From contig CAYLWL010000001.1 of assembly GCA_964387675.1 (NCBI GenBank), positions 74,819 through 138,818 of the forward strand: a stretch of 64,000 nucleotides of DNA, in the 5' to 3' direction. The notes beneath the pieces were generated by a model, which worked only from the letters and a program-made list of their open reading frames with translations, had not been told where the DNA came from and made no database searches. The translations under genes were made by a program, and so were the position numbers. This document shows, one piece after another, positions 1 through 64,000 of the stretch (the first letter of the stretch is position 1; every line of letters begins with the position of its first letter). The stretch is from an uncultured Candidatus Saccharibacteria bacterium. Lineage in GTDB: Bacteria; Patescibacteriota; Minisyncoccia; UBA6257; 2-01-FULL-56-20.

Positions 1-89
1 TTTTCGAACCAGTTCAAAAATCTCCTCGTTGCTGATTTTGTTGGCGTCTAAAAATTTAAGGGCGCGCGACGTGAACGATACGTTCCAGT

Positions 90-284
90 TCATGCCGCAA
101 TCTTGTATGTTCTGTGTGCCCCACGAGACGGTTTCCCATAGAGACGTTCTATTTCCCTTTGCTCTTTTAGTGAAACGTGTTGCGAAACAAGAGCTTGAAG
201 CTTCATAATCTCGGTTTTGAAAGCTTCTTTGACGCCCTCTTTGATAAGGGTTTTCAGTTGTCGCTCGCTTAACTTTGGAATCAT
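90..284 (-). CDS. hypothetical small protein (64 aa), divergent from gpmI
   Basis: Intact ORF on the minus strand; no recognisable domain. The larger antisense ORF 297..1292 is rejected as a shadow of gpmI. Confidence 0.25.
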   Translation of the reverse strand: MIPKLSERQLKTLIKEGVKEAFKTEIMKLQALVSQHVSLKEQREIERLYGKPSRGAHRTYKIAA

Positions 285-377
285 AGTACGTTAACTTTAA
301 GCTCGTATTGAGAATCTGTCAACCTCTCTGAAAATTTCGTGGACCACTATTTTGTTTTTTCTGTTAGAATTAAACTC

Positions 378-1913
378 ATGACAAAGAAAACCGTAATTCT
401 CGTGGTGCTCGACGGCTGGGGCATCGGACGCGAAGACGAATCGAACCCGATCCACGTCGCAAACCCCAAGAGCTTTTCGTGGCTCAAGGAAAACTTTCCG
501 ATGACGAGCTTGCGGGCCTCGGGCATCGCCATCGGACTCCCGTGGGGAGAAGTCGGCAACAGCGAGGTGGGGCACCTGACCCTTGGCGCCGGAAAAGTGC
601 TCTATCAGTACTATCCGAAAATCATGATGGCCATTCAGGACAAAACGTTTTTCGGCAACCCCGCGCTCAAGGGCGCATTCGAGCACGCCAAAAAGAATAA
701 TTCCGCGGTGAACCTTGTGGGGCTTTTGAGCAAAGGCAACGTGCATGCCTCGCTCGACCATGTGCGCGCGCTCCTCGAGATGGCTACACGCGAGGGGGTT
801 TCGAACGTGAAACTCCATCTCTTCGCGGACGGAAAAGACAGCCCCCCGAAGACCGTGCAAAGTTTTCTTAAAGAAATCCCCCAAGACAAACTCGCGACGC
901 TCGTCGGCCGCTATTACGCCATGGATCGCAACCAGAACTGGCGGCTCACGGAAACCTGCTACCAAAATATGACAGGGGGAAGCGGCACGGTTGTCGCCGA
1001 TCCGAATCCCTCCATCGAAGCGACTTTTAAGAAAGGACTCACGGAAGAATACCTGCCGCCGCTCCGTTTCGGCGAAGGGAAAACAATCGCGGAGAACGAC
1101 GCCGTCATCTTCTTCAATTTCCGGGAAGACAGCATGCGGCAGCTTGCGGAGGCCTTCGTCGTGAAGAGCTTCGACAAGTTCGCAGTTAAAAACTTTCAGA
1201 ATCTCCATATCGCAACCATGACCAACTACGAAGAAAAATTTACCGTGCCGGTCGCCTTCGCGGCGGATACGGTGGAGCGACCCCTCGGCCAACTATTGAG
1301 CGATGCGGGGAAAAATCAGATGCGGCTCGCGGAGACATACAAATACGCCCACATCACGTACTTCTTCAACGGCTATCGGGAACAGCCGTTCAAAAACGAA
1401 TACCGAGCCCTGATTCCTTCTCTCTCCACGCCGCGCCCGGAAGAACACCCCGAGATGATGGCCGGGCCGATCACCGACCGGCTCATCGACGCGATTCAGG
1501 AACTTGCTTTCGATTTCATTCTCGTAAACTATTCGAACGGCGACACGATGGCACACACCTCGAGCTACGACGCTGGCCTCAAGGCAGTCCAGATCATCGA
1601 CCGAGAAATGGAAAAGTTGCTCAAGGTTGCCGTAAGCGACAAGATCGCGCTTCTCGTCACCTCCGACCACGGCAACGTGGAAGAAATGATAAATCCCGCG
1701 ACGGCACTCCCCGAGAGCCAACACGACGCAAACCCGGTTCCATTTTATCTTGTCGCTCCGGAATTCAGAGGCCGAAAGTTCGCGAATTGGAAAAACCTGG
1801 CCAACGAGACCATGGGCTCCCTCGCCGACGTCGCCCCGACCGTTCTCGAACTCATGGGAATAAAAAAGCCGGAAGAAATGACCGGCAGAAGTTTGCTTGA
1901 GGGGCTGATGTAG
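378..1913 (+). CDS. gpmI: 2,3-bisphosphoglycerate-independent phosphoglycerate mutase
   Basis: N-terminus 'MTKKTVILVVLDGWGIG' and full-length similarity to the iPGM family. ATG at 378 is preferred over the GTG at 339 of the track ORF. Confidence 0.85.
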   Translation: MTKKTVILVVLDGWGIGREDESNPIHVANPKSFSWLKENFPMTSLRASGIAIGLPWGEVGNSEVGHLTLGAGKVLYQYYPKIMMAIQDKTFFGNPALKGAFEHAKKNNSAVNLVGLLSKGNVHASLDHVRALLEMATREGVSNVKLHLFADGKDSPPKTVQSFLKEIPQDKLATLVGRYYAMDRNQNWRLTETCYQNMTGGSGTVVADPNPSIEATFKKGLTEEYLPPLRFGEGKTIAENDAVIFFNFREDSMRQLAEAFVVKSFDKFAVKNFQNLHIATMTNYEEKFTVPVAFAADTVERPLGQLLSDAGKNQMRLAETYKYAHITYFFNGYREQPFKNEYRALIPSLSTPRPEEHPEMMAGPITDRLIDAIQELAFDFILVNYSNGDTMAHTSSYDAGLKAVQIIDREMEKLLKVAVSDKIALLVTSDHGNVEEMINPATALPESQHDANPVPFYLVAPEFRGRKFANWKNLANETMGSLADVAPTVLELMGIKKPEEMTGRSLLEGLM

Positions 1914-1963
1914 GGAGTAACATGCGACAAGTGACAGGGGACATGGGCGGGTTATAATATAAA

Positions 1964-2317
1964 TTGATGAAGTTTTTGGCGAAAATCGTAGTCGCGATTC
2001 TTGCGAACGCAATCGCGCTCGTGGCGGCCGCTACCTATATTTCCGGATTCAACCTGGACGGCGATTTCAAAAAAATCGTCGGGATTGCGATTATACTCAC
2101 CGTTCTCAATTTTGTTCTGAAGCCGATTTTGAAGCTCGTCTTCGGTCCTGTTATCGTGCTTACGCTGGGCCTGGGAATCATACTGGTGAACGCATTGGTT
2201 CTTTATGTTCTTGACATTATCGCAAAAAACCTTACCATTGAAACAATTCCCGCCCTCTTCTACGCCACGATTTTAGTGGGCGTCGTGAACTTCGTGTTCC
2301 ATCTGGCAACAAAGTAG
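1964..2317 (+). CDS. DUF360 / phage-holin-4-like small membrane protein
   Basis: 117 aa with 3-4 hydrophobic helices, YvlD/DUF360-like pattern. Its TAG stop at 2315-2317 lies inside the terminal inverted repeat of a family-1 element. Confidence 0.5.
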   Translation: MMKFLAKIVVAILANAIALVAAATYISGFNLDGDFKKIVGIAIILTVLNFVLKPILKLVFGPVIVLTLGLGIILVNALVLYVLDIIAKNLTIETIPALFYATILVGVVNFVFHLATK

Positions 2318-2410
2318 TAATCGCGAATAATGCTAATTGATTAAAAATAACGCGAATTATTAGATTATTAGCGTTATTTGCTGGCATTCGCGTTATTAGC
2401 GAACACTCCC
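2313..2410. repeat. Family-1 palindromic MITE-like element, copy 1 (AATAACGCGAAT / ATTCGCGTTATT sub-repeats; TIR ~GGAGTARTCGCGAATAAC)
   Basis: Seen in sequence. Shares terminal inverted repeats and internal motifs with copies at 5561-5677, 21429-21518 and 59576-59668. Sits between the DUF360 stop and the secG start. Confidence 0.7.
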
Positions 2411-2632
2411 ATGATAATCCCCATTCTCCAAATCATACTATCAATCGTCATCGTGGTTTTAATCTTGCTCCAAGAGCGATCCGCGGGGCTTTCCGGCATT
2501 ATGGGCGGCGAAGGCGGCGGTGGCGGTTTTTATCAGACAAGGCGAGGATTGGAAAAGGTGATTTTTCGGGCGACCGTGGTGTTGTGCGTGATTTTCGTGG
2601 GGCTTGCCGTCTTCCAGCTCGTGGCACGTTAG
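2411..2632 (+). CDS. secG: preprotein translocase subunit SecG
   Basis: 'MIIPILQIILSIVIVVLILLQ' followed by a Gly-rich loop and a second TM, which is the SecG architecture. The start at 2411 avoids translating the repeat element (the track ORF starts at 2378). Confidence 0.65.
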   Translation: MIIPILQIILSIVIVVLILLQERSAGLSGIMGGEGGGGGFYQTRRGLEKVIFRATVVLCVIFVGLAVFQLVAR

Positions 2633-2707
2633 AACCCATCTCAAAAGCATGCTTCAAGCCGAAGATACTTTCGAGATGGGTTCTAGTCTCCTCACCTCAC
2701 ATTCGAG

Positions 2708-4357
2708 ATGACAAAGATAAGAAAAATCTTTTTTGCGCTTACTGGGCGGGAGCGGGTGGTATTTTTATCCGCGGCGGCTTTGGCGATTGTGAGCGGCATA
2801 ATCCTTACCGGCTTGGGCTTCGCCCAAAACACGAGAGTCGTCCCGGCCTCGGGCGGAGAATACACGGAGGGCTTCCTCGAACAGCCGATCTATATAAACC
2901 CCGTCATCGCCTCTCTTGTTGTCGACAAAAGCATCGTGAAGCTTGTCTTTGAGAACATCCGCGGCATCGCCGAGAAAATAGAAACGTCGCCCGACGGCAG
3001 AATCTGGAATATCAGAATAAAAGAAAACTTGGAGTGGCACGACGGCGAAAGATTGACCACCGACGACGTCGTATTCACCATCCAAAAAATCCAGGACCCG
3101 GAAAGCTCGTCGCCGCTCGAAAAAATATGGCGCGGAGTGTCGGTGAAAAGGGTGAGTGGCCTTGAACTCCAATTGAGCTTGGTGAACGCGGACCCCTTCT
3201 TTCGGGAAACGCTCAACACTCTTTACGTCCTGCCGAAGCATCTCTTCTCGGAAATACCTCCGGCAAACTGGCGGCTTTCCGATTACAACCTGAAACCTGT
3301 CGGCGCCGGCCCCTACAAGTTTTCCTCTTACGAGAAGAAGCCCGACGGATTCATCGGCCTCTACCGGCTGGAGCAGTGGAACGACTACCCGGGAGAAAAA
3401 CCGCTGATCGGCAACTTCACCCTCAAGTTCTTCTCCGATCTTCAGGGTGTCATTGGAGATTTCAATTCCGGCCAGATCGACGGCATAGCCGGGCTTGAAC
3501 CCGATGCCGTGAGCCAAATAAAAAGACCTCACGAAACCTTCTCTTTTTATCTTCCGAGCTACTACGCGGTCTTTTTGAACCAAAGCAAGAGCATACCGCT
3601 CAAGGACTTGTCGGTGAGAAGGGCTCTTAGCGCGTCGGTTGGCAGGGCAGGCCTCGTCGAGAGCGCCCTCGGCGGACGAGGCAAACCGGCCCTTGGGCCG
3701 ATTCCCGCGGAGACGCCGTATTTTGACGAAAGCATATCCTCGTCAACGGAATCCATCGAATCGCTTGGAGACGCGCTCGACAGAGCCGGCTGGAAAATGA
3801 ACGACCAGGGGGTCCGGGAAAAAACGATAAAAAATACGAAGCTCCCGCTCGAACTGAATCTTACCGTCCCGCAGATAACATTCCTTACGAAAACCGCTGA
3901 AGTCCTTGCAAAAACATGGCAGCCGCTTGGTTTCAAAATCAACATCAACACGCCGGGGCTCGAAGAGATCGCAAAGAACACCATCACGAACCGGGACTAC
4001 GAAATGCTCGTCTTCGGCAATGTCCTCAATAAAAATCTCGACCTTTTTTCTTTCTGGCATTCTTCGGGCAGATTCAATCCCGGCCTGAATCTTGCGCTCT
4101 ACAACAATAAAAAGGCGGATGCCTTGATCGAGTCCATTCGGCTCGACTCAAACGAAGAAAGCCGCGCGAAGAAGCTCCGCGACCTCCAGACAATAATCAC
4201 GAGCGACTATCCGGCGGTATTCCTTTATTCGCCGGAATACACCTATATCACGACCAAAAACCTTCAGGGAGTTTCGGCGGGTCTCGTTGCCGACCCGTCC
4301 GACCGTTTTGTTGACGCGAAACAGTGGTATGTGAAAACGGCGCGAGTTCTAAAATAG
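2708..4357 (+). CDS. ABC transporter substrate-binding protein, family 5 (peptide/nickel type)
   Basis: 549 aa with an N-terminal TM/signal and a length and motif pattern typical of SBP_bac_5. Confidence 0.5.
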   Translation: MTKIRKIFFALTGRERVVFLSAAALAIVSGIILTGLGFAQNTRVVPASGGEYTEGFLEQPIYINPVIASLVVDKSIVKLVFENIRGIAEKIETSPDGRIWNIRIKENLEWHDGERLTTDDVVFTIQKIQDPESSSPLEKIWRGVSVKRVSGLELQLSLVNADPFFRETLNTLYVLPKHLFSEIPPANWRLSDYNLKPVGAGPYKFSSYEKKPDGFIGLYRLEQWNDYPGEKPLIGNFTLKFFSDLQGVIGDFNSGQIDGIAGLEPDAVSQIKRPHETFSFYLPSYYAVFLNQSKSIPLKDLSVRRALSASVGRAGLVESALGGRGKPALGPIPAETPYFDESISSSTESIESLGDALDRAGWKMNDQGVREKTIKNTKLPLELNLTVPQITFLTKTAEVLAKTWQPLGFKININTPGLEEIAKNTITNRDYEMLVFGNVLNKNLDLFSFWHSSGRFNPGLNLALYNNKKADALIESIRLDSNEESRAKKLRDLQTIITSDYPAVFLYSPEYTYITTKNLQGVSAGLVADPSDRFVDAKQWYVKTARVLK

Positions 4358-4475
4358 TATCTAGAATTTAGAACCTAGTATCCAGGATTTAGCGGCCTGG
4401 TGCGCTTGCGGTTTTTTTAATATTGGTTTAACCTATATTCTAGATTCTAGTTACTAAATTCTAGATTCTGATCAA

Positions 4476-4745
4476 ATGCCTATCATCCAATCGGCCAAAA
4501 AGGCCCTGCGGCAAAACATAAAAAGGCGGGAAAGAAACCTGGCGAAGAAGGAGGTATATAAAAAAGCGGTGAAAACGTTTCGAAAACTCGTTACCGATAA
4601 GAAAACGGAAGAGGCCAAAAAACAGTTAGGGGTTGCGTACAAAGCGCTCGATAAAGCCGCGAAAACCGGCGTCATCAAGAAGAACAAGGCAAGCAGGTTG
4701 AAATCGAGATTATCGAGGATCCTGCGAAAGAGTCAGGTCCAGTAA
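4476..4745 (+). CDS. rpsT: 30S ribosomal protein S20
   Basis: 'MPIIQSAKKALRQNIKRRERN...' is a basic 89-aa S20-like sequence. Confidence 0.8.
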   Translation: MPIIQSAKKALRQNIKRRERNLAKKEVYKKAVKTFRKLVTDKKTEEAKKQLGVAYKALDKAAKTGVIKKNKASRLKSRLSRILRKSQVQ

Positions 4746-5555
4746 GGACTCCTCGTATTCCATTCTTCCCGATTTCACCATCGCGTCATACTCCGCCATC
4801 CGCGAAACTTTTTCGCGCTCGCGGCGAGCATCGCCGGACCGCCACTGCGACGCCAGAATATTGAAGACCTTCGCTCCCGGCTCGTTCTGCGCGAAGAGTT
4901 TCGCAAGCGACGAGAGCCGATACGCGACATTCGAACTTCGGAGACCGCTCATCACCGCCCAATAATCGGGCAGTACTTCAATGCTCATCGCTTCGAGATC
5001 GGACTTTGTAATTTTGCTCTTGCCAAAGTTGCTCAATTTTTCAAGCTCCGTGATCAATCCCCAAGTGTTATTTTGATAGACCAAAGCAAGAACACCGAGG
5101 GCCGACGTGTCGACTTCGACGCCAAGCCGCCCTGCTTCTTTCTCAATATACGCGTTCCACTCCGACCCCGTAAGATAATCAAAACTCTGCGAAACGACTG
5201 CCTGCGGTGAGCCGCGTCGAACCGGCCTCGACAATAAAAAGCCGGCCCTTTTTGTCGGTTTGTCTTTCTCTGAAAGAAGGATGGTTGTTTTTTTGTCGTT
5301 CATGGCCGCCTCGAGCTCTTTTGCCAATCCCGATTCGGAACCTCCCCCGAAGACCCCTTCTACGACCGCGAGTTTCATCGCTCCGAAAACCGACTGGGCG
5401 CGCATAAATTCTTTCAGATCGGCGAGCGCGTCTTTTTCTTGGAGGTCAAAAAAACCCACGCCGAGATTGGAGCGTTTTTTTTTGAACTCCGCAATGATCG
5501 ATTTCTTTTTTTGTTCCCGCCGATACTCATCGGGGCCGTAGAGAAAGATAATCAT
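4710..5555 (-). CDS. holA: DNA polymerase III delta subunit-like
   Basis: N-terminus 'MIIFLYGPDEYRREQ' and ~280 aa length match HolA-like proteins. The call rests on N-terminal motif and length only. Confidence 0.45.
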   Translation of the reverse strand: MIIFLYGPDEYRREQKKKSIIAEFKKKRSNLGVGFFDLQEKDALADLKEFMRAQSVFGAMKLAVVEGVFGGGSESGLAKELEAAMNDKKTTILLSEKDKPTKRAGFLLSRPVRRGSPQAVVSQSFDYLTGSEWNAYIEKEAGRLGVEVDTSALGVLALVYQNNTWGLITELEKLSNFGKSKITKSDLEAMSIEVLPDYWAVMSGLRSSNVAYRLSSLAKLFAQNEPGAKVFNILASQWRSGDARREREKVSRMAEYDAMVKSGRMEYEESLLDLTLSQDPR

Positions 5556-5560
5556 GTTAA

Positions 5561-5677
5561 GGAGTATTCGCGAATAACTCGAATCTTTAAATTAATAATG
5601 CGAATCATTAGGGTTGTTTAAGTCCGTGTATTCGCGTTATTGGCGGTTCGTTCATTCGCGTTATTCGCGACTACTCC
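5561..5677. repeat. Family-1 palindromic MITE-like element, copy 2
   Basis: TIRs 'GGAGTATTCGCGAATAAC' and 'GTTATTCGCGACTACTCC'. Its right TIR contains the TAG stop (complement) of the histidine kinase gene. Its left end abuts the holA-like start codon. Confidence 0.7.
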
Positions 5678-6999
5678 ATTGCCACTTCGTGTTTCGGCAC
5701 AAGATTTGGATCCGTGGGCAACGTAAAGTGAAACGCGCTTCCCCTGCCAAGCTCCGACTCCGCCCAAACTCGCCCGCCATGGGCCTGGATGATATTTTTC
5801 GCGATGTAGAGCCCAAGACCGGATCCTTCGGTCTGGGATTTCAAAACATTCTCGGCGCGAAAGAACTTTGTGAAGAGCTTCTCGATATCTTCTTTGGGGA
5901 TGCCAAGCCCCGTGTCGCTCACGGCGATCTCGACGTACGGCCCATCGCTTCGTTGTTCTACTTTCACAACAACCTCTCCGTTTTCAACGTTATAGCGTAC
6001 GGCATTTTCCAAAATATTAACGAGGGCGATAGAGAGCTTCTTCGGATCAATGAGGATTTTTGGCAGGGGAGATTTCGGCCGGTCGAAATACACTTTTATG
6101 CCGCTCTTTCTCGCAAGGGCGGCCACTTGCGCCAACGGCGCGCTCACAAAATCGATGATGTCGGCTTCCTCGAACGCGTATCCAAAACGTCCCTCCTCGA
6201 CCCTGGCGATATCAAGAAGGTCCTCGACGATTCTTTTGAGCTGACGGGCCGAAACAAGGGCGCTCTCCACGATGGTCTTATTCGTATCACCGAACGACTG
6301 GTCTCCCGCCAAAGATTCGATCGCCCAGTTGAGTTCCGTGATCGGAGTGCGAAGCTGGTGTGACGCAATCGTAAGAAACTCTGTTTTTGACTTCATTAAC
6401 GACTCCTCCCGTGTTCTGTTTTTGATGATTTTCATAAAACCGATCTGGGCGCCAGAACTATCGGCAACGATGGAGGTGGAGACCCTGAGTTCCAAAATCG
6501 GGTCCGAGAAAGACAAGTCAACCACTTGGGGATATTGTCCGGGCGTGGAACGATTAATGACCGACGGGGCAAGAGACGGAAAAATCACTTGAGCCAGCAA
6601 TTTGAACGAAGGATCTTCCACGCCTTTGGGCTCCAGACGGCGGCCGGAAACGCTTCCCCTCTCCAGGTGAAAGAGTTTTTCCGCCGCCGGATTAAAAAGA
6701 AGAATCTGGAAGTTGTTATCGTAGACCACGAGCGCGTCCTCCAGGTTCAAAAAAACGCTTTTGAGTTCGTTTTTCTCTATTTTCGTTCCCCGTTCGATCT
6801 TTGCCGCCCGGTAAGCGCCAAAAAAAACCAAAATTCCAAGAACCACAATCAAGCCCGCCTGAACGAAAAACACCCCTCTTGGTGAAGAAATATACGAACT
6901 CGCAAGCAGAGCGACGAGGAAGGCGGCAACAAGCCAAGCGATCCTCAATTCCGGCCACAATATTATTTCTCGTATTTTTCCCACATCCATACTTTTCAT
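5671..6999 (-). CDS. sensor histidine kinase (TM - PAS - HisKA - HATPase_c)
   Basis: H-box 'HQLRTPITELNWAIESL' and ATPase motifs 'GLGLYIAKNIIQAHGGRVWAE'. Start placed at 'MKSMDVGK...' (TM follows); the longer track ORF would overlap the upstream gene by >100 nt. Confidence 0.75.
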   Translation of the reverse strand: MKSMDVGKIREIILWPELRIAWLVAAFLVALLASSYISSPRGVFFVQAGLIVVLGILVFFGAYRAAKIERGTKIEKNELKSVFLNLEDALVVYDNNFQILLFNPAAEKLFHLERGSVSGRRLEPKGVEDPSFKLLAQVIFPSLAPSVINRSTPGQYPQVVDLSFSDPILELRVSTSIVADSSGAQIGFMKIIKNRTREESLMKSKTEFLTIASHQLRTPITELNWAIESLAGDQSFGDTNKTIVESALVSARQLKRIVEDLLDIARVEEGRFGYAFEEADIIDFVSAPLAQVAALARKSGIKVYFDRPKSPLPKILIDPKKLSIALVNILENAVRYNVENGEVVVKVEQRSDGPYVEIAVSDTGLGIPKEDIEKLFTKFFRAENVLKSQTEGSGLGLYIAKNIIQAHGGRVWAESELGRGSAFHFTLPTDPNLVPKHEVAME

Positions 7000-7012
7000 C
7001 GTATCATGAATT

Positions 7013-7942
7013 CTATAAAATCCTCTGATCTCTTTTTCTGGGCTTTTGCGCGACACGGGCGCTACCCTCAGTCCCTTCTTGCGCCGCCTCGGCTCTCGCG
7101 GCAAGGGTCTTAAATCCCAATTTTTCAAAATAGTTCTTTATTTCGGGAAAATTGTCTTTGGCCTCCAATTCTTCAAGATCGCGGATGGCGACGGGAACGT
7201 CCCTTTTTAAGGTGACCAGGTCTTTCGAGCGAAGCGCTTCTTTTTGAAAGGGTCCTAGTTTCAATTCGATTCTCGGATATTCTTTTAGTTTTTCATACGC
7301 CTCCTCGACGCTCCCGAACTTCTTGAGTATCTCTGCGGCTGTTTTCGGTCCGATGCCGGGAACTCCCTTGATATTGTCGGACGGGTCGCCGACGAGCGCT
7401 TTGTAGTCGATGATCTGGCTGGGGTTTAGGCCATAACGCTCCCGAACCGCGTTGTCGTCGTATGTAACGGTGTCCGTGATCCCCTTTTTGAACGCACGGA
7501 CGACGACGCGCTCTCCGTCCACGAGCTGGAGCGTGTCCATGTCTCCGGTCAAAATGACCACCCTGATATCGTCATCGCGCTTGAACTTCTCCGCGAGCGT
7601 GGCGATCAGATCATCCGCTTCAAATCCCGGCTTTTCGAATGTCTTGATGCCGAACGCCTCAAAGAGGCGATGCGCTTCGATGATCTGAGAAATAAGCTCG
7701 CTCGGAGCGGGCGGACGCTGGGCTTTATATTCTTCGAACTTTTCTTTTCTAAATGTCGGCTCCGGCCTATCGAAAAGCGCCGCCGCGTAGTCCGGTTTTT
7801 CTTCACGCCGCAACTTTAGCAGGATGCTCGCCAGGCCATAGATCGCCTGTACCGGTTTTCCGTCGGGACTCGTGAGCGGCGGCAGAGCATGGAACGATCG
7901 GTGGATTATAGAATTGGCATCGACGAGGAACAACGTTTTCAT
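7013..7942 (-). CDS. 5'-3' exonuclease (stand-alone PolI N-terminal / FEN-like domain)
   Basis: 'MKTLFLVDANSIIHRSFHALP' and a helix-hairpin-helix region. 309 aa with no polymerase domain. Confidence 0.8.
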   Translation of the reverse strand: MKTLFLVDANSIIHRSFHALPPLTSPDGKPVQAIYGLASILLKLRREEKPDYAAALFDRPEPTFRKEKFEEYKAQRPPAPSELISQIIEAHRLFEAFGIKTFEKPGFEADDLIATLAEKFKRDDDIRVVILTGDMDTLQLVDGERVVVRAFKKGITDTVTYDDNAVRERYGLNPSQIIDYKALVGDPSDNIKGVPGIGPKTAAEILKKFGSVEEAYEKLKEYPRIELKLGPFQKEALRSKDLVTLKRDVPVAIRDLEELEAKDNFPEIKNYFEKLGFKTLAARAEAAQEGTEGSARVAQKPRKRDQRIL

Positions 7943-8046
7943 TTATGAGATTCCTTATAATTAATTTTACAACGCTTTCCGTCTGCGGTATAAATCTCAA
8001 TCGACGAGTGGGTGAATGAGGTTGCAAAGTAGGAAAAATGGCTGCC

Positions 8047-8499
8047 TCAAGCGAGGCGGCACTTTATTTTCCGCTCGTTTTCTTTTTTGCCGTGGCTGAA
8101 TTTGACCCAGATCGTATCTTTCGGCAGCAACTTTTTGACTTTTTCCGCCCATTCTATAAGGATTATGTTTCGCGGGTCGGAAACGGTTTTTTTGAAATCA
8201 AATATCTCCAGATCGCGGTGATGCTTGAGACGGTAGCTATCGATGTGGTACGCATACTTAAGGCCCTTGTGGCCGACGGGGTGTCGTTTTATGAGAACGA
8301 ATGTCGGACTCGTAACCTTGCTCCGCGCGCCAAGCGCCTTCAAAAAACCCTGAACAAACGTGGTTTTTCCGGCACCGAGGTCTCCCACGAAGCCGATAAC
8401 CACGGCGTGCGGGCGAGGCCGTAGCTTTACAACTTTTTGAGCGAACTTCGCGGCCAGCTTTTTAGTTTCTTCCGAAGAAGAGGTTGTGTAATTCTTCAT
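8047..8499 (-). CDS. tsaE: tRNA threonylcarbamoyladenosine biosynthesis protein TsaE
   Basis: P-loop 'GDLGAGKTTFVQG' and 'SPTFVLI' motif. Confidence 0.8.
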   Translation of the reverse strand: MKNYTTSSSEETKKLAAKFAQKVVKLRPRPHAVVIGFVGDLGAGKTTFVQGFLKALGARSKVTSPTFVLIKRHPVGHKGLKYAYHIDSYRLKHHRDLEIFDFKKTVSDPRNIILIEWAEKVKKLLPKDTIWVKFSHGKKENERKIKCRLA

Positions 8500-9049
8500 T
8501 TCTTTTTATGAGAAACAGCGCGATAGCGGCGAGTACGATGCCAGTTCCGAGCGCGAGAAAAACTATCCCATGGAACCCCGGCGGTTGATTCAACGGCTCG
8601 CCCGTCGGATGCGCATTTTTCACCATACCCGTGTCGAGCGATATTTTATTCTGCGCGCCCGGGGTGGGGTCGGACCACGCGAAACCCTGCCCGTTCGTCA
8701 ATCGAGAGAAACTTCTCCCTTCCGGCGCGGACCCGAGAAACGATGATTGATCGATCAACGTTCCGCCGGCATCGTACAACGATACGCTCTCGTCGCTGTT
8801 TTTCAAAACGAACTTCGTTTTTGTTCTTTGTAAAACAAGATATTCTCCCGGACCGATCTGCCCGCTTAAAATCACCTTACTATCACCACCCGTCTTCACT
8901 TGCCAACCAGAAACATCAACTCCGCTTGTTTCGCTGTTCCACAATTCAATCCATTCACCCGCCGAAGTTTTGCCGGGCAAAATTTTGGCGGGCGAGCCCG
9001 CCGCGTCCGCGCCCGTGGGGTTCGGCAACCATTCGTTGATAACGACCAT
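8462..9049 (-). CDS. lamin-tail-domain (LTD) protein with C-terminal TM anchor
   Basis: 'INEWLPNPTGADAAG...EWIELWN...DVSGWQV' is the LTD signature. A hydrophobic helix sits near the C-terminus. Confidence 0.6.
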   Translation of the reverse strand: MVVINEWLPNPTGADAAGSPAKILPGKTSAGEWIELWNSETSGVDVSGWQVKTGGDSKVILSGQIGPGEYLVLQRTKTKFVLKNSDESVSLYDAGGTLIDQSSFLGSAPEGRSFSRLTNGQGFAWSDPTPGAQNKISLDTGMVKNAHPTGEPLNQPPGFHGIVFLALGTGIVLAAIALFLIKRNEELHNLFFGRN

Positions 9050-9050
9050 C

Positions 9051-10043
9051 TTAAATCAGTTCTCCTTTGCTCTTGATCCCCAAATGTTCGTAGGCGGCCG
9101 GGAGCGCGATCCTGCCGGACGGAGATCTCTGGAGAAATCCCAAGGTCATAAGATACGGCTCGTAAATATCCTCAATCACCCCCCTGTCTTCGGAAAGCGC
9201 CGCGGAGATGGTGTTGATTCCGACCGGCCCCCCGTTGAACTTTTGTATGATGACTTCGAGCAATTTCCTGTCCTGCGGCTCAAGGCCGAGAGAGTCGATT
9301 TCCAGCATCTCCAGGGTCTTTTTGGCAACCTGCTCGTCAATACTCTTTTTCCCTTGCACCTCGGCATAGTCGCGAGCGCGCTTCATAAGCCGGTTCGCGA
9401 CCCGCGGCGTTCCCCGGGATGCCTTCGCAAGAACGGCCACCGAAGACGGATCAACGTTCATATTTAAAATGTTCGCCGACCGGCCGATGATTTTTTTGAT
9501 ATCTTCGAGGTCGTAGTACCCGAGCCGGAACGTGGCGCCGAATCTTGACCGCAGGGGCTGAGACAGCAAATTTTCCCTCGTCGTCGCGGCGATAAGCGTA
9601 AAAGCCGGCAAATCCAAGCTGATGGTTCTCGCGCTCGGACCTTTGCCGACGACGAGATGAAGTTTTCTCGACTCCATCGCGGGGTAAAGAACTTCTTCGA
9701 TCAAAGGATTTATTCTGTGGGCCTCGTCAATAAAGAGCACCTCTCCGGGATCGAGGTTCGTGAGAATAGCAGCCAAATCGCCGGTCTTCTCGAGAGCCGG
9801 GCCAGAGGTGGTCTTCACGCGCGAGCCCAATTCTTTCGAGACGATATAGGCAAGCGTGGTTTTCCCCAAGCCGGCAGGACCGGAAAAAAGCATATGATCC
9901 GCCGACTCTTTTCTTTTTTTCGCCGCATCAATCAAGACCCGAAGGTTGTTCTTGACCTTCGCTTGACCGACGTATTCATCCCATCGGATCGGCCGCAATG
10001 TTTGATCGATGCTTAGGTCCTCTTTGGCAATTGTTTGTTTCAT
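9051..10043 (-). CDS. ruvB: Holliday junction branch migration ATPase RuvB
   Basis: Walker A 'GPAGLGKTTLA' and RuvB N/C domains. Confidence 0.9.
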   Translation of the reverse strand: MKQTIAKEDLSIDQTLRPIRWDEYVGQAKVKNNLRVLIDAAKKRKESADHMLFSGPAGLGKTTLAYIVSKELGSRVKTTSGPALEKTGDLAAILTNLDPGEVLFIDEAHRINPLIEEVLYPAMESRKLHLVVGKGPSARTISLDLPAFTLIAATTRENLLSQPLRSRFGATFRLGYYDLEDIKKIIGRSANILNMNVDPSSVAVLAKASRGTPRVANRLMKRARDYAEVQGKKSIDEQVAKKTLEMLEIDSLGLEPQDRKLLEVIIQKFNGGPVGINTISAALSEDRGVIEDIYEPYLMTLGFLQRSPSGRIALPAAYEHLGIKSKGELI

Positions 10044-10288
10044 GTGTTTTACGGCTCTTTGGTTTTGATCATAGCAGGTATTGACAGAATATTGCTTTTA
10101 TGCTAGCATTACGTCAGTACTGTTATTCTCAATAGTTGCCTCAAACCTGGGGGCGGGAATTATTTTTAGCACCTAAGGATGGTCAAGTTCCGGCTCGTCC
10201 ACTCCTCAAAGTGATTCTAACCTCTTTTAAATTTTATTTAAAAGGGAACTTTGATCCTTCACGGGATTTGCCCCCAGATTTGAGACAG

Positions 10289-11965
10289 CTACCATTCGAT
10301 TTGTCCGGTTATATTTTCAATCTCCTCGAAGCTTGTTTCTCCTCGCAGAACTTTGAGCACGCCGTCTTCCTGCATCGTCACCATACCTCTTCGTTCGGCG
10401 AGTTTTGTGAGCGAAACTTCCGACGGCTCTTTGAGGACCACCTCTTCGAAATCCGGCCCTCCTTCCAAAAATTCGAAAACGCCGATCCGACCTTTATAAC
10501 CGAAATCGTTGCACCGGTTACAACTGCCCGCTTCGTACACGGTGAACTTTTGATATTTGCTCTTGTCTACGCGCGGCGGAAGTTTTTCCAGGAATTTTTT
10601 TATTTTGGATTTTAGCTCTGGGGTTTGGTTTACTGTTTTTTTGCAGTCGGGGCATAACTTCCGCACTAATCTTTGGGCAATAATAAGATTCAGGGCCGGA
10701 CCGATGCTCACCGGCTTCACGCCCAAATTGATCAGCCGAGGGACAGCGCCGACGGCGTCGTTCGTGTGGAGCGTGGAAAGCACCAAGTGGCCGGTGAGGG
10801 CCGATTGCATGGCGATATCGGCCGTCTCCAAATCCCTCACCTCCCCCACTAAAATAACGTCGGGGTCCTGGCGCACGATGGCTCGGAGCCCCTTCGCGAA
10901 CGTATAGCCGGCTTCCGTGTCAACCTGGGTTTGCTCGATTCCCAGAAGCCGATACTCGATAGGGTCTTCAAGGGTGATGATTTTCACCTTCGGATCGTTC
11001 AGTTCTCCGAGAAAAGCGTAGAGGGTGGTGGTTTTTCCCGATCCGGTTGGACCGGTATTCAAAATCAATCCGTTCGGCTTTGAGAGCTCTTTCTCGACGA
11101 TCGCCATGTCGTCTTCTCGGATCCCCAAAACCGCGATGCCAATGCTTGCCACGTCGGGATCAAGAATCCTCATTACGATATTCTCGCCGAATTCCGAAGG
11201 AATAACCGAAACCCTGATTTCGATTTCTTTGTTCCCGAAGCCGATCGTAAATCTGCCGTCTTGCGCCTCATCTCGCACGTTAATCTTCATTCCCGCGAGC
11301 AGTTTGATTCGGGAAACAAGCGCGTCGTAATTCTTGGGCGGCAGTTCGTTGAAAACGTCGTGGAGCAGGCCATCGACCCTTAATCGGACTTTCGCCTTTT
11401 TTTCTTCCGCCTCGAAATGAATATCCGATGCCTTGAGGGCGAACGCGGACGCGAGCACTCTTTCTATCAGATCGACTGGCGTGGTTTTGAAAAAGTCCAA
11501 ACCCGCGACTTCCTGTTTTGCGGCGGCAAGATTCACGATTCTCTTGACGAGCTCCTCCAACCTTTTTTGGGCGATACTCACTTTTCCCGTGATGTCGCCG
11601 GTGGATTCTTTTATGAACTTGTACTGATGCCAAACCTCTTGCAGTCCGGAAAGCGACGCTATGAAAATCTTGATGTCGTATTTTTTATCATGTAAATCGT
11701 CGATGGCTTTTTTGGTTGCGGGGAGCCGCGGGTCGGCTACGGCGAGAGCGATCTTTTTCGCATTCACCTGGATGCTTGCCGCCAGGGCTTTTTTGGCGTC
11801 ATCTTCTTTCAAAAACTTCAGAGCGTCGCTCGAAACCGGCACTTTGGAAAAATCCGCATACGGAAGGCCGAGTTCGCGCGCCAAACGCTCGGCGGCGCGT
11901 TCTTCGCCCTCCCTTCGGAGCAGATCCAGCTTCTGGATGAGGTTTGTTTGTTTTGGAGGAACCAT
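10289..11965 (-). CDS. pilB: type IV pilus / type II secretion assembly ATPase (PilB/GspE family)
   Basis: T2SSE_N-like N-terminus, Walker A 'GPTGSGKTTT', Asp/His boxes and a C-terminal tetracysteine motif. Its ATG is embedded in the family-2 element arm 'TTCTAACGGGATG'. Confidence 0.8.
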   Translation of the reverse strand: MVPPKQTNLIQKLDLLRREGEERAAERLARELGLPYADFSKVPVSSDALKFLKEDDAKKALAASIQVNAKKIALAVADPRLPATKKAIDDLHDKKYDIKIFIASLSGLQEVWHQYKFIKESTGDITGKVSIAQKRLEELVKRIVNLAAAKQEVAGLDFFKTTPVDLIERVLASAFALKASDIHFEAEEKKAKVRLRVDGLLHDVFNELPPKNYDALVSRIKLLAGMKINVRDEAQDGRFTIGFGNKEIEIRVSVIPSEFGENIVMRILDPDVASIGIAVLGIREDDMAIVEKELSKPNGLILNTGPTGSGKTTTLYAFLGELNDPKVKIITLEDPIEYRLLGIEQTQVDTEAGYTFAKGLRAIVRQDPDVILVGEVRDLETADIAMQSALTGHLVLSTLHTNDAVGAVPRLINLGVKPVSIGPALNLIIAQRLVRKLCPDCKKTVNQTPELKSKIKKFLEKLPPRVDKSKYQKFTVYEAGSCNRCNDFGYKGRIGVFEFLEGGPDFEEVVLKEPSEVSLTKLAERRGMVTMQEDGVLKVLRGETSFEEIENITGQIEW

Positions 11966-12080
11966 CCCGTTAGAAGCAAGTCGCGATCTGCGATTTGTAA
12001 GGTTTATTTAGTTTATGGCAACGACGATGCATATTTGAAGATTCTATGATTTCCGGGCGCGATCGCGGCTTCTAACGGGA
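11963..12080. repeat. Family-2 hairpin element, copy A (arms CCCGTTAGAAGC ... GCTTCTAACGGG)
   Basis: Perfect 12-bp inverted arms about 90 nt apart, extended by a GC-rich imperfect stem. One arm is fused to the pilB start codon. Confidence 0.7.
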
Positions 12081-12207
12081 CTATGTGATTTGATTGTATT
12101 CCCGAAACCTCGATAATTCAAGCCATTTGCCGGAGAAACTTGACGAAACGGTACTTGTGGTATATAATTTAGGCAGTACAATTCGATTTCTGGTCAGGAG
12201 AGTGTGT

Positions 12208-12882
12208 ATGCGTAGCATGATGATTGCAGTTCTCGCAGTTGTTCTCTTTCTCGTCGCGACGGACGCCGTTGCTCAAGCGAGCTTCTCGCAACGGGCGTGG
12301 CTCCACGGAACGAAGGTCGTGGTCTTCAATGCGACCTACGACTGCACTCCGCTCAGGCTCTTGCTCGATGACAAAACAATCGACAAGGTCCTGAAGTGCG
12401 GGGATCCCTGGAGCGCAAGCTTCGGCGGAGGGCTGCCGATCGTCTACACGAGCAACCAGCAGATTTCGCTCGTGATCACGGCCAAGGGTTGTGATACCAA
12501 TCCGACGCGGCTCGTCGTTGTGCCGCCGGACTGGGCAAGGGACGAGTCGTTTCTCGGGGCGCTGACCATGACCGACGAGTATCTGAACTCGCGGCCGTCG
12601 CGGCCGGAACTCAAGAAGCGCGTTGAGGAGATCAAGAAGTTCCTCGATCACCAACTCGGCGGAAAGCGGATGAAGGGCGAAATCAGCGACTGGTTCAAGG
12701 CCGCAAAAAAGATCGGCCTCGCCTTCACTGGACTCGACTGCAACGGCCCCGACATCGAAGGCGTGCGGGTCGACTTCAACGTCGACTCGTACAACGAGTC
12801 GCACCGAGCGATCGCGATCTACATCCGCGGCGACCGCGCTCGCGGCTACGTGATGGAGCCGCCGCGCTGGATCGCGTGGTAG
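12208..12882 (+). CDS. hypothetical secreted protein (GC-rich island)
   Basis: Start at 'AGGAG'-N7-ATG with signal peptide 'MRSMMIAVLAVVLFLVATDAVAQA'. Local GC is markedly higher than the flanks. A strong terminator follows. Confidence 0.5.
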   Translation: MRSMMIAVLAVVLFLVATDAVAQASFSQRAWLHGTKVVVFNATYDCTPLRLLLDDKTIDKVLKCGDPWSASFGGGLPIVYTSNQQISLVITAKGCDTNPTRLVVVPPDWARDESFLGALTMTDEYLNSRPSRPELKKRVEEIKKFLDHQLGGKRMKGEISDWFKAAKKIGLAFTGLDCNGPDIEGVRVDFNVDSYNESHRAIAIYIRGDRARGYVMEPPRWIAW

Positions 12883-12893
12883 ATGGTAAGTAA

Positions 12894-12925
12894 GGCCCCG
12901 ACTTCGGTCGGGGCCATTCTTTTTA
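12894..12925 (+). terminator. rho-independent terminator
   Basis: 'GGCCCCGACttcgGTCGGGGCC' followed by a T-run. Confidence 0.8.
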
Positions 12926-12968
12926 TAAAATACTAGATTCTAGATTCTAGATTCTATATTCTTAATAT

Positions 12969-13556
12969 ATGTCCGGGCACTCCCATTGGGCGGGAATCAA
13001 GCATAAAAAAGGCGTTGCGGACCAAAAACGCGGGGTGGCTTTTTCAAAACTCTTGGCGGCAATTTCTGCCACCGCAAAGTCCGAATCAAATCCGGACTTT
13101 AATCCGCGCCTCCGGACCGCCATCGAGAAAGCAAAGGAACAAAGCGTCCCTGCAGAAAACATCGAACGGGCCGTGAAGCGCGCCTCCGACTCGGCCGACG
13201 ACCTCGAAGAGCTGACTTTTGAATGCTACGGGCCGGGAGGAGTTGCAATCATCGTGGAAGCAATCAGCGACAGCAGAAACAGAACGGTGGCGGAGATTAA
13301 AAAGGTGTTGAGCGACTTTGGCGGAAAGTGGGCGGAGTCCGGAAGCGTCCGCTGGGCCTTCAATCGGGGCGCGGATGAACGCGGACGAGACGCGGACCCG
13401 CTTCGCCGAAACTTCAGCGAGGCGAGTCAACGCGGAACATGGAGGCCAAAGTTTACGCAAGAGATCGGCGAAGAGGAAAAAAACAAACTAAAAGAACTCA
13501 TCGGGGCGCTCGAAGAACACGACGACGTTCAAAAAGTTTATACCAATGCGAGATAA
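12969..13556 (+). CDS. yebC: YebC/PmpR family DNA-binding regulator
   Basis: 'MSGHSHWAGIKHKKG' and C-terminal 'DDVQKVYTN'. At 195 aa it is shorter than typical, so an internal deletion is possible. Confidence 0.75.
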   Translation: MSGHSHWAGIKHKKGVADQKRGVAFSKLLAAISATAKSESNPDFNPRLRTAIEKAKEQSVPAENIERAVKRASDSADDLEELTFECYGPGGVAIIVEAISDSRNRTVAEIKKVLSDFGGKWAESGSVRWAFNRGADERGRDADPLRRNFSEASQRGTWRPKFTQEIGEEEKNKLKELIGALEEHDDVQKVYTNAR

Positions 13557-13595
13557 GTCGTATTCTACTTTCTACATTCTACTTTCTACATTCTC

Positions 13596-14087
13596 ATGGT
13601 CATCCTAGGTATCGACCCCGGCACAAGAAGAATCGGATACGGGGTTATCAAAAAGTCATCCGCGGAACTCAAATTGCTTGACGCCGGACTGCTCGCCATA
13701 AAAAGCAAAGACGACTTCGGCGCGATGAAAGAAATGAAACAACAGATCGATGCGGTCATAAAAAAGTTCAAGCCGGAAGCGCTCTCTATCGAAAAGGTAT
13801 ATTTTGTGAAAAATCGGAAAACGGGCATAAAAGTCGCCGAGGCGCGGGGGATCATAATTTCTTGCGCCCTCACCCTGGGTCTGCGGGTAGAAGAATACGG
13901 CCCAAACGAGGTGAAAGCGGCTCTTACCGGCTATGGCTTTGCCGACAAGAAAGCCGTGCTTAAAATGGTGCGAATTATCCTCAAAGAACCGGGTCTCAAG
14001 GTTATCGACGACGCAAGCGACGCCCTGGCGCTCGCCATTGTTGCTGGGTATAAGTATGGGGTTGACAGCCGAGCAACTCACCTATAA
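13596..14087 (+). CDS. ruvC: crossover junction endodeoxyribonuclease RuvC
   Basis: 'ILGIDPGTRRIGYGVI' RNase-H-fold resolvase. Confidence 0.85.
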   Translation: MVILGIDPGTRRIGYGVIKKSSAELKLLDAGLLAIKSKDDFGAMKEMKQQIDAVIKKFKPEALSIEKVYFVKNRKTGIKVAEARGIIISCALTLGLRVEEYGPNEVKAALTGYGFADKKAVLKMVRIILKEPGLKVIDDASDALALAIVAGYKYGVDSRATHL

Positions 14088-14156
14088 TCTTCTAAAAAAC
14101 GACTCAACGAGTCGACGTTGAAACAATGAAAAAGGTCGTTAAGATACGAGCAAACC

Positions 14157-14339
14157 ATGGTTGAGGAATTTCAAAAAATTGACCTGGGGTTGAAGGCGAT
14201 GAGCGACCCGCCTCGACTCGCCGTTTTCGGCGAGGCGGGCGACGACAGCGACGCCCTCGAAGAGGATGACGACGTGGACGAAGACCCGGACGATGAAGAC
14301 GATTCGGATTCTGGCGAAGAAGAAGCCGGCTTGGAATAA
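14157..14339 (+). CDS. small acidic hypothetical protein (60 aa, D/E-rich)
   Basis: Intact ORF followed by a clean terminator. Confidence 0.3.
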   Translation: MVEEFQKIDLGLKAMSDPPRLAVFGEAGDDSDALEEDDDVDEDPDDEDDSDSGEEEAGLE

Positions 14340-14359
14340 TAGGGTCTGAAAAACAAAAC

Positions 14360-14398
14360 GGCTCTCGACGCACTTCCTTGTGTCGAGGGCCGTTTTTG
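14360..14398 (+). terminator. rho-independent terminator
   Basis: 'GGCTCTCGAC...GTCGAGGGCC' followed by 'GTTTTTG'. Confidence 0.6.
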
Positions 14399-14405
14399 CA
14401 TAATA

Positions 14406-16850
14406 ATGAATGCGATGGAGGTGATAAAAAAGTTTTTGTTGTGGGTCGCGGCCGCCGTCGTTTTTGGCGGGCTATTTTCTTTTCTCTACGCCGTCTATCT
14501 TTCCCGCAATCTTCCGACAATCGACGAGATATCCGCGCGACAAGTGAGCCAGTCAACCAAGATATACGACCGGACCGGAACCGTCCTTTTGTACGAAATC
14601 AGCAAAGGGGAAACGAGAACCGTTGTCCCGCTCGCGGAAATTCCAAAATTTTTGCAGGACGCGACAATCGTAACCGAGGATGAGAAGTTTTACGAAGAAT
14701 CCGCGTTCGACGTCAAAGCGATCATACGAGCGCTCTTCGTAAACGCGCTCCATGGAAAAATACTCCAAGGGGGCTCGACGATAACCCAGCAACTGGCGAA
14801 AAACGCGTTTCTAACTTCCGAACAAACGATTACAAGAAAAGTAAAGGAGCTTCTCTTGGCCATCCGGCTCAACCGGCACTACTCCAAAGACCAAATTCTC
14901 GCGCTGTACCTCAACGAAATTCCCTACGGGCCGACGATTTACGGCGTGGAGGCGGCAAGCGAGTCCTACTTCAATAAATCGGTAAAAGATCTTACCCTGG
15001 CCGAATCCGCGCTTCTTGCCGCCTTGCCGAAAGCTCCGACCTATTATTCGCCCTGGGGCAGCCACGGCAAAGAACTGCTGGGCAGAAAAGATTTTATTCT
15101 GAAAAAGATGCTCTCTTTGGGAAAAATAAAAAAGTCGGAATTCGAAGAAGCAAGTAAGTTCAAGTTCAGTTTTGCTCCGCAGCGCCACGGGATAAAAGCT
15201 CCTCATTTCGTCATGGAAGTTCAGGAGTATCTCGCGCGGAAATACGGGGAAGAAAAAACGAGAACGGGCGGCCTAAGGGTTGTTTCTACGCTTGATTGGA
15301 ATCTGCAACAAGCCGCGGAGAAAGCGGTGGAGGACGGCGCAAAAAACAACGAAAAACTGTATAACGGCAAAAATGCCGCCCTTGTCGCCGAAGATCCGAA
15401 GACCGGCCAGATACTCGCGATGGTGGGGTCAAGAGATTATTTCGACGCCGAAAACGAGGGTACGTTCAATGTGGCAACCCAAGGACTGCGCCAACCGGGA
15501 TCAACGCTGAAGCCGTTTGTATATTACACGGCGTTTACCAAAGGATATTCTCCGGATACTGTTGTCTTTGATGTTCCGACTGAATTTGCCGCCAAAAACC
15601 CCGCTTGCCCCCCTTCCCTGGACTTCAAAAACTCCAATAACGAATGTTTCCACCCGGAAAACTTCGACGATAAGTTTCGCGGGCCGGTCGCCTTGCGCCA
15701 GGCGCTTGCCCAATCGATCAATATCCCCGCGGTGAAGATGCTGTACCTCGCCGGACTCAACGATTCGGTAAAAAATGCTTATACCTTTGGCATGGGCACC
15801 CTTACAAGCCCAAATCTCTACGGCCTGTCTCTTGTTTTAGGAGGGGGGGCCGTCAAATTGATTGATCTCGTAGGAGCTTATTCCGCGCTCGCGCAAAACG
15901 GAGTGAAACATCCCCAAGTAATCACCCTAGAAGTGAAAGACCACAGCGGCAGTACGCTTGAATCCTACGAAGACCGCGGCAACGTCGTCGCGGATTCTCA
16001 AGCGGCCAGATTGATCAATAATATTCTTTCCGACTCGAATTCGAGGAGTGGATTATTTCAAAACAGTTTATATCTCACAGTTTTCCCGGATCGGGATGTC
16101 GCGCTCAAAACCGGCACCAGCAACGACTATCGCGACGCATGGACCGTAGGATACACACCCTCTCTCGTAGTCGGCGTCTGGGCGGGGAATAACGACAATT
16201 CCCCGATGCAAAGACACGGATCGAGTATTTTAGCCGCCGTCCCGATTTGGAACGCTTTCTTTGCGGAAGCGATAAAAAATCTCCCCCTCGAAACGTTTAC
16301 CCGGCCCGATCCCGTCTATCCGCAAAAAAGCATATTGCGCGGGGACTATTCGAGCGGAAAGCAAATCCACTCGATACTCTATTATGTCGACAAAAAAGAC
16401 CCTCTCGGCCCGCAGCCGGCCGACCCCGGCCTTGATCCGCAATTCGAGAATTGGGAAACGGGAGTTGTCGATTGGGCAAAAAAGAATATTCCCGATTTCC
16501 AGGACTATAACAAACCGATAATGGAAACAGAAAACCAACTTCTCCAAAAATCAAACGGACCTCGGCCACAAGTAACAATACAAGCGCCAGCTCCGGGAAG
16601 TTTCATAGGAGAAGGCATAGACATATCCGCTCGCCTGGAATCCGGCGCCGGCTTAAAAAGAGCAATCATATATTGGAACGGCCGCGGTGTCCAAGAATTT
16701 TCTTTGAATCCGGCTTCTTTGTATGAGTTGCGGTGGTCATTCGCGCCGCCGGAACCGCAGGCGCAAAACCTTCTGGAAGTAGAAGCGTACGACGAAAAAA
16801 ACTTTTCGGGTAAATCCGGAGTTATTGTATATCACGAGAACACTCTCTAG
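14406..16850 (+). CDS. mrcA: penicillin-binding protein 1A (bifunctional transglycosylase/transpeptidase)
   Basis: N-terminal TM, GT51 motifs ('ITQQLAKN', 'RKVKE') and transpeptidase 'STLKP' / 'KTGT'. Confidence 0.85.
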   Translation: MNAMEVIKKFLLWVAAAVVFGGLFSFLYAVYLSRNLPTIDEISARQVSQSTKIYDRTGTVLLYEISKGETRTVVPLAEIPKFLQDATIVTEDEKFYEESAFDVKAIIRALFVNALHGKILQGGSTITQQLAKNAFLTSEQTITRKVKELLLAIRLNRHYSKDQILALYLNEIPYGPTIYGVEAASESYFNKSVKDLTLAESALLAALPKAPTYYSPWGSHGKELLGRKDFILKKMLSLGKIKKSEFEEASKFKFSFAPQRHGIKAPHFVMEVQEYLARKYGEEKTRTGGLRVVSTLDWNLQQAAEKAVEDGAKNNEKLYNGKNAALVAEDPKTGQILAMVGSRDYFDAENEGTFNVATQGLRQPGSTLKPFVYYTAFTKGYSPDTVVFDVPTEFAAKNPACPPSLDFKNSNNECFHPENFDDKFRGPVALRQALAQSINIPAVKMLYLAGLNDSVKNAYTFGMGTLTSPNLYGLSLVLGGGAVKLIDLVGAYSALAQNGVKHPQVITLEVKDHSGSTLESYEDRGNVVADSQAARLINNILSDSNSRSGLFQNSLYLTVFPDRDVALKTGTSNDYRDAWTVGYTPSLVVGVWAGNNDNSPMQRHGSSILAAVPIWNAFFAEAIKNLPLETFTRPDPVYPQKSILRGDYSSGKQIHSILYYVDKKDPLGPQPADPGLDPQFENWETGVVDWAKKNIPDFQDYNKPIMETENQLLQKSNGPRPQVTIQAPAPGSFIGEGIDISARLESGAGLKRAIIYWNGRGVQEFSLNPASLYELRWSFAPPEPQAQNLLEVEAYDEKNFSGKSGVIVYHENTL

Positions 16851-17959
16851 GCGGCGGCTATCGGCTTCAAGACATACACATACGAACCGTCCCCTACGGA
16901 TTTTATTTCGGCCGGCTCACTATCGCCGTTTATTCCCAAAAAAACATCTTCGGAGTTCAAAACGCTTAAAACATCGCTCATATACCTCCAGTTGAAAATA
17001 ACTTCTCTCGATTTTCCTTCAATCTTGGCCGGTAAGAGATAATTATTTTCTCCGAGCGACTGGTCGGAAGAAACGAGTTCGAGAACTTTCTTATTACCCT
17101 CGATTTTCAGTTTAATTTCATTTGTTTTTCCGCTAAAAATACCCACCAGCTTCAGCGCGTTCATCAGTTCCGTTCTCGATGTGACAATTTTAATACTACA
17201 GTCCTTCGGTATAATGGCATGATAATCGGGAAAATTTCCTTCAACGAGTCGCGAAAGAAGCTCGAATTGTTCTGTTTTGAAGAGAATTTGGCTATCGTCG
17301 TGATATATTTTGAGAACTTGATCGTCTTTTAAAACCCTCGCGAGTTCTCTGGTTGTTTTTAACGGGATAAGGAGTTTGAATATTTGTTGATGATTTGTGG
17401 TAAATTGGTCATCACTTATTGTTTTTTCGGATAATCGAAAACTGTCCGTGCCGACGATTTTTATATTACTCAAAGAAAAATCGAAAAGAATATTATTAAG
17501 CTCCGGTCGTATCTCTGAAAATTGAGTTGAGATAAGAATTTGATTGAGGGCGTTTTTGAAAATATCCGATTTTATCTCAATGTAATCGCTTTGATTTCTT
17601 ATTTTTGGCGTCAAAGGAAATTCATCTGCCGGAACTCCTTGTATTTTTGCTTCATAATTATCGGTTTTTATTTCCAGTTGATTTCCGATTTTTTCTATAT
17701 TAAGCCGTTCGTTTTGAATACTATTGACTACATGAGAAAAAGTATTCACCGGAACAGTAAATTTTCCGTTTTCTATCACTTTTCCGCTGATAAAGTACGT
17801 GACGGCTATTTCTAAATCTGTTGAGGTTAGTTTTATTTTATTATCTTGTGTATTAATGAGAGTATTTTTTAAAATTGGCAAACTGGTATTTACTGAACTT
17901 ATTCTTTCAATTACAGAAATTCCTTCTTTGAGATTATTTTTGATTACTATAAACTTCAT
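16847..17959 (-). CDS. dnaN: DNA polymerase III beta sliding clamp
   Basis: 370 aa directly downstream of dnaA with a beta-clamp N-terminus. The region is noticeably AT-rich. Confidence 0.75.
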   Translation of the reverse strand: MKFIVIKNNLKEGISVIERISSVNTSLPILKNTLINTQDNKIKLTSTDLEIAVTYFISGKVIENGKFTVPVNTFSHVVNSIQNERLNIEKIGNQLEIKTDNYEAKIQGVPADEFPLTPKIRNQSDYIEIKSDIFKNALNQILISTQFSEIRPELNNILFDFSLSNIKIVGTDSFRLSEKTISDDQFTTNHQQIFKLLIPLKTTRELARVLKDDQVLKIYHDDSQILFKTEQFELLSRLVEGNFPDYHAIIPKDCSIKIVTSRTELMNALKLVGIFSGKTNEIKLKIEGNKKVLELVSSDQSLGENNYLLPAKIEGKSREVIFNWRYMSDVLSVLNSEDVFLGINGDSEPAEIKSVGDGSYVYVLKPIAAA

Positions 17960-18078
17960 TTCTTATATAAATATTTATTGTTACTTTTATTGTTAGTGGT
18001 CTGTGTTTTTGTGTATAATTCTTATTCCATTAATGTTTACTGGGATATATTCAAAAAAATAGTTTTATATTCTGTGTA

Positions 18079-19434
18079 TTAGCTGTGGTAAATCGCTTCC
18101 TTAATCATTAATATCTTCTGATTAAGGTTTTGATTCTTATTGACTTCTTGATTGATTTTTTCGTAGGAGTGAATGGCGGTGGTGTGATCTCTCCCCATTT
18201 TTTCCCCAATATACGGATATGACAACTCGGAAATATCCCGCAATAAGTACATTGCTATCTGCCGCGGCTCCACAACCTCTTTCCTCCGGTTGTGACTCAC
18301 TAAATCTTCCAAAGAAATATTGAAGAAATCGGCCACTGCTTTGAGTATTTGGCTGTCACTCACATATCGAGAAGAAGATTGGAGGGTTTTATTAATGATC
18401 TCTTCCGCCGACTTTTCGTTAATATCGGTTTGTTTTCTGTCTTGAGTGAAGAGTATTTTCTTCAAAACACCCTCCAATTCACGGATATTTCTCTTTACTC
18501 TCTTCGCGATAAGGTCTATAACGGCGTCGTTGAGCTGTAAATTCGCCTCTTCCAGCTTGCTTTTTATGATTGCCACGCGCATTTCGTACTCGGGGTACCC
18601 AATATCTGCCGTAAGCCCCCCTTCGAATCGGGAACGGAGCCGTTCTTCGAGGGTGGGGATGGCTTGCGGCGGCCGGTCGGAGGAAATGATGATTTGTTTA
18701 TTCGCTTCGTATAAAGCATTGAACGTGTGGAAGAATTCTTGTTCTGTTTTTTCTTTTCCGCCGATGAATTGGATGTCGTCGATGATCAACACATCGATAT
18801 CTCGGTATTTCTTTTTCGTATCCTCCATCCTTTTATTTTTTATTCCCCACACGACGTCGCTGGTGAACTTTTCCGAAGAGACATACTTCGGTTTTATTTT
18901 ATTTCTGTACTTTAAGATTATTTCGTTGCCAATCGCCTGGATGAGGTGGGTTTTACCTAGGCCGACACCTCCGTAGATAAAGAAAGGGTTATACTTTTTT
19001 CCTATTTCCTGGACGATTGCCGAAGCGGCGGCGAAAGCCAGTTCGTTCGACGGCCCGACAATGAAGGATTTCAAAGTGTACCTTTGGTTCAGGTTCGTTT
19101 CCGGATCGACTTTGAAATCCAAATCGATTGAATTGTCTATTGTCGAAAGATCGTTGCTGATTGCTTTTGAGGGACTGAACACGCTTGTCGCGCTCGTTAC
19201 GGTAAACTCCAGTTTTTTCACCGAACTATCCATGTTTCTCAATATGCCAAGTATATTTTTGTGGTATTTGTTCTCCACCCATTCTTTCGCGAAGTTGTTC
19301 GGGAGGGAAATATAAAAAGTACCGCCCTTTTTATCGATTAATTTGCTGTTCTTGAGCCAGGTGGCGAAATTAGCCCTTGATAATTGCACCTCCATTTCTC
19401 CCAACGTTGATTGCCAAATTTGATCAAGTTCCAT
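18079..19434 (-). CDS. dnaA: chromosomal replication initiator DnaA
   Basis: Walker A 'GGVGLGKTHL', AAA+ and a C-terminal DnaA-box-binding domain. Start taken at 'MELDQIWQ' (the track ORF extends 9 codons further). Its ATG lies in the family-2 arm 'TTCTAACGGGATG'. Confidence 0.9.
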   Translation of the reverse strand: MELDQIWQSTLGEMEVQLSRANFATWLKNSKLIDKKGGTFYISLPNNFAKEWVENKYHKNILGILRNMDSSVKKLEFTVTSATSVFSPSKAISNDLSTIDNSIDLDFKVDPETNLNQRYTLKSFIVGPSNELAFAAASAIVQEIGKKYNPFFIYGGVGLGKTHLIQAIGNEIILKYRNKIKPKYVSSEKFTSDVVWGIKNKRMEDTKKKYRDIDVLIIDDIQFIGGKEKTEQEFFHTFNALYEANKQIIISSDRPPQAIPTLEERLRSRFEGGLTADIGYPEYEMRVAIIKSKLEEANLQLNDAVIDLIAKRVKRNIRELEGVLKKILFTQDRKQTDINEKSAEEIINKTLQSSSRYVSDSQILKAVADFFNISLEDLVSHNRRKEVVEPRQIAMYLLRDISELSYPYIGEKMGRDHTTAIHSYEKINQEVNKNQNLNQKILMIKEAIYHS

Positions 19435-19553
19435 CCCGTTAGAAATAGGACGCGGACGCAACCGTCCACCCCAATTTTAGTTTTTTTACGTGAATTATTG
19501 CCATTTCGAAGTAAGACATCTGGTTTTTGGCGCGTCCGCGATTTCTAACGGGA
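19432..19553. repeat. Family-2 hairpin element, copy B (arms CCCGTTAGAAAT ... ATTTCTAACGGG)
   Basis: The arms carry a compensatory AT-for-GC change relative to copies A and C, plus an extended stem 'CGCGGACGC/GCGTCCGCG'. One arm is fused to the dnaA ATG. Confidence 0.7.
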
Positions 19554-19719
19554 TCAATTTTTATTTTATGAAAGCGATAGATTCATTCTATTTTTTATCT
19601 GGACGAAGTCAAAGAGCGAGAATCGGCAACTTTGGGGATTACCTGTTAATAACTTTTTCAACCGAGACAAACCGGGTCTCGTTTGTACCCATCAACAGTA
19701 CCATGTTAGTATAGATGAT

Positions 19720-19854
19720 ATGTCGGTTACCTATCAACCGAAGAAAAAGAAGAGAAAAAGGGCGCACGGCTTCCTCGCGAGGCAAAGAAGGTCGTCGGGA
19801 CGCAATGTGCTCAAAAGAAGGCGCGCCAAAGGACGACGCCGGCTTACTGTCTAA
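19720..19854 (+). CDS. rpmH: 50S ribosomal protein L34
   Basis: 44-aa ORF '[44 protein letters not shown]'. It is absent from the ORF track because it is under 60 aa. Classic position between dnaA and rnpA. Confidence 0.8.
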
Positions 19855-19925
19855 TTTGTGGCTTTTAGGTTATAGGTTTTAGGATATGAAAACTGACACC
19901 TCATAGCTGAAACCGAGCACCTCGT

Positions 19926-20252
19926 TTGATGTTTCCCAGGAAATACAGACTTCCTATGCGCGAGAAGGTCGCCCTCCGAGAAACTTTCAGGACCCCGTAC
20001 TTTTTACTCAAAACGTCCTCCAGCGAAAGCGGACACAATAGATTCGGCATTATCGTTTCAAACGCGGCGGTAAAGAAATCCGTCCGCCGTCACCTTTGGA
20101 AAAGAAGGTTCGCCCATCATATCCGCCTATGGCCGAACATCAGGAAAGACATTTTGGTAATCGTTTCTCCGAACATAGAAAATGTATCCACGAAGGACTT
20201 AAAGAAAGAATTGGACAAGATGCTACAAAAGTTATTAATTACTAATTTCTAA
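19926..20252 (+). CDS. rnpA: ribonuclease P protein component
   Basis: Basic 108-aa protein directly after rpmH with an RnpA-like 'RLRK...F' pattern. Confidence 0.7.
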   Translation: MMFPRKYRLPMREKVALRETFRTPYFLLKTSSSESGHNRFGIIVSNAAVKKSVRRHLWKRRFAHHIRLWPNIRKDILVIVSPNIENVSTKDLKKELDKMLQKLLITNF

Positions 20253-20297
20253 ACAATACACAAACCCCAAACCCCGAATTTTAGAAATTTTAACACC

Positions 20298-21035
20298 ATG
20301 TTGTATCTCTACGACACGCTTCTCTATAATCCCCTTCTCAACGTCCTGATTTTCTTTTATAACACGATCGCGTTTGGAGATTTCGGTTTGGCGATAATAT
20401 TTTTCACAATTTTCGTGAGAATTATCCTCTTCCCGCTTTTCCAAAAGAGCGCCAGACATCAGATTGTGATGCAGCGGCTTCAGCCGGAATTGAAAAAAAT
20501 ACAAGAGAAGCATCGGAACAATCGTGAACACCAGGGCATAGAAATGATGGCGCTCTACAAAGAGAAGGGCATCAATCCGTTTTCCGGTTTTCTGTTTTTA
20601 CTGGTGCAGCTGCCGATTTTGATCGCGCTCTACCAAATTTTTTTAAACAGCCAAAGCAAAGATTTTTTGTCGGGACTGTACGGTTTTATGTTCCGCCCGG
20701 ACCACATCAACACATCGTTCGTGGGCTTGATTAATTTGGGGGGACAAAGTATTCTGATGGTGGGCCTTGCGGCTTTAGCCCAGTATTTCCAAGGGATTTT
20801 GACCCTCCCGAAGGCGGAAAAACACCGCGAGCCGACGCCGGCGGAGAAAATAAACCGCCAGATGATCATCGTGGCTCCGTTCATTACCCTTCTTATTTTT
20901 TACAATCTGCCGGCGGCCGTGAGTTTGTACTGGCTTATCGCGACCATTTTCTCCGCCGCTCAGCAGTTTATGATCAACAAACAAAACAAACGCGAACATG
21001 GACAACCCGGAATCATTCGTCAAAAAAATAATTGA
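20298..21035 (+). CDS. yidC: membrane protein insertase YidC (short form)
   Basis: Five-TM Oxa1/YidC core with 'FPLF..S' motifs. Confidence 0.8.
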   Translation: MLYLYDTLLYNPLLNVLIFFYNTIAFGDFGLAIIFFTIFVRIILFPLFQKSARHQIVMQRLQPELKKIQEKHRNNREHQGIEMMALYKEKGINPFSGFLFLLVQLPILIALYQIFLNSQSKDFLSGLYGFMFRPDHINTSFVGLINLGGQSILMVGLAALAQYFQGILTLPKAEKHREPTPAEKINRQMIIVAPFITLLIFYNLPAAVSLYWLIATIFSAAQQFMINKQNKREHGQPGIIRQKNN

Positions 21036-21441
21036 ATATATGGGCTTCAAGGATTATCGCCTGGAAATTAAACCGGAGCAGAAGAGAGGAGCAGTTTTTA
21101 TTTATGACAACCCGACTTTGGTGAAAGAAAATTTGCCGACTCTTGTGGACAGCTTGAATCACGTCGTGCAAATGGCGGTGAGAAAAAACGGCGAACAGGC
21201 GATTCTTTTCGACATCAATAATTACCGGCAAGAAAGAGAAAGCTTAATTACCGAACTCGCGAGGGCGGCGGCGAAAAAGGTCTTAATGACCAAAGAGAAA
21301 ATTTCTCTCCCGGCGATGAACTCTTACGAAAGAAGGTTGGTCCACATCGAGCTTTCGGTGCACCCGGAAGTTACGACCGAAAGCGCGGGAATGGGCAGGG
21401 AGAGATGCGTGATCATAAGGCCAATCGAGAGTAATCGCTAA
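20998..21441 (+). CDS. jag: Jag/SpoIIIJ-associated KH-R3H RNA-binding protein
   Basis: R3H motif 'SYERRLVHIELS'. Follows yidC as in rpmH-rnpA-yidC-jag clusters. Its stop lies inside a family-1 element. Confidence 0.7.
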   Translation: MDNPESFVKKIIEYMGFKDYRLEIKPEQKRGAVFIYDNPTLVKENLPTLVDSLNHVVQMAVRKNGEQAILFDINNYRQERESLITELARAAAKKVLMTKEKISLPAMNSYERRLVHIELSVHPEVTTESAGMGRERCVIIRPIESNR

Positions 21442-21518
21442 TCACGCGAATGGCGGCAAATAACGCTAATATGATTCGCGTTATTACCTAGCGATTAGCG
21501 TTATTCGTGATTACTCCC
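21429..21518. repeat. Family-1 palindromic MITE-like element, copy 3
   Basis: TIRs 'GAGTAATCGC...GTGATTACTCCC'. Supplies the TAA stop codons of both convergent genes (jag and 21501..22739). Confidence 0.7.
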
Positions 21519-22739
21519 AAGCGACACAGCGTAGACCTTGCTGTCCAACCTATTGACAAAGAATAAGTTTTGGCCAAACACCTTCAGGTTTGAGGCGTCG
21601 AAAAGTTGGCTCTCGTCGTTGAAGATAGGCATTATATTTCCTTGAGAAAGATCAATTTTGTAGAGATCGTCGGCGGTGAAAAGCGCTTTCTTGGAATAGT
21701 CATCGGGCAAGCGGGCTTTCGAGAACGCGTTCGCATCGCGCGGTACGGCGCAGTAGAGAACATCCGAAGAACCGGAAGCATTCGGTGAACTTGAGCTCGC
21801 GGCATCCGAGGTTTGCGGCATGGTTTGTTCCCTTCCGAACGCACATTTACTTGGCAGGGTGGCAAGACGGAGCCGTTTCACGACATTGCCGAGGGCATCG
21901 ATCAAACTCAATATGCCGCCGTGCCCGCTTCGTGCCGCGGAAAAAACCAAGCCGACGTTGGTAGATGTCTCGTTCCAAAAGGATTGGAGTCCCAGACCCT
22001 CAGATACCAAAGTTAATTTGCCCGACGCAGTGTCATACATCCACATGGCGCCCGTCACGGCGGCGCTGCTTTTCTCGACAAGGAGAATGTGGCTTTGTCT
22101 TACCCAGTTCAAACTGACGTCTTGAACGCGAAGTTTCGCGAGCTCTTGCGGTTTTGTCGTGGTCTTTGAGACGTTAAGCACCAACAATGACTTGTAATCG
22201 GCGCCCTCTTTGAAATACGCTATCTGATGGCTCGTAGGAGACCAAACAGCGGATTCTGCGCCGAGCGGGAGCGGTTGCCAGGACTTGGAGGCCACGTCGA
22301 AGACGCTTGCTTGCGGCGCCGACGGGTCGCCGAAAGAGGCCAATACTTTTTTTCCGTCATAAGAAAACTCCGCGGAAATAAGCCCGGCGATAACCGACGA
22401 ACTCAAAACGACCGGTTCGCCTTTCGTGACTTTTACGACTTGGCCATCGGGCTGTACGATAATGACGTTGTTTTCTCGATCGACGAAGAAATCGGCCGCG
22501 GGGTTTTGGGCTACAAGACCGAATGTGCCGGAAGCGGATGGCAGACCGGCTTGTTGCGGAGTTTGGGAGCCGGTCGGGGAGGCGGGATTTTGTTGGATAT
22601 TCTGATTTTGGGCGCCGGGCAGGGTTCCGCTCGTTGTTCCCGACGGCGCCGCGCCGGGCCGGTAGCGCAAATAATATCCTACGAGAACCACAAGGACAAT
22701 CGCGGCGATGATGATGAATAAATAAAGGAAACGACTCAT
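21501..22739 (-). CDS. membrane-anchored hypothetical protein (N-terminal TM, Pro/Gln-rich linker, possible beta-propeller)
   Basis: 412 aa; the domain assignment is inferred and weak. First gene of the T4SS-like block. Confidence 0.4.
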   Translation of the reverse strand: MSRFLYLFIIIAAIVLVVLVGYYLRYRPGAAPSGTTSGTLPGAQNQNIQQNPASPTGSQTPQQAGLPSASGTFGLVAQNPAADFFVDRENNVIIVQPDGQVVKVTKGEPVVLSSSVIAGLISAEFSYDGKKVLASFGDPSAPQASVFDVASKSWQPLPLGAESAVWSPTSHQIAYFKEGADYKSLLVLNVSKTTTKPQELAKLRVQDVSLNWVRQSHILLVEKSSAAVTGAMWMYDTASGKLTLVSEGLGLQSFWNETSTNVGLVFSAARSGHGGILSLIDALGNVVKRLRLATLPSKCAFGREQTMPQTSDAASSSSPNASGSSDVLYCAVPRDANAFSKARLPDDYSKKALFTADDLYKIDLSQGNIMPIFNDESQLFDASNLKVFGQNLFFVNRLDSKVYAVSLGSNHE

Positions 22740-22743
22740 GATT

Positions 22744-23124
22744 TTATCTCGCTGCCGGCGCGCCGGAAACGGGCGCGAGCGCCGGGAGCGACAGTTTAGT
22801 GATATCGGGGTTTATAATATTCAGTATAAAATACGCCCCGAAAAGAAGCAGTAAGCCGAAAATTGCCCCCTTGATCCATTCTTTGCCCTCGGTTTGCCCG
22901 GAAGGGTTTCCGGCGGCAGTCATATATTTTACGCCGCCGAAGACCATCGCTCCGAGCGCCAAGACCCCTGAAATCATCAGGGCGAAGTTGTAGAGTTGCG
23001 CTATGAACTCCGTGGGTTTCGGCTCTGCCGACAAGCCGGGGATGCCGACGCTTATGGTAACCGCTTGGGCCGTACCGGTTAAAGCGAGAAGTAAGAAGTA
23101 GGGAATAAGAAGTAGGAGCTTCAT
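22744..23124 (-). CDS. VirB2/TrbC-like pilin
   Basis: Signal peptide plus two hydrophobic helices separated by a short loop ('...ALMISGVLALGAMVFGGVKYMTAAGNP...AIFGLLLLFGAYFILNI'). Confidence 0.55.
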   Translation of the reverse strand: MKLLLLIPYFLLLALTGTAQAVTISVGIPGLSAEPKPTEFIAQLYNFALMISGVLALGAMVFGGVKYMTAAGNPSGQTEGKEWIKGAIFGLLLLFGAYFILNIINPDITKLSLPALAPVSGAPAAR

Positions 23125-23134
23125 GGCGTAGTGG

Positions 23135-23860
23135 TTATTTTACAAAAATAAGGTTTACTCCGGCGTTCGCAACTTCGGTAATACTCCCCGGAATCCCGGC
23201 CGTGAAGTTTACGTTGACCGGAGAGCCGGAGGGAGCGTCCGAATTAAGAGTCACCGTCAAGGACTCCGGACTCTCGAGATTTTGCGAAGATTGCCCGTTT
23301 ACAGACCAAGAAAAATTTAGTTGAGACGACTTTCCCACGTTGAAGAAGAACGGCCATCCTTTGAATCCGATTGAAGTCGAAGAAAATCTGCCGCGAGGGA
23401 ACGGCGACTCGATGACCGCTTCGGGAACCACGACCGGAATCTCGATTGTTTTTAAGACGGGATTTGCTTGATCCGATCCGTACGATGGCAGTTCCACCCG
23501 GAGATCAATGGTGTTTTGCGCGACGCTTGGAGCGTTGAAACTGATTTTTCGCAGACCTACACCCCCCGCGGTAAATTCGCTGTTTACGTACCAATACACT
23601 TGTTGGCCGGAGAGGTCGACGCGAGTTCCGTTGTCAATAAGCTCAACCGAAGCCGTGATGGGAGAATTGGCCGTGGGGAGCGCTTTTCCCGTAAACCAAG
23701 AAGGAACGTACGTATTTGTTTTCCAGGTAATCATAAGCCGTGGCCCTTCGACGCGGCTCAGGACAAGCCCGGATTGTTGAGCTCGCGCCGGCGCGAGAAA
23801 AATAAACAGGGCGGCCGTCACGGTAAGCGTTGTGAGTATAACTTTTTTGCGGTGCTTCAT
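23135..23860 (-). CDS. secreted hypothetical protein (T4SS-like locus)
   Basis: Signal peptide, Ser/Asn-rich, no recognisable domain. Confidence 0.4.
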   Translation of the reverse strand: MKHRKKVILTTLTVTAALFIFLAPARAQQSGLVLSRVEGPRLMITWKTNTYVPSWFTGKALPTANSPITASVELIDNGTRVDLSGQQVYWYVNSEFTAGGVGLRKISFNAPSVAQNTIDLRVELPSYGSDQANPVLKTIEIPVVVPEAVIESPFPRGRFSSTSIGFKGWPFFFNVGKSSQLNFSWSVNGQSSQNLESPESLTVTLNSDAPSGSPVNVNFTAGIPGSITEVANAGVNLIFVK

Positions 23861-23891
23861 ACTTTCGGCAGACTTCCTACTCCTCTTATTA

Positions 23892-24644
23892 TTATATCAC
23901 TTCGGGAGATTTTTCTTCGCCTTCTTCCTCTTCTTCGCTTTCCGGCTTTTCTTCCTCCCGGGGCGTTTCTTCGAAAAGTTTTTGAAGCTTTTCAAGAGGC
24001 GTGAGCTCTTCGCCGAGGGCCTCTTTGGATACCTCAGGTTTCTTGGCTTCTTTTTCGGCTTCGGGGACTTCGGATGGCTTTCGTTCCGGTGCATATTCGG
24101 TCGGTTCCGTGATTTCTCGCGGGGCAGTTTCTACAGCGGTTTTCCCGGCAGTAGCCCCGGCTTCGGCGACTTCCGTTTCGGCTCTGGCCGCTCCGGCCTT
24201 GACCCCCGTTGCCGTTTTTTCTCCCGCGGTAATTTCTCCAGTCGCCGATTCCACGGACGCCGCTTCTTCGCCAAGGGCTTTTTCGGCTCCTCCAACCTTG
24301 CCGGTTGCGAGCGCCGCAACGGCGGCGGCCTTGGGATGATTGACAAGCCATATTCCCAAAAGAACACCAATCGTTCTTCCGGGGATTCCTACAAACGAAG
24401 CAATCCCTGATATTGTTTGCACAAGAGCCGGCCCGCCAAAGACCCCTAGTTTTATGACGTACCAGAACATAAGGAGTGCCCAGACAAATCCGTCAACAAG
24501 CCACGCGAAGCCGTACAGTATTTCACCGATAACGGGGATGGCGAGACCAATGTCGGCAATGATCGTAAGCGCGTCGTTCGCGAGCGCGATCATAATCATC
24601 AGGACTATTTCTACCGTATTAAATTTCTTTCCTCCCTCCTCCAT
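23892..24644 (-). CDS. polytopic membrane protein with acidic Glu-rich C-terminal tail
   Basis: Three or four TM helices followed by a Glu/Lys/Pro low-complexity tail. Confidence 0.4.
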   Translation of the reverse strand: MEEGGKKFNTVEIVLMIMIALANDALTIIADIGLAIPVIGEILYGFAWLVDGFVWALLMFWYVIKLGVFGGPALVQTISGIASFVGIPGRTIGVLLGIWLVNHPKAAAVAALATGKVGGAEKALGEEAASVESATGEITAGEKTATGVKAGAARAETEVAEAGATAGKTAVETAPREITEPTEYAPERKPSEVPEAEKEAKKPEVSKEALGEELTPLEKLQKLFEETPREEEKPESEEEEEGEEKSPEVI

Positions 24645-24662
24645 TTTTTATTTCCTCAAGCC

Positions 24663-26402
24663 TTACCCGCTCTCCTCGAGTAGTTGCTGGGGATTCGTGG
24701 TAATCACTTTATCCTCGAAAAAAGAAGATACGATCTGGATCGCCACGTGTTTCTTGCCCGCGAAAAAGAGTCCGGTTCCGACCTCCGACCCCAGGAGAAA
24801 GTTTTTTTCGGCGTTCGTGAGGTCGAACGCTTTCGCCACGACATCAATCGTCGCCGGCGCCTGTTTCAATAAGAGCTGGAGCGAGGAATTGGTGATAATG
24901 GGCCGGCCGTAGGGAGAGCGCAAGAAGTCCTCAACGTCCTGGGTGATGGTCGAAACGCCGAGATAATACTTTCTCGCTCTTTTCACGAGGCCGAACAGGA
25001 ACGTGGCGCTGTCTTCGTTTTTCATCATCCACCACGCCTCGTCGATGATCAAAAGACGCCGTTTGAGTTCGGCTCGAATCAGGTTCCAGATAAAGTTCAA
25101 AATCACAAACATCGCGATCGGCCGCAGTTCTTCTTCAAGGTCGCGGATCGAGAAAATGATCAATCGGTTCGTGATGTCGATATTCGTTCTTTGGTTCAAA
25201 AATCCCGAAAAGCTCCCTTTCGTGAATTTATAGAGCCGTTCGGCCATCGTCCTCCCTCCTTCGATACTTCGCAGCACGGTTTCCAGGTCTTCGAGGAGCG
25301 GCGGCTCGGCTTGCGAAAAATCCTGATCGGCTACGATTTCTCTCGAAGCGTACGTTTCCGTGATCGCCCTGTCGAGGAGCGCGTCTTCTTCGGCCGTGAC
25401 TTTGCCTAACATTAACTTCACCAAACTCGCGAGGTTTACGATGTGCGAGCGGAGGACGTCCGATGGCGATTCGTCTTTCGGCACGATGGGAATGTCGAAC
25501 GGATTGATGTGCTCGTGGGACGAGAGAGAAATGTTGAAAACGCTTCCGCCCAGGGCCTCCGCCAGCTTGCGGTATTCGTTTTCCGGATCGATGACGATTA
25601 CGTTTTCCACGCCGATCATGAGCGATCGCATGATTTCGAGTTTGGTGGCATAGGACTTTCCCGATCCCGATTTCGCGAAGACGACTTGATTCGCGTTTTC
25701 CAGAGAAAACCGGTTGAATATGACCAAACTGTTGTTGTGAAGGTTCACGCCATAGAGAATTCCTTCATTCGACGAAAGGTCTTCGGATACGAAAGGAAAA
25801 AGGGAAGATATAGGTTGTGAATTCATAGGATTCCACACTTGGAGCTGGTCGTCGCCCAAAGGAAGGATCGAGCAAAACCCCTCCAATTGTTCGAAAAGCG
25901 CCGGCCTCGCGTAAATCAACTTTGATTCCGTGATTGATGTTAGTTTTCCTTCGAGGCGGGATAACTCCTCTTCGCTATCCGCGTAAATCGTGATATACAC
26001 GCCGAGGTTGAACAGTTTTTCTTCCGATTGCTGGAGCGTGTCGCGCAGTGTCTCCACGTCGCGGAGCGCCGTCTCGAGCATGGGATCTCTTACGAGTCCT
26101 TTATCCTGATTTTCCATAATTTGGGATTCCAGCTGGGCGGACTTTTTGCGCAGGTTCTTGAGAGCGGTGCCGGTGTCCACGGGATTCACGAAAATCGATA
26201 CGTCGAAAAGGTTGGGCAGATTGATCAGCTGTTCGGCCCATCCCGTCGAGAGGTAGCGGGGGTACGAGAACAAAAAGAAACTCTTGGCGAGTTTATCGCC
26301 GATTTTGAGATGAGAGGGGAGTACTTGGATTCCTGACGGAGCGATAATTTTTACTATCCCTTCGAAGCCGTTTTCTTTTTTTTCTTTTTCCTGCTCGGCC
26401 AT
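24663..26402 (-). CDS. VirB4/TrbE/CagE-family conjugative ATPase, C-terminal ATPase part
   Basis: Walker A 'KSGSGKS' and Walker B 'LLIIDEAWWMM'. Confidence 0.65.
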   Translation of the reverse strand: MAEQEKEKKENGFEGIVKIIAPSGIQVLPSHLKIGDKLAKSFFLFSYPRYLSTGWAEQLINLPNLFDVSIFVNPVDTGTALKNLRKKSAQLESQIMENQDKGLVRDPMLETALRDVETLRDTLQQSEEKLFNLGVYITIYADSEEELSRLEGKLTSITESKLIYARPALFEQLEGFCSILPLGDDQLQVWNPMNSQPISSLFPFVSEDLSSNEGILYGVNLHNNSLVIFNRFSLENANQVVFAKSGSGKSYATKLEIMRSLMIGVENVIVIDPENEYRKLAEALGGSVFNISLSSHEHINPFDIPIVPKDESPSDVLRSHIVNLASLVKLMLGKVTAEEDALLDRAITETYASREIVADQDFSQAEPPLLEDLETVLRSIEGGRTMAERLYKFTKGSFSGFLNQRTNIDITNRLIIFSIRDLEEELRPIAMFVILNFIWNLIRAELKRRLLIIDEAWWMMKNEDSATFLFGLVKRARKYYLGVSTITQDVEDFLRSPYGRPIITNSSLQLLLKQAPATIDVVAKAFDLTNAEKNFLLGSEVGTGLFFAGKKHVAIQIVSSFFEDKVITTNPQQLLEESG

Positions 26403-26413
26403 TTTAATTTTTT

Positions 26414-26443
26414 AGCTTTTAGCTTTTAGGTGTTAGCTTTTAG
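26414..26443. repeat. AGCTTTTAG iteron-like 30-bp repeat R1
   Basis: 'AGCTTTTAGCTTTTAGGTGTTAGCTTTTAG'. Near-identical copy at 27121-27150 and an inverted copy at 27584-27613. Confidence 0.7.
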
Positions 26444-26451
26444 CACTAAAA

Positions 26452-27114
26452 CTAGCGTTCCGGCAAAACAACTTTTTCTTTTTCGACCGTTCCCGGGTTG
26501 TAAAAGTTATAAAAAAGCTCGATCAGCTGTTCGTCGTTCAAGACGGTCGCTTCGAGGCCGATGACCAGAAGATTCTCCATCACCTGCCGCACCCGCTGTT
26601 TCAACTGCTCCAGGTTTTCTTCGAACGTGGCTTGCGTTTCTTTCTTCGCGCGCTCTTCCGCCGCCTTATTCTTTTTCTTCAAAAAAGGCAGGAGGCCTTC
26701 TATGCCGGTCGCGCTCGCGAGGACATTCGGAAAGAAAGGCACCACCAAAAAAAAGGATTTTTCCATAATGGGATTCTTCTCGATGAAGCCGGAAACGAAT
26801 TCGCGGTACTCTTCGGCCTGGTTCTGCAAAATAGGAGAGGTTTCTCTTTGCTGGAATTCTCGGAGCCCTTCCAGGTATTTGTCGATGTTGATCTTCCTCG
26901 AGTGGATGAGTATTTGCAGGGGGAAATCCAAGCTATTCAGAAGGTTCTGATACGCTTGCAGAACAATGTTTTGCTCCGTTTCCGATTTGAGGGCGAAATT
27001 AATGCCGCCCACCATGACTACTTGGCGCAAACTGCCATTTTTGAGGATAACCGTGCTGTCTTTGATATCCTTGATGGCGACGAGATCTTGGCTGTTGGCA
27101 AATTCTTTGGGCAT
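26452..27114 (-). CDS. VirB4-family N-terminal domain protein (split VirB4)
   Basis: N-terminus '...LVAIKDIKDSTVILKNGSLRQVVMVGGINFALKSETEQ...' resembles the VirB4/PrgJ N-terminal domain. The 49-bp gap to the C-terminal part contains repeat R1. Confidence 0.5.
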   Translation of the reverse strand: MPKEFANSQDLVAIKDIKDSTVILKNGSLRQVVMVGGINFALKSETEQNIVLQAYQNLLNSLDFPLQILIHSRKINIDKYLEGLREFQQRETSPILQNQAEEYREFVSGFIEKNPIMEKSFFLVVPFFPNVLASATGIEGLLPFLKKKNKAAEERAKKETQATFEENLEQLKQRVRQVMENLLVIGLEATVLNDEQLIELFYNFYNPGTVEKEKVVLPER

Positions 27115-27120
27115 GTAAAT

Positions 27121-27150
27121 AGCTTTTAGCTTTTAGGTGTGAGCTTTTAG
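27121..27150. repeat. AGCTTTTAG iteron-like repeat R2
   Basis: 'AGCTTTTAGCTTTTAGGTGTGAGCTTTTAG'. Confidence 0.7.
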
Positions 27151-27159
27151 TCCTTATAA

Positions 27160-27531
27160 TTATAACCCACCTTTAAGCTTCGTGCTTAGTTTTGTTATCA
27201 TGACGCTAAGCATTTTTTGAACTTCCTCTAAAAGAGAAACAACAGAGACGAAATCTAGGGTTGGATATAGTTTTTGAGAAATAATTACTTGGGTTTCCAA
27301 TTCCGCCGAAGACGCGTCTGCGATTCTTAGGAATTGTAAGTATTCCGGAAGGTCTTTTCTTCTCGATCCTTCGGCTATGTTTGACGGAATTGAAATTGCC
27401 GATCGTCTCATTTGAGAAATAAGGCCATATAATTCTTCTCGGGGGAATTGTTTGGTTAATTCGTATATTTTTTCAACCAAGCCAATCGATTTTTTCCAGA
27501 CTTCTAGGTCTTTGTACGATTTTATATACAT
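27160..27531 (-). CDS. four-helix-bundle protein (23S rRNA intervening-sequence / Avd-like family)
   Basis: '...KQFPREELYGLISQMRRSAISIPSNIAEGSRR...' matches the TIGR02436/PF05635 pattern. The gene is bracketed by R2 and the inverted R3. Confidence 0.65.
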   Translation of the reverse strand: MYIKSYKDLEVWKKSIGLVEKIYELTKQFPREELYGLISQMRRSAISIPSNIAEGSRRKDLPEYLQFLRIADASSAELETQVIISQKLYPTLDFVSVVSLLEEVQKMLSVMITKLSTKLKGGL

Positions 27532-27583
27532 TAAAAGCAGCTTTCAGCTGTTAGATGTTAGCTTTTAGTTTTTGTAATCGTAC

Positions 27584-27613
27584 CTAAAAGCTAAAAGCTA
27601 AAACCTAAAAGCT
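27584..27613. repeat. AGCTTTTAG iteron-like repeat R3 (inverted)
   Basis: Reverse complement is 'AGCTTTTAGGTTTTAGCTTTTAGCTTTTAG'. A partial direct copy lies at 27548-27573. Confidence 0.7.
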
Positions 27614-27614
27614 T

Positions 27615-28109
27615 TTATCGGTAGTCCACTCTCCGAGCCGCCTGCCGCTCCCCCGTCATTTTTTGGAATATCTGAAATCGCTGCCGTTGGGGTTTTTCTA
27701 TAAACTGCTCGCCGGATATCTTTGTTCCGGTTTGGAGTTTGGCCCACGCGTTGCGAAGCGCAAGTCCGGAGACCACGGATTCGAGAGACACCCCGCCGTT
27801 TTTCGCCTCTTCCGGTTTTTGCGCAGGCGCCGTTTCGGGCCGCCACACGTACGTCTGCGGTTGCCAATAGAACCTGATTGCCGAGAGGGCGGCGTGGCTC
27901 AGCGGCCTTCCTCCCACCTTCACGAGCGCGAGGGCGACCGCCGCGCCAAGAATAAAAACGGAGAGTAGCGCCCAGAGCCAGGGTTGAACCGTAAAATACA
28001 AAAGAAAACTGAACGCGCCGCCCGTTGCGACGTAAATAAACTGACGCATCGTGAACGGCCCGACGATTTTGTCTTCGGCCTCGATAAATTGTGGAACTTG
28101 GAATTGCAT
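27615..28109 (-). CDS. PrgI/VirB3-like small membrane protein
   Basis: 'MQFQVPQFIEAEDKIVGPFTMRQFIYV' then two TM helices, matching PrgI-family N-terminus. Sits upstream of VirB4 as in Gram-positive-type T4SS. The overlapping ORF 27598..28140 is rejected. Confidence 0.5.
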   Translation of the reverse strand: MQFQVPQFIEAEDKIVGPFTMRQFIYVATGGAFSFLLYFTVQPWLWALLSVFILGAAVALALVKVGGRPLSHAALSAIRFYWQPQTYVWRPETAPAQKPEEAKNGGVSLESVVSGLALRNAWAKLQTGTKISGEQFIEKPQRQRFQIFQKMTGERQAARRVDYR

Positions 28110-28164
28110 TTATGAGATACCAATATACGAATGCATACAAGTGATACTAATAATACTAATCGTA

Positions 28165-28563
28165 TTAATGCCCTTTTCCGACTCTTTTTACCGAGTGGAG
28201 GCGAAACCAAGCAGATATTGATTCTAGATCAAGTTTTTTGTGCACCACTTCAAGCGCGAAACTTTCTACTTTTCCCTCCTCCGCCTCAAACGTGTAACCA
28301 TTGTCATCAAGAAACACTATTGCCGCTGTTATGCCAGTCCTTTTATTTCCGTCAAAAAATGGATGACCCAGAATGATATTGCGCGCATAAACAGCCGCTT
28401 TTTCGAAAATAGTAGGGTATAATTCCGTGCCAAATGCTTTCTGCCCGGGAAGAAACTCCAGACTTAGAATTGTGTTTGTATCTCGTACGCCGTGCAGGCC
28501 GCCGGTTTCGTCAAGAACAAGTGAGTGAATCTGAAGAATATCTTTCGCAGATAAATATTCCAC
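28165..28563 (-). CDS. doc: Doc (death-on-curing) Fic-family toxin
   Basis: Fic motif 'HPFFDGNKRTG'. Confidence 0.8.
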   Translation of the reverse strand: MEYLSAKDILQIHSLVLDETGGLHGVRDTNTILSLEFLPGQKAFGTELYPTIFEKAAVYARNIILGHPFFDGNKRTGITAAIVFLDDNGYTFEAEEGKVESFALEVVHKKLDLESISAWFRLHSVKRVGKGH

Positions 28564-28565
28564 GG

Positions 28566-28805
28566 CTATTTTTTCGCGAGCGCTTGGAGATCTTTCCGAT
28601 ATCGATCAACGAAATTGAGCGTGAGGTATGCAATCCTTTCCTGGCGTTCTGCTATTTTATTGGATGGTCGAACGGAAAAAACACGCCGTTTTCGGTTAAC
28701 TTCTACTATTACCGAATCTCCGATATTAAGGCCGAGTTCTGCCAATGACTTTTTCGAGATGGTGACCGCGGCGGAAGAGCCGACCTTGAGGACTTTTTGA
28801 GTCAT
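28566..28805 (-). CDS. AbrB/MazE-fold antitoxin (Phd-like partner of Doc)
   Basis: 'LKVGSSAAVTISKKSLAELGLNIGDSV' SpoVT/AbrB swapped-hairpin motif. Ends 3 nt upstream of doc. Confidence 0.7.
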   Translation of the reverse strand: MTQKVLKVGSSAAVTISKKSLAELGLNIGDSVIVEVNRKRRVFSVRPSNKIAERQERIAYLTLNFVDRYRKDLQALAKK

Positions 28806-28853
28806 ATTCTTGATTATAATACTATTATAATACGTGGCCGTGTGTCAACCTCA

Positions 28854-30035
28854 TCAAGGTTGTACTGGCGGCGTTGGCGGTTTCGGGGGAAGTGGCGGTT
28901 TTGGTAGTATAGGTGGTTTAATCTCGCTGATTATCGGCGAGAGTGTTTTATGCTCATCAAGACCTCGAATGGCAGGTGCCGCTGGTGGTTTCGGGATGGT
29001 CGGAGACGTAAGCGGTTTCGGAACCGGAGGCAGAGAGGATGGCGTTTTGACTTCGCTTGTTGGGAGCTTGTCTTGGGCGGTTTCGAGGGGCTTGTTCGCC
29101 TGGGGTGTGGCTGGTCTGATTGCGGCGAGCTGTTTGAGAATATCGGATCCGCCAAGGGACGGCTTCGACGACTCAATAGCCGTGATTTCTTTTATTTCGC
29201 GCCCTGGCTTGCCCTCTGTAGCCTTAGCGAAGGAGGGGGCCGCGCCGGAAGGTTTATCCTGAGCCGCGCCGAAGGGCGTTTTGGACTCCGTGTAGTGCAC
29301 CACCCGCACCTGCTCCTTGTTACTTGTCACTTGTTGCCTGTTACTCGTCGAGGGTCCGAATTCAAGCACGGCCGGTTTCGTTGCTTCGGTTTTAAGTTTT
29401 ATTTCCGACAGTTTCGGCTGTGGCATTTCCAGTCGGAATTCTTTTTTGAGAGGAGCGGAAACCGGTTCTTCGTGAAGAATCATCGGCGGCGGTGTGCCGG
29501 GGCTTGGGACCGCCGGTTTGCCGGGCGGTACCGGAGAAATTGACGGAGTTAGTGGAGCGGGGGGCTTCTCGGCGCGGTTTATCACAGGCGGCATCGAAGG
29601 GCTTGGCGCAAACGGTTCGGCGGTTTTCGCCGCCGGAAGAAGCGGCGGTTTTATTTCCGTGACTGGTTTTAGCGGTTCGGTTTTACTTATCATAACGGGA
29701 GCGAAGGCGGACGGCGGCTCGTATATTTTTTCCAAGTCAGCCAAGAGCGGCTTAAAAACTCTTTCGTTTACGGCGTTGGCGATGGATGTCGCGATTTGAA
29801 TGTCCAAGCCGAGCGCGTCTTTTAATTCTTGCGCGAAGTCTCCCGCGTGGATAAAGCCCAAGAGCACATAGCCGGCAATTGCCGCGACGCGATAAATCTT
29901 TTCTTTTGGTACGTGCTCCGCTTCGCAGGTTCGCCAGAGGAAATCAGAATGTACGTCGGAATAGAGAGCCTCCTTTAATTTACTTGGTAGCGTGTCCCAC
30001 CGCGCCAACGCTTGATCTGGAGAAATCGTTATCAT
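28854..30035 (-). CDS. Pro-rich hypothetical protein (structured N-terminal domain plus long P/S/T/K-rich disordered region)
   Basis: 393 aa. Contains an in-frame GTGACA-family repeat coding 'QVTSNKEQ'. Confidence 0.4.
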   Translation of the reverse strand: MITISPDQALARWDTLPSKLKEALYSDVHSDFLWRTCEAEHVPKEKIYRVAAIAGYVLLGFIHAGDFAQELKDALGLDIQIATSIANAVNERVFKPLLADLEKIYEPPSAFAPVMISKTEPLKPVTEIKPPLLPAAKTAEPFAPSPSMPPVINRAEKPPAPLTPSISPVPPGKPAVPSPGTPPPMILHEEPVSAPLKKEFRLEMPQPKLSEIKLKTEATKPAVLEFGPSTSNRQQVTSNKEQVRVVHYTESKTPFGAAQDKPSGAAPSFAKATEGKPGREIKEITAIESSKPSLGGSDILKQLAAIRPATPQANKPLETAQDKLPTSEVKTPSSLPPVPKPLTSPTIPKPPAAPAIRGLDEHKTLSPIISEIKPPILPKPPLPPKPPTPPVQP

Positions 30036-32269
30036 GGATTTGTGGTATTGGCTGGACCTGTAGCGCTCGGGGTTGTCGCGCCTCCTCCCGTAGATGAAAA
30101 TCCGAAAGCATTATTGGCGAAAGCTCTGTCGAAAGCGTCGGCGGCAAAGGCCATCCGATTAAGCCGTTCTTGTTGCTCCGTCGATCCCGGGGCGGTTGTG
30201 TTTTCTATATTGTCTAGTTCCTTGTCGATCTCTGCTTTATAAACTACGTTGAAATTTTTCAGTGTGGGCGATTTCATTTTATTGAGCATGTTCGGCACGA
30301 GCTGCTGGGCATACACCGCAAGTTGTTTTGCGAGAACTTGCGCCATTCTTTGTGAGGCGGTCGGAGAAAAGACCTCATTCATATTCATTTTAGCGACGTC
30401 ACTCTTGTTCAGTTTTTCTACGAATTCTTTTGTGGCTTTGTTGAGGGCGTCGAACGCTCTCACGGTTGCTCCGGTCGCGTCCCTTATTTCTGCGGTCATC
30501 GGATTTCTTCCCTCCCTCTCCGCTTTCGCCATCGCTCTTTCGGAGTCCCTCATCGTTTTATCGCCTCCAAACGCTTTGTTTATATCAGAAGATAGTTTTC
30601 CTTGCCCGTATGCGGTGAAATCTCGTTGGTGAGAATCTATCCAATCCTTAGCGGTTTGATTTCCGATCGTGTCGGTTTCTTTAAGTTCTTCGTCGCGAAC
30701 CTGCGCGGCAAGGTTGGCGAATATTGCTTCTTTTTTCATCGAACCGCGAAGGTTCTTTCTCCGTTCCTCCGGATTGTCGGGCACATTCTTCGCCGCTTGC
30801 CTGACATACTCTTCGTTGGTGCCAATTCCGGCAAGCATTCTGCCCGTAGCGGCCAAGGGACGCAATCTGCTCTCTCGCAAGCGATCAATAATACCTCTCT
30901 GCCCCTCGCCAAATTTTCTTTCCCCCGCAGCCCTTAGCGCCGCTCTTCCGCCAATCTTTCCCTGTTTGAACGCAAATCCTTGTATCGCTCCGCCGGCGGA
31001 TTTTGCGAGTCCCATCGTCACGCCCGCGCCAGCGACGGAAAGGGCATTGGCCGCGACTAATCCGCCCAAAGAAAGGCCGGTGAGCAGAATTATGTCACCT
31101 AATGACTGAATAAAGCCAAGATCTTGTCCAGACTGTTGCGCGAGAGAAATAGCTGGAGCGTTAACAGCTTCTTTCACGTGAGCCGCTACGTTTCCCGAGC
31201 GGCTCTGGGATACGGCGATGGCGAGGTATAGGAAAAATACGACGGTCGGCGCGAAGAATGTCCATCGTATGAAATTACTCCACCACTTGTCCCAATGAGA
31301 TTTAAACTTCGGAAAAATCCAAAGAAGCCAAACAAGGGGCATGATGATCAAAAGTATTCCGAGATAGATGTAGCGTATAAAGAGCATAACCGCAAGCGCC
31401 ATGAACGTAAGGGCAATAATTGCGTTGAATACGATTACAAATACTAATCCTAAGAGATTTTGAAAAAACTTATCTCCTTGATTTTTATCTACATTCGTAA
31501 AGTAATTCACAAGGGCAGTAGAGGCGGCTCCAATTGCGGCTGTGCCCGCGCAAACCCCCGCTACTCCAACCGGCCCCGCCGCGAGCCCCAACCACCATGT
31601 AGCCGCACATGTTCCTACGACGCTGGCGGTTGTGAGTTTGGACCCTATGGAGCTGGCGAGCGATGAGGGGGTGGTACTGCTTGATCTGGAAAGCAGTACT
31701 TGAGGCTTAAATCCTATGACTAACTGATTCACGAACGCTCCGTTCGCATCAGAACCCGAACCGGGGAATGGTTTCATAAAGAAAGTGGTTAGGCTGTCGG
31801 AGAATCCAACTATTGAGCCAGCAATGACCAGGCTGAAGTTTACGAAAATAGCGGCCACCACTAGTTTCCAGAGAATTTGTTTTACTCCATAGGTTTGGCT
31901 TCGGAGAATTGTTGCGATGGCTATTATAATAATCGCAAGGACAAAGCCAAGGTTAGCTAAGGCGAGCGTTACGCCGAAACCGGTCGTTACCGCCGTCGAG
32001 TTAATTAGACCAGGGGTAAGAGAAAGTGCGAATTGTGTCAGCCACGCTCCGAGCGATACAAACCAACTCGTAATAGTACCAGCCGCATAAGTTACGAAAT
32101 ACAAAGCGCAATAAACCAGAGAATTGCTACCGAAAACACAGCTTAAAAGAGAACCGCCGCTGTTATTTGAATTAGTTTGAGCTTGAGTGGGTGACGGCAT
32201 CGCGGCCGAAAGAAACAGAATCACGAGAATTCCCGACACCATTAACTTTTTTGTTTTCCAGTTGGTCAT
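30032..32269 (-). CDS. VirB6/TrbL-like polytopic membrane protein
   Basis: Signal/TM then at least 6 TM helices and a long charged C-terminal region. Start chosen at 'MTNWKTKKLMVSGILVILF' (28 nt after the upstream stop); the track ORF extends to 32413. Confidence 0.4.
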   Translation of the reverse strand: MTNWKTKKLMVSGILVILFLSAAMPSPTQAQTNSNNSGGSLLSCVFGSNSLVYCALYFVTYAAGTITSWFVSLGAWLTQFALSLTPGLINSTAVTTGFGVTLALANLGFVLAIIIIAIATILRSQTYGVKQILWKLVVAAIFVNFSLVIAGSIVGFSDSLTTFFMKPFPGSGSDANGAFVNQLVIGFKPQVLLSRSSSTTPSSLASSIGSKLTTASVVGTCAATWWLGLAAGPVGVAGVCAGTAAIGAASTALVNYFTNVDKNQGDKFFQNLLGLVFVIVFNAIIALTFMALAVMLFIRYIYLGILLIIMPLVWLLWIFPKFKSHWDKWWSNFIRWTFFAPTVVFFLYLAIAVSQSRSGNVAAHVKEAVNAPAISLAQQSGQDLGFIQSLGDIILLTGLSLGGLVAANALSVAGAGVTMGLAKSAGGAIQGFAFKQGKIGGRAALRAAGERKFGEGQRGIIDRLRESRLRPLAATGRMLAGIGTNEEYVRQAAKNVPDNPEERRKNLRGSMKKEAIFANLAAQVRDEELKETDTIGNQTAKDWIDSHQRDFTAYGQGKLSSDINKAFGGDKTMRDSERAMAKAEREGRNPMTAEIRDATGATVRAFDALNKATKEFVEKLNKSDVAKMNMNEVFSPTASQRMAQVLAKQLAVYAQQLVPNMLNKMKSPTLKNFNVVYKAEIDKELDNIENTTAPGSTEQQERLNRMAFAADAFDRAFANNAFGFSSTGGGATTPSATGPANTTNP

Positions 32270-32297
32270 TTGTATTATTGTTGCGACTGCGATTCTC

Positions 32298-34259
32298 TTA
32301 AGGGTTATTAATATTGTCCCTCGACCCCCCTGGATAATCGCCGCTGAAATCACCCGGAACTTCATCGAGTAAGTCCCCGGCGCCGGGGCCGCTCTCGCCC
32401 GGTGGCACTTCACTCGGATTCTGCGGGGTTACCTCTCCCGGCGGAGGCGGCTCATTGCCGCTCACTCTGTCCCTTGTATTGAGTTCGGCAAGTCCGCGCA
32501 CTCCCGCGAGGACCAGCCGGTTGAGGGTAGAGTTCACAAACGCGGAAACGAGTCCCACGACATCTTGAGCGTTTACGATGTTGTGGAGCGGGGCGCCGAT
32601 GGCGCCCGCAACGGCATCGCCGGCCACTTGTCCCGGCGTCGTGTCCTTATCTTCTTCACACGACGGCCTGTCGGACAAGCTGATACATCGGCTGAAGTCG
32701 TAGTTTGGCGATTCTCCTGTTTCCCTGGCGACAAGATCTGCGTTTTCCGTTACGGAATCGACACAGGACTGCCGCGGGCTCGGTCCGAATTTTACGCACA
32801 CCTTAGTCGCGAGGAACCCGCCGCTTGATTCGGCGCTACTTTTTGCGGCTTCTTTCTTCGCTAACCGCTCCGCTTCAATTTGTTGTGTTGTTTCGAACAA
32901 GCTTCCGAAATAGTTTCCGCTCGGGAGTATGAGAGCCCCATATCCCACCCAGCCGCCCTGGTTGAAGTCGTTGTAGAAGTTTTTCACGTTTTGCACCACC
33001 TGTTCGAGCATACATGTTTGAAGAGGATTGGATAAGTAGACGTTGCTTAGTTGAAGCTTGATGAGGGGTCCGAGCGACTGGCAAAGACCGGGAATTTTTG
33101 CCTGGATAGCGTTCGACACGGCGTCTTTTTCCGTTTGGCGGAGAAATCCCCGCCAGTTCGTGATAAACTGGGGCTTGCCTCCGCCCTGAATCCAATTGAC
33201 TGTCTGCTGCATGATCCGGTTGACGAGCTGATTTTTAAGGGTTTGGAGAATCACGCTCTCGATATGCTTCCTCACCCACTCCCACACCATACGCGCGACG
33301 GTTATGGCCGCATCGACGCCGAAAAAGGCATGGGCGGATTTTATTTCAAAGAGACCCGCGAGCGCGAGCAACGCGTTTTCGCTCGATGAAGAGTTTCCGC
33401 TGATTGACGCGGCCTTCTTCGCCTCGTTTTCAAGATTTCTGAAAATCGACGAAATGTTCTGCTCCGCATTTTGCAGGGCGAGCATCTGCGAAAGGGGGTC
33501 GTCCGAGTTTACGGCGCCGACGGCCTGTTTTTCATACGCCACGAGCATGAGAAAGTTTTTGTGGAAATTCACGAGCGGCGCGGGAACCGGCAGTTTTTTG
33601 AGAGCGATGTCCGCTTCGTCAAAAGTGACCGAGAGCGCGTTGATCGTCCCCGGAGAGGCATCCCCCCTTTGGAGAGTGTTCTGAACTTCCGAGCTGCCGA
33701 TTCCGCCGCTCACGATTTTGCCGAATGAATCCAAGTAATTTTGAATATCGTTCGAAGAATAATTGTTTATGATTTTTATATCGGCGTCGGCAACGTGAAC
33801 ATTCCAGCCGGTCGGCGCCGCGCCGGTTCCTTTGCCCGCAATGGCTTCTGCGATCGTCGCGTCAAGATCGGGCGAAGCGACCGACAGTTGCCCCGCCTCG
33901 TTTTGCGATGGCCCCCCGGGGTTTTGTTTTACGACGCTCCGCACAATGGTCGCCGCGAGACGGTCGGTGAGGTTTGCCGATGCGGAGATGGGCGGCAGAC
34001 CGTCATCTTGCGAGTTGGCAATATTCGCGTCGCCGATCGGATTGCCTCTCGGAATCGGCTCCACAAAGACGTTGTCGGGAACTTTGACCTTGCTATGAAC
34101 GGAGTCGAGGAGCACGGCATTTTTACCTTGTTGCCGATCTCCGGCAACCCTCGTATTGCCATTACTCAAAAATCCCGAGAACAAAAACACCGAAGAGCTT
34201 GTGATGGCGGAAAAAACGAGAAATCCCGTAATAAGTTTTTTTATGGTTATCTCGGACAT
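32298..34259 (-). CDS. large membrane-anchored secreted hypothetical protein (T4SS-like locus)
   Basis: Start at 'MSEITIKKLITGFLVFSAI' (TM). 650+ aa with a Gly/Pro-rich C-terminus and no known domain. Confidence 0.4.
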   Translation of the reverse strand: MSEITIKKLITGFLVFSAITSSSVFLFSGFLSNGNTRVAGDRQQGKNAVLLDSVHSKVKVPDNVFVEPIPRGNPIGDANIANSQDDGLPPISASANLTDRLAATIVRSVVKQNPGGPSQNEAGQLSVASPDLDATIAEAIAGKGTGAAPTGWNVHVADADIKIINNYSSNDIQNYLDSFGKIVSGGIGSSEVQNTLQRGDASPGTINALSVTFDEADIALKKLPVPAPLVNFHKNFLMLVAYEKQAVGAVNSDDPLSQMLALQNAEQNISSIFRNLENEAKKAASISGNSSSSENALLALAGLFEIKSAHAFFGVDAAITVARMVWEWVRKHIESVILQTLKNQLVNRIMQQTVNWIQGGGKPQFITNWRGFLRQTEKDAVSNAIQAKIPGLCQSLGPLIKLQLSNVYLSNPLQTCMLEQVVQNVKNFYNDFNQGGWVGYGALILPSGNYFGSLFETTQQIEAERLAKKEAAKSSAESSGGFLATKVCVKFGPSPRQSCVDSVTENADLVARETGESPNYDFSRCISLSDRPSCEEDKDTTPGQVAGDAVAGAIGAPLHNIVNAQDVVGLVSAFVNSTLNRLVLAGVRGLAELNTRDRVSGNEPPPPGEVTPQNPSEVPPGESGPGAGDLLDEVPGDFSGDYPGGSRDNINNP

Positions 34260-34344
34260 CGGTTGACAGAAATCCCCTATTCTTATCATTATAGCTCATA
34301 TAAATTAAAGATATTGCGAGTTATCCCCAGGTTACTCACGGCCA

Positions 34345-35196
34345 TCATGAGGCCATGGCGCGGGCTATCCGAACTATATCTTCTACGCTCAAGTTCTGTG
34401 GTCTGCTTTTGGGGTCTACGCCCATTTTTATTAGGGTTTCGGCGATGCTTTCTTTGCTTTCTGGCTTACCGGTGGTTTTGCGGCTTCGGTCTTGACACCT
34501 GATACTTGACACCTGACACATATTATTGAGAATCGTTTTCCTCGGCTGGGCAAAAAGAATTTTCACGGTTTTATAGTAAAGTTGCTCCCTGACGCCTGAC
34601 ACATGACACTTGACGCTTAGTTTGACGATCGCCGAATCGACTTCCGGCTGTGGGTCGAAATCTTTTCTTGGGATGAGGCCGATCAATTGCGGGTCTGCCC
34701 AAAATTGGACGATCGCGGCCAAACGATTCATTCGCGGGGGCGCGGCGCAAATTCTTTCCGCGACTTCTTTCTGGATAGTGAAGACGCACAACTCTGGCTT
34801 CGTTGACAATTCGCTCAATATTCTCAAAAGTTTTCCGGTAATGTAGTAGGGAATATTGCCGACAATCTTATATTCAGATTTAAGATTTATGAATTTTGAT
34901 TTAAGAATGCTTAAGGCGTCACCGTTTAGAATTTCTATATCTTTAATTCCTAAATCATAAATCCTACTTCTTAAATCATTCGCAAGCTTTGGATCTTTTT
35001 CAATCGCAATAACTTTTATCGGCGGCGAGCCGTTTTTTTCTAAAAGCTCACAGCTAAAACCTAAAAGCTCTTCAGTCAGCTCTCCGTGCCCCGGGCCGAT
35101 CTCGACGATGGTGTCGCCGGGTTTCAATTCCACGGCACCGACGATTTTTCGAATCGCCGATCTATTTTGCAAGAAATGTTGGCCCAGCCGCTTCAT
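34345..35196 (-). CDS. rsmA: 16S rRNA (adenine1518/1519-N6)-dimethyltransferase RsmA/KsgA
   Basis: 'LGQHFLQNRSAIRKIV...IVEIGPGHGELT'. The C-terminal region carries two in-frame TGACAC-repeat insertions coding Cys/Gln/Val/Ser-rich peptides. Confidence 0.8.
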   Translation of the reverse strand: MKRLGQHFLQNRSAIRKIVGAVELKPGDTIVEIGPGHGELTEELLGFSCELLEKNGSPPIKVIAIEKDPKLANDLRSRIYDLGIKDIEILNGDALSILKSKFINLKSEYKIVGNIPYYITGKLLRILSELSTKPELCVFTIQKEVAERICAAPPRMNRLAAIVQFWADPQLIGLIPRKDFDPQPEVDSAIVKLSVKCHVSGVREQLYYKTVKILFAQPRKTILNNMCQVSSIRCQDRSRKTTGKPESKESIAETLIKMGVDPKSRPQNLSVEDIVRIARAMAS

Positions 35197-35235
35197 ATAG
35201 GAATTAAAAACTACGAGTAAACAATTATCAATTAT

Positions 35236-35279
35236 GTTGTTTGCTTGGCACTATGCTATAGCATAGTGCCAAGCAAACA
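35236..35279. terminator. perfect 20-bp palindromic hairpin (bidirectional terminator candidate)
   Basis: 'TTGTTTGCTTGGCACTATGC tata GCATAGTGCCAAGCAAACAA' between the helicase stop and the rsmA start. Confidence 0.55.
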
Positions 35280-35286
35280 AGCCTAG

Positions 35287-37143
35287 CTAATCAAGCGTTA
35301 CATAATCTTCCTCGAAAGAAGTGACGTCGGTTGCGTTTTGACCTTCAAAAACAGTGAGCTCTTCCGGAATTTCGGAAATAAATCTCGACGGCGTATTGTG
35401 GAAACCGATGCAGAGCTCGCGCTTTGCCCGCGTCATCGCGACGTACATCAGTCGCCGCTCTTCTTCCATTTGATACTCGTTTTCCATAGACATCGCGTGA
35501 GGCAGGAGCCCTTCGGAACAGCCGGCGATAAAAACGCGGTCAAACTCCAATCCTTTTGCCAAATGGATCGTCATGAGATGTGTTTCATTTTCGCCGTCTC
35601 TTGTCCCTTGTCCCTTGTTACTTGTTACACTATCGGCGGGCTGCATCAGCGTGATTTCTTCTAAAAACCGACCCACATCATCGAATCGCTTCGCGAAATT
35701 CAAAAGCTCCCCTATGTTTTCTTGTTTTTCCTCGTAATTCTCGAAGTTTCTTTCGAGATACCCAAGATAATCCGTGGCCTCGAGAAACGATTCGATCCAT
35801 TGAACCGGCTTCAGCTTTTTGCTTTTCGCGAGCCGTATCGTTTCTTCGAATCCGCTAAGTTTTTTCTTGGAGAAGTTCTTTTCGAGCCGATCGAAGCTGA
35901 TTTCGTCTTTATTGGTCGCGTAACGGAGCGCGGCAATGACGTCTTTGATTTCTTTCCGCTCGTAAAACCTCAAGCCGCCGAAAATTCGGTACGGTATTTT
36001 ATTTCTAATGAGCGCTTGCTCGATCGCTCTCGACTGGGCGTTCGTTCTGTATAGAACCGCAGTCGTTTGTTCATTGGAAATTGGAAATCGGAAATTGGAA
36101 ATTTGCTTTGCGATCCATTCCGCCTCATTGTTTTCGTCCGCCGCTCCGAAAACTTTTATCGATTCCCCCTTCTGATTTTTCGTCCAAAGGTTTTTCGGCC
36201 GCCGGTAATTATTATTACTCGCCACACTCGAGGCCCCCTTGATGATATTCGCGGTTGACCGATAGTTTTCTTCCAAGAACCGTATTTGGGCGCCCGGCCA
36301 GTCCTTTTCAAATCCCAGAAATATTTTGAGATCCGCGTATCGCCATCCGTAAATCAATTGTTCGTCATCGCCCACCACGCTGATATTTTTGTGTTCTCCG
36401 GCCAGGAGATTGACGAGCTCGTACTGTTTTGGATTGACGTCTTGATACTCGTCGACGAGGATCGCCTCGAACCTGCTTCGATGTTTTTCGAGCGCCTCGG
36501 GATGTTTTTGGAAAAGAGATACGACTTTCTCTATGAGGTCGTCGAAATCGAAGGCGTTATTTTCTTTGAGCCGCGATTCGTAGAGAGCATATACTTCGAG
36601 CGCCAGTTTGTCTTTTTGCTTTTCGGATAGCCGTAGTTTTTGGAGCGCCGAGTCGGTATTTTTTATTTCGGAGATTCTTCTCGCGAAAAACGACGGCTTT
36701 TCTTGGCTTGCGGCTGAGGAATCATCGTCGCCGCCGTTCCATAGTTTTTTCTTCACGATCTTTTTTATGAGATCGAACGAATCATGGTCGTCGAAAATGA
36801 CGAAGCGCGCATTGCGGCCGAGGAGGCGCGCCTCCTGCCGCAGGATGTTCGCCCCCAAGCCATGGAAAGTGCCGATAAACGCTCCTTGACACTTGACACT
36901 TGCCTGCCCGCCGTAGCCCCGGCGAAGGAGGGACGCTTGACACCTCGTAAACATCTCCCGCGCCGCCTTATTGGTAAACGTTATGGCGCAGATTTTATGC
37001 GCCGGGACCCCGGATTCTATGAGGTTGATGAGCCGGGCGGTCAGGGTGGTCGTTTTCCCGGTCCCGGCTCCGGCTACTATTAAAAGGGGTCCGCCGGGGG
37101 CTTTTGCCGCCTCTTCTTGCTGGGGATTCAATTTATGTGACAT
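35287..37143 (-). CDS. UvrD/PcrA/Rep-family ATP-dependent DNA helicase
   Basis: 'LLIVAGAGTGKTTTL', 'TFHG' and 'VDEYQD' motifs. Start placed at 'MSHKLNPQQ'. Contains three in-frame repeat insertions. Confidence 0.8.
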   Translation of the reverse strand: MSHKLNPQQEEAAKAPGGPLLIVAGAGTGKTTTLTARLINLIESGVPAHKICAITFTNKAAREMFTRCQASLLRRGYGGQASVKCQGAFIGTFHGLGANILRQEARLLGRNARFVIFDDHDSFDLIKKIVKKKLWNGGDDDSSAASQEKPSFFARRISEIKNTDSALQKLRLSEKQKDKLALEVYALYESRLKENNAFDFDDLIEKVVSLFQKHPEALEKHRSRFEAILVDEYQDVNPKQYELVNLLAGEHKNISVVGDDEQLIYGWRYADLKIFLGFEKDWPGAQIRFLEENYRSTANIIKGASSVASNNNYRRPKNLWTKNQKGESIKVFGAADENNEAEWIAKQISNFRFPISNEQTTAVLYRTNAQSRAIEQALIRNKIPYRIFGGLRFYERKEIKDVIAALRYATNKDEISFDRLEKNFSKKKLSGFEETIRLAKSKKLKPVQWIESFLEATDYLGYLERNFENYEEKQENIGELLNFAKRFDDVGRFLEEITLMQPADSVTSNKGQGTRDGENETHLMTIHLAKGLEFDRVFIAGCSEGLLPHAMSMENEYQMEEERRLMYVAMTRAKRELCIGFHNTPSRFISEIPEELTVFEGQNATDVTSFEEDYVTLD

Positions 37144-37162
37144 GTGACAAGCAACAAGTAAC

Positions 37163-38302
37163 ATGGAACACGTAACAACAGATAATGCGGGGAGGGGGAA
37201 CTTTTCTTTGCCCTTCGTCCTTGTCACTTGTTACTTGTCCCATGTCTCATCGTTATGCTATAGTTTACCTATTAGTAAGATTTTAAGCCAAATAAAGTCA
37301 AATAACGACCATAAGCCATTGAAAGTGGCCGTTTTTTTGATTGCCGGGCTTGCGTTCTGCTCCTTTTTCTATGATCCGGGCACCGGCCTATTAGGCGGCG
37401 AGAGGGGTATCTTTGGCGGACCCGTAGACCAGGTTTTTACCCCTGGCAACATCATCCTCGAAACGGCCTCGGCATTTGGCGAGGGATCTCCCACGGGAGG
37501 CGCCTCGCTCCACAACACGGCTCTTGAATCAAGCGTTTTTCCCGGCTCGTTGAGTGATAGAGAGTCGGGTTTTGGCCAGACCTCCTCTCGCGAGGGGCTT
37601 TTAGTGTATCGGGTTCAGAAAGGCGATACGCTCTCCGGAATTTCTTCTTATTTCGGCGTATCTTTGGATACGATCGTGAACGCGAACCCGAACGTCAAGG
37701 CGAGGTATCTGGTTCCGGGGGATGAGCTCAAGATTCTGCCCACCTCCGGAAGCGTGTATCTCACTCGGGATGGCGACACGATGGAATCGATTTCGGATTA
37801 TTTCAATGTGCCGCAGGACAGCTTGTTGAAATTTAACAGATCCGTCAATTTCAACTCTCTCGAAGCGGGCGTTTCCGTTGTCATCCCCGGAGTGAAGGGG
37901 TATGCCCAAAGCAAGAACTCGCTTCCGAACTTGAACAGCAACTTCATCATTCCCGCGCAGGGCTTTAATTGGGGCAAACTTCATCACTATAACGCGGTGG
38001 ACATCGCAAACTCCTGCGGAACGCCGGTTGTGGCTTCTGCCGAAGGGCTTGTAATCCCCGACAACAGTTTCGGAGACGGAAGGGGCGGCTGGAGCGGCGG
38101 TTACGGGAATTTCGTCTTGATAGAGCACCCGTTTGGCGACTCCGTTCGCACTCGCTATGCTCATTTGTCCAAAGTATTAGTTGATATTGGTGACTATGTT
38201 AAACAGGGCGAGGAGATAGGTGTTATGGGAGATAGCGGGGACTCTACGGGTTGCCACCTCCATTTCGAGGTGTACGGGGCGCAGAATCCATTTGTCCGGT
38301 AG
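37163..38302 (+). CDS. M23-family metallopeptidase with two LysM domains
   Basis: LysM 'YRVQKGDTLSGISSYFGV' and 'TRDGDTMESISDYFNV'; M23 motifs 'HYNAVD' and 'GCHLHFEV'. The true start is probably internal (TTG 37318 or GTG 37324) because the first ~50 codons overlap the helicase leader and repeat DNA. Confidence 0.75.
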   Translation: MEHVTTDNAGRGNFSLPFVLVTCYLSHVSSLCYSLPISKILSQIKSNNDHKPLKVAVFLIAGLAFCSFFYDPGTGLLGGERGIFGGPVDQVFTPGNIILETASAFGEGSPTGGASLHNTALESSVFPGSLSDRESGFGQTSSREGLLVYRVQKGDTLSGISSYFGVSLDTIVNANPNVKARYLVPGDELKILPTSGSVYLTRDGDTMESISDYFNVPQDSLLKFNRSVNFNSLEAGVSVVIPGVKGYAQSKNSLPNLNSNFIIPAQGFNWGKLHHYNAVDIANSCGTPVVASAEGLVIPDNSFGDGRGGWSGGYGNFVLIEHPFGDSVRTRYAHLSKVLVDIGDYVKQGEEIGVMGDSGDSTGCHLHFEVYGAQNPFVR

Positions 38303-38421
38303 TGAAATTCGGCCATCGTTCAGTAGCGAAGCTTGCCGAATTTCTACTATCCGGACGTTTGTGAAGTAGGGTTCAGAATATATCAGAATATAATAGAATT
38401 CGTGGATATCGCAAAAGAAAG

Positions 38422-38447
38422 CACCCCTAGCGCAGGGGTGGTTTTTT
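38422..38447. terminator. hairpin followed by T-run
   Basis: 'CACCCCtagcgcaGGGGTG' followed by 'GTTTTTTG', placed between convergent genes. Confidence 0.5.
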
Positions 38448-39320
38448 GTTTAAGAACATAAGTTCCATCAGGATTTCTTTCCTTTCGAGGCCGCGGAGCA
38501 GAAGTTGCTCCCGGGTGAAGCTTTTATGGGGTTCCGGCGCCTTGTCGGCTATCTCTCTCAAGGTTTTATTGTCCGGGCCTCGGGACAAGAGTATATTTGC
38601 CAGTTCTTCTTCAAATGGCTCGCCGATTGTGCCGAGAAGCCTGGCCAACACAAAATCTTCAGGGTTAAACGCAAGAAGTCGATCGAATGCCATCCTCTTA
38701 AACGGCTCCTGGAGGCCTCCGGAGGATCTAAGGAGCCAAGCCAAATTATCCTCGTTCGGATTAGTGGCCAGATAGATACTCCAGACCTCCAGCTTGTACT
38801 TTTCGGGGATATTGTAGCTGTACAGCAGATTTGGAATCTCCCAGCTCTCAAAGTAGGAAGAACGGCCCATAATCGCATTGAGCGCTTTTCTTTGGTATTT
38901 TTCTGAACCGTTTTCCAACACTCTTGCGAGGGCGGAAGCTTTGCCGTTGTCTTTGAGCCAGTTCCACGCATTTCCCGCCAGTGGCTCGGGCCCCCACGAA
39001 ACTAAGTACGAGGCGGCCCAACCCCCATATCTTTTTTCCTCCTCGGTTGTTGCATACTGTGTCCTTCCCAGGATTTCTTCGTTACACCAGATTTTGTATG
39101 GTTCTGCATTGTTGCAAACCCTGTCCAATTCGTCCAGCGTCGGCATCGTGTCGAGAAACGCCCTCCAGATCAGTTGAGGATTGTATTGTAATTTTCTGGC
39201 CAACTCTTCCATTTGAGCCGATTGCTCCGGCGTTTGGGCCCTTGCCGCTCCGAAGAAACAAAACAAACAAAGCAACATGAAAGCGATTGCTCTTTTCACA
39301 ACTTCTCCCCAAGGAATCAA
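38427..39320 (-). CDS. hypothetical secreted protein
   Basis: Signal peptide 'MLLCLFCFFGAARAQ', Trp-rich, no recognisable domain. Confidence 0.4.
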   Translation of the reverse strand: MIPWGEVVKRAIAFMLLCLFCFFGAARAQTPEQSAQMEELARKLQYNPQLIWRAFLDTMPTLDELDRVCNNAEPYKIWCNEEILGRTQYATTEEEKRYGGWAASYLVSWGPEPLAGNAWNWLKDNGKASALARVLENGSEKYQRKALNAIMGRSSYFESWEIPNLLYSYNIPEKYKLEVWSIYLATNPNEDNLAWLLRSSGGLQEPFKRMAFDRLLAFNPEDFVLARLLGTIGEPFEEELANILLSRGPDNKTLREIADKAPEPHKSFTREQLLLRGLERKEILMELMFLNKKPPLR

Positions 39321-39385
39321 GTAATTCTGGGATTAGGGTATTACGGGGCGTGGTTGTTTGTCAATCGTCGCGCACCGTCGTGGGC

Positions 39386-39631
39386 CTACTTTGGATGCTT
39401 CCTGATGGAAAGCAAGACATAGGTGTTGCCCTCAATCAGAAAATAAAAACGGATTTCTCGGTCAACCCGCGCCTGCCAGATACCGCGCGACTCGTCATAT
39501 TTTTTTGCCCTTAGCGACGGGTGGCGAATGCTACGAGAGAGATATTCAACTTGCTTATAAAACTTTGTTCTCGTTGCGAGCGGGAAATTTTTAAGTTCAG
39601 ATTTGAATCCGGGGTAGTACCCAACATTCAT
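39386..39631 (-). CDS. RelE/ParE-superfamily toxin, paralog 1
   Basis: 81 aa '...[43 protein letters not shown]', ~60% identical to the protein at 47041..47286. Overlaps its upstream partner by 4 nt. Confidence 0.6.
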   Translation of the reverse strand: MNVGYYPGFKSELKNFPLATRTKFYKQVEYLSRSIRHPSLRAKKYDESRGIWQARVDREIRFYFLIEGNTYVLLSIRKHPK

Positions 39632-39843
39632 CGCTCGAGAGATTTTTTCAGCGCTTTTATCGAGCCGAATGGTCCGACGACGCTTCCACTTTTCACGTTC
39701 TTGATGGCCTCGTCTAGTTTGCGGTCAAAACCGCCCCCCTGTCTTTTTCTTGCAATACGCAAAACCGTTTCGTACTCCCGACGGGGGATGATTATTAAAT
39801 CGTCGTTTTTCATTAGTTTTTTCGGGATCGTTATTGTCGCCAT
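39628..39843 (-). CDS. antitoxin partner of the RelE-like toxin (paralog 1)
   Basis: 71 aa with a 4-nt overlap with the toxin. Shares the C-terminal 'GPFGSIKALKK' motif with 46805..47044. Confidence 0.5.
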   Translation of the reverse strand: MATITIPKKLMKNDDLIIIPRREYETVLRIARKRQGGGFDRKLDEAIKNVKSGSVVGPFGSIKALKKSLER

Positions 39844-39946
39844 ATTATGTATTATAGCGTCACCAATCCAGCCGTCAAATTTTGTTGACTTTCACGATCC
39901 GCCAGTTACACTAATTACAGTTCTGGTAACACTGGAGGTAGCCAGA

Positions 39947-40246
39947 ATGTCATACCATATCGTAGATTTTCATGCTGATGGGGGCCAGATGTGCGTACCG
40001 GGTCGTCGTTCGTTCACCGACCCCGAAGAAGCAGGGCAGTTTGCGGAGAAAATGCGTCGAGAACCAGGTCACGTTTGCGGCCCCAATTCTGTCAAGGAAT
40101 ATACCTCGGAAACCGATCTTGGAAATGAGGGCGCTGTCTATCCGGGGGTAGCGAACCCTGAAGATGTAGCGAACATCTCGCCTCTAACGCCATCCACGTC
40201 CGTGGGTGGCTTTTTTTATCTCCAACATTTACACCTCTTCCCTTAG
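39947..40246 (+). CDS. hypothetical protein (~100 aa)
   Basis: GGAGGT RBS 8 nt upstream of ATG 39947. The upstream part of track ORF 39521..40246 is antisense to the TA pair and is rejected. Confidence 0.3.
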   Translation: MSYHIVDFHADGGQMCVPGRRSFTDPEEAGQFAEKMRREPGHVCGPNSVKEYTSETDLGNEGAVYPGVANPEDVANISPLTPSTSVGGFFYLQHLHLFP

Positions 40247-41770
40247 TCGATAACTGAACGCCTCGGCTAGATGCTCCTCCGAGACCTTCTCCGCGCGTTC
40301 CAAATCCGCGATCGTCCTGGCGGTTTTGAGCAATCGGTAGTAGCCGCGCGGCGAAAGGCGTGTTTTATCGAGCGTTTCCAGGAATTTTTCCGCGCCCGGC
40401 TCAATCCTGACCATATCTTCTGTCTGGCGAGAGCTCATTTCCGAATTCGTGGTTATTTTATGACTCTTCGCTGACGTTTTATGGAATCTTTCGGCCTGGA
40501 TTTCCCTTGCCAACTCGATTTTGCGCTTGATTTCCGGACTTATGGCCTCCGTTTTGCCTTTTCCCCGAAGGTCCGCGATATTTATTCGCTGGACCCTTAT
40601 TTGGAGGTCTATCCTGTCAAGCAATGGCCCGGAAATCCTTTTTTGATAACGAATCACCTCGTATGCCGAGCAACGGCACTCTTTTTCCGGGTCGCCATAA
40701 TAGCCGCAAGGGCAAGGGTTCATCGCGGCAATGAGCGTGAACTTCGCAGGGAATACGAGGGTTCCTTTGGCCCTTGCCACGTGGACCATGCCGGACTCCA
40801 TTGGCTGTCTGAGGGATTCGAGGATATTTTTCTGGAATTCTGGAAGCTCGTCAAGAAAAAGCACTCCCCGGTGCGCCAAACTTATTTCTCCCGGCTTCGG
40901 GTCGGTTCCCCCTCCAATGACGGCCACAATTGAAGCGGTTTGGTGCGGAGATCTGAAGGGTCGTTGGCTTATGAGCCCGGGAAGAGCAAGGCCCGCGGAA
41001 CTATAAATCTTTGTAATCTCTATTGCTTCGTCTCTCGTGAGGTTCGGCAAAATACCGATTACCGCCTGGGCAAGCAAGCTTTTTCCTACCCCGGGAGGGC
41101 CAACCATCAGGAGATTATGACCTCCGGCGGCGGCAATAGTGAGGGCGCGCTTGGCATTCTCTTGGCTTTTTATTTCCGAAAAATCCGGCGACCGGATTTC
41201 TTCTGATTCTATCGGCGCGAATGTTTCCGGCTTGATTAACTTCTTTTCTTCCAGAAAATCTATGGCGTCTTGGAGGGTTTCGAGTGGTATTACTGAAAGT
41301 CCGGCAACAACCGATGCCTCGTTTGCGTTTTGGTTGGGCAGTAATAAGTATTCAAATCCTGCTTTTTGAGCCATCTCCGCGATGTTAAGCGCTCCGTTTA
41401 CTGGTCTCAATCGTCCGTCAAGCGCCAACTCTCCGAGAAATACTTTGTTTTTGGCGTCGAATTCCTTGATTTGCTTTGTTGCGAGCAAGTAACCGATCGC
41501 AATGGCAAGATCGTATTGAGAGCCGGTTTTCTTGACGTCGGCGGGGGCGAGATTGATGGTAATCTTCCTGTTTTCCCTGTTCGGCGGCTTGACGCCGGAG
41601 TTTTTGAGGGCAGAGTTGACGCGTTCTTTGGCTTCGTTCAGCGCCTTGTCTGCCAACCCGACGATGTTAAAAGAATGAAGGCCGACGTTTAAGTCGACCT
41701 CCACTTCGATTAACTTCGCCTTTATTCCTTCAAGCTCCGCCGAGTATACCCGAGCCAAATTCTTCGACAT
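40229..41770 (-). CDS. comM: YifB/ComM-family Mg-chelatase-like AAA+ ATPase
   Basis: N-terminal Lon-like domain and Walker A 'GPPGVGKSLLAQA'. Confidence 0.85.
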   Translation of the reverse strand: MSKNLARVYSAELEGIKAKLIEVEVDLNVGLHSFNIVGLADKALNEAKERVNSALKNSGVKPPNRENRKITINLAPADVKKTGSQYDLAIAIGYLLATKQIKEFDAKNKVFLGELALDGRLRPVNGALNIAEMAQKAGFEYLLLPNQNANEASVVAGLSVIPLETLQDAIDFLEEKKLIKPETFAPIESEEIRSPDFSEIKSQENAKRALTIAAAGGHNLLMVGPPGVGKSLLAQAVIGILPNLTRDEAIEITKIYSSAGLALPGLISQRPFRSPHQTASIVAVIGGGTDPKPGEISLAHRGVLFLDELPEFQKNILESLRQPMESGMVHVARAKGTLVFPAKFTLIAAMNPCPCGYYGDPEKECRCSAYEVIRYQKRISGPLLDRIDLQIRVQRINIADLRGKGKTEAISPEIKRKIELAREIQAERFHKTSAKSHKITTNSEMSSRQTEDMVRIEPGAEKFLETLDKTRLSPRGYYRLLKTARTIADLERAEKVSEEHLAEAFSYRLREEV

Positions 41771-41782
41771 CCCTTTTCTTTT

Positions 41783-42115
41783 TTATTTTATCTTGCAATT
41801 CTGGCAATATCTCGATTCGGGAGAGACGTCTAAAACCGCTTCGCTTATTGCCCCGCCGCATTTTTCACATACAGCGTACTTTCCTTCTACGATTTTATTG
41901 AGGGCGGCATCTATTTCGTTGATCCGTTCTCTTGCGACTTGTCCCAGTGAAAGCTGATTGACCAGGCTTTCTGCCTCGTTGGTTTCTTCATCTTCGTGTT
42001 GACCGACATCGCTGCCAAAATCTTCCGGAGATTCTTCCTTTAAGAGTTCATCAATGAGCCGGAGTCGCTCTTTTTCGAGTTTTTCTTTGTATTCTTGAAG
42101 TTTATTTTGGTCCAT
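41783..42115 (-). CDS. DksA/TraR-family C4 zinc-finger protein
   Basis: C-terminal 'CEKCGGAI...CQNCK' with an N-terminal coiled coil. Confidence 0.7.
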   Translation of the reverse strand: MDQNKLQEYKEKLEKERLRLIDELLKEESPEDFGSDVGQHEDEETNEAESLVNQLSLGQVARERINEIDAALNKIVEGKYAVCEKCGGAISEAVLDVSPESRYCQNCKIK

Positions 42116-42538
42116 GGCCAGTTTTGACTTTAAGGGTATTGGTTTATGGCCCAGTAGTCAATGGGTTTAATATTCAAACGACTACCATCGAGCATCTTGG
42201 TCGTGTCAAGCCGCCAAGAATCCGCAAACGACAACACCCGTTCTTTTTAATTAAGTTTAAGACAACAGATTGCGGCAAAGCGGCAATAGTGCGGCAACGC
42301 CGATACGGCAACTCTATTTTACTATGTTTTTCGACTTTTGCCGCACCACTCTTACTATACGACAAACACTTATGTTTATACCCAAGAAAACCTGAAAAAC
42401 TCGACCGTCAAGCAAAACATAGCATTTTTACTTTCCAGACGTTTGTCGAGAAACGCAACGGAAAATAAAGGAGACGTTCTATGGCGAAACACTTTCGAGG
42501 GGTTTATCGATAAACGTCATGCTTATATTTCTCGTTAG

Positions 42539-42934
42539 GTGTTAAGATACATAGTATTAATCATGATAAGAAGTAATATCTTTGTTGGAAAAACAGGCGA
42601 AGATCTTGCGTGTGAATATCTTGTTAATAAGGGATATAAGATTATCGATAGGAACTACCGGACCAAATGGGACGAAATAGACATAATTTCTAAAGCAAAA
42701 GACGGAACACTCGTTTTTGTTGAGGTTAAGACGTTAAATGCTGTTTTGGGCGGCCTTGTGCCGGAAGACAATCTAACTGGCGACAAGCACAGAAAGATTA
42801 GCCGCGCCTGCCAGCTTTTTGCCAATCAAAGAGCCGATTTAATAAAAGAGGACAAGGGTTGGCGAATTGATCTTGTGGCTATCTCGATAGATGAGAATGA
42901 CCGGTCGGAAATCAAGCAATATGAGAATATTTGA
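42539..42934 (+). CDS. yraN: YraN-family (UPF0102) endonuclease
   Basis: 'GEDLACEYLVNKGYKIIDRNYR...EIDII...VFVEVK'. The true start is possibly at M 42563. Confidence 0.7.
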   Translation: MLRYIVLIMIRSNIFVGKTGEDLACEYLVNKGYKIIDRNYRTKWDEIDIISKAKDGTLVFVEVKTLNAVLGGLVPEDNLTGDKHRKISRACQLFANQRADLIKEDKGWRIDLVAISIDENDRSEIKQYENI

Positions 42935-43167
42935 ACCCCCGCTCCTTTTTTCAATTCAACCGACCCCCTCATTTTTTTGACTTTCTTAAATTTATCATAA
43001 AGAAAGAAGGACAGTATGAAATTATTGAAACCCACAGACCGGTTGAGTGGTATAAGAAAATTTTTGAGGATGCTGGGTTAAAGATTATAGGAATTTTCTT
43101 TACTCCAGAATATGAACTCAATGGTTACAAAATTGAGAATTACATATATTTTAAGTTACAAAAATAG
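42931..43167 (+). CDS. hypothetical 78-aa protein (possible C-terminal remnant of a methyltransferase)
   Basis: Weak resemblance to MTase C-termini; no N-terminal domain. Confidence 0.25.
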   Translation: MNPRSFFQFNRPPHFFDFLKFIIKKEGQYEIIETHRPVEWYKKIFEDAGLKIIGIFFTPEYELNGYKIENYIYFKLQK

Positions 43168-43312
43168 GGAGCCTCATTTTTAATTTTATCGCCAGTCAGC
43201 CCAAATGTGTATCCGACGGAGCAGAATATGGAGCTGATTCTCGAGCCGTGCCCGTTCTTTGGCCAACCGTTCTCGTTCCAAGGAATGCTCCCGTATTTAT
43301 TTGCCTGCTTTT

Positions 43313-43343
43313 TGACTTTTTATAGGGGACTATAGTATAGTGA
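43313..43343 (+). promoter_or_regulatory. sigma70-like promoter for nusA (TTGACT-N18-TATAGT)
   Basis: Exact -35 and near-consensus -10 hexamers about 120 nt upstream of nusA. Confidence 0.5.
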
Positions 43344-43384
43344 AATTATGACGATCCGCTTTTAAGGCGGATTTCTTCATAATA

Positions 43385-43448
43385 GTAATCACTAAATTAC
43401 GAATCTAAAACGAATTACGAATTCGTAATTCGTTGCTCAATTCGTAAT
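43385..43448. promoter_or_regulatory. palindromic operator-like array in the nusA leader (AATTACGAAT units)
   Basis: A perfect 22-bp palindrome 'CGAATTACGAATTCGTAATTCG' with additional half-sites on either side. Confidence 0.45.
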
Positions 43449-43461
43449 TCGAGAACACTCA

Positions 43462-44706
43462 ATGATCAATATCAAGGAATTAAGCAAAGCGCTCAAACAG
43501 GTTGCCGAAGAAAAAGGCCTTAAGCCGGAAGAGGTGCTGGAAGCCATCGAGTCCTCGATAGCTGCTGCTTACAAAAAAGAATACGCCGAGCGCGGAGCGG
43601 TGGTGAAGTGCAAGCTCGACATGAAAACCGGAGAGTTGAAGTTTTGGCAGGTTAAAACCGTCGTCGATGAAACAACCGTCCGTTTTGTCGAGGAGAAAAC
43701 GGAAGAAGAGATCCAAAAAGAGGAACAGGAGGGGAAAAAAGAAGAGCCGGCGCCTGTCGTAGATTCGGAAGAACTCAAGCTTCCTCGTTATAATTCAGAG
43801 CGGCATATCTTGTTTGAAGAAGCGAAGAAAATAAAGTCCGACACCGAGCTGGGAGAAGAATTGATTTTTCCTCTTGAAACCCATGACGAGTTTGGAAGAA
43901 TCGCCGCGCAAACCGCGAAGCAGGTCGTGTTGCAAAAGCTAAGGGAATCAGAAAGGGATTCGATTTTGAAAGAGTGGCATGATAAAGAAGGACAAATTGT
44001 GAGCGGCGTTGTCCAGAGGTTCGAGCGGGGGCATGTGTATGTTGATCTCGTACGGACGATCGGAGTGATGTTCGCGAACGAATCTATCCCGGGCGAACAC
44101 TACCGGGCAGGCGAGCGTTTGCGATTCCTTGTTCTTGCCGTTCAAGAGGACTCGCGGCTTCCGGGCATCGTCCTTTCTCGTTCGCATCCGAGATTCGTGG
44201 TGGAGCTGTTTCGGATGGAGGTGCCGGAGCTTGCCGAGGGTGCCGTGGAAATAAAGGCGATTGCGAGAGAGCCGGGAAACCGCACAAAGCTTGCCGTTGT
44301 TTCTCATGTCGACGGAGTCGATCCCGTGGGAGCTCTCGTTGGCCAGCGCGGGACGAGAGTGATGGCGGTTAATAATGAGTTGGGCAATGAAAAGATAGAT
44401 ATTGCCGAGTGGTCCGAAGATCCGGAAAAGTTTATTGGGAACGCCCTTTCTCCCGCGAAAGTGCGGTCGGTTGAAGTATTGCCTCGACGCGAGGCGAGAG
44501 TGTATGTGCCCGAAGACCAATTGAGCTTGGCTATCGGCAAAGGAGGACAAAATGTTCGGCTTGCGGCAAAACTCACCGGATGGAAGATAGACGTTCGTTC
44601 GCAGACGCGGCCGAGCGAAGTGCAAGAAGGAGGAGTTGCCGCCGCCCTTGGAGAAGAAGAGCCGGCAAAAGAAAGTTTTGAAGAGAAGGGAGACGTGGCA
44701 ATGTGA
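43462..44706 (+). CDS. nusA: transcription termination/antitermination factor NusA
   Basis: NusA N-terminal domain, S1 and two KH domains; 414 aa. Confidence 0.85.
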   Translation: MINIKELSKALKQVAEEKGLKPEEVLEAIESSIAAAYKKEYAERGAVVKCKLDMKTGELKFWQVKTVVDETTVRFVEEKTEEEIQKEEQEGKKEEPAPVVDSEELKLPRYNSERHILFEEAKKIKSDTELGEELIFPLETHDEFGRIAAQTAKQVVLQKLRESERDSILKEWHDKEGQIVSGVVQRFERGHVYVDLVRTIGVMFANESIPGEHYRAGERLRFLVLAVQEDSRLPGIVLSRSHPRFVVELFRMEVPELAEGAVEIKAIAREPGNRTKLAVVSHVDGVDPVGALVGQRGTRVMAVNNELGNEKIDIAEWSEDPEKFIGNALSPAKVRSVEVLPRREARVYVPEDQLSLAIGKGGQNVRLAAKLTGWKIDVRSQTRPSEVQEGGVAAALGEEEPAKESFEEKGDVAM

Positions 44707-44762
44707 GTTCGTATGAGATAGAATAGAAAGATCTAACTCCTTTCAATTTTTAACGAAGCATT

Positions 44763-46784
44763 ATGGAACCAATTTTATTCTCAATCGTGAGCAGTGTCGT
44801 GGCGATCGTTTTCGCGCTGGTTTTGGTTTGGAAAATCAGCCGGTATCCCGCGGGCGACTCGAAAATGCAGGAGATCGCCCGCGCCATTCAAGTCGGGGCT
44901 CGGGCATATCTGAACCGGCAGTATAGAACTATCGCCGTCGCCGCGATTGTCGTCGCGATTCTTGTGGGATACTTCTTGAATATCACGACGATGGCGGGAT
45001 TTTTGGTGGGCGCGGTGTTCTCCGCGGTCGCCGGGTACATCGGGATGAGTATTTCGGTGCGCGCGAACGTCAAAACGGCCGAAGCCGCGAAGTCCGGCTT
45101 GCCGAAGGCGCTCAAAGTTGCTTTTGAGGGCGGATCGGTCACCGGCCTCCTTGTGGTGGGGCTTGCGCTTCTTTCGGTAACGGTTTTCTACTGGGCGACG
45201 CACGACATCAAGGCGCTTATTGGTTTGGGATTCGGCGGAAGCTTGATCTCCGTTTTTGCGCGGCTCGGCGGAGGAATTTTTACAAAAGGAGCCGACGTGG
45301 GAGCCGATCTCGTTGGAAAAGTGGAAGCGGGAATTCCGGAAGACGATCCGCGGAATCCCGCCGTTATTGCCGATAACGTGGGCGATAACGTGAGCGATTG
45401 CGCCGGTATGGCCGCCGATCTTTTTGAAACATACGCGGTCACCGCGATCGCGGCGATGATTTTGGGCAATTTAACTTTTCCGGGATCCACCTCGGCGATT
45501 CTTTTGCCAATTATGATAGGCGCTTTTTCGGTTATCGCTTCGGTTTTAGGAATTTTATTCGTTCGGTTAGGCAAAACCAAAGGTGATGCTGGGCGAACGC
45601 CCAGCATCATGGGCGCTCTTTACAAAGGATTGGCCGCGTCCGGTATTTTCGCGGTCATTGGATTTGCGATACTAAGTTCTGGTTATACAGCGTCCAAAAG
45701 TGGATTTCCGAACACTTTGGGATTCGAGGGATTGTTCTATCCCATGCTCATCGGTATCGCGGTAACCGCGCTCATTGTTTTGATAACAGAATATTATACT
45801 TCCAAAAAATTCAGACCGGTTCGCTCAATTGCCGAGTCGTCTACCACCGGCCATGGCACAAACATCATCACCGGTCTTTCGGTCGGCATGGAAGCGACCG
45901 CGCTCCCCATCGTCGTCATAGTTGCCGGCATTTTATCCGCGTATGCGGTGAGCGGGATATACGGCATTGCGCTTGCGGTTATGAGTATGTTGGGCATGAC
46001 CGGGATTGTCGTGGCGATTGATTCTTTTGGACCAATAACGGACAACGCGGGCGGAATCGCGGAGATGGCGGGGCTTCCGGATTCGGTTCGCGAAGTAACG
46101 GACGCGCTGGACGCGGTGGGGAATACCACAAAAGCGATTACGAAAGGATACGCCATCGGTTCGGCGGGGCTTGCGGCGGTGGTTTTATTCGCTTCGTATG
46201 CCGAAGAGCTTCACGGTCGTCTTGGCCAGTTGATTTTCGATCTTACTGATCCAAAAGTTATCGTCGGTCTTCTTATCGGCGGCATGATTCCGTATCTCTT
46301 TGCTTCCATTTCGATGAGAGCCGTGAGTAAGGCCGCGGGAAGCGTGGTGAAAGAGGTGAGAAGGCAGTTCAAAGAAATTCCCGGAATTATGGAAAGGAAG
46401 GCAAAGCCCGATTACGCGAAGTGCGTTGATATCGTAACCTCCGCCGCGATAAAAGAAATGACGGTGCCGGCGCTGCTTCCGGTCGTGGTTCCGATTATCG
46501 TGGCTTTCGCGTTGGGGCCGATCGCGCTCGGCGGGGTATTGATGGGATCGATTGTTACGGGAATTTTCGTGGCGATTTCCATGACCTCCGGCGGCGCGGC
46601 GTGGGACAACGCGAAAAAGTATATTGAAGAGGGGAATCTGGGCGGCAAAGGATCGGAAGCCCACAAAGCGGCCGTCACTGGCGACACGGTGGGGGATCCA
46701 TACAAAGACACGGCCGGGCCAGCCATTAATCCCGTTATTAAAATCATAAATATAATTGCGCTTTTGTTGGTGCCGTTTTTATAG
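44763..46784 (+). CDS. hppA: membrane-bound proton/sodium-translocating pyrophosphatase
   Basis: 673 aa polytopic protein with the '[15 protein letters not shown]' signature. Confidence 0.9.
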
Positions 46785-46804
46785 CATACTATTGATTTTC
46801 TCTG

Positions 46805-47044
46805 ATGTCGGTGGTAAGCTACGACTATAAGTTGTCATACAGAAATATGCCCGAGCTCACCGTAACAAAAACAAAAGACTACCTTATCTTGAAAATCCCG
46901 TTGCGTGCGGCGCAACGCGGGAAATTTGCTCTTTCTCCGAAAACGGAAAGAATTATTGCCGAGGGGCTGAAGGCGTATTCGCAAGGCCGCTTTGCGGGTC
47001 CTTTTGACGCCAAAGAGGCGATCGCCTATCTTCGTAGGCGATGA
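46805..47044 (+). CDS. antitoxin partner (paralog 2)
   Basis: 79 aa with a 4-nt overlap with the toxin. The 'GPFDAKEAIAYL' motif is shared with 39628..39843. Confidence 0.5.
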   Translation: MSVVSYDYKLSYRNMPELTVTKTKDYLILKIPLRAAQRGKFALSPKTERIIAEGLKAYSQGRFAGPFDAKEAIAYLRRR

Positions 47045-47286
47045 AAGTTGTTTTTACCGAGCCGCTTCTCCGCTGCCTTAAGAAGTTGCCGCAAGAGACA
47101 AAGAAAAAGTTTGAGAAACAAATTAAGTTTCTTTTGAAAGACATTCGCCACCCGTCGCTTCGTGCTAAGAAATATGATGAAGAGAGAGATATGTGGCAAG
47201 CGAGGGTCGACGACTTTTATCGGTTTTATTTTACGATTGAGACCAGTGCGTATATCATTTTGGCGGTAACTAAGCACCCAAAGTAA
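47041..47286 (+). CDS. RelE/ParE-superfamily toxin, paralog 2
   Basis: '[33 protein letters not shown]...KHPK'. Confidence 0.6.
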
Positions 47287-47290
47287 ACCC

Positions 47291-47887
47291 ATGGAAAAAC
47301 TCAATCAATACCTAATCCCAACAGTTATCGAAAAATCGCAGTATGGCGAGCGGGCGTATGATATTTACTCGCGTTTGCTCAAAGAGCGGATTATTTTCCT
47401 TGGCGGGCCGATACACGACGCCGTGGCGAACACGGTGATCGCCCAACTCTTGTTTTTGGAGCACGAAGATCCGAAGAAAGACATCAGGATCTATTTGAAC
47501 ACGCCGGGGGGATCGGTGACGGCCGGAATGGCGATTTATGACACGATGCAGTATGTAAAGCCGGATGTTTCCACTATTTGCGTGGGCATCGCGGCTTCGA
47601 TGGGCGCGTTTCTTTTGGCCTCCGGCAAAAAGGGGAAGAGATTTGCTTTGCCGAACTCCGAAATCCTTCTGCACCAGGTGATGGGCGGCGCCGAGGGGCA
47701 GGCGGTGGAGGTGGAGATCGCGGCGAAGCAGATTTTGCGCACGAAAGATAAACTCAATAAGCTTTTGGCGAGGCACACGGGGCAGTCGCTCGCAAAAGTG
47801 GAAAAGGACACAGATCGCGACTTTTGGTTGAGCGCGGATGAGGCGAAGGCGTACGGATTAGTAGACGAGATCATTAAAAATAAATAA
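47291..47887 (+). CDS. clpP: ATP-dependent Clp protease proteolytic subunit
   Basis: '[14 protein letters not shown]' active-site Ser region and 'HQ' His motif. Confidence 0.9.
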
Positions 47888-47896
47888 TCTCAAAAA

Positions 47897-47939
47897 ACCT
47901 TTCCATTATAACATAATATTATGTTATAATGGAAAGGTT
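47897..47939. terminator. perfect ~21-bp palindrome after clpP
   Basis: 'ACCTTTCCATTATAACATAAT/ATTATGTTATAATGGAAAGGT'. Confidence 0.5.
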
Positions 47940-48091
47940 GCGGGGCAGATGATTATGGCCGCCACGAGGCGTGTTCGATGAGACTCACCGCAGGCGGCTT
48001 TTTAATTCGCGACAGAACTTTTCGATAGTTGTTTTCTTGCTCGTGCTGTGCCATGGCGCAGAACAAGAATCCGACCCACCGACCCTGTTGG

Positions 48092-48127
48092 GCCGCACGT
48101 AACTGTGCGGCCCCATTTTTTTATCAT
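48092..48127 (+). promoter_or_regulatory. intrinsic terminator/attenuator hairpin in the tyrS 5' leader (T-box-like candidate)
   Basis: 'GGGCCGCACgtaactGTGCGGCCC' followed by 'CATTTTTTT', 20 nt upstream of the tyrS ATG. It is preceded by ~150 nt containing further hairpins. Confidence 0.5.
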
Positions 48128-48146
48128 CGTGCTAGAATAATTTGTA

Positions 48147-49337
48147 ATGACTTCAAAAGAGGAGAAAATACAAAATCTTTTGACTCGCAACGTCGAGGAA
48201 GTTATTGACCGCGCCCACCTGGAGAAAGAACTAAAGAGCGGCAAAAAACTTCGAGTGAAGCTGGGGATCGACCCTACCGGCGGGAATCTGCACATAGGCC
48301 ACGCAGTAACGTATTGGAAGCTGAAGGAGTTTCAGGCCCTTGGCCACAAACTCGTCATTATCATCGGCGACTTTACGGCACAAATTGGCGACCCTTCGGA
48401 TAAACTTGAAAAACGGCCGTTCTTATCTAAAGCGCAAGTCGAAAAAAACTTGAAGAATTACTTGCCCCAAATAGGGAAAATAGTTGACATCAGAAAAGCA
48501 GAAGTTCATCGTAACAGCGAGTGGCTTGCGGGTCTTAACTTCCGCGAAACGGCAGAACTTGCGGAATCTTTCAGCTTTCAACAAATAGTAAAACGACGGA
48601 ATTTTCAAGAAAGGATAGCAAGAGACGAGGATATCACTTTGCGCGAGCTTATGTATCCGCTGATGCAGGGATATGATTCCGTTGCCGTGAAAGCCGACGT
48701 GGAGCTTGGCGGAAGCGATCAACTTTTCAATCTTACGGCGGGAAGGCGCGTACAAAAACATTACGGCCAAAAGCCGCAGGATATCATGACGATGAAGATG
48801 TTGGTCGGTCTTGACGGACGGAAGATGTCCAAGAGCTGGGGCAACGTGATCAATATCGCGGACTCGGCCGATGAACAATTCGGGAAGGTGATGTCGATGC
48901 ACGACGACTACATAATGAATTACCTCGAGTTGGCCACTGATTTGTCTATGGACGAGATCAAGAAACTCGGCGCCGAACTTAAAAAGGGGACTAATCCGAA
49001 AAAAATAAAAGAAAAGTTGGCGTTCGAGATTGTCCGGCGTTACCACGGCGAAAAATCCGCGCGTGATGCCCGCGATACTTTTGGCAAGCTTTTCTCGAAA
49101 AAAGAAATCCCGGCGGATGTTCCCGCGCTCAAACTTCCCTCGAAACATATTTCCATAAGAGAGGTTGTTTTATCATCCGGCGTCGCGAAAAGCAAAAGCG
49201 AGGCGCGGCGGCTCATCGAGCAGGGCGCCGTTGAGGTGAACGGCTCCGTGATAAACAATCCGGCAGAAACGATTCTCTTCAAAGGCGGAGAGATTTTGAA
49301 AGTCGGCAAGAGGAAGTTTTTCCGAGTGAAAGTTTAA
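48147..49337 (+). CDS. tyrS: tyrosine--tRNA ligase (with C-terminal S4 domain)
   Basis: 'HIGH' region 'GNLHIGHAV', 'KMSKS', and 'GGSDQ'. Confidence 0.85.
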   Translation: MTSKEEKIQNLLTRNVEEVIDRAHLEKELKSGKKLRVKLGIDPTGGNLHIGHAVTYWKLKEFQALGHKLVIIIGDFTAQIGDPSDKLEKRPFLSKAQVEKNLKNYLPQIGKIVDIRKAEVHRNSEWLAGLNFRETAELAESFSFQQIVKRRNFQERIARDEDITLRELMYPLMQGYDSVAVKADVELGGSDQLFNLTAGRRVQKHYGQKPQDIMTMKMLVGLDGRKMSKSWGNVINIADSADEQFGKVMSMHDDYIMNYLELATDLSMDEIKKLGAELKKGTNPKKIKEKLAFEIVRRYHGEKSARDARDTFGKLFSKKEIPADVPALKLPSKHISIREVVLSSGVAKSKSEARRLIEQGAVEVNGSVINNPAETILFKGGEILKVGKRKFFRVKV

Positions 49338-49726
49338 TTCCCTATTTCGGGAATGTCACGGTGTCCAGTTTGTTTATCGTCGCATATCTGGCATTTTTGC
49401 GAGGAAAATTTTGCTTAATGGATAAAATGTTTCAAGGAGCGAGCCTTTCTGTCTTTGAGAAGCTCTCGGACCCAGCCGCAGCTTGGTCTCCGACCGCAGT
49501 CGGAGTGCGGCTGGGGAGAGGCAGGCGATATTTAGCCGCTGGAGCTAAATAGACGCCGGTTCTCAAAGATAGAAAGGCGAGCGAAAGTTATCCACAGCCC
49601 CACGTTTGACGACCAGCGTCACGGAGTTAAGATTAAATCAGCTCACGGACAACTTCATACTTAATTTTTACGCGCAGCATACATGCCGCGCAAACGTTTC
49701 GGTCGCCTCAGGCGACCACCTACACG

Positions 49727-49762
49727 ACGGCCTTCCCCTGGAAGGCCGCCTCTTTTTATTTT
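49727..49762 (+). terminator. rho-independent terminator on plus strand, ~390 nt after tyrS
   Basis: 'GGCCTTCCCCTGGAAGGCC' followed by 'GCCTCTTTTTATTTT'. It bounds a structured noncoding region. Confidence 0.6.
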
Positions 49763-49821
49763 CACTTCATCATTCATCCTCGCCGCAAGTTGTGAGGTGC
49801 TCTGGAAAGTGAAAATAAAAA

Positions 49822-49861
49822 AGCGCCGCGTCCGGATGGGTCCGGGCGGCGCGCGAAGACG
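49822..49861 (-). terminator. rho-independent terminator for gene 49880..50482
   Basis: The minus strand reads 'GCGCCGCCCGGACCCATCCGGACGCGGCGC' followed by 'TTTTTTATTTT'. Confidence 0.65.
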
Positions 49862-49879
49862 GATCGGTCTTGGGTCCTC

Positions 49880-50482
49880 CTACGAGCGACCGTCGTCGGA
49901 GCTGTCGACGACCTCCAATCCCGCCGATCTAGGATGCTCCGTCTGGTACTTCTTGACGGCCTCCTTGATCCGGTCGATGAGTCCGGGCTCGACATCCGCG
50001 GCGATCTGTTCCTGGACCACGGGATCGTCGAGATCCTGGTCGCGCAAGAGGAGAACCGCGGCGGCGATTTTCTGCTCGTCGGGCATCGCCGCGATCCTGT
50101 TGCGAATGGCCTCGGCTCCCGCGGCGCTCACGTCGTGGCTGGAGACGAGGTTTTCGATGCTCCTCTCGAGAGCGACTTGGCTCGCGAAGCCGTACGAACC
50201 GCTGAAGTCGTTGATCACCGCCTCTTCTTTGGTCGTTGGCAGGCCGCTCTCGCCGAGGAGCTGATGAGTGAGCCGAGCGCGGTCCGCCTCGTTGATCGCG
50301 CCCTCGTGGACGAGCGCGCCGAGTACTTCTCTTCCTTCCTCGTTTGTGGGCCGTGTTTTTCTGGCGCCGTCTATGACGTACCAACGATACGTCACTCGTG
50401 CCAGAGCTAGTCGCAGATTATCATGGGTTCCGTGATAAGTCAATTTTTTTTGGAGTATCTTTACGACTTCACTCGAACTCAT
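49880..50482 (-). CDS. hypothetical protein (GC-rich island)
   Basis: 200 aa with no known domain. Local GC is about 60%, well above the surroundings. Terminators lie on both sides. Confidence 0.45.
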   Translation of the reverse strand: MSSSEVVKILQKKLTYHGTHDNLRLALARVTYRWYVIDGARKTRPTNEEGREVLGALVHEGAINEADRARLTHQLLGESGLPTTKEEAVINDFSGSYGFASQVALERSIENLVSSHDVSAAGAEAIRNRIAAMPDEQKIAAAVLLLRDQDLDDPVVQEQIAADVEPGLIDRIKEAVKKYQTEHPRSAGLEVVDSSDDGRS

Positions 50483-50717
50483 TTTATGCGAAATTCCTGA
50501 AAAAATCCAATCGCTCCGCCCCGCCGCCAGCCGCCGAGTACGGCGGCCTGCCTCGCAGAAAAACTTTCTTTACAATTTTGATTTTGCGCGCGTCAGTTTT
50601 TTCTCTAAAAGGAAAAGGTGATTTTTCTACGAGGTAGTGCCGCTTGGCGGCACGGCGGCGGGGCGGCTTCCTTTTGTCGGGAATTTTTGATAAAGTAGGT
50701 TCGAGCTGAGTTGTATA

Positions 50718-50791
50718 TGGAGCGGGATACCGGAATCGAACCGGCGTCTACTCCTTGGAAGAGAGTCGTACTGCCACTGTACTAATCCCGC
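50718..50791 (-). tRNA. tRNA-Gly (anticodon UCC)
   Basis: Cloverleaf folded by hand: acceptor GCGGGAT/ATCCCGC, anticodon loop CTTCCAA, T-arm GGTTCGATTCC, CCA encoded. Confidence 0.85.
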
Positions 50792-50861
50792 TTGCAGGTG
50801 TCCCGCCTCCGGCGGGACCTTCGCCAATTGCTATTCTATGAATCCTAAATCCTCAATCGTA

Positions 50862-50895
50862 AATCTTCAAGCAAAAGCGAAGGCCGGCTCCTGGA
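50862..50895 (-). terminator. hairpin terminator candidate after gene 50908..52311
   Basis: The minus strand reads 'AGCCGGCTCCAGGAGCCGGCC' followed by a T-rich tract. Confidence 0.4.
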
Positions 50896-50907
50896 GCCGG
50901 CTATTTA

Positions 50908-52311
50908 CTATCTCGTGATGTTCACCGCAATACTGTATTCGTCAGAATTTCCTGCCGCGTCTTTTACTTTGGTCTGTATGGAATGCCGCCCTTCGGAAAG
51001 AGAGCCGGCGTCTATAGTGAGGGAAACACCTTTTTGGTCTCCGGGAGCGATTCTTTGGCAGAAGACACCGTCCAGTTCTACGTCCAGTTGCGTAACGGCA
51101 ACGTTGTCTCCGAGAAGAACATTCACTTTGATTTTTTGCCGCAGCGTATCATATTGCACCGGCGGGACAATCAAGACGTGGGGCGACACGGCATCGACGT
51201 CTTTCGATCCGCCGTACAGTTCCCAAATCTTCTGTCGGGTAATGTCTATGTAGAGCCACGGAGAGTCGCCCCAGGAGTCTCTCTCTTGGACTTGATGACA
51301 TGGTTCTGTCCAACATCTTGCATCTGGCGTGCTCGACAGATGGCCATCCTTGAGGAAGTGGCTCATCGGAACCGCGGGATACATACCACTACCCTCCGCG
51401 TATTCGTTCCAGGATTCGACGTAAACGCGGTCAATGCTGTCCTTGTGGGCTATGATTTCGTCCCATCCCGCTTTGTAGGACTCGGCATTGTTTCGGGGTA
51501 AAAACCTCCGCGACGGGTAGCTTCTATCTGGAGGCCAAAAACCGACAAGCAAGTCTGCGCCCCTGCCGCTCCGCTGAACTGGTTCTGGTCCGGTGAAAAG
51601 GTAATTAATTTCGTCGGGGCCTCCACTAATCCAGTTTGGATGCACGCTCCAGAACGCTTCGAATCCGAAATCTAACAGCAGTTCCCCGCTTAAGTACCGG
51701 AAAAAATCAGAAGGTACGTAATTATCTTTGAGAGGGACATACCAGACGGCCACGAGAACTTTGCGGTCTATGCTGGCAAGTTGACTGGCGTCTAAGAGTC
51801 TGCCACTCGACTGGGCGCCGTAAAAGACCTCCAGATACATCTCGAACCATTTTTTGATGACTTGATAGAAATCCTCTCTTCCCCTAGCGGTGCGCAGATC
51901 TTTCTCCTCGGAATACGAGAGAAAGCTGGCCGATTCAAAAAATGGTACGATTTTAGGAGTCGAAAGCATTTTTCTTCTGTTATCACTTATCGCCAACAGG
52001 TGATTTTTCTGTTGAAGATCGTTGTGGTAAGAAACCTGGAACAGCTCCATATTGAAACCAGCTTGTCGCATTAGCCTTTCTTGGCTTTTCCAGAAATCTA
52101 CACCTCCGTCCCACGCTCGCCTTCCCTCGATTGGAATCCAAGGAGAAGTCCACTGGCCGGAATTTGCCGTGAACCAGTGAAACACCACCGGACCGATGAG
52201 TTTTTCGGTCGGGTTGGCGCCGGTTTCCGTTCGTCGAATTTGCCCTTCCGAGAATAGCGGCGGCGAGAAAATGGCAAGAGTTGTCAGCCACAGTACTATG
52301 GCCTTCCTCAT
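50908..52311 (-). CDS. secreted hypothetical protein (Trp-rich, possible glycoside-hydrolase-like fold plus C-terminal Ig-like domain)
   Basis: Signal peptide, 467 aa. The domain guess is weak. Confidence 0.4.
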   Translation of the reverse strand: MRKAIVLWLTTLAIFSPPLFSEGQIRRTETGANPTEKLIGPVVFHWFTANSGQWTSPWIPIEGRRAWDGGVDFWKSQERLMRQAGFNMELFQVSYHNDLQQKNHLLAISDNRRKMLSTPKIVPFFESASFLSYSEEKDLRTARGREDFYQVIKKWFEMYLEVFYGAQSSGRLLDASQLASIDRKVLVAVWYVPLKDNYVPSDFFRYLSGELLLDFGFEAFWSVHPNWISGGPDEINYLFTGPEPVQRSGRGADLLVGFWPPDRSYPSRRFLPRNNAESYKAGWDEIIAHKDSIDRVYVESWNEYAEGSGMYPAVPMSHFLKDGHLSSTPDARCWTEPCHQVQERDSWGDSPWLYIDITRQKIWELYGGSKDVDAVSPHVLIVPPVQYDTLRQKIKVNVLLGDNVAVTQLDVELDGVFCQRIAPGDQKGVSLTIDAGSLSEGRHSIQTKVKDAAGNSDEYSIAVNITR

Positions 52312-52427
52312 TATCCCTCCGTATTTCTTAACAAGATCCTATATATTGCGATATACGATATATCTGCCCCTGTCAATGAACTTGCGCGTAATTCATTTTT
52401 TATGGCCCTTGCTTCTCCTCGTCAAAT

Positions 52428-53042
52428 TTGCTAGAAATAATTGAACAAATGGCTCGCAAGGCAATCCTATTCTTCATTTTCGTGCTTGTGGTCGGCGGCG
52501 GCTACGCCTTCTATCATTTTTGGTCTTCCCCGGGCGCCATCTCTCCCGATTTCAACGAATCGCGGCTTCAGGGCGCGCTCATTGCGCAGAATATCGTTAC
52601 GCTTTCCAACCAGTCCGCGCTTGATTTGTCGAAGATCGGCGAGCTCGACAGAAGCGGAAAATTCACCGAAGCCCTTAATTTGACGGCCGACGCGGTGCGT
52701 CAAAGCCAAGAAATCAGAGATCAGGCGGTTGCGTTATCGAGCGAAACGGAACGGATGACAAAGTCGCTCTCGAGCATCGATTCGTTCGAGGCCCGTCAGG
52801 CGGTTTTGGAATCGATCGCGAACCGGCTGGCCCTGATCAGTCGGCTGATCAACTACAGCGGCTACTTGGGCCAACTGCTCGATGTTCTGCACAATCGTTT
52901 CAACGGGAAGTTTTCAAAGGGCCAAGCCGCGCAAATTTCCAACTTGGTTGAATCCATAAACGGAGAAGTGAGGGCGATCAATAACTTCAACCAACAAGCG
53001 AGCCAGGCGATGGATCGGTTTGATAAGACAGTGAATAGGTAG
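52428..53042 (+). CDS. membrane-anchored coiled-coil hypothetical protein
   Basis: N-terminal TM then Gln/Ser-rich helical region. Confidence 0.4.
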   Translation: MLEIIEQMARKAILFFIFVLVVGGGYAFYHFWSSPGAISPDFNESRLQGALIAQNIVTLSNQSALDLSKIGELDRSGKFTEALNLTADAVRQSQEIRDQAVALSSETERMTKSLSSIDSFEARQAVLESIANRLALISRLINYSGYLGQLLDVLHNRFNGKFSKGQAAQISNLVESINGEVRAINNFNQQASQAMDRFDKTVNR

Positions 53043-53296
53043 ATGGTTCCACCGCATTGCTCCTCGGAAACAAAACAGAGAAGACGACCATCGCAAGTCA
53101 TTTGGCTACCGCTCGCGTCCCCAGCGAGGACGCTCGCTGGCGCTTCTTCCTCGCTCTCCTTCGACACGGCTCAGGAACCATGCCCGCTCGGTCGAAGAGC
53201 CGCGCCGAATGACTTGCGACGGTCGTCTCCGGCGCGAGAGGAACCTCGGGGCAACGCGGGAGGGCTTTGTCTTGGTGGTTGAGGGGTTGGTAGAAG

Positions 53297-53371
53297 GGGC
53301 GCATAGCTCAATGGCAGAGCACCGAGCTTATACCTCGGCGGTTCTAGGTTCGAATCCTAGTGCGCCCACCA
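53297..53371 (+). tRNA. tRNA-Ile (anticodon UAU)
   Basis: Acceptor GGGCGCA/TGCGCCC, D-arm GCTCAATGGCAGAGC, anticodon stem CCGAG/CTCGG with loop CTTATAC, T-arm CTAGGTTCGAATCCTAG, CCA encoded. Confidence 0.8.
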
Positions 53372-54893
53372 GTATTAAACTTTCAGAAATTTTGCCAATG
53401 GATTTTGCCGCGCGAAGCGCGGAAAGGTATGGAAACACTGGCTCGCCGCGCACGGCGCGGCTCGCCAAGCGCAGGTTCGAGCCAAAGATTTCTTTGGCGG
53501 CAACCTTTTTCTCTTGAAGGTTGCTATCCCTTGCGATTTTGACGAGGTTTGAAGCGACTTTTATCCAGTTTTGGAAGGGTTCGAGCCAATCATTCTGCTT
53601 TTGTTCAATCCGCGTCATTTTCTCGTCCAGCGACTTCTTTTCAGACAACAAGATAGCTTTCTGTTCTCGGTATATTTCTCGCTCAATATCCTGTTCCAAA
53701 TAGCCATCCAGAAGTCGCTGGAGCTTCGTTTGTATCGCGCGGATTTTGATTTGGCTTTCTTGAACAAAAGCAGAAACGGATTGGGCGGATACCGCTTTGT
53801 CTTTTTCTGCCATTGCTAAAAGTTTTTCCGCCCAATCCGCGCGCAAAGAAAATTTTTGAAGCAGAGAGGAAATTTGTTTGTCCAGTTCCTCTTGGCGAAT
53901 ACAGGGTTCGAGACACTTTATTGATTTGTTTTTCTTGGTGCAATGATAGTAAATATAATCGTGGACATTTCCATTTTTCTGCTTCTTAACCCTGTATTCG
54001 CCAGTTATGGACATTCCACAAGTGCCGCACTTCAGTAGCCCGCACAAATGTTGCGGCTCATACTTTGTTTTGTGGTGCGGCCTTCCTCTCTGCTTCAAAA
54101 CTTCCTGAACTTTATCAAAAATTTTCTTTGCGACGATTGGCTCATACTTTCCTTCGTGGAGTTCACCGCTGTATTTGAATAGTCCGGTGTAAAAAGGATT
54201 TGAGAGGATAAAAGTCGCCCTCGTCTTGTGGATTCTCTTTCCACCGCGGGATAGTATCCCGCGGTGCGCCAAAAAGTCCGAAATGTCCTCTAACCGTGAA
54301 TTGCCCTCGGCGTAAAGTTCAAAAGCCCCGCGAATAACTTTTGCTTTCTTCCTATCCACTACCACTGTTTTTGTGCGGCTGTCGTTGATATAGCCGATGG
54401 GCGCGGGGCCGGGATATTCTCCGCGCTTTACTTTTTGGCGCAAACCGCGCTTTGTGTTTTCGGAAAGAGAATCCACATAGTATTTGCTTTGCCCAAATAC
54501 AATGTTCAACATAAATTTTCCTTGCGGCGTATTTTCAAACCACAGCGTTGGAAATTTCAAGCTCGCAAGTTTTTCAGTGTCCAAAAGATAAATGATACGC
54601 CCGCCGTCCACAGAATTGCGCGCCAATCTGTCCGCGTGCCAAGCCAAAATTCCGTTGGCCTCGCCTCGTTCTATCTTGTCCAGCATCTCGTTAAATATCG
54701 GCCTACCCGGAATTTTGGCTGATTGTTTTTCAATAAGGACATCAACGATATTCAAATTTTCTTGTTTTGCAAAGGCGCGCAATTCCGCGATCTGGTCTTC
54801 AATCGAGCGCACTTGTTTATCCTCCACATCGGTGGACTTGCGGGCGTAAAGGAAAAATTTATGTTGTTCCATATTCATAGTTTTATTGGGCAA
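53328..54893 (-). CDS. large serine recombinase (resolvase N-domain plus recombinase domain plus zinc ribbon)
   Basis: 'FLYARKSTDVEDKQVRSIEDQ' catalytic Ser region and 'CGLLKCGTCG' zinc motif. The 3' end reads through IR-A into the tRNA, so the true stop is uncertain. Confidence 0.8.
   Translation of the reverse strand: MPNKTMNMEQHKFFLYARKSTDVEDKQVRSIEDQIAELRAFAKQENLNIVDVLIEKQSAKIPGRPIFNEMLDKIERGEANGILAWHADRLARNSVDGGRIIYLLDTEKLASLKFPTLWFENTPQGKFMLNIVFGQSKYYVDSLSENTKRGLRQKVKRGEYPGPAPIGYINDSRTKTVVVDRKKAKVIRGAFELYAEGNSRLEDISDFLAHRGILSRGGKRIHKTRATFILSNPFYTGLFKYSGELHEGKYEPIVAKKIFDKVQEVLKQRGRPHHKTKYEPQHLCGLLKCGTCGMSITGEYRVKKQKNGNVHDYIYYHCTKKNKSIKCLEPCIRQEELDKQISSLLQKFSLRADWAEKLLAMAEKDKAVSAQSVSAFVQESQIKIRAIQTKLQRLLDGYLEQDIEREIYREQKAILLSEKKSLDEKMTRIEQKQNDWLEPFQNWIKVASNLVKIARDSNLQEKKVAAKEIFGSNLRLASRAVRGEPVFPYLSALRAAKSIGKISESLILVGALGFEPRTAEV
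53368..53480. repeat. IR-A (113 bp), left inverted repeat flanking the recombinase; starts within the tRNA-Ile 3' end
   Basis: Near-perfect reverse complement of 54921-55033. Confidence 0.8.
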
Positions 54894-54920
54894 AGCAAAT
54901 ACTTAAAATCGCAAGGGATT

Positions 54921-55033
54921 TCGAACCTGCGCTTGGCGAGCCGCGCCGTGCGCGGCGAGCCAGTGTTTCCATACCTTTCCGCGCTTCGCGCGGCAAAATC
55001 CATTGGCAAAATTTCTGAAAGTTTAATACTGGT
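54921..55033. repeat. IR-A' (inverted copy of IR-A)
   Basis: Reverse complement of 53368-53480, including 'CACCAGTATTAAAC' derived from the tRNA 3' end. Confidence 0.8.
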
Positions 55034-55182
55034 GCGTTTGTTTGACGAAATCCGAACCTTTTTTGAACAGAACTGACCGCCTCCGCTTCGCTCCAGCGGA
55101 ACGCTCGGGCGCGGCGGAATTCCCCCCTTGAACCCCCCTTCCGCCGCGCCCTCGCAAGAGGCCAGAATTTTTTCGCCGCCAA
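55034..55182. repeat. IR-B (GC-rich ~150 bp), left inverted repeat flanking the cargo genes
   Basis: Near-perfect reverse complement of 56766-56911. Confidence 0.8.
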
Positions 55183-55260
55183 TCCAATTAAGAAATGATT
55201 AAGCATAGTTATACTATAGTATAACCGTTGTCCAACAAAACAACAAGTGATAAACTGTGT

Positions 55261-55476
55261 ATGAAGAATATGCAAGAAATATCAAAGAAATTAGGCGAGA
55301 ACTTGAAAAAGGTTCGCGCCAAGAAAAAATTGTCGCAAGGAGCTTTAGCGCGGCTTTTAGAGGTTGATAAGGGCTATGTAAGCAACATTGAGAGTGGTAA
55401 GAAAAATCCTACCCTTGCGACAATTCAACGATTAGCTGACGCGCTCGGTGTGACGGCTGATGAACTATTGAAATAA
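55261..55476 (+). CDS. XRE-family helix-turn-helix transcriptional regulator
   Basis: 'LSQGALARLLEVDKGYVSNIESGKKNPTLATIQRLADALGV'. AT-rich cargo. Confidence 0.75.
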   Translation: MKNMQEISKKLGENLKKVRAKKKLSQGALARLLEVDKGYVSNIESGKKNPTLATIQRLADALGVTADELLK

Positions 55477-55477
55477 T

Positions 55478-55966
55478 ATGGTTTACTTTCGCGAACAAGA
55501 AAAATTTAGAGCGCGCGCAGAAGAATTATTTTTGAAAGAGCAAAAAAGAATTTTGCGCGTTGTTCCAAAGGCAGATATTCAGCACATCGGAAGCACTGCG
55601 GTTCCCGGCTCTCTAACAAAGGGCGACCTTGATATTCAGGTTAGAGTTAAAGAAAAAGATTTTGATAAAGCGCAAAATGCTCTTTCAAAAATGTATAAAC
55701 CAAATAAAGGAAATCCTTCCACGAAAACGTATGCGAGCTTTAAGGATGACAGTACAAAAATTCCTCTTGGGGTTCAGCTAACAGTTATTGGTTCTAAAGA
55801 GGATAATTTTACGACTTTGAGAGATATTTTGATACGCGATAAAAAACATCTGAAAGAATATAACTCCCTGAAAAAGCGGTACCAAGGAAAATCAATGCAA
55901 GAATACCGAAAAGCTAAAGGAAAGCTTGTTGGAAAAATTTTGAAATCAAAAACCAAGAGAGTATGA
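55478..55966 (+). CDS. GrpB/UPF0157-family nucleotidyltransferase-fold protein
   Basis: 'HIGSTAVPG...KGDLDIQV'. Confidence 0.6.
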   Translation: MVYFREQEKFRARAEELFLKEQKRILRVVPKADIQHIGSTAVPGSLTKGDLDIQVRVKEKDFDKAQNALSKMYKPNKGNPSTKTYASFKDDSTKIPLGVQLTVIGSKEDNFTTLRDILIRDKKHLKEYNSLKKRYQGKSMQEYRKAKGKLVGKILKSKTKRV

Positions 55967-56754
55967 AAAAGGATATTAACCTACGAACAACTTTCAATAA
56001 CGAAGCGGAGCTATATCGTGTAATCAGGCCGCGCTATCCAGAAGAACTTTTTGTCGCACTCGTTAAAAATGCTCAATTGCAAAGCGATGCGAAGTTGTTA
56101 GAAATTGGCCCGGGAACGGGCCAAGCGACAGAACCGCTTGCAAGGCGCGGCTACGACATAACCGCAATTGAGCTTGGTGCCGATCTTGCTGAAGTCGCAC
56201 AAAAAGTTTTGGCAAGGTATGCAAACGTAAAAATAATCACAGGCGCATTTGAGGATGTCGAACTTCAATTAGAATCTTTTGATTTAGTTTATGCGGCAAC
56301 TGCTTTTCACTGGATAAAGCCGGAAGTAAAATTTTTCAAGCCGCATAAACTTTTAAAAAAGGGTGGACACTTAGCAATTATTGGTACAAATCATGTTTCC
56401 GATGAGAAGGGCGACGAATTTTTCTTTGCCTCACAACCTATTTATAAAAAGTACAAACCCGGTGGGAAGCATGACGATAATTTCCGTTTGAAGCGCGCCG
56501 ATGAATTGAAAGCGGACGAAGTAGACGAAAATCTTTTTGCCCCTGTTTTCTTCCACGCTTTCCCGCTCGTTGTACCTTTTTCTGCGAAAGAATACGCTCA
56601 ATTGTTGAATACCTACTCACCAACTATATCAATGGAGCCAGATCAACGAGCGGGATTTTTGGAAGAAATAGAAAAGCTGATCGAAGAAAAATTCGTCGGT
56701 AGTATTCAAAAACACTTCGCGATGACTTTGACGATGGCGAAGAAAAAGAGCTAA
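55963..56754 (+). CDS. class I SAM-dependent methyltransferase
   Basis: Motif I 'LLEIGPGTGQAT', 263 aa. Confidence 0.7.
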   Translation: MKKDINLRTTFNNEAELYRVIRPRYPEELFVALVKNAQLQSDAKLLEIGPGTGQATEPLARRGYDITAIELGADLAEVAQKVLARYANVKIITGAFEDVELQLESFDLVYAATAFHWIKPEVKFFKPHKLLKKGGHLAIIGTNHVSDEKGDEFFFASQPIYKKYKPGGKHDDNFRLKRADELKADEVDENLFAPVFFHAFPLVVPFSAKEYAQLLNTYSPTISMEPDQRAGFLEEIEKLIEEKFVGSIQKHFAMTLTMAKKKS

Positions 56755-56765
56755 TATATTTCTGT

Positions 56766-56911
56766 TTGGCGGCGAAAAAATTCTGGCCTCCCGCGAGGGC
56801 GCGGCGGAAGGGGGGTTCAAGGGGGGAATTCCGCCGCGCCCGAGCGTTCCGCTGGAGCGAAGCGGAGGCGGTCAGTTCTGTTCAAAAAAGGTTCGGATTT
56901 CGTCAAACAAA
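56766..56911. repeat. IR-B' (inverted copy of IR-B)
   Basis: Reverse complement of 55034-55182 with a few substitutions. It is followed by A2 (56912-57080), a divergent (about 70% identical) copy of IR-A. Confidence 0.8.
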
Positions 56912-57270
56912 CGCACCAAAACCATACTTTTCGGTTTTTTGGAAGCCAAAATGCGGGACGCGCGAAGCGCGTCCCAAGGATTCCCGTCGAATTTCCCAAA
57001 CGAATTCAGAATTTTTGGCGCGCTGGCGCGCACCTGTCTTTCGCCGAGGAGGAGGTTCGAGCCAAAGATTTCTTTGGCTTTGACCTTTTTTGCAAGCAGG
57101 TCATCATCAGAAGCAATTTTGTCCAATGATTGTGCGTCTTTTATCCATTCTTTCATCGGTTCGAGCCAATCATTCTGCTTGTGTGAAAAAGAGGTCATTT
57201 CTTCTTGGAGAGACTTCTTTTCAGATAACAACTTTGCTTTTTGATTTCGATAATCTTGCTCGTCAATCAC
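56872..57270 (-). pseudogene. truncated second copy of the serine recombinase (C-terminal ~130 codons only)
   Basis: 'YRNQKAKLLSEKKSL...KQNDWLEP...AKEIFGSNL' aligns with the C-terminus of 53328..54893. The N-terminal portion is replaced by the IS200-like element. Confidence 0.65.
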
Positions 57271-57274
57271 TTGG

Positions 57275-57855
57275 TCTAACCTCGCGGGAGCTCCCCGCCT
57301 GTAAAGGCGGGGGTGTGAGCAGGGTCCCGCATCTTCCCGTACAATGAAAATGAATGAAACTACACAAACAAGCCCACGCGGTGTACAAAACCCAGTACCA
57401 TATTGTCTGGGTGACCAGATTCCGCCGAGCTATTTTGAACGAAGGGGTTCAGGCCTACCTCAAGCTGAAGCTCGCGGAGGCGAGGAAATACTACCCCGAC
57501 TGGTACTACGAGGAAATCGGCGTGGCAAGGGATCATCTCCGTCTGCATATGGTCATCCCGCCGAAATACAGCGCGAGCTTTGTCATCGAGACGCTCAAGA
57601 AAAATACGAGCAGGCACCTCCGCGAGCGGTTTCCATTCCTCGACGAGGTGTATTGGGATCGCGGCGGAATCTGGTCCAAGGGATACTTCGTCTCAACCGT
57701 GGGAGCGAACGAAGCGGTTATCAAACGCTACGTTGCCATGCAAGGTCGGGAAGATGCGGGACAAGCGAAGCTTGAATTCCGCTAAGTACCACGGCTGTAA
57801 AGCCATGGGTATCTATTGCACGAGGCCAGTTTCGCTGGCCTCGTGCTGATCTGCC
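57275..57855 (+). mobile_element. IS200/IS605-family insertion sequence (tnpA only)
   Basis: LE hairpin 'CCCCGCCTGTAAAGGCGGGGG' at about 57295, RE hairpin 'CACGAGGCCAGTTTCGCTGGCCTCGTG' at about 57813. Boundaries are approximate. Confidence 0.6.
57354..57785 (+). CDS. tnpA: IS200/IS605-family Y1 (HUH) transposase TnpA
   Basis: 'YHIVWVTRFRR', 'HLRLHMVIPP', 'GYFVSTVG' and 'KRYVAMQ'. Confidence 0.85.
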   Translation: MKLHKQAHAVYKTQYHIVWVTRFRRAILNEGVQAYLKLKLAEARKYYPDWYYEEIGVARDHLRLHMVIPPKYSASFVIETLKKNTSRHLRERFPFLDEVYWDRGGIWSKGYFVSTVGANEAVIKRYVAMQGREDAGQAKLEFR

Positions 57856-57918
57856 GCCGCCTTTTTGAAAAAATTGCCACCGGATTTCGTGCCGGTCAAA
57901 GACTGGCGCGCCGCCTAA

Positions 57919-58572
57919 TTAGTCCGTAAGCGAGGCTTTAGTGAGGATAACTAAATATTTCTCAAAATAACCCCCGTCTTCTTCGGCATCAAATTTTTTA
58001 TGTTCTACCCTTAAGCCAAATGAAGCCGCGGCTTCAAAGAATGCTTTATATTTCCTCAAAAATTCTTCCTCCGACTCTGCTTTAAAAGGATATAGCTTTG
58101 CCTCACCGCCCACTTTCAAGACACGGGCAATTTCCGATAGCCAGTTCAATACTTGTTGTTTATGTTCTTGCCTTAATTTCTGATGCATATCCTGCTTTTC
58201 TTCCGCCCATTCTAAATAACTTGGTTCTGAAAATCGAGAAACAGAATATAATCCGAAAATTCTGTCAAATGTTTTATCTTTGAATGGTAATGCTTCGGCT
58301 TCACCAGCAACAGATTTTCTTTGCCAATCTGGCAGACGAGTAACTTTTTGCCTCATTTTGGTTTTATAGTACTCTGGATTTAGAGATACAACATTAGTAT
58401 TTTGATCAGCCAATTCTCTCGATAGGTTTTCATTTTCCCCTGAACCCAAATCGAGAACTTTTTTTCCAGCTAACTCGCCGCGTTTAAAATCCAAAGCCTT
58501 CTCGTAATCTGAAAGGCTCCTGCCTGTAGGTATGGTGGTTTTTTCGGTTGTGCCCTCCCAATATTTTTCCAT
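57919..58572 (-). CDS. class I SAM-dependent methyltransferase
   Basis: Motif I 'VLDLGSGEN' with downstream 'FDRIF'. Confidence 0.6.
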   Translation of the reverse strand: MEKYWEGTTEKTTIPTGRSLSDYEKALDFKRGELAGKKVLDLGSGENENLSRELADQNTNVVSLNPEYYKTKMRQKVTRLPDWQRKSVAGEAEALPFKDKTFDRIFGLYSVSRFSEPSYLEWAEEKQDMHQKLRQEHKQQVLNWLSEIARVLKVGGEAKLYPFKAESEEEFLRKYKAFFEAAASFGLRVEHKKFDAEEDGGYFEKYLVILTKASLTD

Positions 58573-58789
58573 ATTCTAAGGCGTTTATGATTTATTAAAT
58601 TTTAGCGGTTTTTATATCGAAAAGAAAGGGCCCGCGAAATCTCGAATTGAGATAGTCACGGGCCCAGATGCCAGATGAGAGAATAGCCGAACTTTACGGA
58701 ACTCTGGCGAGTTCCGCGAACTCGTTGCAAGCCCGCGAACCATTAGCACCACCTCGGCGTAGTTCCAATCTTGCTGATATACGGGTTAT

Positions 58790-58818
58790 TGACGCCCGTT
58801 CGTTTTTGAGATACGATA
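58790..58818 (+). promoter_or_regulatory. sigma70-like promoter (TTGACG-N17-TACGAT) inside direct repeat DR-L
   Basis: A second similar promoter (TTGACT-N18-TATGCT) lies at 59504-59533 inside DR-R. Confidence 0.45.
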
Positions 58819-58863
58819 AACGTAATTAAAGAGTCGCTTATTCCTAAAAGTTCATTCGGATCA
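58790..58863. repeat. DR-L: ~75-bp direct repeat (promoter plus leader 'TTAAAGAGTCRCTTATTCCTAAAA') upstream of the 2-gene cassette
   Basis: About 75% identical to 59504-59575. Confidence 0.6.
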
Positions 58864-59067
58864 ATGAAAACTAACCTCAACAATATTGATTTAGGGAAAA
58901 TAGCGAAAGAGCTCCGACGTTTTGAGGAACAGTGGGTTGCTATTTCCGAAAACAACGAAATCGTGGCGAGCGGGAATACCTATGGAGAAACCGTGGATAG
59001 GGTGAAGAATCCCGACGAGGTGATTCTTTTTAAGGTGCCTGCTTTGGACTATTCTCTTGCTCCATAA
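58864..59067 (+). CDS. small DUF5678-like protein (67 aa)
   Basis: '...QWVAISENNEIVASGNTYGETVDRV...VILFKVP'. The family assignment is tentative. Confidence 0.4.
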   Translation: MKTNLNNIDLGKIAKELRRFEEQWVAISENNEIVASGNTYGETVDRVKNPDEVILFKVPALDYSLAP

Positions 59068-59072
59068 AGGGG

Positions 59073-59492
59073 ATGAAGTTTCGGTATCAGAAGTTTATTA
59101 TCGGAGGCCATGATCCCCACAAGCCGCTTATCGCGAGGCCGTATATTCCAGTTTCTCTTTTGGGAAAGAATAGAAAGACCCGTAGCCCCTATTACGCCTT
59201 GCTCGACTCTGGTGCGGACCGGATCATTTTCCCTGCGGACTTGGCAGTTGAAATTGGTATCAACGATATCACCACGGGGAATCTTGAGCCAACCGTCGGT
59301 ATCGCAAACCAAAAAGCAGATGTATTTTATCACCACCTTGCCCTTCAGGTAATGGGAGATCAAAGAATTTTGCCTTCAGAAGTCGGGTTTTCCAAGGAGA
59401 TATATCTGCCGATACTAGGCCGATCTTTCTTTGCGCATTTTAAGGCAGTAATCTTTACCGAGGCAAAAGAAGAGGTTGAACTGAAAAACTGA
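59073..59492 (+). CDS. retropepsin-like aspartic protease
   Basis: Active-site motif 'LLDSGADRIIFP' (D-S/T-G-A). 139 aa, starts 6 nt after the preceding gene. Confidence 0.6.
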   Translation: MKFRYQKFIIGGHDPHKPLIARPYIPVSLLGKNRKTRSPYYALLDSGADRIIFPADLAVEIGINDITTGNLEPTVGIANQKADVFYHHLALQVMGDQRILPSEVGFSKEIYLPILGRSFFAHFKAVIFTEAKEEVELKN

Positions 59493-59503
59493 ACAGTTCG
59501 ATA

Positions 59504-59575
59504 TTTGACTCTCCCGTTGGTTTCGGTATATGCTTACGACATCGTTAAAGAGTCACTTATTCCTAAAAAACTCAT
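59504..59575. repeat. DR-R (second copy of the promoter/leader repeat)
   Basis: See DR-L. Confidence 0.6.
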
Positions 59576-59668
59576 GGGAGCAATCGCTAATAACGCGAAT
59601 AAAAGCAAATAACGCAGATAATAATTCGCGTTATTAATTAAAAGATTCGAGTTATTCGCGACTACTCC
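59576..59668. repeat. Family-1 palindromic MITE-like element, copy 4
   Basis: TIRs 'GGGAGCAATCGCTAATAACGCGAAT' and 'GATTCGAGTTATTCGCGACTACTCC'. Confidence 0.7.
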
Positions 59669-59699
59669 AAATTTATGAAGAATTTAGGTTTTAAATTAA

Positions 59700-61223
59700 A
59701 TGATCGAAACGGCACTATACATCATTGCCGGCCTTTTGGTCGGTTTTACGCTAGGGTATCTCGTTCGCAGGTTCGTTGCGATAAAACAACTCGGATCGAT
59801 CGAGGATAAAATCCGGAGGTCGGCCGAAGAAGCGGAAACCCGGGCGAAAGAAATCATCATCGAGGCGAAGGAAAAAGGTGCCTCGCTTTTGGTTGAGGCG
59901 AAGAACGAAGAAAGGCAAAGACGGAAAGAGATAGAGTCGCTTGAATCGCGCCTGATGGGCCGCGAGGACGCGCTCGACAAAAAACTCGCCTCCGTGAGCG
60001 CCGAAGAAAAAGACGTCCGCGCCAAAGCCGACGCCTTGAAGCAGAGAGAGGAGGAATTCAACGCGCTGGAAACAGAGATGCAGTCGAAACTCGAATCCGT
60101 AGGCCGCCTTACCGCGAGCGAGGCCCGGGAAGAATTGTTCAAGCAGATCAAAGAAGCAAGAAATCAGGACCTCACGAGATTAATAGAGAAAATCGACAAA
60201 GAGAACAGGGAAGAGGTCGAGAAGAAGTCGATGGAGATCATCACAACCGCCCTCCAGCGATATTCCCGATCACATGTTTCGGAGATCACGACTACCGCTT
60301 TCCATCTTGCCGATGAAGAATTGAAGGGCAAGATTATCGGCCGCGAAGGGAGAAATATCAGGGCTCTCGAGAAAGCGACCGGAGTCGAGTTCGTGATCGA
60401 CGAGACGCCGGACACGATTATCATTTCTTCGTTTGATCCGTACCGGCGGGAAATAGCGCGGATGGCGCTTGATAAGCTGATCAAAGACGGCCGCATCCAG
60501 CCGGCGAAGGTCGAGGAAAAAGTGGAAGAGGCGAAGTCGGAGCTTACGGAGCGCACGAGAGAGATCGGGGCCGCCGCCGCGGAAGAAGTCGGCGTGTTCG
60601 ACTTGCCGAAAGAGATTTTACAGCTCGTGGGGAGGTTGCATTTTCGAACGAGTTTCGGCCAAAATGTGTTGACCCATTCGATCGAGATGGCGCATATCGC
60701 GACTATGATGGCCGGCGAACTTGGTTTGAATGTTGACATCGCGAAGCGCGGGGCGTTACTCCACGACATCGGCAAGGCCATCGACCACGAGGTGGAAGGG
60801 ACGCACGTGGAGCTGGGCCGCAAGATTCTGAAGAAATACGGGATCAACGAGAAAGTGATCGAAGCGATGCAATCCCACCACGAGGACTACCCCTACGCCA
60901 TTCCGGAAGCGTACGTCGTGACCGCCGCGGACATCTTGTCCGCCGCGCGCCCGGGAGCTCGCCGCGGGACTGTGGAAAACTATATTAAGCGTTTGGCCGA
61001 CCTCGAGCGCATCGCCACCGACTTTCCGGGCGTCAAAAACGCTTATGCCATATCGGCCGGAAGGGAACTCCGGGTGTTCGTGATCCCCGAGAAGATCGAC
61101 GACTTCCGGGCGCTCGAGCTTGCCCGCGAGATTGCCAACAGGATCCAATCCGAGTTAAAATACCCGGGAGAGATTAAAGTCAATGTCATCCGGGAAATGA
61201 GGGCGGTCGAGTACGCCCGGTAA
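59700..61223 (+). CDS. rny: ribonuclease Y
   Basis: N-terminal TM, coiled coil, KH domain ('IIGREGRNIRALE') and HD domain ('HSIEMAHIA...LLHDIGKA'). Confidence 0.9.
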   Translation: MIETALYIIAGLLVGFTLGYLVRRFVAIKQLGSIEDKIRRSAEEAETRAKEIIIEAKEKGASLLVEAKNEERQRRKEIESLESRLMGREDALDKKLASVSAEEKDVRAKADALKQREEEFNALETEMQSKLESVGRLTASEAREELFKQIKEARNQDLTRLIEKIDKENREEVEKKSMEIITTALQRYSRSHVSEITTTAFHLADEELKGKIIGREGRNIRALEKATGVEFVIDETPDTIIISSFDPYRREIARMALDKLIKDGRIQPAKVEEKVEEAKSELTERTREIGAAAAEEVGVFDLPKEILQLVGRLHFRTSFGQNVLTHSIEMAHIATMMAGELGLNVDIAKRGALLHDIGKAIDHEVEGTHVELGRKILKKYGINEKVIEAMQSHHEDYPYAIPEAYVVTAADILSAARPGARRGTVENYIKRLADLERIATDFPGVKNAYAISAGRELRVFVIPEKIDDFRALELAREIANRIQSELKYPGEIKVNVIREMRAVEYAR

Positions 61224-61227
61224 AAAG

Positions 61228-61294
61228 CGTCAAGTATCAAGTGTCATGTATCAAGAGTTTTTATCATGACACCTGACACCTGACACCTGACACA
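61228..61294. repeat. TGACAC/GTGTCA repeat hairpin between rny and the downstream gene
   Basis: 'GTCAAGTATCAAGTGTCATG...CATGACACCTGACACCTGACACCTGACAC' is an inverted arrangement ending at the ATG of the next gene. Confidence 0.6.
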
Positions 61295-62641
61295 ATGTTG
61301 TTAAAACTATCTAAATTCTTTCTCTACGCTTCGGTATTTGCCGTTTTGATCGTGATGATTTCGGCCTTTTTCCCGTTTATCGGCGGAAAGGATTATTATT
61401 TCAGATTCACGGTTGAGTTGGCTTTGATTTGTTTCGTGCTTTGGTGGGGATTCGTGGCAGAGCCCGGCGCCGCGCGCAAGATGGCAAAAGCATCTTTCGC
61501 GAAGCCGATGTTCATAGCCGTTTCGCTTTTTGTTCTTGTGTTCCTTTTGGCGTCGGCATTCGCGTATGATCCCGTTTCGGCTTTTTGGTCTAATTATGAG
61601 CGGGGAGAAGGGGGGTTTCAGATGATTCACTATTACGCTTTCTTCGTGCTCCTTTCTCTTTTATTCACGACGAAAGAAGATTGGGCGATGTTAATGAAGG
61701 TTTCGGTCATGGCGGCGGTTTTCATGATCCTCTATGGCGTTCTTGCGAATCTTGGTTTGGTGAAAACGTTCATCAGCGTATATCAAGAAGGAACGCCGCC
61801 GGCGGGCGTTTGGAGCCGGTTGACGCAAGGAAGGTTCCAGGGGTCGTTGGGAAACCCGGCGTATGTGGCTCCATATCTTTTATTTTCGCTTTTTTATCTT
61901 GCGTATCTTTGGGTGAGTAGGTCGGCGAAGACCGTATTGAGCGGTCTGGGGTACGGCGGATTGGCTTTGGTCTTCTTGTTCTTGTTTGTTTTAAGCCAGA
62001 CGAGAGGCGCCTTTGTCGGTTTGGGAACCGCGGTCTTCGTTTTTTTGGCATATCTTGCTTGGCACTCGAAGGATTTGAGAAAATGGCTTCTGTCGATTCT
62101 CGTCGTATGCGTGGCGCTCGTCTCGGGATTGATCTATTATCACGACTCGGCTTTTGTGAAGAAGCTGCCGGGCGGCAGAATCTTCGACATATCGATTTCT
62201 GATCAAACAGTCACGACCCGTTTGTGGACGTGGGGATCCGCGTGGGAGGGGTTCAAAGAGAGACCGATTTTGGGATGGGGGCCGGAAAACTTCAGCGCCG
62301 TGTTCGACAAATATTTCAATCCGGGCCACTACGTTCCGGGCAAAAACACGGAAACGTGGTTCGACCGGGCGCATAGCTTGTACTTCGACGCCCTTGTTGA
62401 GACCGGCGCTCTGGGATTCCTGTCATACTTCGGGATTTTCGCGGTGCTTTTTTGGCAACTGGCCCGCTTCTCCGCGAACAACGTTCGAAGCGCCGTCGTT
62501 CAAAAAGGGTTGATCATCGCGCTTTCTCTGGGATACCTGGTGCAGGGACTTGCCATTTTCGACGTACTGCCCATTTATATCAATCTTTTCTTGTTTTTCG
62601 CGTTCAGCAACTTTTATGTAAACCAATATGAATCCCGTTAG
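61295..62641 (+). CDS. O-antigen ligase/polymerase-family membrane protein (Wzy_C)
   Basis: About 12 TM helices with the 'SQTRGAFVGLG' motif region. The TAG stop lies in the family-2 element arm. Confidence 0.65.
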   Translation: MLLKLSKFFLYASVFAVLIVMISAFFPFIGGKDYYFRFTVELALICFVLWWGFVAEPGAARKMAKASFAKPMFIAVSLFVLVFLLASAFAYDPVSAFWSNYERGEGGFQMIHYYAFFVLLSLLFTTKEDWAMLMKVSVMAAVFMILYGVLANLGLVKTFISVYQEGTPPAGVWSRLTQGRFQGSLGNPAYVAPYLLFSLFYLAYLWVSRSAKTVLSGLGYGGLALVFLFLFVLSQTRGAFVGLGTAVFVFLAYLAWHSKDLRKWLLSILVVCVALVSGLIYYHDSAFVKKLPGGRIFDISISDQTVTTRLWTWGSAWEGFKERPILGWGPENFSAVFDKYFNPGHYVPGKNTETWFDRAHSLYFDALVETGALGFLSYFGIFAVLFWQLARFSANNVRSAVVQKGLIIALSLGYLVQGLAIFDVLPIYINLFLFFAFSNFYVNQYESR

Positions 62642-62746
62642 AAGCCGCGATCACTCTGCCAAATAAAAAAGTTTACCATATGTATAGTCGTCACCATAAA
62701 ATAATCTGCAGATTTGCGAAGATTGCGATCTGCTTCTAACGGGATG
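62633..62746. repeat. Family-2 hairpin element, copy C
   Basis: Arms 'TCCCGTTAGAAGC' (contains the upstream TAG stop) and 'GCTTCTAACGGGATG' (contains the downstream ATG). Confidence 0.7.
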
Positions 62747-63373
62747 AATCAGCCACTCGCTAGGAAAGCGTGCGCGGTCTTACTCTCCGCCTTTATTCTT
62801 CTCGGCGCCTATTACGGCAGTTTTTTGCCGATGAGAAAGTCGCAGATTTTTATCTCGGCGATGAGGGATCTGCGCTCCGTGACCTCCGTTGCCGAATTCA
62901 AGAATGTTTTTGCCCGTCCGCTGGGCGTTCCTTCTCCTATCGGTCAGGAAGAGCTGGTTCGCAACGGCGCGAACACGGTGCTCAACGTTCTTCAGCAGAC
63001 CGACAAGCCGGAGGTCATAGCGGAGCTTATGGACTTCGTCGAGAGCTCGTATCGGCCGATCATCGAACGGGGTCGAGGCATGAGCTTCGAGCAGAATTTA
63101 TATATTATGGGAACGTTGAACGAACTGGCATTTATCAAGACCCAGGACAACAAATATTTCGCCGCCGCCAAAAGTTATTACAGCGAAGGACTCAAGCTCG
63201 GTCCAAAGCGGCCGCAATTCCTCTACGGCCTCTTCGACATTTACCGGATAGAGGGAAATGTTGAGGCCACCAAGGAAATTGCCGCGCAGATACTTTCGCA
63301 ATGGCCCGAAGATCAGCGCACCAAAGACGCCCTCGACGAGTTCATGCAGAAGATATTGACGGTTAAGAAATAA
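62744..63373 (+). CDS. membrane-anchored hypothetical protein (helical, possibly TPR-like)
   Basis: Start at the ATG inside the family-2 arm; N-terminal TM. Confidence 0.4.
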   Translation: MNQPLARKACAVLLSAFILLGAYYGSFLPMRKSQIFISAMRDLRSVTSVAEFKNVFARPLGVPSPIGQEELVRNGANTVLNVLQQTDKPEVIAELMDFVESSYRPIIERGRGMSFEQNLYIMGTLNELAFIKTQDNKYFAAAKSYYSEGLKLGPKRPQFLYGLFDIYRIEGNVEATKEIAAQILSQWPEDQRTKDALDEFMQKILTVKK

Positions 63374-63391
63374 GGTGATAGAATAGGGGGA

Positions 63392-64000
63392 ATGAAAAAA
63401 GCGCTGATAACCGGGGTTACCGGCCAGGACGGTTCATATCTTGCCGAGTTTCTTCTCGAAAAAGGATACGACGTTCATGGCATTATACGCCGGGCTTCCA
63501 CATTCAATACGGGCAGAATCGACCACATCTACAAAGATCCGCACAATGAAGGGTCTCGTTTTCATCTTCATTACGGCGATCTGGCTGACGCGAACACCGT
63601 GCGCAGTTTAATTTATAAGATTCAGCCGGACGAATTCTACAATCTTGGCGCGCAGTCCCATGTTCGGGTTTCTTTCGATATTCCGGAATACACCGCGAAT
63701 GTGACGGGCGTCGGCACGCTCCGGGTTCTCGAAGCGATCAAGGATTTTGAGGAGCACACCGGAAAAAAGGTAAAATTCTACCAGGCATCCTCTTCGGAAA
63801 TGTTCGGGGCAACGCCCCCGCCGCAGAACGAGAAAACCCCGTTCCATCCGAGGAGTCCGTACGGCGTTTCGAAGGTGTTTTCTTTTTACGCGACCCAGAA
63901 TTATCGGGAGGCGTACGGAATGTTCGCGGTCAACGGCATTTTGTTTAATCACGAATCGGAACGGCGCGGGGAAACGTTCGTAACGAAAAAAATCACGAAA
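63392..64000 (+). CDS. gmd: GDP-mannose 4,6-dehydratase (5' partial; runs off the window)
   Basis: '[47 protein letters not shown]' with an SDR Rossmann fold. No stop before the window end. Confidence 0.85.

Follow-up and report, generated by a model that had tools for sequence, protein, structure and literature searches.

The question raised by this locus is why a 30-bp sequence recurs at several gene boundaries of one operon, once in inverted orientation, and how these copies relate to the small gene that two of them enclose. The operon is a chromosomal T4SS-like operon of a Patescibacterium, from a Candidatus Liptonbacteria genome, and the window, i.e. the whole stretch of DNA that was analysed, is 64,000 nucleotides long. 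The features under consideration are the following, in the order in which the operon is read, with the copy K placed last.

27615-28109, minus strand: prgI-family gene (profile match), directly upstream of the cassette
27584-27613, minus strand: R3, the upstream (5') arm, beginning 1 nt past the prgI stop codon
27569-27583, minus strand: R3-R4 loop of 15 nt
27539-27568, minus strand: R4, a degenerate array in the sense of R2 and R1 (CUAAAAG type), ending 7 nt before the 4HB start codon
27160-27531, minus strand: four-helix-bundle (4HB) gene, 123 aa, PF05635 match
27121-27150, minus strand: R2, the downstream (3') arm
26452-27114, minus strand: N-terminal piece of virB4 (virB4N), 220 aa, covering VirB4_CagE model positions 18-192
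26414-26443, minus strand: R1, an extra solo copy within the 49-nt virB4N-virB4C spacer (26403-26451)
24663-26402, minus strand: C-terminal ATPase piece of virB4 (virB4C), 579 aa, covering conju_CD1110 model positions 189-734
35040-35069, minus strand: K, a fifth 30-mer copy, in frame inside ksgA/rsmA and encoding ELLGFSCELL

The repeats reported in a sequence-only reading of this DNA are real: the 30-bp unit lies exactly at R1 and R2, and the inverted copy R3 is present with 3 mismatches. The partial copy exists as well, but not at 27548-27573, where that reading had put it; its best placement is 27539-27568, as a degenerate direct copy matching at 27/30 positions (R4). The fifth copy, K, had been overlooked; it differs from the 30-mer by 2 mismatches, has the sense of R3 and is 28/30 complementary to R2. 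With up to 3 mismatches allowed, the 64-kb window contains 5 copies of the 30-mer, against 0 expected by chance, and 12 occurrences of the 9-mer AGCTTTTAG, against 0.67 expected. The AGCTTTTAG repeats are tandem heptamer arrays with the unit AGCTTTT, a period of 7 and 4.3-5 copies each. On the transcript R3 reads AGCUUUU, AGGUUUU, AGCUUUU, AGCUUUU and AG (4.3 units), with TAG in three frames, and R2 reads CUAAAAG, CUCACAC, CUAAAAG, CUAAAAG and CU. Stop codons occur in all three frames of R1 (TAA) and R3, in two frames of R2 and in none of an ATTCTAC array at 13562. The arrays are identical across 10 independent assemblies, which rules out an artefact of assembly.

A selfish-looking cassette of about 493 bp (27121-27613), with R3 and R2 as its inverted terminal arms, contains a single gene, which encodes the 4HB protein. 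The cassette occupies the entire prgI-virB4N spacer, is co-oriented with the operon and has a G+C content of 33-40%, compared with about 50% in its flanks. R2 is located 9 nt past the 4HB stop codon, a distance that fits the median of 9.5 nt at other 4HB loci, and at its other end 5-6 nt separate it from the start codon of virB4N, while R1 ends about 7-11 nt before that of virB4C. The gene between R2 and the inverted R3 had been read as coding for a four-helix-bundle protein, and profile searches agree: its product matches PF05635 (117.3 bits, cut-off 33.8, E = 4.5e-34), TIGR02436 (111 bits, cut-off 24) and NF008911 (138.5 bits, cut-off 137), and its closest solved structure is 2GSC (E = 2.3e-23). 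On these matches the protein is assigned to the '23S rRNA intervening-sequence protein' family (PF05635/TIGR02436); few uncharacterised families of small genes are as common in bacteria. A PADLOC match was not found for it. No rRNA gene is present in the window, where Rfam finds only two tRNAs and no match at the repeats; an rnc gene was likewise absent from the 64 kb, and no transposase or integrase was found associated with the cassette.

Comparison with relatives revealed several states of the same spacer. L130 and L133 have the order prgI-virB4N-virB4C without the cassette; the prgI-virB4N spacer is bare and unstructured in L133 and contains an ORF-less hairpin in L130 (-45 kcal/mol, z = -7.1). 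The window shares its cassette, in the prgI-virB4N spacer, with L216 and the P0006 contig. In L216 R3 is 30/30 identical, although prgI there is 75% identical; R4 is also present, and one spacer further upstream lies another 4HB cassette, which is different and has arms of its own. All 10 contigs encoding this 4HB protein share one context. Because the spacer may be bare or occupied either by an ORF-less hairpin or by the cassette, the latter represents a presence/absence insertion, and the idea of a small cassette inserted into the T4SS operon is borne out by L130, L133 and the low G+C content. L130 is the closest relative by VirB4N identity, yet it has no ORF at this position, so that the event could be a gain in the lineage of the window or a loss in L130. 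One contig carries a cassette that is 89% identical.

The insertion had also been suspected of having split VirB4, and this part of the sequence-only reading does not stand. Among the matches listed for the N-terminal piece, 120/120 homologues are separate proteins with a length of 216-259 aa. L130 and L133 keep two ORFs without an AGCTTTT repeat; their virB4N-virB4C spacers measure 9 nt and 36 nt, respectively, and R1 is absent. Hundreds of Patescibacteria, relatives lacking the repeat among them, encode VirB4 in two genes, so the cassette did not split it; throughout this group virB4N is a stand-alone gene. The two-gene VirB4 is ancestral and has no connection with the cassette, which corrects the idea that the split is damage.

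R3 and R2 are complementary at 85% over 33 nt. In the MFE fold of the 526-nt transcript (-126.4 kcal/mol, z = -4.6), R3 pairs with R2 around the ORF. R1 and R2 taken singly are unstructured. The computed duplex energies are -29.7 kcal/mol for R3 and R2 (shuffles, -8.4), -28.9 for R3 and R4 and -34.2 for R3 and R1 (shuffles, about -9 +/- 3), and -40.1 kcal/mol for K and R2. A local R3/R4 hairpin is also predicted (-27 kcal/mol, z = -4.4). In the model, the R3/R2 stem can enclose the ORF between terminal inverted repeats of at least 20 bp, as in S23p-type elements.

These features suggest that the locus is probably, though far from certainly, an inverted-arm 4HB cassette of the intervening-sequence (IVS) type residing in a protein-coding operon, with an R3-R2 stem that is likely to be cleaved by an RNase III-type activity and with R1 and R4 as extra copies of the 3' arm. 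The cassette would presumably be transcribed by read-through, because it is co-oriented with the operon and no promoter of its own was detected; scans for consensus promoters and terminators gave nothing above shuffles. In the transcript the G+U-rich R3 has three possible A+C-rich partners, namely R4, R2 and R1, which closely precede the start codons of the 4HB gene, virB4N and virB4C, respectively. The thermodynamically best fold is an R3-R2 stem of ~25-30 bp with the ORF inside, the same geometry as in rRNA intervening sequences that carry an ORF. As in those elements, the duplex would most likely be cleaved by RNase III; the operon mRNA would then be severed between prgI and virB4N, the segment with the 4HB gene set free, and the leaders of the genes further downstream either sequestered or exposed. 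R1 and R4, which have the sense of the 3' arm, behave like many other heptamer arrays ahead of start codons in this genome, which is poor in Shine-Dalgarno sequences; arrays of this class are known from elsewhere. One point against this RNA model is that the R3/R4 hairpin would form co-transcriptionally, ahead of the synthesis of R2.

Equivalent heptamer arms border 4HB genes in unrelated contexts. In a sample of 80 metagenomic 4HB loci, for which the denominators vary by test (65, 75, 74 etc.), period-7 arrays lay no more than 100 nt upstream of 31/75 4HB genes and downstream of 19/74, compared with 9/146 and 11/158 for control genes; periods 5, 6, 8, 9 and 10 gave only 0-4 cases at the 4HB flanks. 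The density of arrays was 3.4 per kb in these flanks vs 0.33 per kb elsewhere. The upstream and downstream flanks were complementary to each other in 36/65 4HB loci vs 8/390 cross-locus pairs (p = 6e-22) and 6/87 control genes, an eightfold enrichment over the latter, with clear arms in only 55% of the 4HB loci. The arms differ in sequence from locus to locus but are built of heptamers (28/33 have a period of 7), and on the sense strand the 5' arm is rich in G+T at 29/34 loci (p = 4e-5). Most of the sampled loci are single genes within operons, the neighbours being co-oriented with the 4HB gene in 58/68 cases upstream and 52/64 downstream, with gaps of about 50 nt. None of the 36 loci with strong arms was located in rRNA. 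The upstream hairpin of the R3/R4 kind is not general (1/65 loci), and extra solo copies of an arm near other cassettes are rare (2/31). Judging from these loci, 4HB copies outside rRNA keep the IVS architecture, namely locus-specific heptamer arms, fixed polarity and sense orientation, and reside in operons or between tRNA genes. No earlier description of heptamer-armed 4HB genes outside rRNA was found in the literature searched, although one may still exist.

The pairing of the arms could also be maintained at the level of DNA, a minority possibility that deserves serious attention. The cassette would then move by means of its inverted heptamer arms, RNA structure being a by-product; ORF-less heptamer hairpins would serve as landing pads in which a cassette with matching arms replaces the loop, through short-homology recombination or template switching, e.g. 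after DNA uptake. Mismatches in the arms are of the G.U type in 34 cases and of the A.C type in 32, so that there is no excess in favour of selection for a sense-RNA stem, and nothing shows that an RNA stem, rather than complementarity of the DNA, is the feature maintained. Compensatory changes between the window and L216 were not found: R3 is unchanged, and the changes in R2 both gain and lose a pair. The long ORF-less hairpin of L130 in the identical spacer, the second cassette of L216 with its own arms and the lack of an associated transposase or integrase are all consistent with such an element. Moreover, distant phyla share identical impure 30-mers, which there mostly form arm-loop-arm hairpins lacking an ORF; AGCTTTTAGGTTTTAGCTGTTAGCTTTTAG is present in Selenomonadales, Peribacteria and Paceibacterota, and the sequence of R3 itself was also found in L090 and L123. 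However, a near-identical cassette in two different contexts was not found, the single context is common to 10/10 contigs, and additional arm copies are seldom seen near cassettes. The strand polarity of the arms and the co-orientation of neighbours are easier to explain at the transcript level, as the IVS-like cassette has it.

The location of the arrays suits another explanation, which is rather unlikely as an account of the whole locus. The CUAAAAG arrays, and likewise the genome's other heptamer arrays ahead of start codons, would be multi-site mRNA platforms for an RNA-binding protein (S1, Csp or CsrA-like) tuning the translation of virB4N, virB4C and the 4HB gene, and R3 would act as an anti-leader. 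In the window, seven intergenic arrays stop 1-7 nt short of a start codon: R1, R2 and R4 at 5-7 nt, and four others at 1-6 nt, before ATG. A Shine-Dalgarno-like 4-mer was found for only 8/58 genes, and R1 and R2 on their own lack structure. A similar pattern is known from the TAACTGA arrays before start codons in Beggiatoaceae, Cyanobacteria and Bacteroidetes, for which binding by an S1, Csp or CsrA-like protein was proposed (MacGregor 2015, PMC4679880). However, many different heptamer units coexist within the 64 kb (CTAGATT, TGACACC, ATTCTAC, CTAAAAG and others), which argues against a single sequence-specific binder; the arrays are missing at the same junctions in relatives, and the inverted pairs specifically at 4HB genes are left unexplained.

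Neutral slippage, with heptamers as a unit favoured in many bacteria and both the arrays and their inverted arrangement without function, appears improbable. Among the long simple-sequence repeats of most genomes, those with a heptanucleotide unit are the most abundant (Mrazek 2007, as cited in PMC4679880), and (AGCTTTT)n arrays occur in >120 genome stretches of many phyla. The proposition that every such array marks a 4HB gene was rejected, as only 2/120 array-bearing stretches have one within 200 nt (tblastn and the 4HB HMM); heptamer arrays are therefore a broader phenomenon. Slippage does not account for the irregular third unit common to R1 and R2, which are 29/30 identical and thus mutual copies rather than independent slippage products. 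Nor does the number of units vary among the 10 assemblies, in which no length polymorphism resembling phase variation was seen, and the conservation of R3 exceeds that of the coding DNA next to it. The enrichment of inverted pairing at 4HB genes relative to control genes also speaks against it.

A bolder and quite doubtful conjecture would make the 4HB genes and the heptamer arrays two halves of one widespread system. A pentameric 4HB protein would bind four to five heptamers, one subunit per unit, in RNA or ssDNA; the arrays would be operators or landing pads, and the solo arrays scattered ahead of start codons, or even in frame in essential genes such as ksgA, would be footprints of cassettes or their targets. 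If true, this would account for the heptamer repeats of Cyanobacteria, Bacteroidota, Beggiatoaceae and Patescibacteria as well as for what the '23S IVS protein' family does.

The repeats had also been proposed to be iterons, an origin, oriT or a regulator-binding array; as such they would belong to the conjugation-like system or to the nearby chromosomal origin. Several direct copies do lie within 1.2 kb inside the T4SS-like operon, which is about 2 kb from the dnaA region, but this reading is very improbable given the period of 7, as opposed to the spaced units of 17-22 bp in iterons, the placement of the arrays behind a stop codon and abutting the start codon that follows, their absence from the same operon in relatives, the recurrence of the architecture at 4HB genes in unrelated contexts, and the failure to find an adjacent relaxase or Rep gene. 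Hardly credible is a remnant of a diversity-generating retroelement (DGR) with the 4HB protein as Avd: Avd has a homologous four-helix-bundle fold and family (2GSC vs 4DWL) and PF05635 is more common near DGR reverse transcriptases than any other family (PMC10053308), but the match to bAvd (PF22296) is weak (27.4 bits, below the cut-off of 40), no reverse transcriptase (RVT family) was found among the window ORFs, no template/variable repeat pair or long near-identical repeats were found in the window, and 4HB loci are mostly single operon genes, so that the sequence-only reading was right to consider a functional DGR unsupported.

With the 4HB copies outside rRNA, a curiosity of rRNA genes becomes a general type of cassette whose RNA processing, mobility and recognition of repeats by the protein are testable. 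The finding bears on the origin and spread of intervening sequences, a question since the early 1990s, and connects the cassette with the heptamer repeats that are so abundant ahead of start codons. In the T4SS-like operon of Patescibacteria, the junction of prgI with the two-part VirB4 is marked as a likely site of processing or regulation.

Among known elements, REP/BIME hairpins and MITE-like repeats resemble the cassette arms in being short inverted repeats between co-transcribed genes, with dispersed copies, that can shape the stability of operon mRNA; unlike them, the cassette has arms made of heptamer arrays, a sequence that varies with the locus and a protein gene in the loop. The TAACTGA arrays, long simple-sequence repeats and cyanobacterial STRR share with the window arrays the tandem heptamers in 2-6 copies, the intergenic location in 'forward' sense a few nucleotides before a start codon, stops in several frames of some of the arrays, the rarity of Shine-Dalgarno sequences and occasional in-frame coding copies. 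The window arrays differ in unit sequence, in the many units per genome and in that two of them form an inverted pair around a specific gene family, a link absent from the papers on those repeats.

The closest counterparts are the rRNA intervening sequences of Leptospira, Coxiella burnetii and Brucella with their S23p ORF. The cassette differs from them in lying in a protein-coding operon instead of helix 9, 25 or 45 of 23S rRNA, and in having the extra internal array R4 and the solo copy R1; excision by RNase III, demonstrated for the rRNA elements (PMC4990558), is a prediction for the cassette. Both encode a PF05635/TIGR02436 protein, have terminal inverted repeats with a stem of ~25-30 bp enclosing the ORF, lie in sense orientation within the host transcript and exist in ORF-less versions. 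In the Coxiella IVS, an S23p ORF is enclosed by a 28-bp terminal stem that RNase III cuts, and the 5' arm contains (GACAGAT)x3-4 (PMC4990558). The link to rRNA intervening sequences drawn earlier is thus upheld by a layout that matches the ORF-carrying Coxiella 23S rRNA element in its heptamers, terminal stem and protein family, the tandem unit of the 5' arm being GACAGAT there and AGCTTTT in the cassette.

The gene for a four-helix-bundle protein (4HB gene) lies in a T4SS-like operon in which every gene is on the minus strand, and is bordered by copies of a 30-mer composed of AGCTTTT heptamers (4.3-5 copies per array, according to Tandem Repeats Finder (TRF) and a repeat finder). The repeats and adjacent genes are as follows.

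24663-26402, minus strand: virB4C, the C-terminal VirB4 piece
26414-26443: R1, exact 30-mer
26452-27114, minus strand: virB4N, the N-terminal VirB4 piece
27121-27150: R2, exact 30-mer
27160-27531, minus strand: 4HB gene
27539-27568: R4, direct copy, 27/30
27584-27613: R3, inverted copy, 27/30
27615-28109, minus strand: prgI
35040-35069: K, 28/30, within ksgA/rsmA

Five copies with three or fewer mismatches are found in the window against none expected, and the 9-mer AGCTTTTAG occurs 12 times against 0.67 expected. Repeat sequence and copy number are unchanged across ten independent assemblies, so the repeats are not an artefact; those noticed in the sequence-only reading are confirmed, and K had been overlooked there.

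The genes are transcribed in the order ksgA, a 653-aa gene, a TrbL-like gene, a 393-aa gene, phd/doc, prgI, 4HB gene, virB4N, virB4C and further T4SS-like genes, including one for a T4SS pilin, followed by jag, yidC, rnpA and dnaA. They lie on the chromosome of a member of Candidatus Liptonbacteria (Patescibacteria). In the transcript, the prgI stop is followed by 1 nt, R3 (AGCUUUU type), 15 nt, R4 (CUAAAAG type), 7 nt, the 4HB ORF, 9 nt, R2, 5-6 nt, the virB4N ORF, 8 nt and R1, which is about 11 nt from virB4C (7 nt by the TRF array limits). The prgI-virB4N spacer is thus filled entirely by the cassette 27121-27613, whose G+C content is 33-40% versus about 50% in the flanks. The encoded protein passes the thresholds of PF05635, TIGR02436 and NF008911, and its nearest solved structure is the pentameric XCC0516 (2GSC).

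The T4SS-like operon (18079-34259) starts directly after ksgA, stops roughly 2 kb short of the rnpA-dnaA region and is transcribed toward the presumed replication origin, head-on with replication if the origin adjoins dnaA. A phd/doc-type toxin-antitoxin pair (28165-28805; a 79-aa MazE-like antitoxin and a 132-aa Fic/Doc toxin) has been inserted into the operon, separating the 393-aa gene from prgI. It is missing in two relatives' operons, L130 and L133, while a third, L216, has instead a 4HB cassette directly upstream of prgI (120-571), with a second, different, shorter 4HB gene (104 aa) and its own heptamer arms, (TGGCAAA)n / (TTTGCCA)n. Small insertions appear to concentrate in the spacers on either side of prgI. 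Elsewhere, at 53297-54893, a minus-strand ORF for a large serine recombinase (521 aa) extends over the 3' part of a plus-strand tRNA-Ile(UAU) gene, an overlap that may mark the border of an integrated element.

Three states of the prgI-virB4N spacer were found. In L133 the spacer is bare and shows no structure. In L130 (5888-6003) other short repeats, such as GCGAATT, form a hairpin of about 40 bp that contains no ORF (-45.1 kcal/mol, z = -7.1). The cassette occupies the spacer in the window, L216 and the P0006 contig, which encodes a 4HB protein with 89% identity. L216 keeps the order R3-loop-R4-ORF-R2, and its R3 is identical at 30/30 positions, against no more than about 75% identity in prgI. 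This presence and absence among relatives bears out the proposal of a small cassette inserted into the T4SS operon. The further suggestion that the insertion split VirB4 does not hold. The two pieces cover positions 18-192 and 264-724 of the VirB4_CagE model, and all 120 homologues of the N-terminal piece among the matches listed are stand-alone proteins of 216-259 aa. L130 (79% identity) and L133 (69%) have distinct ORFs for prgI, virB4N and virB4C, the spacers measuring 9 and 36 nt, and their operons contain neither the AGCTTTT repeat nor a 4HB gene; the split is therefore ancestral. The virB4N/virB4C junction of L130 carries (CTAAATT)x2.5.

Inverted heptamer arms were found to be common around 4HB genes among 80 metagenomic loci encoding relatives with 44-67% identity. 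Period-7 arrays lie within 100 nt upstream of 31/75 4HB genes versus 9/146 control genes of the same loci, and within 100 nt downstream of 19/74 versus 11/158; other periods account for 0-4 cases. Array density is 3.4 per kb in the 150-nt flanks versus 0.33 per kb elsewhere. The two flanks are complementary (score 12 or more) in 36 of 65 4HB loci versus 8 of 390 cross-locus pairs (p = 6e-22), and around 6/87 control genes. Arm sequences are locus-specific (AGGGACT, AGTGGTC, CGTTTTG, AGCTTGT and others), heptamer-periodic in 28/33 loci, with the 5' arm G+T-rich on the sense strand in 29/34 (p = 4e-5); the 3' arm begins a median of 9.5 nt past the stop codon (9 nt in the window). Upstream neighbours share the orientation of the 4HB gene in 58/68 cases and downstream neighbours in 52/64, the gaps being about 50 nt. 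Of the 36 strong-arm loci, none falls in an rRNA gene and one is situated between two tRNA genes; at L188 (1231-1850) the tRNA genes on either side of the 4HB cassette and its inverted arms are co-oriented, which places it within a stable-RNA transcription unit other than rRNA. Ordinary as it looks, the locus in the window brings to light a general pattern, amenable to testing, in an uncharacterised gene family that is very common; in the literature searched, no account appeared of 4HB genes with heptamer-built inverted arms outside rRNA, which is no proof of novelty.

In the predicted fold of the 526-nt transcript, R3 pairs with R2 around the ORF (-126.4 kcal/mol, z = -4.6), and R3 and R4 may also form a local hairpin (-27 kcal/mol, z = -4.4); R1 and R2 alone are unstructured. 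Duplex energies of R3 with R4, R2 and R1 are -28.9, -29.7 and -34.2 kcal/mol, respectively, versus about -9 +/- 3 kcal/mol with shuffled partners, indicating one G+U-rich arm with three near-equivalent partners, each a gene leader. By analogy with rRNA elements, the cassette transcript could undergo RNase III-type processing. This suggestion is weakened by three results: the arms contain 34 G.U-type versus 32 A.C-type mismatches, which does not demonstrate a sense RNA stem as the selected object; an upstream local hairpin like R3/R4 is present in 1/65 4HB loci and so is not general; and extra solo arms are rare (2/31). A role of the arms at the DNA level, as landing pads or in recombination, therefore stays a serious rival, favoured by the hairpin without an ORF that L130 has in this spacer and by the recurrence of identical impure 30-mers across distant phyla. 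Either one irregular 30-mer (AGCTTTTAGGTTTTAGCTGTTAGCTTTTAG) or R3 in its exact sequence is present in L027, L047, L058, L106, L090 and L123, from Selenomonadales, Peribacteria, Paceibacterota and unclassified MAGs, mostly as the 5' arm of ORF-less hairpins; either sequence convergence or horizontal movement of a small element would account for this. The cassette does not show the defining features of an iteron array or oriT, and that alternative was rejected.

The heptamer arrays are a broader phenomenon than the cassette, since only two of more than 120 AGCTTTT stretches, found across many phyla in a scan of one genome per species, adjoin a 4HB gene; they often lie beside arrays of other heptamers and often form arm-loop-arm hairpins. 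Period-7 arrays of many different units (e.g. CTAGATT, ATTCTAC, TGACACC, CTTGTCA and ATTGGAA) account for about half of the tandem repeats found in the window, and no such arrays appear in shuffled sequence. Seven intergenic arrays stop 1-7 nt short of a start codon, the genes behind them including yebC, ruvC, an O-antigen-ligase-like gene, virB4N, virB4C and the 4HB gene; a Shine-Dalgarno-like 4-mer precedes only 8/58 genes. Strong over-representation of period-7 arrays extends over the whole window, for instance at 4433-4469, 12933-12962, 13562-13594 and 61230-61293; several stop 1-6 nt ahead of start codons (yebC, ruvC and the O-antigen-ligase-like gene), and that at 61230-61293 resembles a two-array hairpin preceding the ATG at 61295.

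Heptamer arrays also occur within coding sequences. In ksgA/rsmA (34345-35196, minus strand) they are in frame at loop positions: K encodes ELLGFSCELL and (GGTGTCA)n (34493-34519) encodes CQVSSIRCQ, both at residues extra relative to B. subtilis KsgA. In orthologues with 51-56% identity (L218 1501-2367; L219 1501-2310), these codons likewise hold heptamers of the AGCTTTT type (ELLASSFELL, ELLAISFKLL), and about 170 nt further down the CDS comes a complementary CTAAAAG-type array, so that an intragenic inverted repeat results; the segment is present in about a third of 22 KsgA orthologues. K and R2 are complementary at 28/30 positions (-40.1 kcal/mol). At least five arrays (35596-35628, 36073-36103, 36885-36902, 37135-37178 and 37220-37239) lie inside the coding sequence of a UvrD/PcrA-like helicase ORF (35287-37227, minus strand).

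The window arrays match the heptamer arrays preceding start codons already published, and left unexplained, in PMC4679880, which also cites a general excess of heptanucleotide repeats in bacteria (Mrazek 2007). As for the cassette, the initial interpretation stands in part: the insertion and the link to rRNA intervening sequences (IVSs) are upheld, as is the lack of support for a functional diversity-generating retroelement, whose defining features the cassette lacks, while the cause of the VirB4 split and the iteron array are not. The IVS link rests on the PF05635 family and on an architecture, heptamer arms enclosing an ORF, that is the one reported for the Coxiella 23S IVS, in which an S23p ORF is accompanied by a terminal stem of 28 bp that RNase III cuts and by a 5' arm of three to four GACAGAT heptamers (PMC4990558). 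The cassette would resemble S23p-type IVSs in its working, but differs in lying outside 23S rRNA, and on account of this feature it is classed as a variant of the S23p-type IVS rather than a member.

Follow-up and report, generated by a model that had tools for sequence, protein, structure and literature searches.

Heptanucleotide repeat arrays in spacers and protein linkers of a CPR bacterium, and a 30-nt hairpin mini-element found among them

Short tandemly repeated repetitive (STRR) heptanucleotides were reportedly described in heterocyst-forming cyanobacteria by Mazel et al. in 1990, and the small dispersed repeat (SDR) mini-elements of Nostoc, which are said to measure 21-27 nt and to occur in one cyanobacterial subgroup, by Elhai et al. 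in 2008 (Genome Res 18:1484; cited in PMC3116915 and PMC4390886). Rickettsia palindromic elements (RPEs; Ogata et al. 2000) are said to be Rickettsia-specific, to be about 100-150 bp long, and to possess a family consensus. STRR sequences are also the subject of Vioque 1997, as cited in PMC2858038. REP/REPIN elements are mobilised by RAYT Y1 transposases (PMC3116915, PMC3733652), and the GGGNATC heptamers of Xanthomonas and Nostoc are G-rich intergenic simple-sequence repeats (SSRs) that are strongly over-represented and at times form inverted pairs (PMC4692102). The tandem repeats of Borgs yield disordered protein regions; within ORFs, their units are divisible by three, perfect, and fast-evolving (PMC9879509).

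The 64-kb stretch of DNA analysed here (the window) contains approximately 25 arrays with a period of 7 nt vs. approximately 0.5 in shuffled sequences (20 vs. 0.5 at one threshold; 8 vs. 0 at a stricter one), and no other period rises above the shuffles. The arrays are real repeats, far above chance. A tandem array is present at every site named in the first-pass annotation, which had described TGACAC/GTGACA hexamers; the unit is nevertheless 7 nt, not 6 (e.g., CTTGACA CCTGATA CTTGACA CCTGACA), and several further heptamer families are present. The TGACAC/GTGACA set, family 1 (AAG-N-N-[A/T]-C), comprises 10 arrays at 7 loci, and TGACACNTGACAC with at most two mismatches is matched 17 times against 1.6 expected, a number reached in 0 of 100 shuffles. 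The other families are TTCTAGA, CTTTTAG/AGCTAAA, ATTGGAA, AATCCTA/TTAAGAT, and TTCTACT (arrays at 4356, 4427, 12924, 13563, 26402, 27120, 27538, 27582, 34873, 34946, 35040, 36073, and 50839). These few families are dispersed, such that 35 pairs of arrays have a common unit when 6.5 +/- 2.6 would be expected. The window holds 3.1 arrays per 10 kb; the corresponding densities are 4.0 for three sister loci, 1.2 for 21 CPR loci, and 0.16 for 59 non-CPR loci, which makes the window approximately 20 times denser than non-CPR genomes. We consider it probable that the arrays represent an STRR-type heptanucleotide class, dispersed and multi-family, that populates unconstrained DNA in this genome (Candidatus Liptonbacteria) and in many others of the CPR.

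Although non-coding DNA makes up 14.4% of the window, 15 of the 25 arrays are non-coding. They occupy short intergenic spacers, several as mirror-image twins that fold into long hairpins:

1915..1949, + strand: degenerate family-1 array (GAGTAAC ATGCGAC AAGTGAC AGGGGAC ATGGGCG), 50-nt spacer iPGM/holin-like gene
4356..4469 (4356-4392, 4427-4469), unstranded: twin inverted TCTAGAA-type arrays, hairpin 3' of the SBP_bac_5 stop codon
12924..12962, + strand: TTCTAGA array between an intrinsic-terminator-like GC hairpin and the yebC start codon
13563..13594, + strand: TTCTACT/TTCTACA array with a perfect period-14 superunit, occupying the 39-nt yebC-ruvC spacer
26402..26444, unstranded: CTTTTAG array, spacer upstream of a TraG-like gene, type IV secretion operon
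27120..27136, unstranded: TAGCTTT array, 45-nt spacer adjoining a bAvd-like gene
27538..27613 (27538-27573, 27582-27613), unstranded: twin inverted AGCTTTT/CTAAAAG arrays, hairpin, 83-nt spacer
37135..37250 (37135-37177, 37220-37250), unstranded: twin mirror-image family-1 arrays, hairpin of ~120 nt
50839..50865, unstranded: AATCCTA-type array between a terminator-like hairpin and tRNA-Gly
61225..61293, unstranded: twin inverted family-1 arrays occupying the 71-nt rny/Wzy_C spacer

The hairpin at 27538..27613 has a minimum free energy (MFE) of about -26 kcal/mol (z about -5). That at 37135..37250 (MFE about -45 kcal/mol; z -4.9 and -6.3) lies in the spacer between the divergent helicase and M23-peptidase genes, its left arm overlapping the helicase start codon; the orthologous spacer of sister genome L085 also forms a hairpin, built from unrelated AAATCCT units. 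The large inverted hairpin proposed downstream of rny is real by its folding energy, which reaches -22 kcal/mol on the + strand (z -4.4) and -41 kcal/mol on the - strand (z -9.8); one arm (61225-61253) is degenerate, and the other (61265-61293) is a perfect 4 x CCTGACA. At both 37135/37220 and 61225/61265, the arms mirror one another's unit variants.

Ten arrays lie in frame, within RsmA, a PcrA/UvrD helicase, and a Pro-rich ORF, where alignments to orthologues, KsgA, and PcrA confine them to variable linkers. The helicase, which matches a Candidatus Liptonbacteria MAG protein at 100% identity, carries them in three loops:

35287..37143, - strand: PcrA/UvrD-type helicase gene, 618 aa
35596..35628, - strand: family-1 array in loop C, encoding SVTSNKGQGTRDG
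36073..36103, - strand: ATTGGAA array in loop B, encoding ISNFRFPISN, no net insertion
36885..36902, - strand: 3' part (gene sense) of the family-1 array in loop A, AAGTGTC AAGTGTC AAGG
36933..36948, - strand: 5' part (gene sense) of the same loop A array, GGTGTC AAGCGTC

Relative to PcrA (1PJR), loop A gains 9 aa, loop B none, and loop C 3. The assignment to surface loops is supported by this alignment and a predicted model of medium quality (mean pLDDT 68), in which the array-coded segments have pLDDT <50 (e.g., residues 500-518 in loop C); for RsmA, it is supported by the KsgA alignment. The remaining coding arrays are as follows:

34345..35196, - strand: rsmA/ksgA gene, 283 aa, with five period-7 arrays
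34491..34519, - strand: family-1 array in RsmA, encoding CQVSSIRCQ
34588..34618, - strand: family-1 array in RsmA, encoding SVKCHVSGVR, no net length change
34873..34977 (34873-34902, 34946-34977), - strand: two weak inverted arrays in RsmA, TTAAGAT/AATCCTA
35040..35069, - strand: CTAAAAG-family array in RsmA, encoding ELLGFSCELLEKN, +11 aa vs. KsgA
29309..29342, - strand: family-1 array in the Pro-rich 393-aa ORF, translated as STSNRQQVTSNKEQV

The array at 34491..34519 confers a net gain of approximately 10 aa relative to KsgA (6IFS) and of 8 aa over three sister genomes, whose family-1 arrays at that loop are shorter; at 34588..34618, the sister genomes have different arrays. The two weak arrays (z -2.5 and -3.1) flank the conserved GDAL segment. 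The peptides quoted in the first-pass annotation (CQVSSIRCQ, SVTSNKGQGT, and RCQAS..VKCQGA, the last just before GTFH) are correct and in frame, and its general picture of nucleic-acid-level repeats occurring both in frame within conserved genes and as intergenic hairpins is borne out. Its reading of the peptides as insertions is only partly right, because only some arrays add net length: helicase loops A and C and two RsmA sites (+10 or +11 aa vs. B. subtilis KsgA) are longer, whereas loop B and the other RsmA sites are not. At loop B, several orthologues with 55-62% identity carry the same peptide, ISNF(Q/R)F(P/S)I, from a CAATTTC array; this array is therefore ancestral and, as the annotation had allowed, ordinary lineage sequence, whereas the other loops differ among genomes.

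A discrete inserted element, as the likeness to RPEs had implied, does exist in the helicase, where one hairpin mini-element splits the loop A array in register between heptamer units. A second copy, and one of a related family, lie near the array of the Pro-rich ORF:

36903..36932, - strand: 30-nt hairpin mini-element in helicase loop A, C CCTCC TTCGCCGGGGCTAC GGCGGG CAGG
29208..29237, - strand: second, degenerate copy, CCCTCC TTCGCTAAGGCTAC AGAGGG CAAG, peptide PSFAKATEGK
29251..29278, - strand: member of a related family of mini-elements, TTCGGCGCGGCTCAGGATAAAC, encoding TPFGAAQDKP

The mini-element consists of a 6-bp covarying stem (YCCGCC/GGCGGR), a conserved 14-nt loop, TTCGCCRAGGCTWC, and a CARG tail, and it matches at least 120 loci in a metagenome scan. 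Among the matches listed, the three free positions of the pattern are near-invariant, and stem positions 0 and 25 covary (C-G 70, T-A 40, other 10; p = 5e-19); more compensatory variants exist, such as CCCTCC/GGAGGG. The folding energy of the two window copies is not exceptional. When exactly 30 nt are cut out, the heptamer register returns in 17 of the 118 copies listed, vs. only 2-7 among these matches for control lengths of 27-33 nt. NusA of L085 contains the element and its 86%-identical counterpart in the window lacks it; the 29208..29237 copy coincides with 10-aa (30-nt) alignment gaps in the L085 orthologue. The DNA of the element is read in different frames across copies (the helicase copy, in a frame of its own, gives SLLRRGYGGQ), and its length of 30 nt keeps the reading frame. 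Among the matches listed, the element occurs in CPR bacteria, in Acidobacteriota, in viral contigs, and in the RNase P RNA gene of an alphaproteobacterium; it stays nearly unchanged in very different bacteria. It would be non-autonomous, placed between heptamer units, 5' of a C, and without target duplication. No trans-acting enzyme was identified, the sole candidate in the window being an ordinary IS200-type TnpA, which has hairpins of its own.

Orthologous loops and spacers of sister genomes L085, L087, and L089 also bear heptamer arrays, and in a sister genome a variable surface linker of NusA is occupied as well. Some belong to the same family (helicase loop B in L087 and L089; the RsmA C-terminal loop), and others consist of unrelated units (the helicase/M23 hairpin; helicase loops A and C). 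Thirteen other assemblies of this population, a second MAG among them, carry identical arrays, which hence are not assembly artefacts. Length polymorphism across strains, a check suggested at first reading, was not seen among these assemblies; all are identical, and neither an insertion event nor a change in array length was caught.

It is reasonable to propose that arrays are seeded by copying between sites, since a given unit family is found again at many loci and in sister genomes; that they then lengthen or shorten through replication slippage, 7 or 14 nt at a time; and that fold-back or template switching turns some of them into inverted twins, as suggested by the unit variants mirrored between arms. 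Selection would purge arrays that break the frame, add a stop codon, or strike a constrained segment. Those left would lie in spacers, often as mirror-image twins, or in variable surface linkers, where stop-free, frame-keeping versions would simply be translated as low-complexity peptides; the array in helicase loop A would additionally have received the 30-nt non-autonomous hairpin mini-element. Purely local SSRs arising by polymerase slippage, without inter-locus transfer or function, would account for perfect or period-14 arrays (61265-61293, 13563-13594), and heptamer SSRs are reported to be over-represented in many bacteria, their 7-nt register being attributed to the polymerase active-site footprint (PMC4692102, citing Mrazek 2007). 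However, unlinked loci share unit families well beyond expectation, twin arrays mirror unit variants, and persistence in essential genes is hard to achieve in 7-nt steps: each shifts the frame, so growth needs 21-nt steps or compensating indels, which makes a pure slippage model awkward for coding arrays. We regard local slippage by itself as unlikely. The same frame shift upon unit gain or loss is the classic design of a phase-variation switch, but rsmA and pcrA/uvrD are housekeeping genes, the arrays are short and imperfect, and 13 independent assemblies and two MAGs show zero length difference; contingency loci are thus highly improbable. The arrays are stable on population timescales and are therefore not phase-variation switches.

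Equally doubtful is transposition of the arrays as discrete miniature palindromic units (RPE, REPIN, or MITE kind) that land in frame by chance. Recurrence of one family at seven or more loci and in sister genomes, the many inverted pairs forming hairpins, the in-frame arrays, the genuine 30-nt element embedded in one of them, and an IS200-family Y1 transposase gene in the window would all fit such units. Nonetheless, the arrays range from 13 to 43 nt, vary in the number and sequence of their units, have no defined termini or full-length consensus, and in several coding cases give no net gain in length over orthologues. Single arrays that are not palindromic are common, no target-site signature was detected for the arrays, and the IS200 hairpins differ, with TGTAAA loops. 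Still less probable is a role as functional cis-elements, either RNA hairpins that stabilise or process operon transcripts or periodic platforms for oligomeric RNA/DNA-binding proteins such as HutP and TRAP, which recognise triplets with 4 nt between them. TAG + 4 nt is found in many intergenic units, some arrays lie directly upstream of start codons, and the helicase/M23 hairpin is kept in the window and L085 despite a wholly different unit. However, the TAG-bearing strand has no consistent orientation relative to transcription, the rny hairpin folds far more weakly on the sense strand, the same arrays are implausible as cis-regulators where they lie in protein loops, and an Rfam search returned no family match.

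The likeness to RPEs noted at the outset holds for selfish repeat DNA kept in frame in ORFs and translated as an extra surface peptide; it fails for the defining features, since these are arrays of variable 7-nt units without fixed ends or a family consensus, accompanied by a 30-nt hairpin element. Like REP/REPINs, the mini-element is a short conserved hairpin, non-autonomous and without target duplication, for which a single-strand HUH logic is plausible; in contrast, it is not extragenic, has neither a GTAG nor a CGTC head at the foot of its hairpin, and is near-identical across phyla, whereas REPs are species specific. No flanking RAYT was found. GGGNATC heptamers similarly vary in sequence and length among relatives at the same intergenic sites, but the present units are not G-rich, are incapable of forming G-quadruplexes, and also occur inside ORFs. 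Borg repeats likewise add low-complexity or disordered protein segments, although the present arrays, built on a 7-nt unit, are imperfect and stable. The closest known systems are the STRR heptamers and SDR mini-elements of cyanobacteria rather than RPEs. STRRs share tandem 7-nt units, few dispersed families, a mostly intergenic location, the ability to extend hairpins, and tolerance inside functional genes (here, protein loops); they differ in unit sequence and host (here CPR/Patescibacteria, not a cyanobacterium), and the present arrays are translated in frame in housekeeping proteins, in loops common to several genomes. SDRs, as described, resemble the mini-element as tiny dispersed elements of tens of nt, with secondary structure and compensatory changes, frequently located within tandem heptamers, precisely inserted, and with no enzyme encoded alongside, whereas the mini-element measures 30 nt and spans phyla and viral contigs. 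The cyanobacterial puzzle of heptamer repeats and tiny mobile elements would therefore reach well beyond cyanobacteria.

The first-pass annotation had described repeats of a TGACAC/GTGACA hexamer in this stretch, and a tandem array is indeed present at every site that it listed. The unit, however, is 7 nt rather than six (for example, CTTGACA CCTGATA CTTGACA CCTGACA), and the phenomenon is wider than that one motif, since it involves several heptamer families. A period scan detected 20 period-7 arrays where block shuffles gave 0.5, and a more stringent cut-off left 8 versus 0; all other periods from 4 to 15 stayed at background level. Tandem Repeats Finder assigned period 7 or 14 to approximately half of all its rows, and TGACACNTGACAC, with at most two mismatches, occurs 17 times where 1.6 occurrences are expected. 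When degenerate and inverted partners are included, the window holds 25 arrays, the consensus units of which form 35 matching pairs (6.5 ± 2.6 expected). The arrays are real and strongly non-random.

Heptamer arrays of the window by unit family (positions)
Family 1, AAG-N-N-[A/T]-C, which covers TGACAC/GTGACA; 10 arrays at 7 loci: 1915, 29309, 34491, 34588, 35596, 36885, 37135, 37220, 61225, 61265
CTTTTAG / AGCTAAA, 5 arrays: 26402, 27120, 27538, 27582, 35040
TTCTAGA, 3 arrays: 4356, 4427, 12924
AATCCTA / TTAAGAT, 3 arrays: 34873, 34946, 50839
Singletons, 3 arrays: ATTGGAA 36073; TTCTACT 13563; AACACAA 20250

Per 10 kb, the density of period-7 arrays is 3.1 in the window and 4.0 in loci of sister genomes; it is 1.2 in 21 loci labelled as CPR and 0.16 in a further 59 that are non-CPR. 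The latter two sets were fetched with the same helicase probe, belong mostly to distant taxa and served as a control set. The host is assigned to Candidatus Liptonbacteria (CPR/Patescibacteria) by the 100% identity of the window helicase with an NCBI protein so named, and the window matches contig JACQKV010000018.1 of GCA_016204365.1 base for base. It comprises a dnaA-dnaN / rnpA-yidC origin region, a type IV secretion operon and genes for rsmA, a PcrA/UvrD-type helicase (35287..37143, -), an M23 peptidase, nusA, H+-PPase, clpP, tyrS and rny. The dnaA / rnpA spacer (19461-19926), the presumed replication origin, holds a weak TAGGTTA x3 array at 19866-19887. A low-GC island adjoins tRNA-Ile (53297-53371), which is followed immediately by a large serine recombinase gene (53328-54893, -) and a stretch of lower GC (0.43-0.48) with GrpB, methyltransferases and an IS200 element; given these features, 53297-59000 resembles an integrated island. 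Just upstream of tRNA-Ile and the recombinase lies an inverted repeat (53082-53106 / 53204-53228).

Coding sequence makes up 85.6% of the window, and 15 of the 25 arrays are intergenic. A typical intergenic array fills a spacer of 39-86 nt between genes of the same strand and reaches the next start codon (e.g., 13563-13594, 26402-26444, and 61225-61293). Several arrays are inverted twins that fold as long hairpins:

Twin arrays and their hairpins
4356-4469: twin arrays with arms 81% complementary, by arm comparison
27538-27613: hairpin, MFE about -26 kcal/mol, z about -5
37135-37250: hairpin, MFE about -45 kcal/mol, z -4.9 (+ strand) and -6.3 (- strand)
61225-61293: hairpin, MFE -22 (+ strand) and -41 (- strand) kcal/mol, z -4.4 and -9.8

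The last of these, built of twin inverted arrays, bears out the hairpin of repeats reported downstream of rny. Unit variants are mirrored between twin arms; at 37135-37250, for instance, each arm has ATG-type units in its two outer positions and AAG-type units further in. Because the arms mirror each other's variants, the twins point to inversion-duplication of an already heterogeneous array rather than to independent growth arm by arm. That selection favours an RNA hairpin on a single strand, as G.U versus A.C asymmetry might indicate, was considered and rejected: the asymmetry is strong at 61225-61293 but antisense there, and mixed elsewhere, and re-homogenisation of one arm accounts for it better. 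A HutP/TRAP-like periodic 'UAG + 4' binding site was rejected because the UAG-bearing strand is inconsistent with the direction of transcription.

Within the type IV secretion operon, heptamer arrays of the AGCTTTT family stand on both sides of a gene (27160-27531, -) whose small product, a four-helix bundle, belongs to the 23S_rRNA_IVP / bAvd family; no reverse transcriptase lies nearby. One sister-genome locus, L085, also carries a bAvd-like gene (2607-2951). Three perfect palindromes are not heptamer-built: a 22+22-nt palindrome, TTGTTTGCTTGGCACTATGCTA / TAGCATAGTGCCAAGCAAACAA, between the helicase stop and the rsmA start (35237-35280), inside which all three helicase-bearing Logan contigs stop, at 35251, and two AT-rich intergenic ones, AACCTTTCCATTATAACATAATATT... 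downstream of clpP (47896-47939) and AACGAATTACGAATTCG... upstream of nusA (43409-43434).

The 10 coding arrays are confined to three genes: rsmA (five), the helicase (four) and an ORF for a Pro-rich protein of 393 aa (one). They lie in frame, as had been noticed at first pass for several of them; the ORFs are uninterrupted, and the arrays are presumably translated. Without exception, the family-1 coding arrays have the AAGNNNC orientation on the sense strand, and their unit variants avoid in-frame stops, which is necessary because a 7-nt unit runs through all three frames every 21 nt. The proposal that these arrays are insertions into conserved proteins holds only in part: length is gained at helicase loops A and C and at two sites in RsmA, and is unchanged at loop B and at the other RsmA sites:

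Array-coded segments: length relative to reference proteins
Helicase loop A, after motif Ia and just before GTFH: +9 aa against G. stearothermophilus PcrA (1PJR)
Helicase loop B, ISNFRFPISNEQ: 0 against PcrA
Helicase loop C, SVTSNKGQGTRDG: +3 aa against PcrA
RsmA ELLGFSCELLEKN: +11 aa against B. subtilis KsgA (6IFS)
RsmA CQVSSIRCQ: about +10 aa against KsgA
RsmA VKCHVSGVRE and the 34873/34946 pair: 0 against KsgA

In an AlphaFold model of the helicase (22 orthologues; mean pLDDT 68), the three array-coded segments, residues 78-84, 352-358 and 500-518, have pLDDT values below 50, which hints that they may be surface-exposed; other segments are also of low confidence.

When 22 helicases (55-71% identity) were aligned, loops A, B and C proved to be variable low-complexity positions in nearly all of them, and in the sister genomes (L085, L087 and L089) these loops are heptamer arrays at the DNA level too. 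Loop B has a CAATTTC family common to the window, L087 and L089 (peptides ISNFRFPISN, ISNLQFPIFN, and ISNFQFSIFK), with similar peptides in the helicase orthologues P0004 and P0007. At this site, the sharing of peptides between orthologues is the outcome that the first-pass annotation had named as refuting insertion; the array is ancestral and has survived about 40% protein divergence. Arrays are present in every genome compared at helicase loops A and C, in the loops of rsmA and in the helicase/M23 spacer, often with unrelated units; for example, the spacer hairpin consists of AAGTGAC units in the window and of AAATCCT units in L085. Family-1 arrays occupy the RsmA C-terminal loop in four of four genomes, with differing copy number.

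Thirteen further assemblies with identical marker proteins (the helicase, RNase Y and the bAvd-like protein, which were used to find Logan and NCBI contigs) comprise Logan contigs from ten sequencing runs and the MAG GCA_016181795.1. All are 100% identical to the window through every array covered, so that length polymorphism, for which the first-pass annotation had proposed a check, and any gain or loss of arrays within the population, is absent from these 13 assemblies. It follows from this identity that the arrays are neither assembly artefacts nor hypervariable switches. The MAG, otherwise identical over 7 kb, lacks 16 nt at 62217-62232, a frameshift in the Wzy_C (O-antigen ligase-like) gene, and 68 nt at 56892-56959, near 56.9 kb; both differences fall outside arrays.

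Helicase loop A is a composite, reading on the sense strand ...GGTGTC AAGCGTC / CCCTCCTTCGCCGGGGCTACGGCGGGCAGG / C AAGTGTC AAGTGTC AAGG..., in which a GC-rich hairpin element of 30 nt is set between heptamers. The window contains this element and a related mini-element of similar outline, CCC-TTCGAC/TTCGGC-NNN-GCTCAGG[A/G][C/T]AA[A/G]C (CCC-TTCGAC-NNN-GCTCAGGRCAAGC; peptides PFGAAQDKP and PFDSAQGKP):

Mini-elements in the window
36903..36932 (-): 30-nt element
29208..29237 (-): 30-nt element, degenerate second copy, in the Pro-rich ORF
about 23747-23768 (+): related mini-element
29251-29278 (-): related mini-element

At the second copy, the L085 orthologue of the Pro-rich ORF aligns with gaps that sum to exactly 10 aa, or 30 nt. 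The 30-mer also lies inside the AAGCGAC array of helicase loop C in L089, in helicase loop C of L085, and in L085 NusA, with AAGCGAC units on both sides. NusA of the window (43462-44706) and of L085 (1-1311) are 86% identical; a block of approximately 33 aa of AAGCGAC heptamers plus element in an N-terminal-domain loop of the L085 protein is absent from the window protein, and L087 has another low-complexity filling there. The frame read through the element differs (SLLRRGYGGQ in the window, PSFAEASAGK or PAYAKASVGR elsewhere). Across the 2.3 Mb of sequence that was fetched, the related mini-element was seen six times, in the window, L085 (at 19324), L090, L156 and L168.

A metagenome scan with CCTTCGCNNNGGCTWCGGCGGRCARGC returned at least 122 copies of the 30-nt element at no fewer than 120 loci. 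Among the matches listed, flanks are unrelated, locus GC ranges from 31 to 75%, one contig has an AACY accession, and the three unconstrained pattern positions are almost always C-[A/G]-A; position 0 (the base 5' of CCGCC) and position 25 form C-G in 70 copies, T-A in 40, C-A in nine and T-G in one (covariation chi-square p = 5e-19). Copies recovered by a loop-only search have further compensated stems (e.g., CCCTCC/GGAGGG and CCCCGC/GCAGGG), and the second window copy has CCCTCC/AGAGGG. On the strength of this covariation and compensation, the element is read from sequence as a 6-bp stem, YCCGCC/GGCGGR, with a conserved 14-nt loop, TTCGCCRAGGCTWC, and a CARG tail. For both window copies, the hairpin energy was no different from that of shuffled sequence; the structure is supported by covariation, not by thermodynamic significance. 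Rfam returned two tRNAs over the window and nothing else, so that a known RNA family was rejected.

Since position 0 pairs with position 25, the element is taken to span positions 0-29 and to insert 5' of a C. When exactly 30 nt are taken out, 17 of 118 copies among the matches listed regain the heptamer register, compared with 2-7 for other assumed lengths (27-33 nt); arrays are likewise split in register in the window, L085 and L089. The flanking units are diverse (CGTTCCC, CCGACTC, AGGAGTC, CGGCTAC, and GAGTGAC), the junction always adjoins C, and target duplication is absent. Depending on the W position, the element is stop-free in five or six of six frames, and approximately two-thirds of the copies among the matches listed fall within open frames no shorter than 200 codons, with every one of the six frame/orientation classes represented. 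At loci with the element, heptamer arrays away from it number 0.8-1.7 per 10 kb, against 0.16. In four loci (L128, L163, L104, and L191), some copies adjoin partial duplications of their own termini or a degenerate copy in reverse orientation, which suggests nested or tandem insertions; such insertions have reportedly been described for cyanobacterial SDR1 and SDR4.

Exact protein look-up provides taxon hints for Candidatus Acidiferrales (Acidobacteriota) and Allosphingosinicella (Alphaproteobacteria). In the Allosphingosinicella-like contig L154, the element lies in the P3 hairpin of an RNase P RNA gene (7148-7570; RF00010 score 298 bits, 41 extra nt); near the 3' end of that RNA is a second relative in opposite orientation (TCCGCCTTAGCCTTGGCGACGGTGGA). 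Twelve further viral contigs carry the element, and the PLSDB plasmid collection does not contain it. A search of the literature library found its sequence words in no paper there, nor any paper that connects CPR with heptamer repeats.

These observations may be joined in a reading that we regard as fairly probable overall. Arrays would be seeded or copied between sites, given that unit families are shared among loci; they would change length by slippage in steps of 7 or 14 nt and be mirrored by template switching; selection would leave them only in spacers and tolerant protein linkers; and the 30-nt hairpin would be a separate, non-autonomous element with a preference for heptamer arrays. Stepwise growth by 7 nt within essential genes is awkward for the slippage step. 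It is also conceivable, if somewhat doubtful, that heptamer families, the 30-nt element and the TTCGAC..GCTCAGGRCAAGC relatives belong to one uncharacterised cross-phylum mobility system, present on phage contigs too, in which a trans-acting enzyme, possibly a Y1/HUH nuclease or reverse transcriptase, would write short, frame-preserving, nearly stop-free modules to spacers, loops of essential proteins and RNase P RNA. If so, the 'smallest mobile elements' of Elhai would no longer be a cyanobacterial matter but would extend across much of the bacterial world. No enzyme acting on arrays or element was found in the window and 132 element loci. A cis-encoded enzyme was rejected: all-against-all comparison of ORFs in the 132 listed loci revealed no recurring protein family beside the element except Ser/Thr kinases and ABC transporters, and Pfam found neither reverse transcriptase nor RAYT in the window. 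The window does encode an IS200/IS605-family Y1 transposase (57354-57785, +; NCBIfam NF033573, E = 4.8e-30), which a wrong-frame ORF of equal length overlaps (57344-57775). Its subterminal hairpins, CCCCGCC-TGTAAA-GGCGGGG (57293-57312) and CCAYGGC-TGTAAA-GCCATGG (about 57790-57808), have TGTAAA loops, unlike the element, and no link with the latter could be demonstrated.

Variable loops of essential CPR proteins appear to be partly 'written' by a repeat process at the DNA level, which affects alignment, phylogeny, structure prediction and annotation of these proteins. The 30-nt element, nearly invariant across phyla and with a covarying stem, offers a starting point in the search for its cognate enzyme and a means of recognising the spurious-looking peptide words that it introduces in predicted proteins (PSFAKATADK, LRQGYGGQ, and RRSLGEGG).

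Among known systems, the closest are cyanobacterial. Mazel (1990) is said to have described dispersed families of tandem heptamers in cyanobacteria, Elhai (2008) very small structured elements embedded in heptamer repeats, and Vioque (1997) STRRs (cyanobacterial heptanucleotide repeats) inside RNase P RNA genes. STRR1-3 have the canonical units CCCCAGT, TTGGTCA and CAACAGT and cyanobacterial hosts. The window arrays resemble them in being tandem, with period 7 uniquely enriched, in having few unit families over many loci (10, 5, 3 and 3 arrays), and in being predominantly intergenic (15/25 in 14.4% non-coding DNA); they differ in units (AAGTGAC, CTTGACA, TTCTAGA, CTTTTAG, ATTGGAA, etc.) and in host, Candidatus Liptonbacteria. 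SDRs (Nostoc small dispersed repeats; Elhai 2008) are reportedly 21-27 nt long, comprise SDR1-8 and occur in one cyanobacterial subgroup. The 30-nt element shares with them its embedding in heptamer arrays (window, L085, L089 and approximately 17 listed metagenome copies) and a conserved secondary structure with compensatory changes; its length and its occurrence in CPR, Acidobacteriota and Alphaproteobacteria set it apart from SDR1-8, by description rather than by sequence. Rickettsia palindromic elements (RPEs), to which the first-pass annotation had likened the arrays, are units that measure about 100-150 bp, share a consensus across the family and are palindromic as a whole. The likeness fails on unit length, consensus and ends, since the window arrays are 13-43 nt long and unit-built, with neither common ends nor a 100-150-bp consensus; only their presence in frame within uninterrupted ORFs, apparently translated, agrees.

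REP/REPIN sequences are extragenic imperfect palindromes of 20-40 nt with a GTAG or CGTC head at the foot (PMC3116915, PMC3733652), whereas GTAG of the 30-nt element lies in the reverse-strand loop of about half of the copies (W = A), and about two-thirds of the listed copies lie within long open frames (>=200 codons). As for a REP/REPIN-RAYT pair, within the scope of the window and 132 loci, the window has just an IS200-equivalog TnpA with other hairpins. Contingency-locus SSRs, which are perfect repeats that vary in length within populations, differ as well, the window arrays being imperfect and identical in 13 further assemblies. Amino-acid tandem repeats of Borgs have unit lengths divisible by three inside ORFs (PMC9879509), in contrast to the 7-nt unit here. 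Heptamer SSRs are over-represented in many bacteria, and the footprint of the polymerase active site has been given as the reason for the 7-nt register (PMC4692102); passages of PMC3116915 and PMC4390886 cite Elhai 2008 as a mobile 'SDR' family. In their anatomy, the arrays and the element match the cyanobacterial STRR/SDR syndrome. Where heptamer repeats come from and what they do has been a question ever since they were described in cyanobacteria, and the same syndrome in tiny-genome CPR bacteria, with dispersed unit families, hairpin-built arrays and a small hairpin element in register, supplies independent lineages for comparison. The feature is best filed as STRR/SDR-like, a kind already known though poorly understood, here in a new lineage and showing new properties, namely putatively translated arrays at loop positions common to several genomes in housekeeping proteins and an apparently cross-phylum 30-nt hairpin element.

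Follow-up and report, generated by a model that had tools for sequence, protein, structure and literature searches.

What lies between the end of tyrS and the convergent gene at 49880-50482, where some 420 nt (49338-49762) fold strongly and seem to encode nothing? An earlier note on this DNA had proposed one structured RNA, of a size that would suit RNase P RNA or tmRNA and possibly novel, that ends in an intrinsic terminator. We addressed the question in the window, meaning the whole 64-kb stretch of DNA that was analysed, and compared its locus (W) with other Patescibacteria loci (L-numbers). The tyrS gene and the region behind it comprise the following features.

48147-49337, plus strand: tyrS, tyrosyl-tRNA synthetase (open reading frame; Pfam tRNA-synt_1b at 1.2e-70, S4, and SYY_C-terminal).
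49338-49436, plus strand: unconserved spacer with small hairpins, missing at orthologous positions.
49437-49586, plus strand: three-way-junction (3WJ) element, copy W-1 (inverted repeats, MFE and centroid structures, covariance models).
49588-49597, plus strand: TTATCCACAG box, 8 nt upstream of the -35 hexamer.
49606-49633, plus strand: predicted sigma-70-type promoter, TTGACG, 16 nt, TAAGAT (promoter scan).
About 49640-49760, plus strand: predicted small transcription unit of ~120 nt, a candidate sRNA (promoter, terminator, fold z = -4.64).

The reading we prefer, at a probability of roughly 45%, is that the tyrS 3' region is a composite, in which an ERIC/REP-like cis element in the 3' untranslated region is followed by an independently promoted sRNA that shares the tyrS terminator.

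The lack of a convincing open reading frame, claimed before, held up. The only sizeable frames inside 49338-49762 are a 63-aa GTG ORF (49361-49552), which begins inside the spacer, and a 44-aa antisense ORF, and longer ORFs starting inside the region (49606-49812 and 49683-50264) continue through the terminator. Because the 63-aa ORF has no Pfam match and the L171 and L163 regions homologous to this one contain no conserved ORF, a coding reading was rejected. Known RNA families were also excluded. Rfam 15 gave no match to RNase P RNA (type A or B), tmRNA, 6S, or SRP RNA, either at gathering thresholds over the 64-kb window or at E ≤ 10 over 47850-49950, and ARAGORN reported two tRNAs only and no tmRNA in the 64 kb, which agrees with the earlier failure to see RNase P or tmRNA motifs. 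The best Rfam matches in the region were chance-level miRNA and leader models far under their thresholds, and 12 homologous loci yielded only tRNAs at gathering. Of the two findings that the earlier note had said would together refute it, the lack of an Rfam match is thus observed.

Several further identities were considered and rejected. A T-box leader had no Rfam match; the element is placed behind tyrS rather than ahead of it and adjoins unrelated genes as well, and the one trait that recalls a T-box is a 7-nt bulge with UGGU. The motifs UUGGU and GGUUC recall the D- and T-loop motifs of a tRNA-like or Y-RNA-like fold; here, however, the UUGGU sits in an internal bulge of a three-way junction, GGUUC is not conserved (L062 has GGUAC), and Rfam gave no match. 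CRISPR/tracrRNA, retron, and guide RNA readings were dropped, since there are no arrays and no reverse transcriptase, nuclease, or cas gene was identified beside any copy of the element.

The idea that 49338-49762 is one RNA of ~420 nt, be it of the RNase P/tmRNA/6S/SRP class or a single novel long sRNA, is largely refuted, and we regard it as very improbable. Its size, its strong predicted structure, and the terminator at its 3' end would suit that idea, and any read-through from tyrS would make the whole stretch one physical RNA as a 3' untranslated region. Besides the missing family matches, however, the first ~100 nt are unconserved, the modules behind them are separable and occur apart in other genomes, and a conserved canonical promoter sits inside the interval. 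The suggestion of a different or novel RNA survives in one respect, in that the region holds conserved covarying elements without an Rfam 15 match, but these do not make up one ~420-nt sRNA.

The spacer carries small hairpins, such as TTCCC...GGGAA at 49338-49353, and neither nhmmer nor blastn matched it outside the same species; the distance from the tyrS stop to the element is ~15 to 20 nt in L171 and L163, as against the ~100 nt of unconserved spacer in W. The gene order comM-like, UPF0102, nusA, H+-PPase, clpP, tyrS is kept between W and L413, so the position downstream of tyrS is orthologous. A scan for plus strand terminators within 47800-49800 found only those at 48090 and 49728, with no intrinsic terminator from the tyrS start to 49728. 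Because tyrS thus has no terminator of its own, its transcripts are predicted to read through the three-way-junction element at 49437-49586.

The nested hairpins described earlier, CCCAGCCGCA/TGCGGCTGGG around CTCCGAC-cgca-GTCGGAG, are real and constitute arm P2 of the element (49463-49520). This arm has a CUCUC/GAGAG base, a 10-bp stem (49471-49480/49506-49515), the 5' bulge GCUUGGU (49481-49487), and an apex hairpin (49488-49505). Arm P3 (49524-49557) has a stem at 49529-49536/49544-49551 and the loop CGCUGGA (49537-49543). A closing stem, P1, which the earlier note had not listed, joins the nested hairpins into the three-way junction. It pairs 49443-49461 with 49560-49578 over 19 bp (95% complementary), and GAGCGA flanks it on both sides. 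The strong structure claimed before is borne out by a whole-region MFE of -169.7 kcal/mol, compared with -127.5 ± 5.8 kcal/mol for 100 dinucleotide shuffles, none of which was as good (z = -7.29). The minus strand scores almost equally (z = -6.89), as palindromic stems would lead one to expect. W, L171, and L163 each fold independently into the same three-way junction.

The element is a member of a family. A covariance model built from the W-1 copy alone (R1) matched L171 at 90 bits, L163 at 79 bits, and L062 at 70 bits, and the subsequent model R2 collected nine members in ~1.3 Mb of Patescibacteria DNA: W-1, L171, L163 (L163a), L163b, L062, L098, L100, L169, and the weakly matching W-2, which is listed here.

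53080-53228, minus strand: W-2, a probable, highly diverged second copy (model R2, 22.5 bits).

The W-2 match has E = 0.0014 to 0.02 depending on the amount of sequence searched, and the plus strand there reaches only 13.8 bits. This stretch has a 23-bp closing stem, the strands GCUCUUCGA, GCAUGGUUC, and GAGAGCGAGG, a P3-like hairpin, and a fold z of -4.60. Upstream of it, at a distance of 99 nt and in the same orientation, is a serine recombinase gene (53328-54893, minus strand). The match is weak, and W-2 is a probable member of the family. Only the covariance model found it, as blastn within the 64-kb window returned no second copy. Likewise, 160 tyrS loci searched with nhmmer and blastn yielded no more than a marginal match in L003, and because sequence-only searches were nearly empty, homologues were located through synteny and by reading the sequences. 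Rfam 15 has no family that matches the element at gathering or at E ≤ 10. As a control, 865 kb of viral contigs, preselected for two conserved sequence motifs of the element, were run against model R2 and had no match at E ≤ 1. A viral origin was rejected: two pattern scans of viral contigs gave random matches among those listed (the second pattern, GAGNGCAG, has no match in the window itself), and regex and model R2 combined gave nothing real.

Conservation and covariation in related genomes, which the earlier note had named as a check, turned out positive. The stems differ completely between genomes yet remain paired, while the junction sequences are conserved, namely the strands AGCUCUCGGA, GAGAGGCAG, and ACGCCGG, the bulge GCUUGGU, the loop CGCUGGA, and the flanking GAGCGA. 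In alignment A6 (four sequences), pairing holds in 94.7% of cells and compensatory change is seen at 42 of the 55 pairs, with P2 and its apex 100% paired and every pair there covarying; shuffles reach 65.5% (0 of 500 as high as observed) and slid controls ~43% (39 to 47%). Compensatory change therefore exceeds the controls, as would be expected of a structure under selection, in a set of four sequences (nine with the weak members) aligned by a model of the proposed structure, a fit that biases these statistics upward. Among 399 scored cells, 91% are Watson-Crick, with 12 G-U against 8 A-C oppositions. A first manual count of wobble pairs had favored the plus strand, an assignment we withdrew because the full tally does not discriminate: with G-U barely above A-C, the pairing does not identify the acting strand, and a DNA-level palindrome, or folding in either orientation, fits as well as RNA.

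All nine copies are intergenic, and eight of them lie 0 to 100 nt from a gene end; the L169 copy has its nearest ORF ~300 nt away, with the 3' end of a tRNA gene at 7 nt. Six are in sense with the adjacent gene and three antisense (L062, L163b, and L098). In W, L171, and L163, the element occupies the same syntenic site although the TyrS proteins are only 68 to 71% identical. The L062 copy belongs to a locus annotated as Peregrinibacteria, whose TyrS is 48% identical to that of W. The element belongs to a dispersed, structure-conserved palindromic family at gene 3' ends in Patescibacteria, previously uncatalogued.

These properties bring up a known kind of repeat. Inverted repeats, intergenic sites, either orientation, and deletion variants are textbook MITE/ERIC features, and MITE, ERIC, and REP sequences form long stem-loops at gene 3' ends that are co-transcribed and can alter mRNA stability (PMC3184786). 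Our family shares with ERIC (IRU), REP/BIME, BOX, and Correia elements a length of 100 to 150 bp, long terminal inverted repeats that close a core, strictly intergenic sites that are typically at gene 3' ends and in either orientation, size variants by internal deletion, and predicted stable RNA stem-loops. Terminal inverted repeats around a short core without a transposase, as in a MITE, are present in that P1 occurs in nine of nine copies, at 15 to 28 bp. Unlike those families, however, the copies are not near-identical, since stems differ and covary and only the junction strands are conserved; clear variable target-site duplications are missing, the apparent copy number is low (~9 in the 1.3 Mb sampled), a three-way junction stands in place of a simple hairpin at the core, and there is no sequence similarity to ERIC, REP, BOX, or Correia families. 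Near-identical copies with conserved repeat ends within a genome, as MITEs would have, were not found: W-1 and W-2, like L163a and L163b, have no common stem sequence, and blastn over the 64 kb was negative.

One may also ask whether the element works as RNA at all. It could be a selfish or palindromic element at the DNA level, either a MITE-like relic or a hairpin recognised as single-stranded DNA, whose complementarity reflects terminal inverted repeats or the needs of a DNA hairpin; we consider this unlikely. The long terminal inverted repeats around a core, the always intergenic placement in either orientation, the perfect 6-bp direct repeat GAGCGA around W-1, the high Watson-Crick share with G-U about equal to A-C, and the inverted pair of copies that flanks tyrS in L163 all speak for it. 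So do the internal deletion variants, namely L163b, the short forms L100 and L169, and L001 (GCA_016181795.1), where TyrS and the flanking DNA are identical to those of W and a 90-bp deletion has removed the 5' half of the element; if this deletion is real rather than an error of the assembly, the element may be dispensable. On the other hand, the inverted repeats are unconserved between copies and the junctions are conserved, the reverse of what recognition by a transposase predicts, and no transposase adjoins any copy. Decay of dead copies would ruin complementarity, and the compensated pairs changed on both sides are still paired. The same syntenic site is held in W, L171, and L163 in spite of their TyrS divergence. 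The flanks elsewhere read AAGCGA/GAGCGA, GAACGA/GAGCGA, or GAGTGA/GAATGA, with none at some copies, so that GAGCGA-like hexamers at most loci look like part of the element and not like duplications of random targets. A 12-nt repeat, CGAGTGAAAGTT at the tyrS end resembling CGAGCGAAAGTT after the element, was also rejected as a target-site duplication, since copies at other loci are likewise followed by GAGCGA.

Another possibility, an autonomous functional RNA class such as a self-cleaving ribozyme or a ligand-, tRNA-end-, or protein-binding RNA, appears somewhat less likely still. Covarying helices surround the invariant AGCUCUCGGA, GCUUGGU, GAGAGGCAG, CGCUGGA, and ACGCCGG, these motifs are kept in lineages as distant as that of L062 (Peregrinibacteria), and copies are dispersed in either orientation, as twister and hammerhead ribozymes are. 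The ACCA 3' end of tRNA might pair with the 7-nt bulge, whose last letters are UGGU, in the manner of a T-box bulge, which we offer here as a lead only. However, L100 and L169 have neither the GCUUGGU bulge nor the CGCUGGA loop, so these motifs are not essential to the family; moreover, ribozymes and riboswitches do not typically have a closing stem as long as 15 to 28 bp, the Rfam models of either kind gave no match even when E ≤ 10 was allowed, the antisense copies have no evident promoter or terminator around them, and G-U usage is low.

In the composite reading that we prefer, the element would be a cis-acting RNA structure that serves as a stable barrier or as a processing site. Its long duplex could be a substrate of the RNase III type and its junction a likely protein-binding site, so that the element would determine where the upstream mRNA ends and how stable it is, and would insulate it from the next unit. 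The ERIC/REP-like placement, intergenic and at gene 3' ends in either orientation with a stable stem-loop, is consistent with such a role, but the three antisense copies are not readily accommodated, and the pairing equally fits a DNA-level palindrome.

RNase III processing hairpins between cistrons are known as the R1.1-type signals of phage T7 and as the processing stems of rRNA operons. Like these, the element puts a duplex of 17 bp or more, almost perfectly paired, between two units, and its predicted fold would give the upstream one a protective hairpin at its 3' end; the T7 R1.1-type and rRNA signals are simple hairpins with internal loops, whereas the element is a junction with conserved strands.

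Directly behind the element stands the box. Positions 49588-49596 match the DnaA-box consensus TTATCCACA exactly and are its only exact copy in the 64-kb window. The spacing from the box to the -35 hexamer is fixed at 7 to 8 nt in L003, L084, L163, L166, L169, L170, and L171, and the box of L004 is degenerate (TATCAACC). Across 1.24 Mb of Patescibacteria loci, where the box is enriched, a -35/-10-like pattern follows 16 of the 20 distinct TTATCCACAG copies, compared with 17% for permuted 9-mers. The promoter is followed by the start region TAAATCAG in W, and the -35, -10, and start region are kept in eight other loci, of which seven have an intact box and L004 is looser. L171 has TTGACA, a 15- to 16-nt spacer, and TATAAT, and L084 has TTGACC and then TATAAT. 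These hexamers, their spacing, and their conservation are those of a sigma-70 promoter, which we predict here.

Judged from its sequence, DnaA would be the obvious candidate to read the box, although a motif that so often stands ahead of promoters would be in keeping with any transcription factor. DnaA boxes serve as promoter-proximal regulatory sites at the dnaA and nrd promoters. The W box resembles them in its exact TTATCCACA match directly upstream of the -35 hexamer; unlike them, the motif is extended by a conserved G, is held 7 to 8 nt from the -35 hexamer in eight tyrS-linked loci, and recurs at many unrelated Patescibacteria promoters. A replication origin, suspected from GC skew at ~42 to 43 kb, was rejected, as the gene at 43462 is nusA and not dnaA and there is no DnaA-box cluster.

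The transcript predicted from this promoter would begin with an unpaired, U-rich part with a UUCAU motif, continue through hairpins at 49672-49691 (apex GCAUACAUGC) and 49701-49717 and the single-stranded CCACCUACACGAC, and stop at 49728-49748 with its U-run. The terminator noticed earlier there is confirmed: CGGCCTTCC-CCT-GGAAGGCCG, then CCTCTTTTTA, with 9 bp of which seven are G-C, as is typical of an intrinsic terminator. An equivalent terminator is found in all homologous loci; the form GGCCTTCC-N3-GGAAGGCC is common to W, L163, and L003, and the apex GCAUACAU to W, L171, and L163. The unit body is poorly conserved, which weighs against the sRNA part of our reading, and a conserved structure for it was discarded after RNAalifold recovered the terminator alone, without compensatory pairs. 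No conserved ORF with a ribosome-binding site occurs in the unit, where the ATG ORF at 49683 runs past the terminator.

Comparison across loci separates the modules. After tyrS in L163/L165 and L171, the order is as in W, with element, box, promoter, small unit, and terminator. The element is lacking in L003, L084, L166, L169, and L170, which have box, promoter, unit, and terminator after tyrS, and in L004, where promoter, unit, and terminator go with the degenerate box. Conversely, L062, L098, L169, and L163b carry the element elsewhere, without box or small unit. In L100, downstream of ruvC, the element, GAGCGA, the box, and a promoter that would drive a gene for a 51-aa acidic protein stand in line, without a small unit.

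The gene that follows the terminator bears on what the unit might do. A co-oriented gene (212 to 234 aa where complete; the L003 copy runs off the contig end) begins ~70 to 110 nt past the terminator, with a strong GGAGGTGG ribosome-binding site, in L003, L163, L166, L169, and L170. This arrangement, together with the fast evolution of the unit body, would suit a leader or attenuator whose target gene has been lost from the W genome, or else a micro-peptide gene; both seem improbable to us, although a leader or attenuator role may hold in these five loci. The next gene in W is convergent, so the small unit has no co-oriented gene downstream, and the next feature in L084 and L171 is a tRNA gene on the opposite strand. 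In addition, L166, L169, and L170 have a separate conserved promoter-like block containing TATAAC between the terminator and the co-oriented gene, and the missing conserved ORF argues against a micro-peptide.

Under the preferred composite reading, the TTATCCACAG box at a fixed distance from a sigma-70 promoter would give rise to a hairpin-rich RNA of ~120 nt that stops at the terminator also serving tyrS, the architecture of a small RNA embedded in a 3' untranslated region. Its expression would be governed by the protein that reads the box, and it may be a trans-acting regulatory RNA; that it pairs with targets as an sRNA is a guess. Among enterobacterial sRNAs, DapZ and MicL are embedded in 3' untranslated regions, have their own promoter, and share the mRNA terminator. 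The W unit is like them in a promoter at or after the upstream coding end, a predicted transcript of ~100 to 120 nt, and a shared terminator with none in between. It differs in the DnaA-box-like element upstream of its promoter, and we know of no Hfq-type context in Patescibacteria.

A bolder reading, which we hold to be rather unlikely, would make the three-way junction a new functional RNA class specific to Patescibacteria, either a ribozyme-like motif that cleaves itself or directs processing or a dedicated binder of proteins or tRNA ends, with its invariant junction, bulge, and loop nucleotides as the active or recognition core. It would punctuate transcripts again and again at the gene ends of these tiny genomes, and it would be physically coupled in at least four loci of four genomes to the TTATCCACAG promoter module. 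If it were true, this coupling would link the replication initiator to the expression of a small RNA or of a small acidic protein.

If the element were merely a decaying palindromic repeat, the result would be ordinary, yet its annotation would still prevent mislabelling as RNase P RNA or tmRNA. A large part of bacterial diversity belongs to the Patescibacteria (CPR), whose noncoding RNAs, promoters, and RNA processing are almost undescribed; in the literature searched, we found no description of such elements. The candidate small RNA gene keeps its position by tyrS across genomes whose TyrS proteins are only 60 to 70% identical, and the promoter-upstream motif, identical to the DnaA box and strongly associated with promoters in the sampled loci, may mark a regulon. 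A covarying element family outside Rfam could show how these reduced genomes terminate, process, or insulate their transcripts.

The interval 3' of tyrS (49338-49762) comprises two modules, a three-way-junction (3WJ) element with helices P1, P2 and P3, and a box with a sigma-70-type promoter and a predicted small transcription unit.

48147-49337, plus strand: tyrS, 396 aa (Pfam tRNA-synt_1b, 1.2e-70)
49437-49586: 3WJ element (copy W-1)
49588-49597: box
49606-49633: promoter, also detected by promoter scan
about 49640-49760: predicted RNA (fold z = -4.6)
49880-50482, minus strand: convergent 200-aa ORF

The 542 bases between tyrS and the convergent ORF hold no credible gene. The only sizeable ORFs wholly within 49338-49762 are a 63-aa GTG ORF (49361-49552), which gave no Pfam match, and a 44-aa antisense ORF; longer ORFs starting there continue past the terminator. 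The earlier note's statement that no convincing ORF is present was upheld, and its nested hairpins (49471-49480/49506-49515 around 49488-49505) and intrinsic terminator (49728-49748, then a T-run) were also confirmed. It had overlooked a 19-bp stem (49443-49461/49560-49578) that closes the nested hairpins and a third hairpin (49529-49551) into a three-way junction. The interval as a whole has a folding energy of -169.7 kcal/mol versus -127.5 +/- 5.8 in shuffles (z = -7.3); for the reverse strand, z is -6.9.

Rfam 15 at gathering thresholds returned only two tRNAs in the 64-kb window, and at E<=10 only chance-level miRNA and leader matches over 47850-49950; homologous loci gave tRNAs only, and no Rfam family matched either module. 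ARAGORN found no tmRNA, and no tandem arrays were found. These Rfam and ARAGORN negatives exclude RNase P RNA, tmRNA, 6S and SRP RNA, the classes listed for checking in the earlier note, within reach of covariance models, and the single ~420-nt ncRNA imagined there is highly improbable.

GCA_016181795.1 (L001) and a Logan assembly (L002) each encode a TyrS protein identical to the window's, and the next-nearest TyrS proteins, from Patescibacteria/CPR MAGs, share only 60-68% identity. The gene order comM-like, UPF0102, nusA, H+-PPase, clpP, tyrS is common to the window and loci L413/L163. Because sequence searches with a 433-nt query found nothing but a marginal match in L003, homologues of the modules were identified by direct reading of the sequence 3' of tyrS in the nearest loci. 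L001 lacks 90 bp at 4286/4287 (window 49434-49523), a stretch that takes in P1's 5' arm and the whole of P2, and the L002 contig ends inside the P2 apex hairpin; this reflects either genuine variation in the population or an artefact of assembly at the palindrome. Upstream, tyrS is apparently leaderless (48133-48149), with a TAGAAT -10 hexamer 8 nt 5' of the ATG and no Shine-Dalgarno, a start arrangement also seen in L163. The clpP-tyrS spacer (47888-48146), which has no Rfam match, carries a perfect 20-bp palindrome (47896-47938) and two more terminator-like hairpins (~47960-48003 and 48090-48113, the latter with a T-run), and may contain another small transcription unit. Two overlapping small genes of 79 and 81 aa (46805-47286, plus strand) between the H+-PPase gene and clpP are absent from syntenic L413; the 81-aa gene weakly matches ParE_toxin (E = 1.7e-4, below the Pfam cutoff), and the pair may be a toxin-antitoxin insertion.

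The compared loci show the anatomy and conservation of the interval. A homologue of 49437-49586 lies between the tyrS stop and the box in L163/L165 and L171, and the copies of the window (W), L171 and L163 each fold independently into one common architecture. Their stems are wholly different in sequence, yet complementary, as in the P1 arms.

W: GCCTTTCTGTCTTTGAGAA/TTCTCAAAGATAGAAAGGC
L163: GGATTTTTCCCTAGGAA/TTCCGAGGGAAAGATCC
L171: GCCACCTGTTTTTGAGAA/TTCTCAAAAATAGATGGC

P2 and P3 behave in the same way. Conserved, by comparison, are the junction strands GAAGCUCUCGGA, GAGAGGCAG and ACGCCGG, the 5' bulge GCUUGGU, the P3 loop CGCUGGA and the flanking GAGCGA. Pairing extends to 94.7% of cells in a four-sequence alignment (A6), with compensatory change at 42 of 55 pairs, so the check on conservation and covariation in relatives suggested at the outset was positive for this element; 0/500 shuffles reached the observed pairing, and slid controls gave 39-47%.

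R1, a covariance model derived solely from W-1, matched four further copies.

L171 1687-1826, plus strand: 90 bits, after tyrS
L163 3709-3846, plus strand: 79 bits, after tyrS
L062 4351-4501, minus strand: 70 bits, Peregrinibacteria MAG, between pth and rplU
L163 2298-2404, minus strand (L163b): 45 bits, deletion variant, 3 nt past the clpP stop

The model R2 added copies in L169 (beside a tRNA gene), L100 and L098 (abutting the tyrS stop, antisense), and weakly matched a very diverged probable copy in the window.

53080-53228, minus strand: W-2, 22.5 bits, fold z = -4.6

As sampled, the family amounts to only nine copies, of which four are strong; in viral contigs (865 kb, preselected for two conserved element motifs) R2 had no match at E<=1. 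In L163/L413, tyrS is flanked by two oppositely oriented copies (9798-9904, minus; 11209-11346, plus), the upstream one being a 107-nt deletion form whose GCUUGGU bulge passes straight into a P3-like hairpin. W-2 lies between an ORF (52428-53042, plus) and tRNA-Ile, in sense with a serine recombinase gene and 99 nt downstream of that gene. This tRNA-Ile (53297-53371, plus) has by ARAGORN the anticodon TAT, uncommon in bacteria, and overlaps the 3' end of the 521-aa large serine recombinase gene (53328-54893, minus; Pfam Resolvase, Recombinase, Zn_ribbon_recom), an overlap that could be the boundary of an integrated element. Separately, L084 (~3880-4070), L171 (~1995-2068), L172 (~1875-2050) and L085 (~3740-3920) carry partial tRNA 3' halves, then a conserved ~190-nt insert beside complete minus-strand tRNA genes; these are possible examples of the tRNA genes with group I introns that were recently reported from Patescibacteria (PMC13011429).

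Within the 3WJ element, G-U pairs (12) are about as frequent as A-C oppositions (8) and 91% of pairs are Watson-Crick, which fits an either-orientation or DNA structure as well as RNA. The element resembles MITE, ERIC, REP and BOX elements (PMC3184786) in its terminal inverted repeats enclosing a core, its intergenic position at gene 3' ends in both orientations, its deletion variants (L163b, the short L100 and L169 forms, the L001 deletion) and the GAGCGA direct repeat on both sides of W-1. A palindromic or mobile element at the DNA level nevertheless seems unlikely to us. Several features speak against a transposon, whether active or decaying: the stems differ between copies even within one genome while the core is conserved, complementarity is kept through compensatory change, no transposase was found beside any copy, and W, L171 and L163 share a single syntenic site. 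The flanking hexamers are moreover alike at most loci and so look like part of the element, where GC pairs set between tandem G-A pairs could form from them. A new class of autonomous functional RNA is somewhat more doubtful still.

The box-promoter-unit-terminator arrangement recurs 3' of tyrS in eight other loci (L003, L084, L163/L165, L166, L169, L170, L171, L004), seven of them with an intact box; L004 is a looser match with a degenerate box (TATCAACC). The order is (T/A)TATCCACA(G/A), 7-8 nt, a TTGACN-like -35, about 15-17 nt, a TAnnAT -10, a TAAATCAG-like start region, a hairpin-bearing 100-150 nt and an intrinsic terminator. The box sequence TTATCCACA, which is the textbook DnaA-box consensus and which DnaA may bind, has a single exact copy in the window and 38 occurrences versus about 10-14 expected in 1.24 Mb of Patescibacteria loci; a -35/-10-like pattern follows 16/20 distinct TTATCCACAG copies versus 17% for permuted 9-mers. 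This enrichment and promoter proximity make it a promoter-associated motif in the phylum. TTATCCACAG, the consensus plus G, is about 3-fold enriched in L003-L172 and usually lies 7-25 nt upstream of a -35/-10-like promoter (for example in L010, L015, L092, L100-L102, L109, L119 and L153), frequently that of a small acidic protein gene between ruvC and tyrS. After ruvC in L100, the 3WJ copy leads into GAGCGAC, TTTTATCCACAG and a promoter, just as it does in the window, so the element-box-promoter arrangement recurs in a different genomic context; this promoter precedes, and is predicted to drive, a 51-aa acidic protein gene. The hairpin-rich leader between them is ~140 nt (3895-4040, minus) and is much shorter at the orthologous L010 promoter.

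The body of the small unit evolves fast, RNAalifold retaining the terminator alone. The hairpin apex GCAUACAU is common to W, L171 and L163, and the terminator GGCCTTCC-N3-GGAAGGCC to W, L163 and L003; the 5' part contains UUCAU motifs, and ahead of the terminator lies a single strand rich in C and U. No conserved ORF was found in the unit. Nothing co-oriented lies 3' of it in the window, L084 and L171, and the co-oriented gene found there in five other loci has a promoter-like block of its own; a leader or micro-peptide role appears quite improbable. Since the terminator scan found none between tyrS and the small unit, the unit's terminator must serve tyrS too. In layout, the predicted unit corresponds to a small RNA that is embedded in a 3' UTR and has a promoter of its own. 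TTTTTATTTTCACTT/AAGTGAAAATAAAAA (49753-49767/49807-49821) form a perfect inverted repeat of 15 nt that connects the terminator U-tail with the A-tract in the terminator (~49826-49860) of the convergent gene.

Intergenic structured palindromic elements and 3'-UTR small RNAs are both known as kinds, and in the literature searched neither such elements nor the box were found described for Patescibacteria; new here are the 3WJ family, the three-way junction at its core and the coupling of this element to a DnaA-box promoter module. Our main reading, held tentatively at a probability of about 0.45, combines tyrS read-through, a cis-acting 3WJ module and a separately promoted, box-regulated small RNA. 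tyrS transcripts would pass through the element and end at 49757; its long duplex would be cleaved as an RNase III-type substrate, and its junction is a likely protein-binding site. As a cis-acting structural module, it would determine where the upstream message ends, or how stable it is, and would separate that message from the next unit, an independently promoted, box-regulated small RNA that may act on targets.
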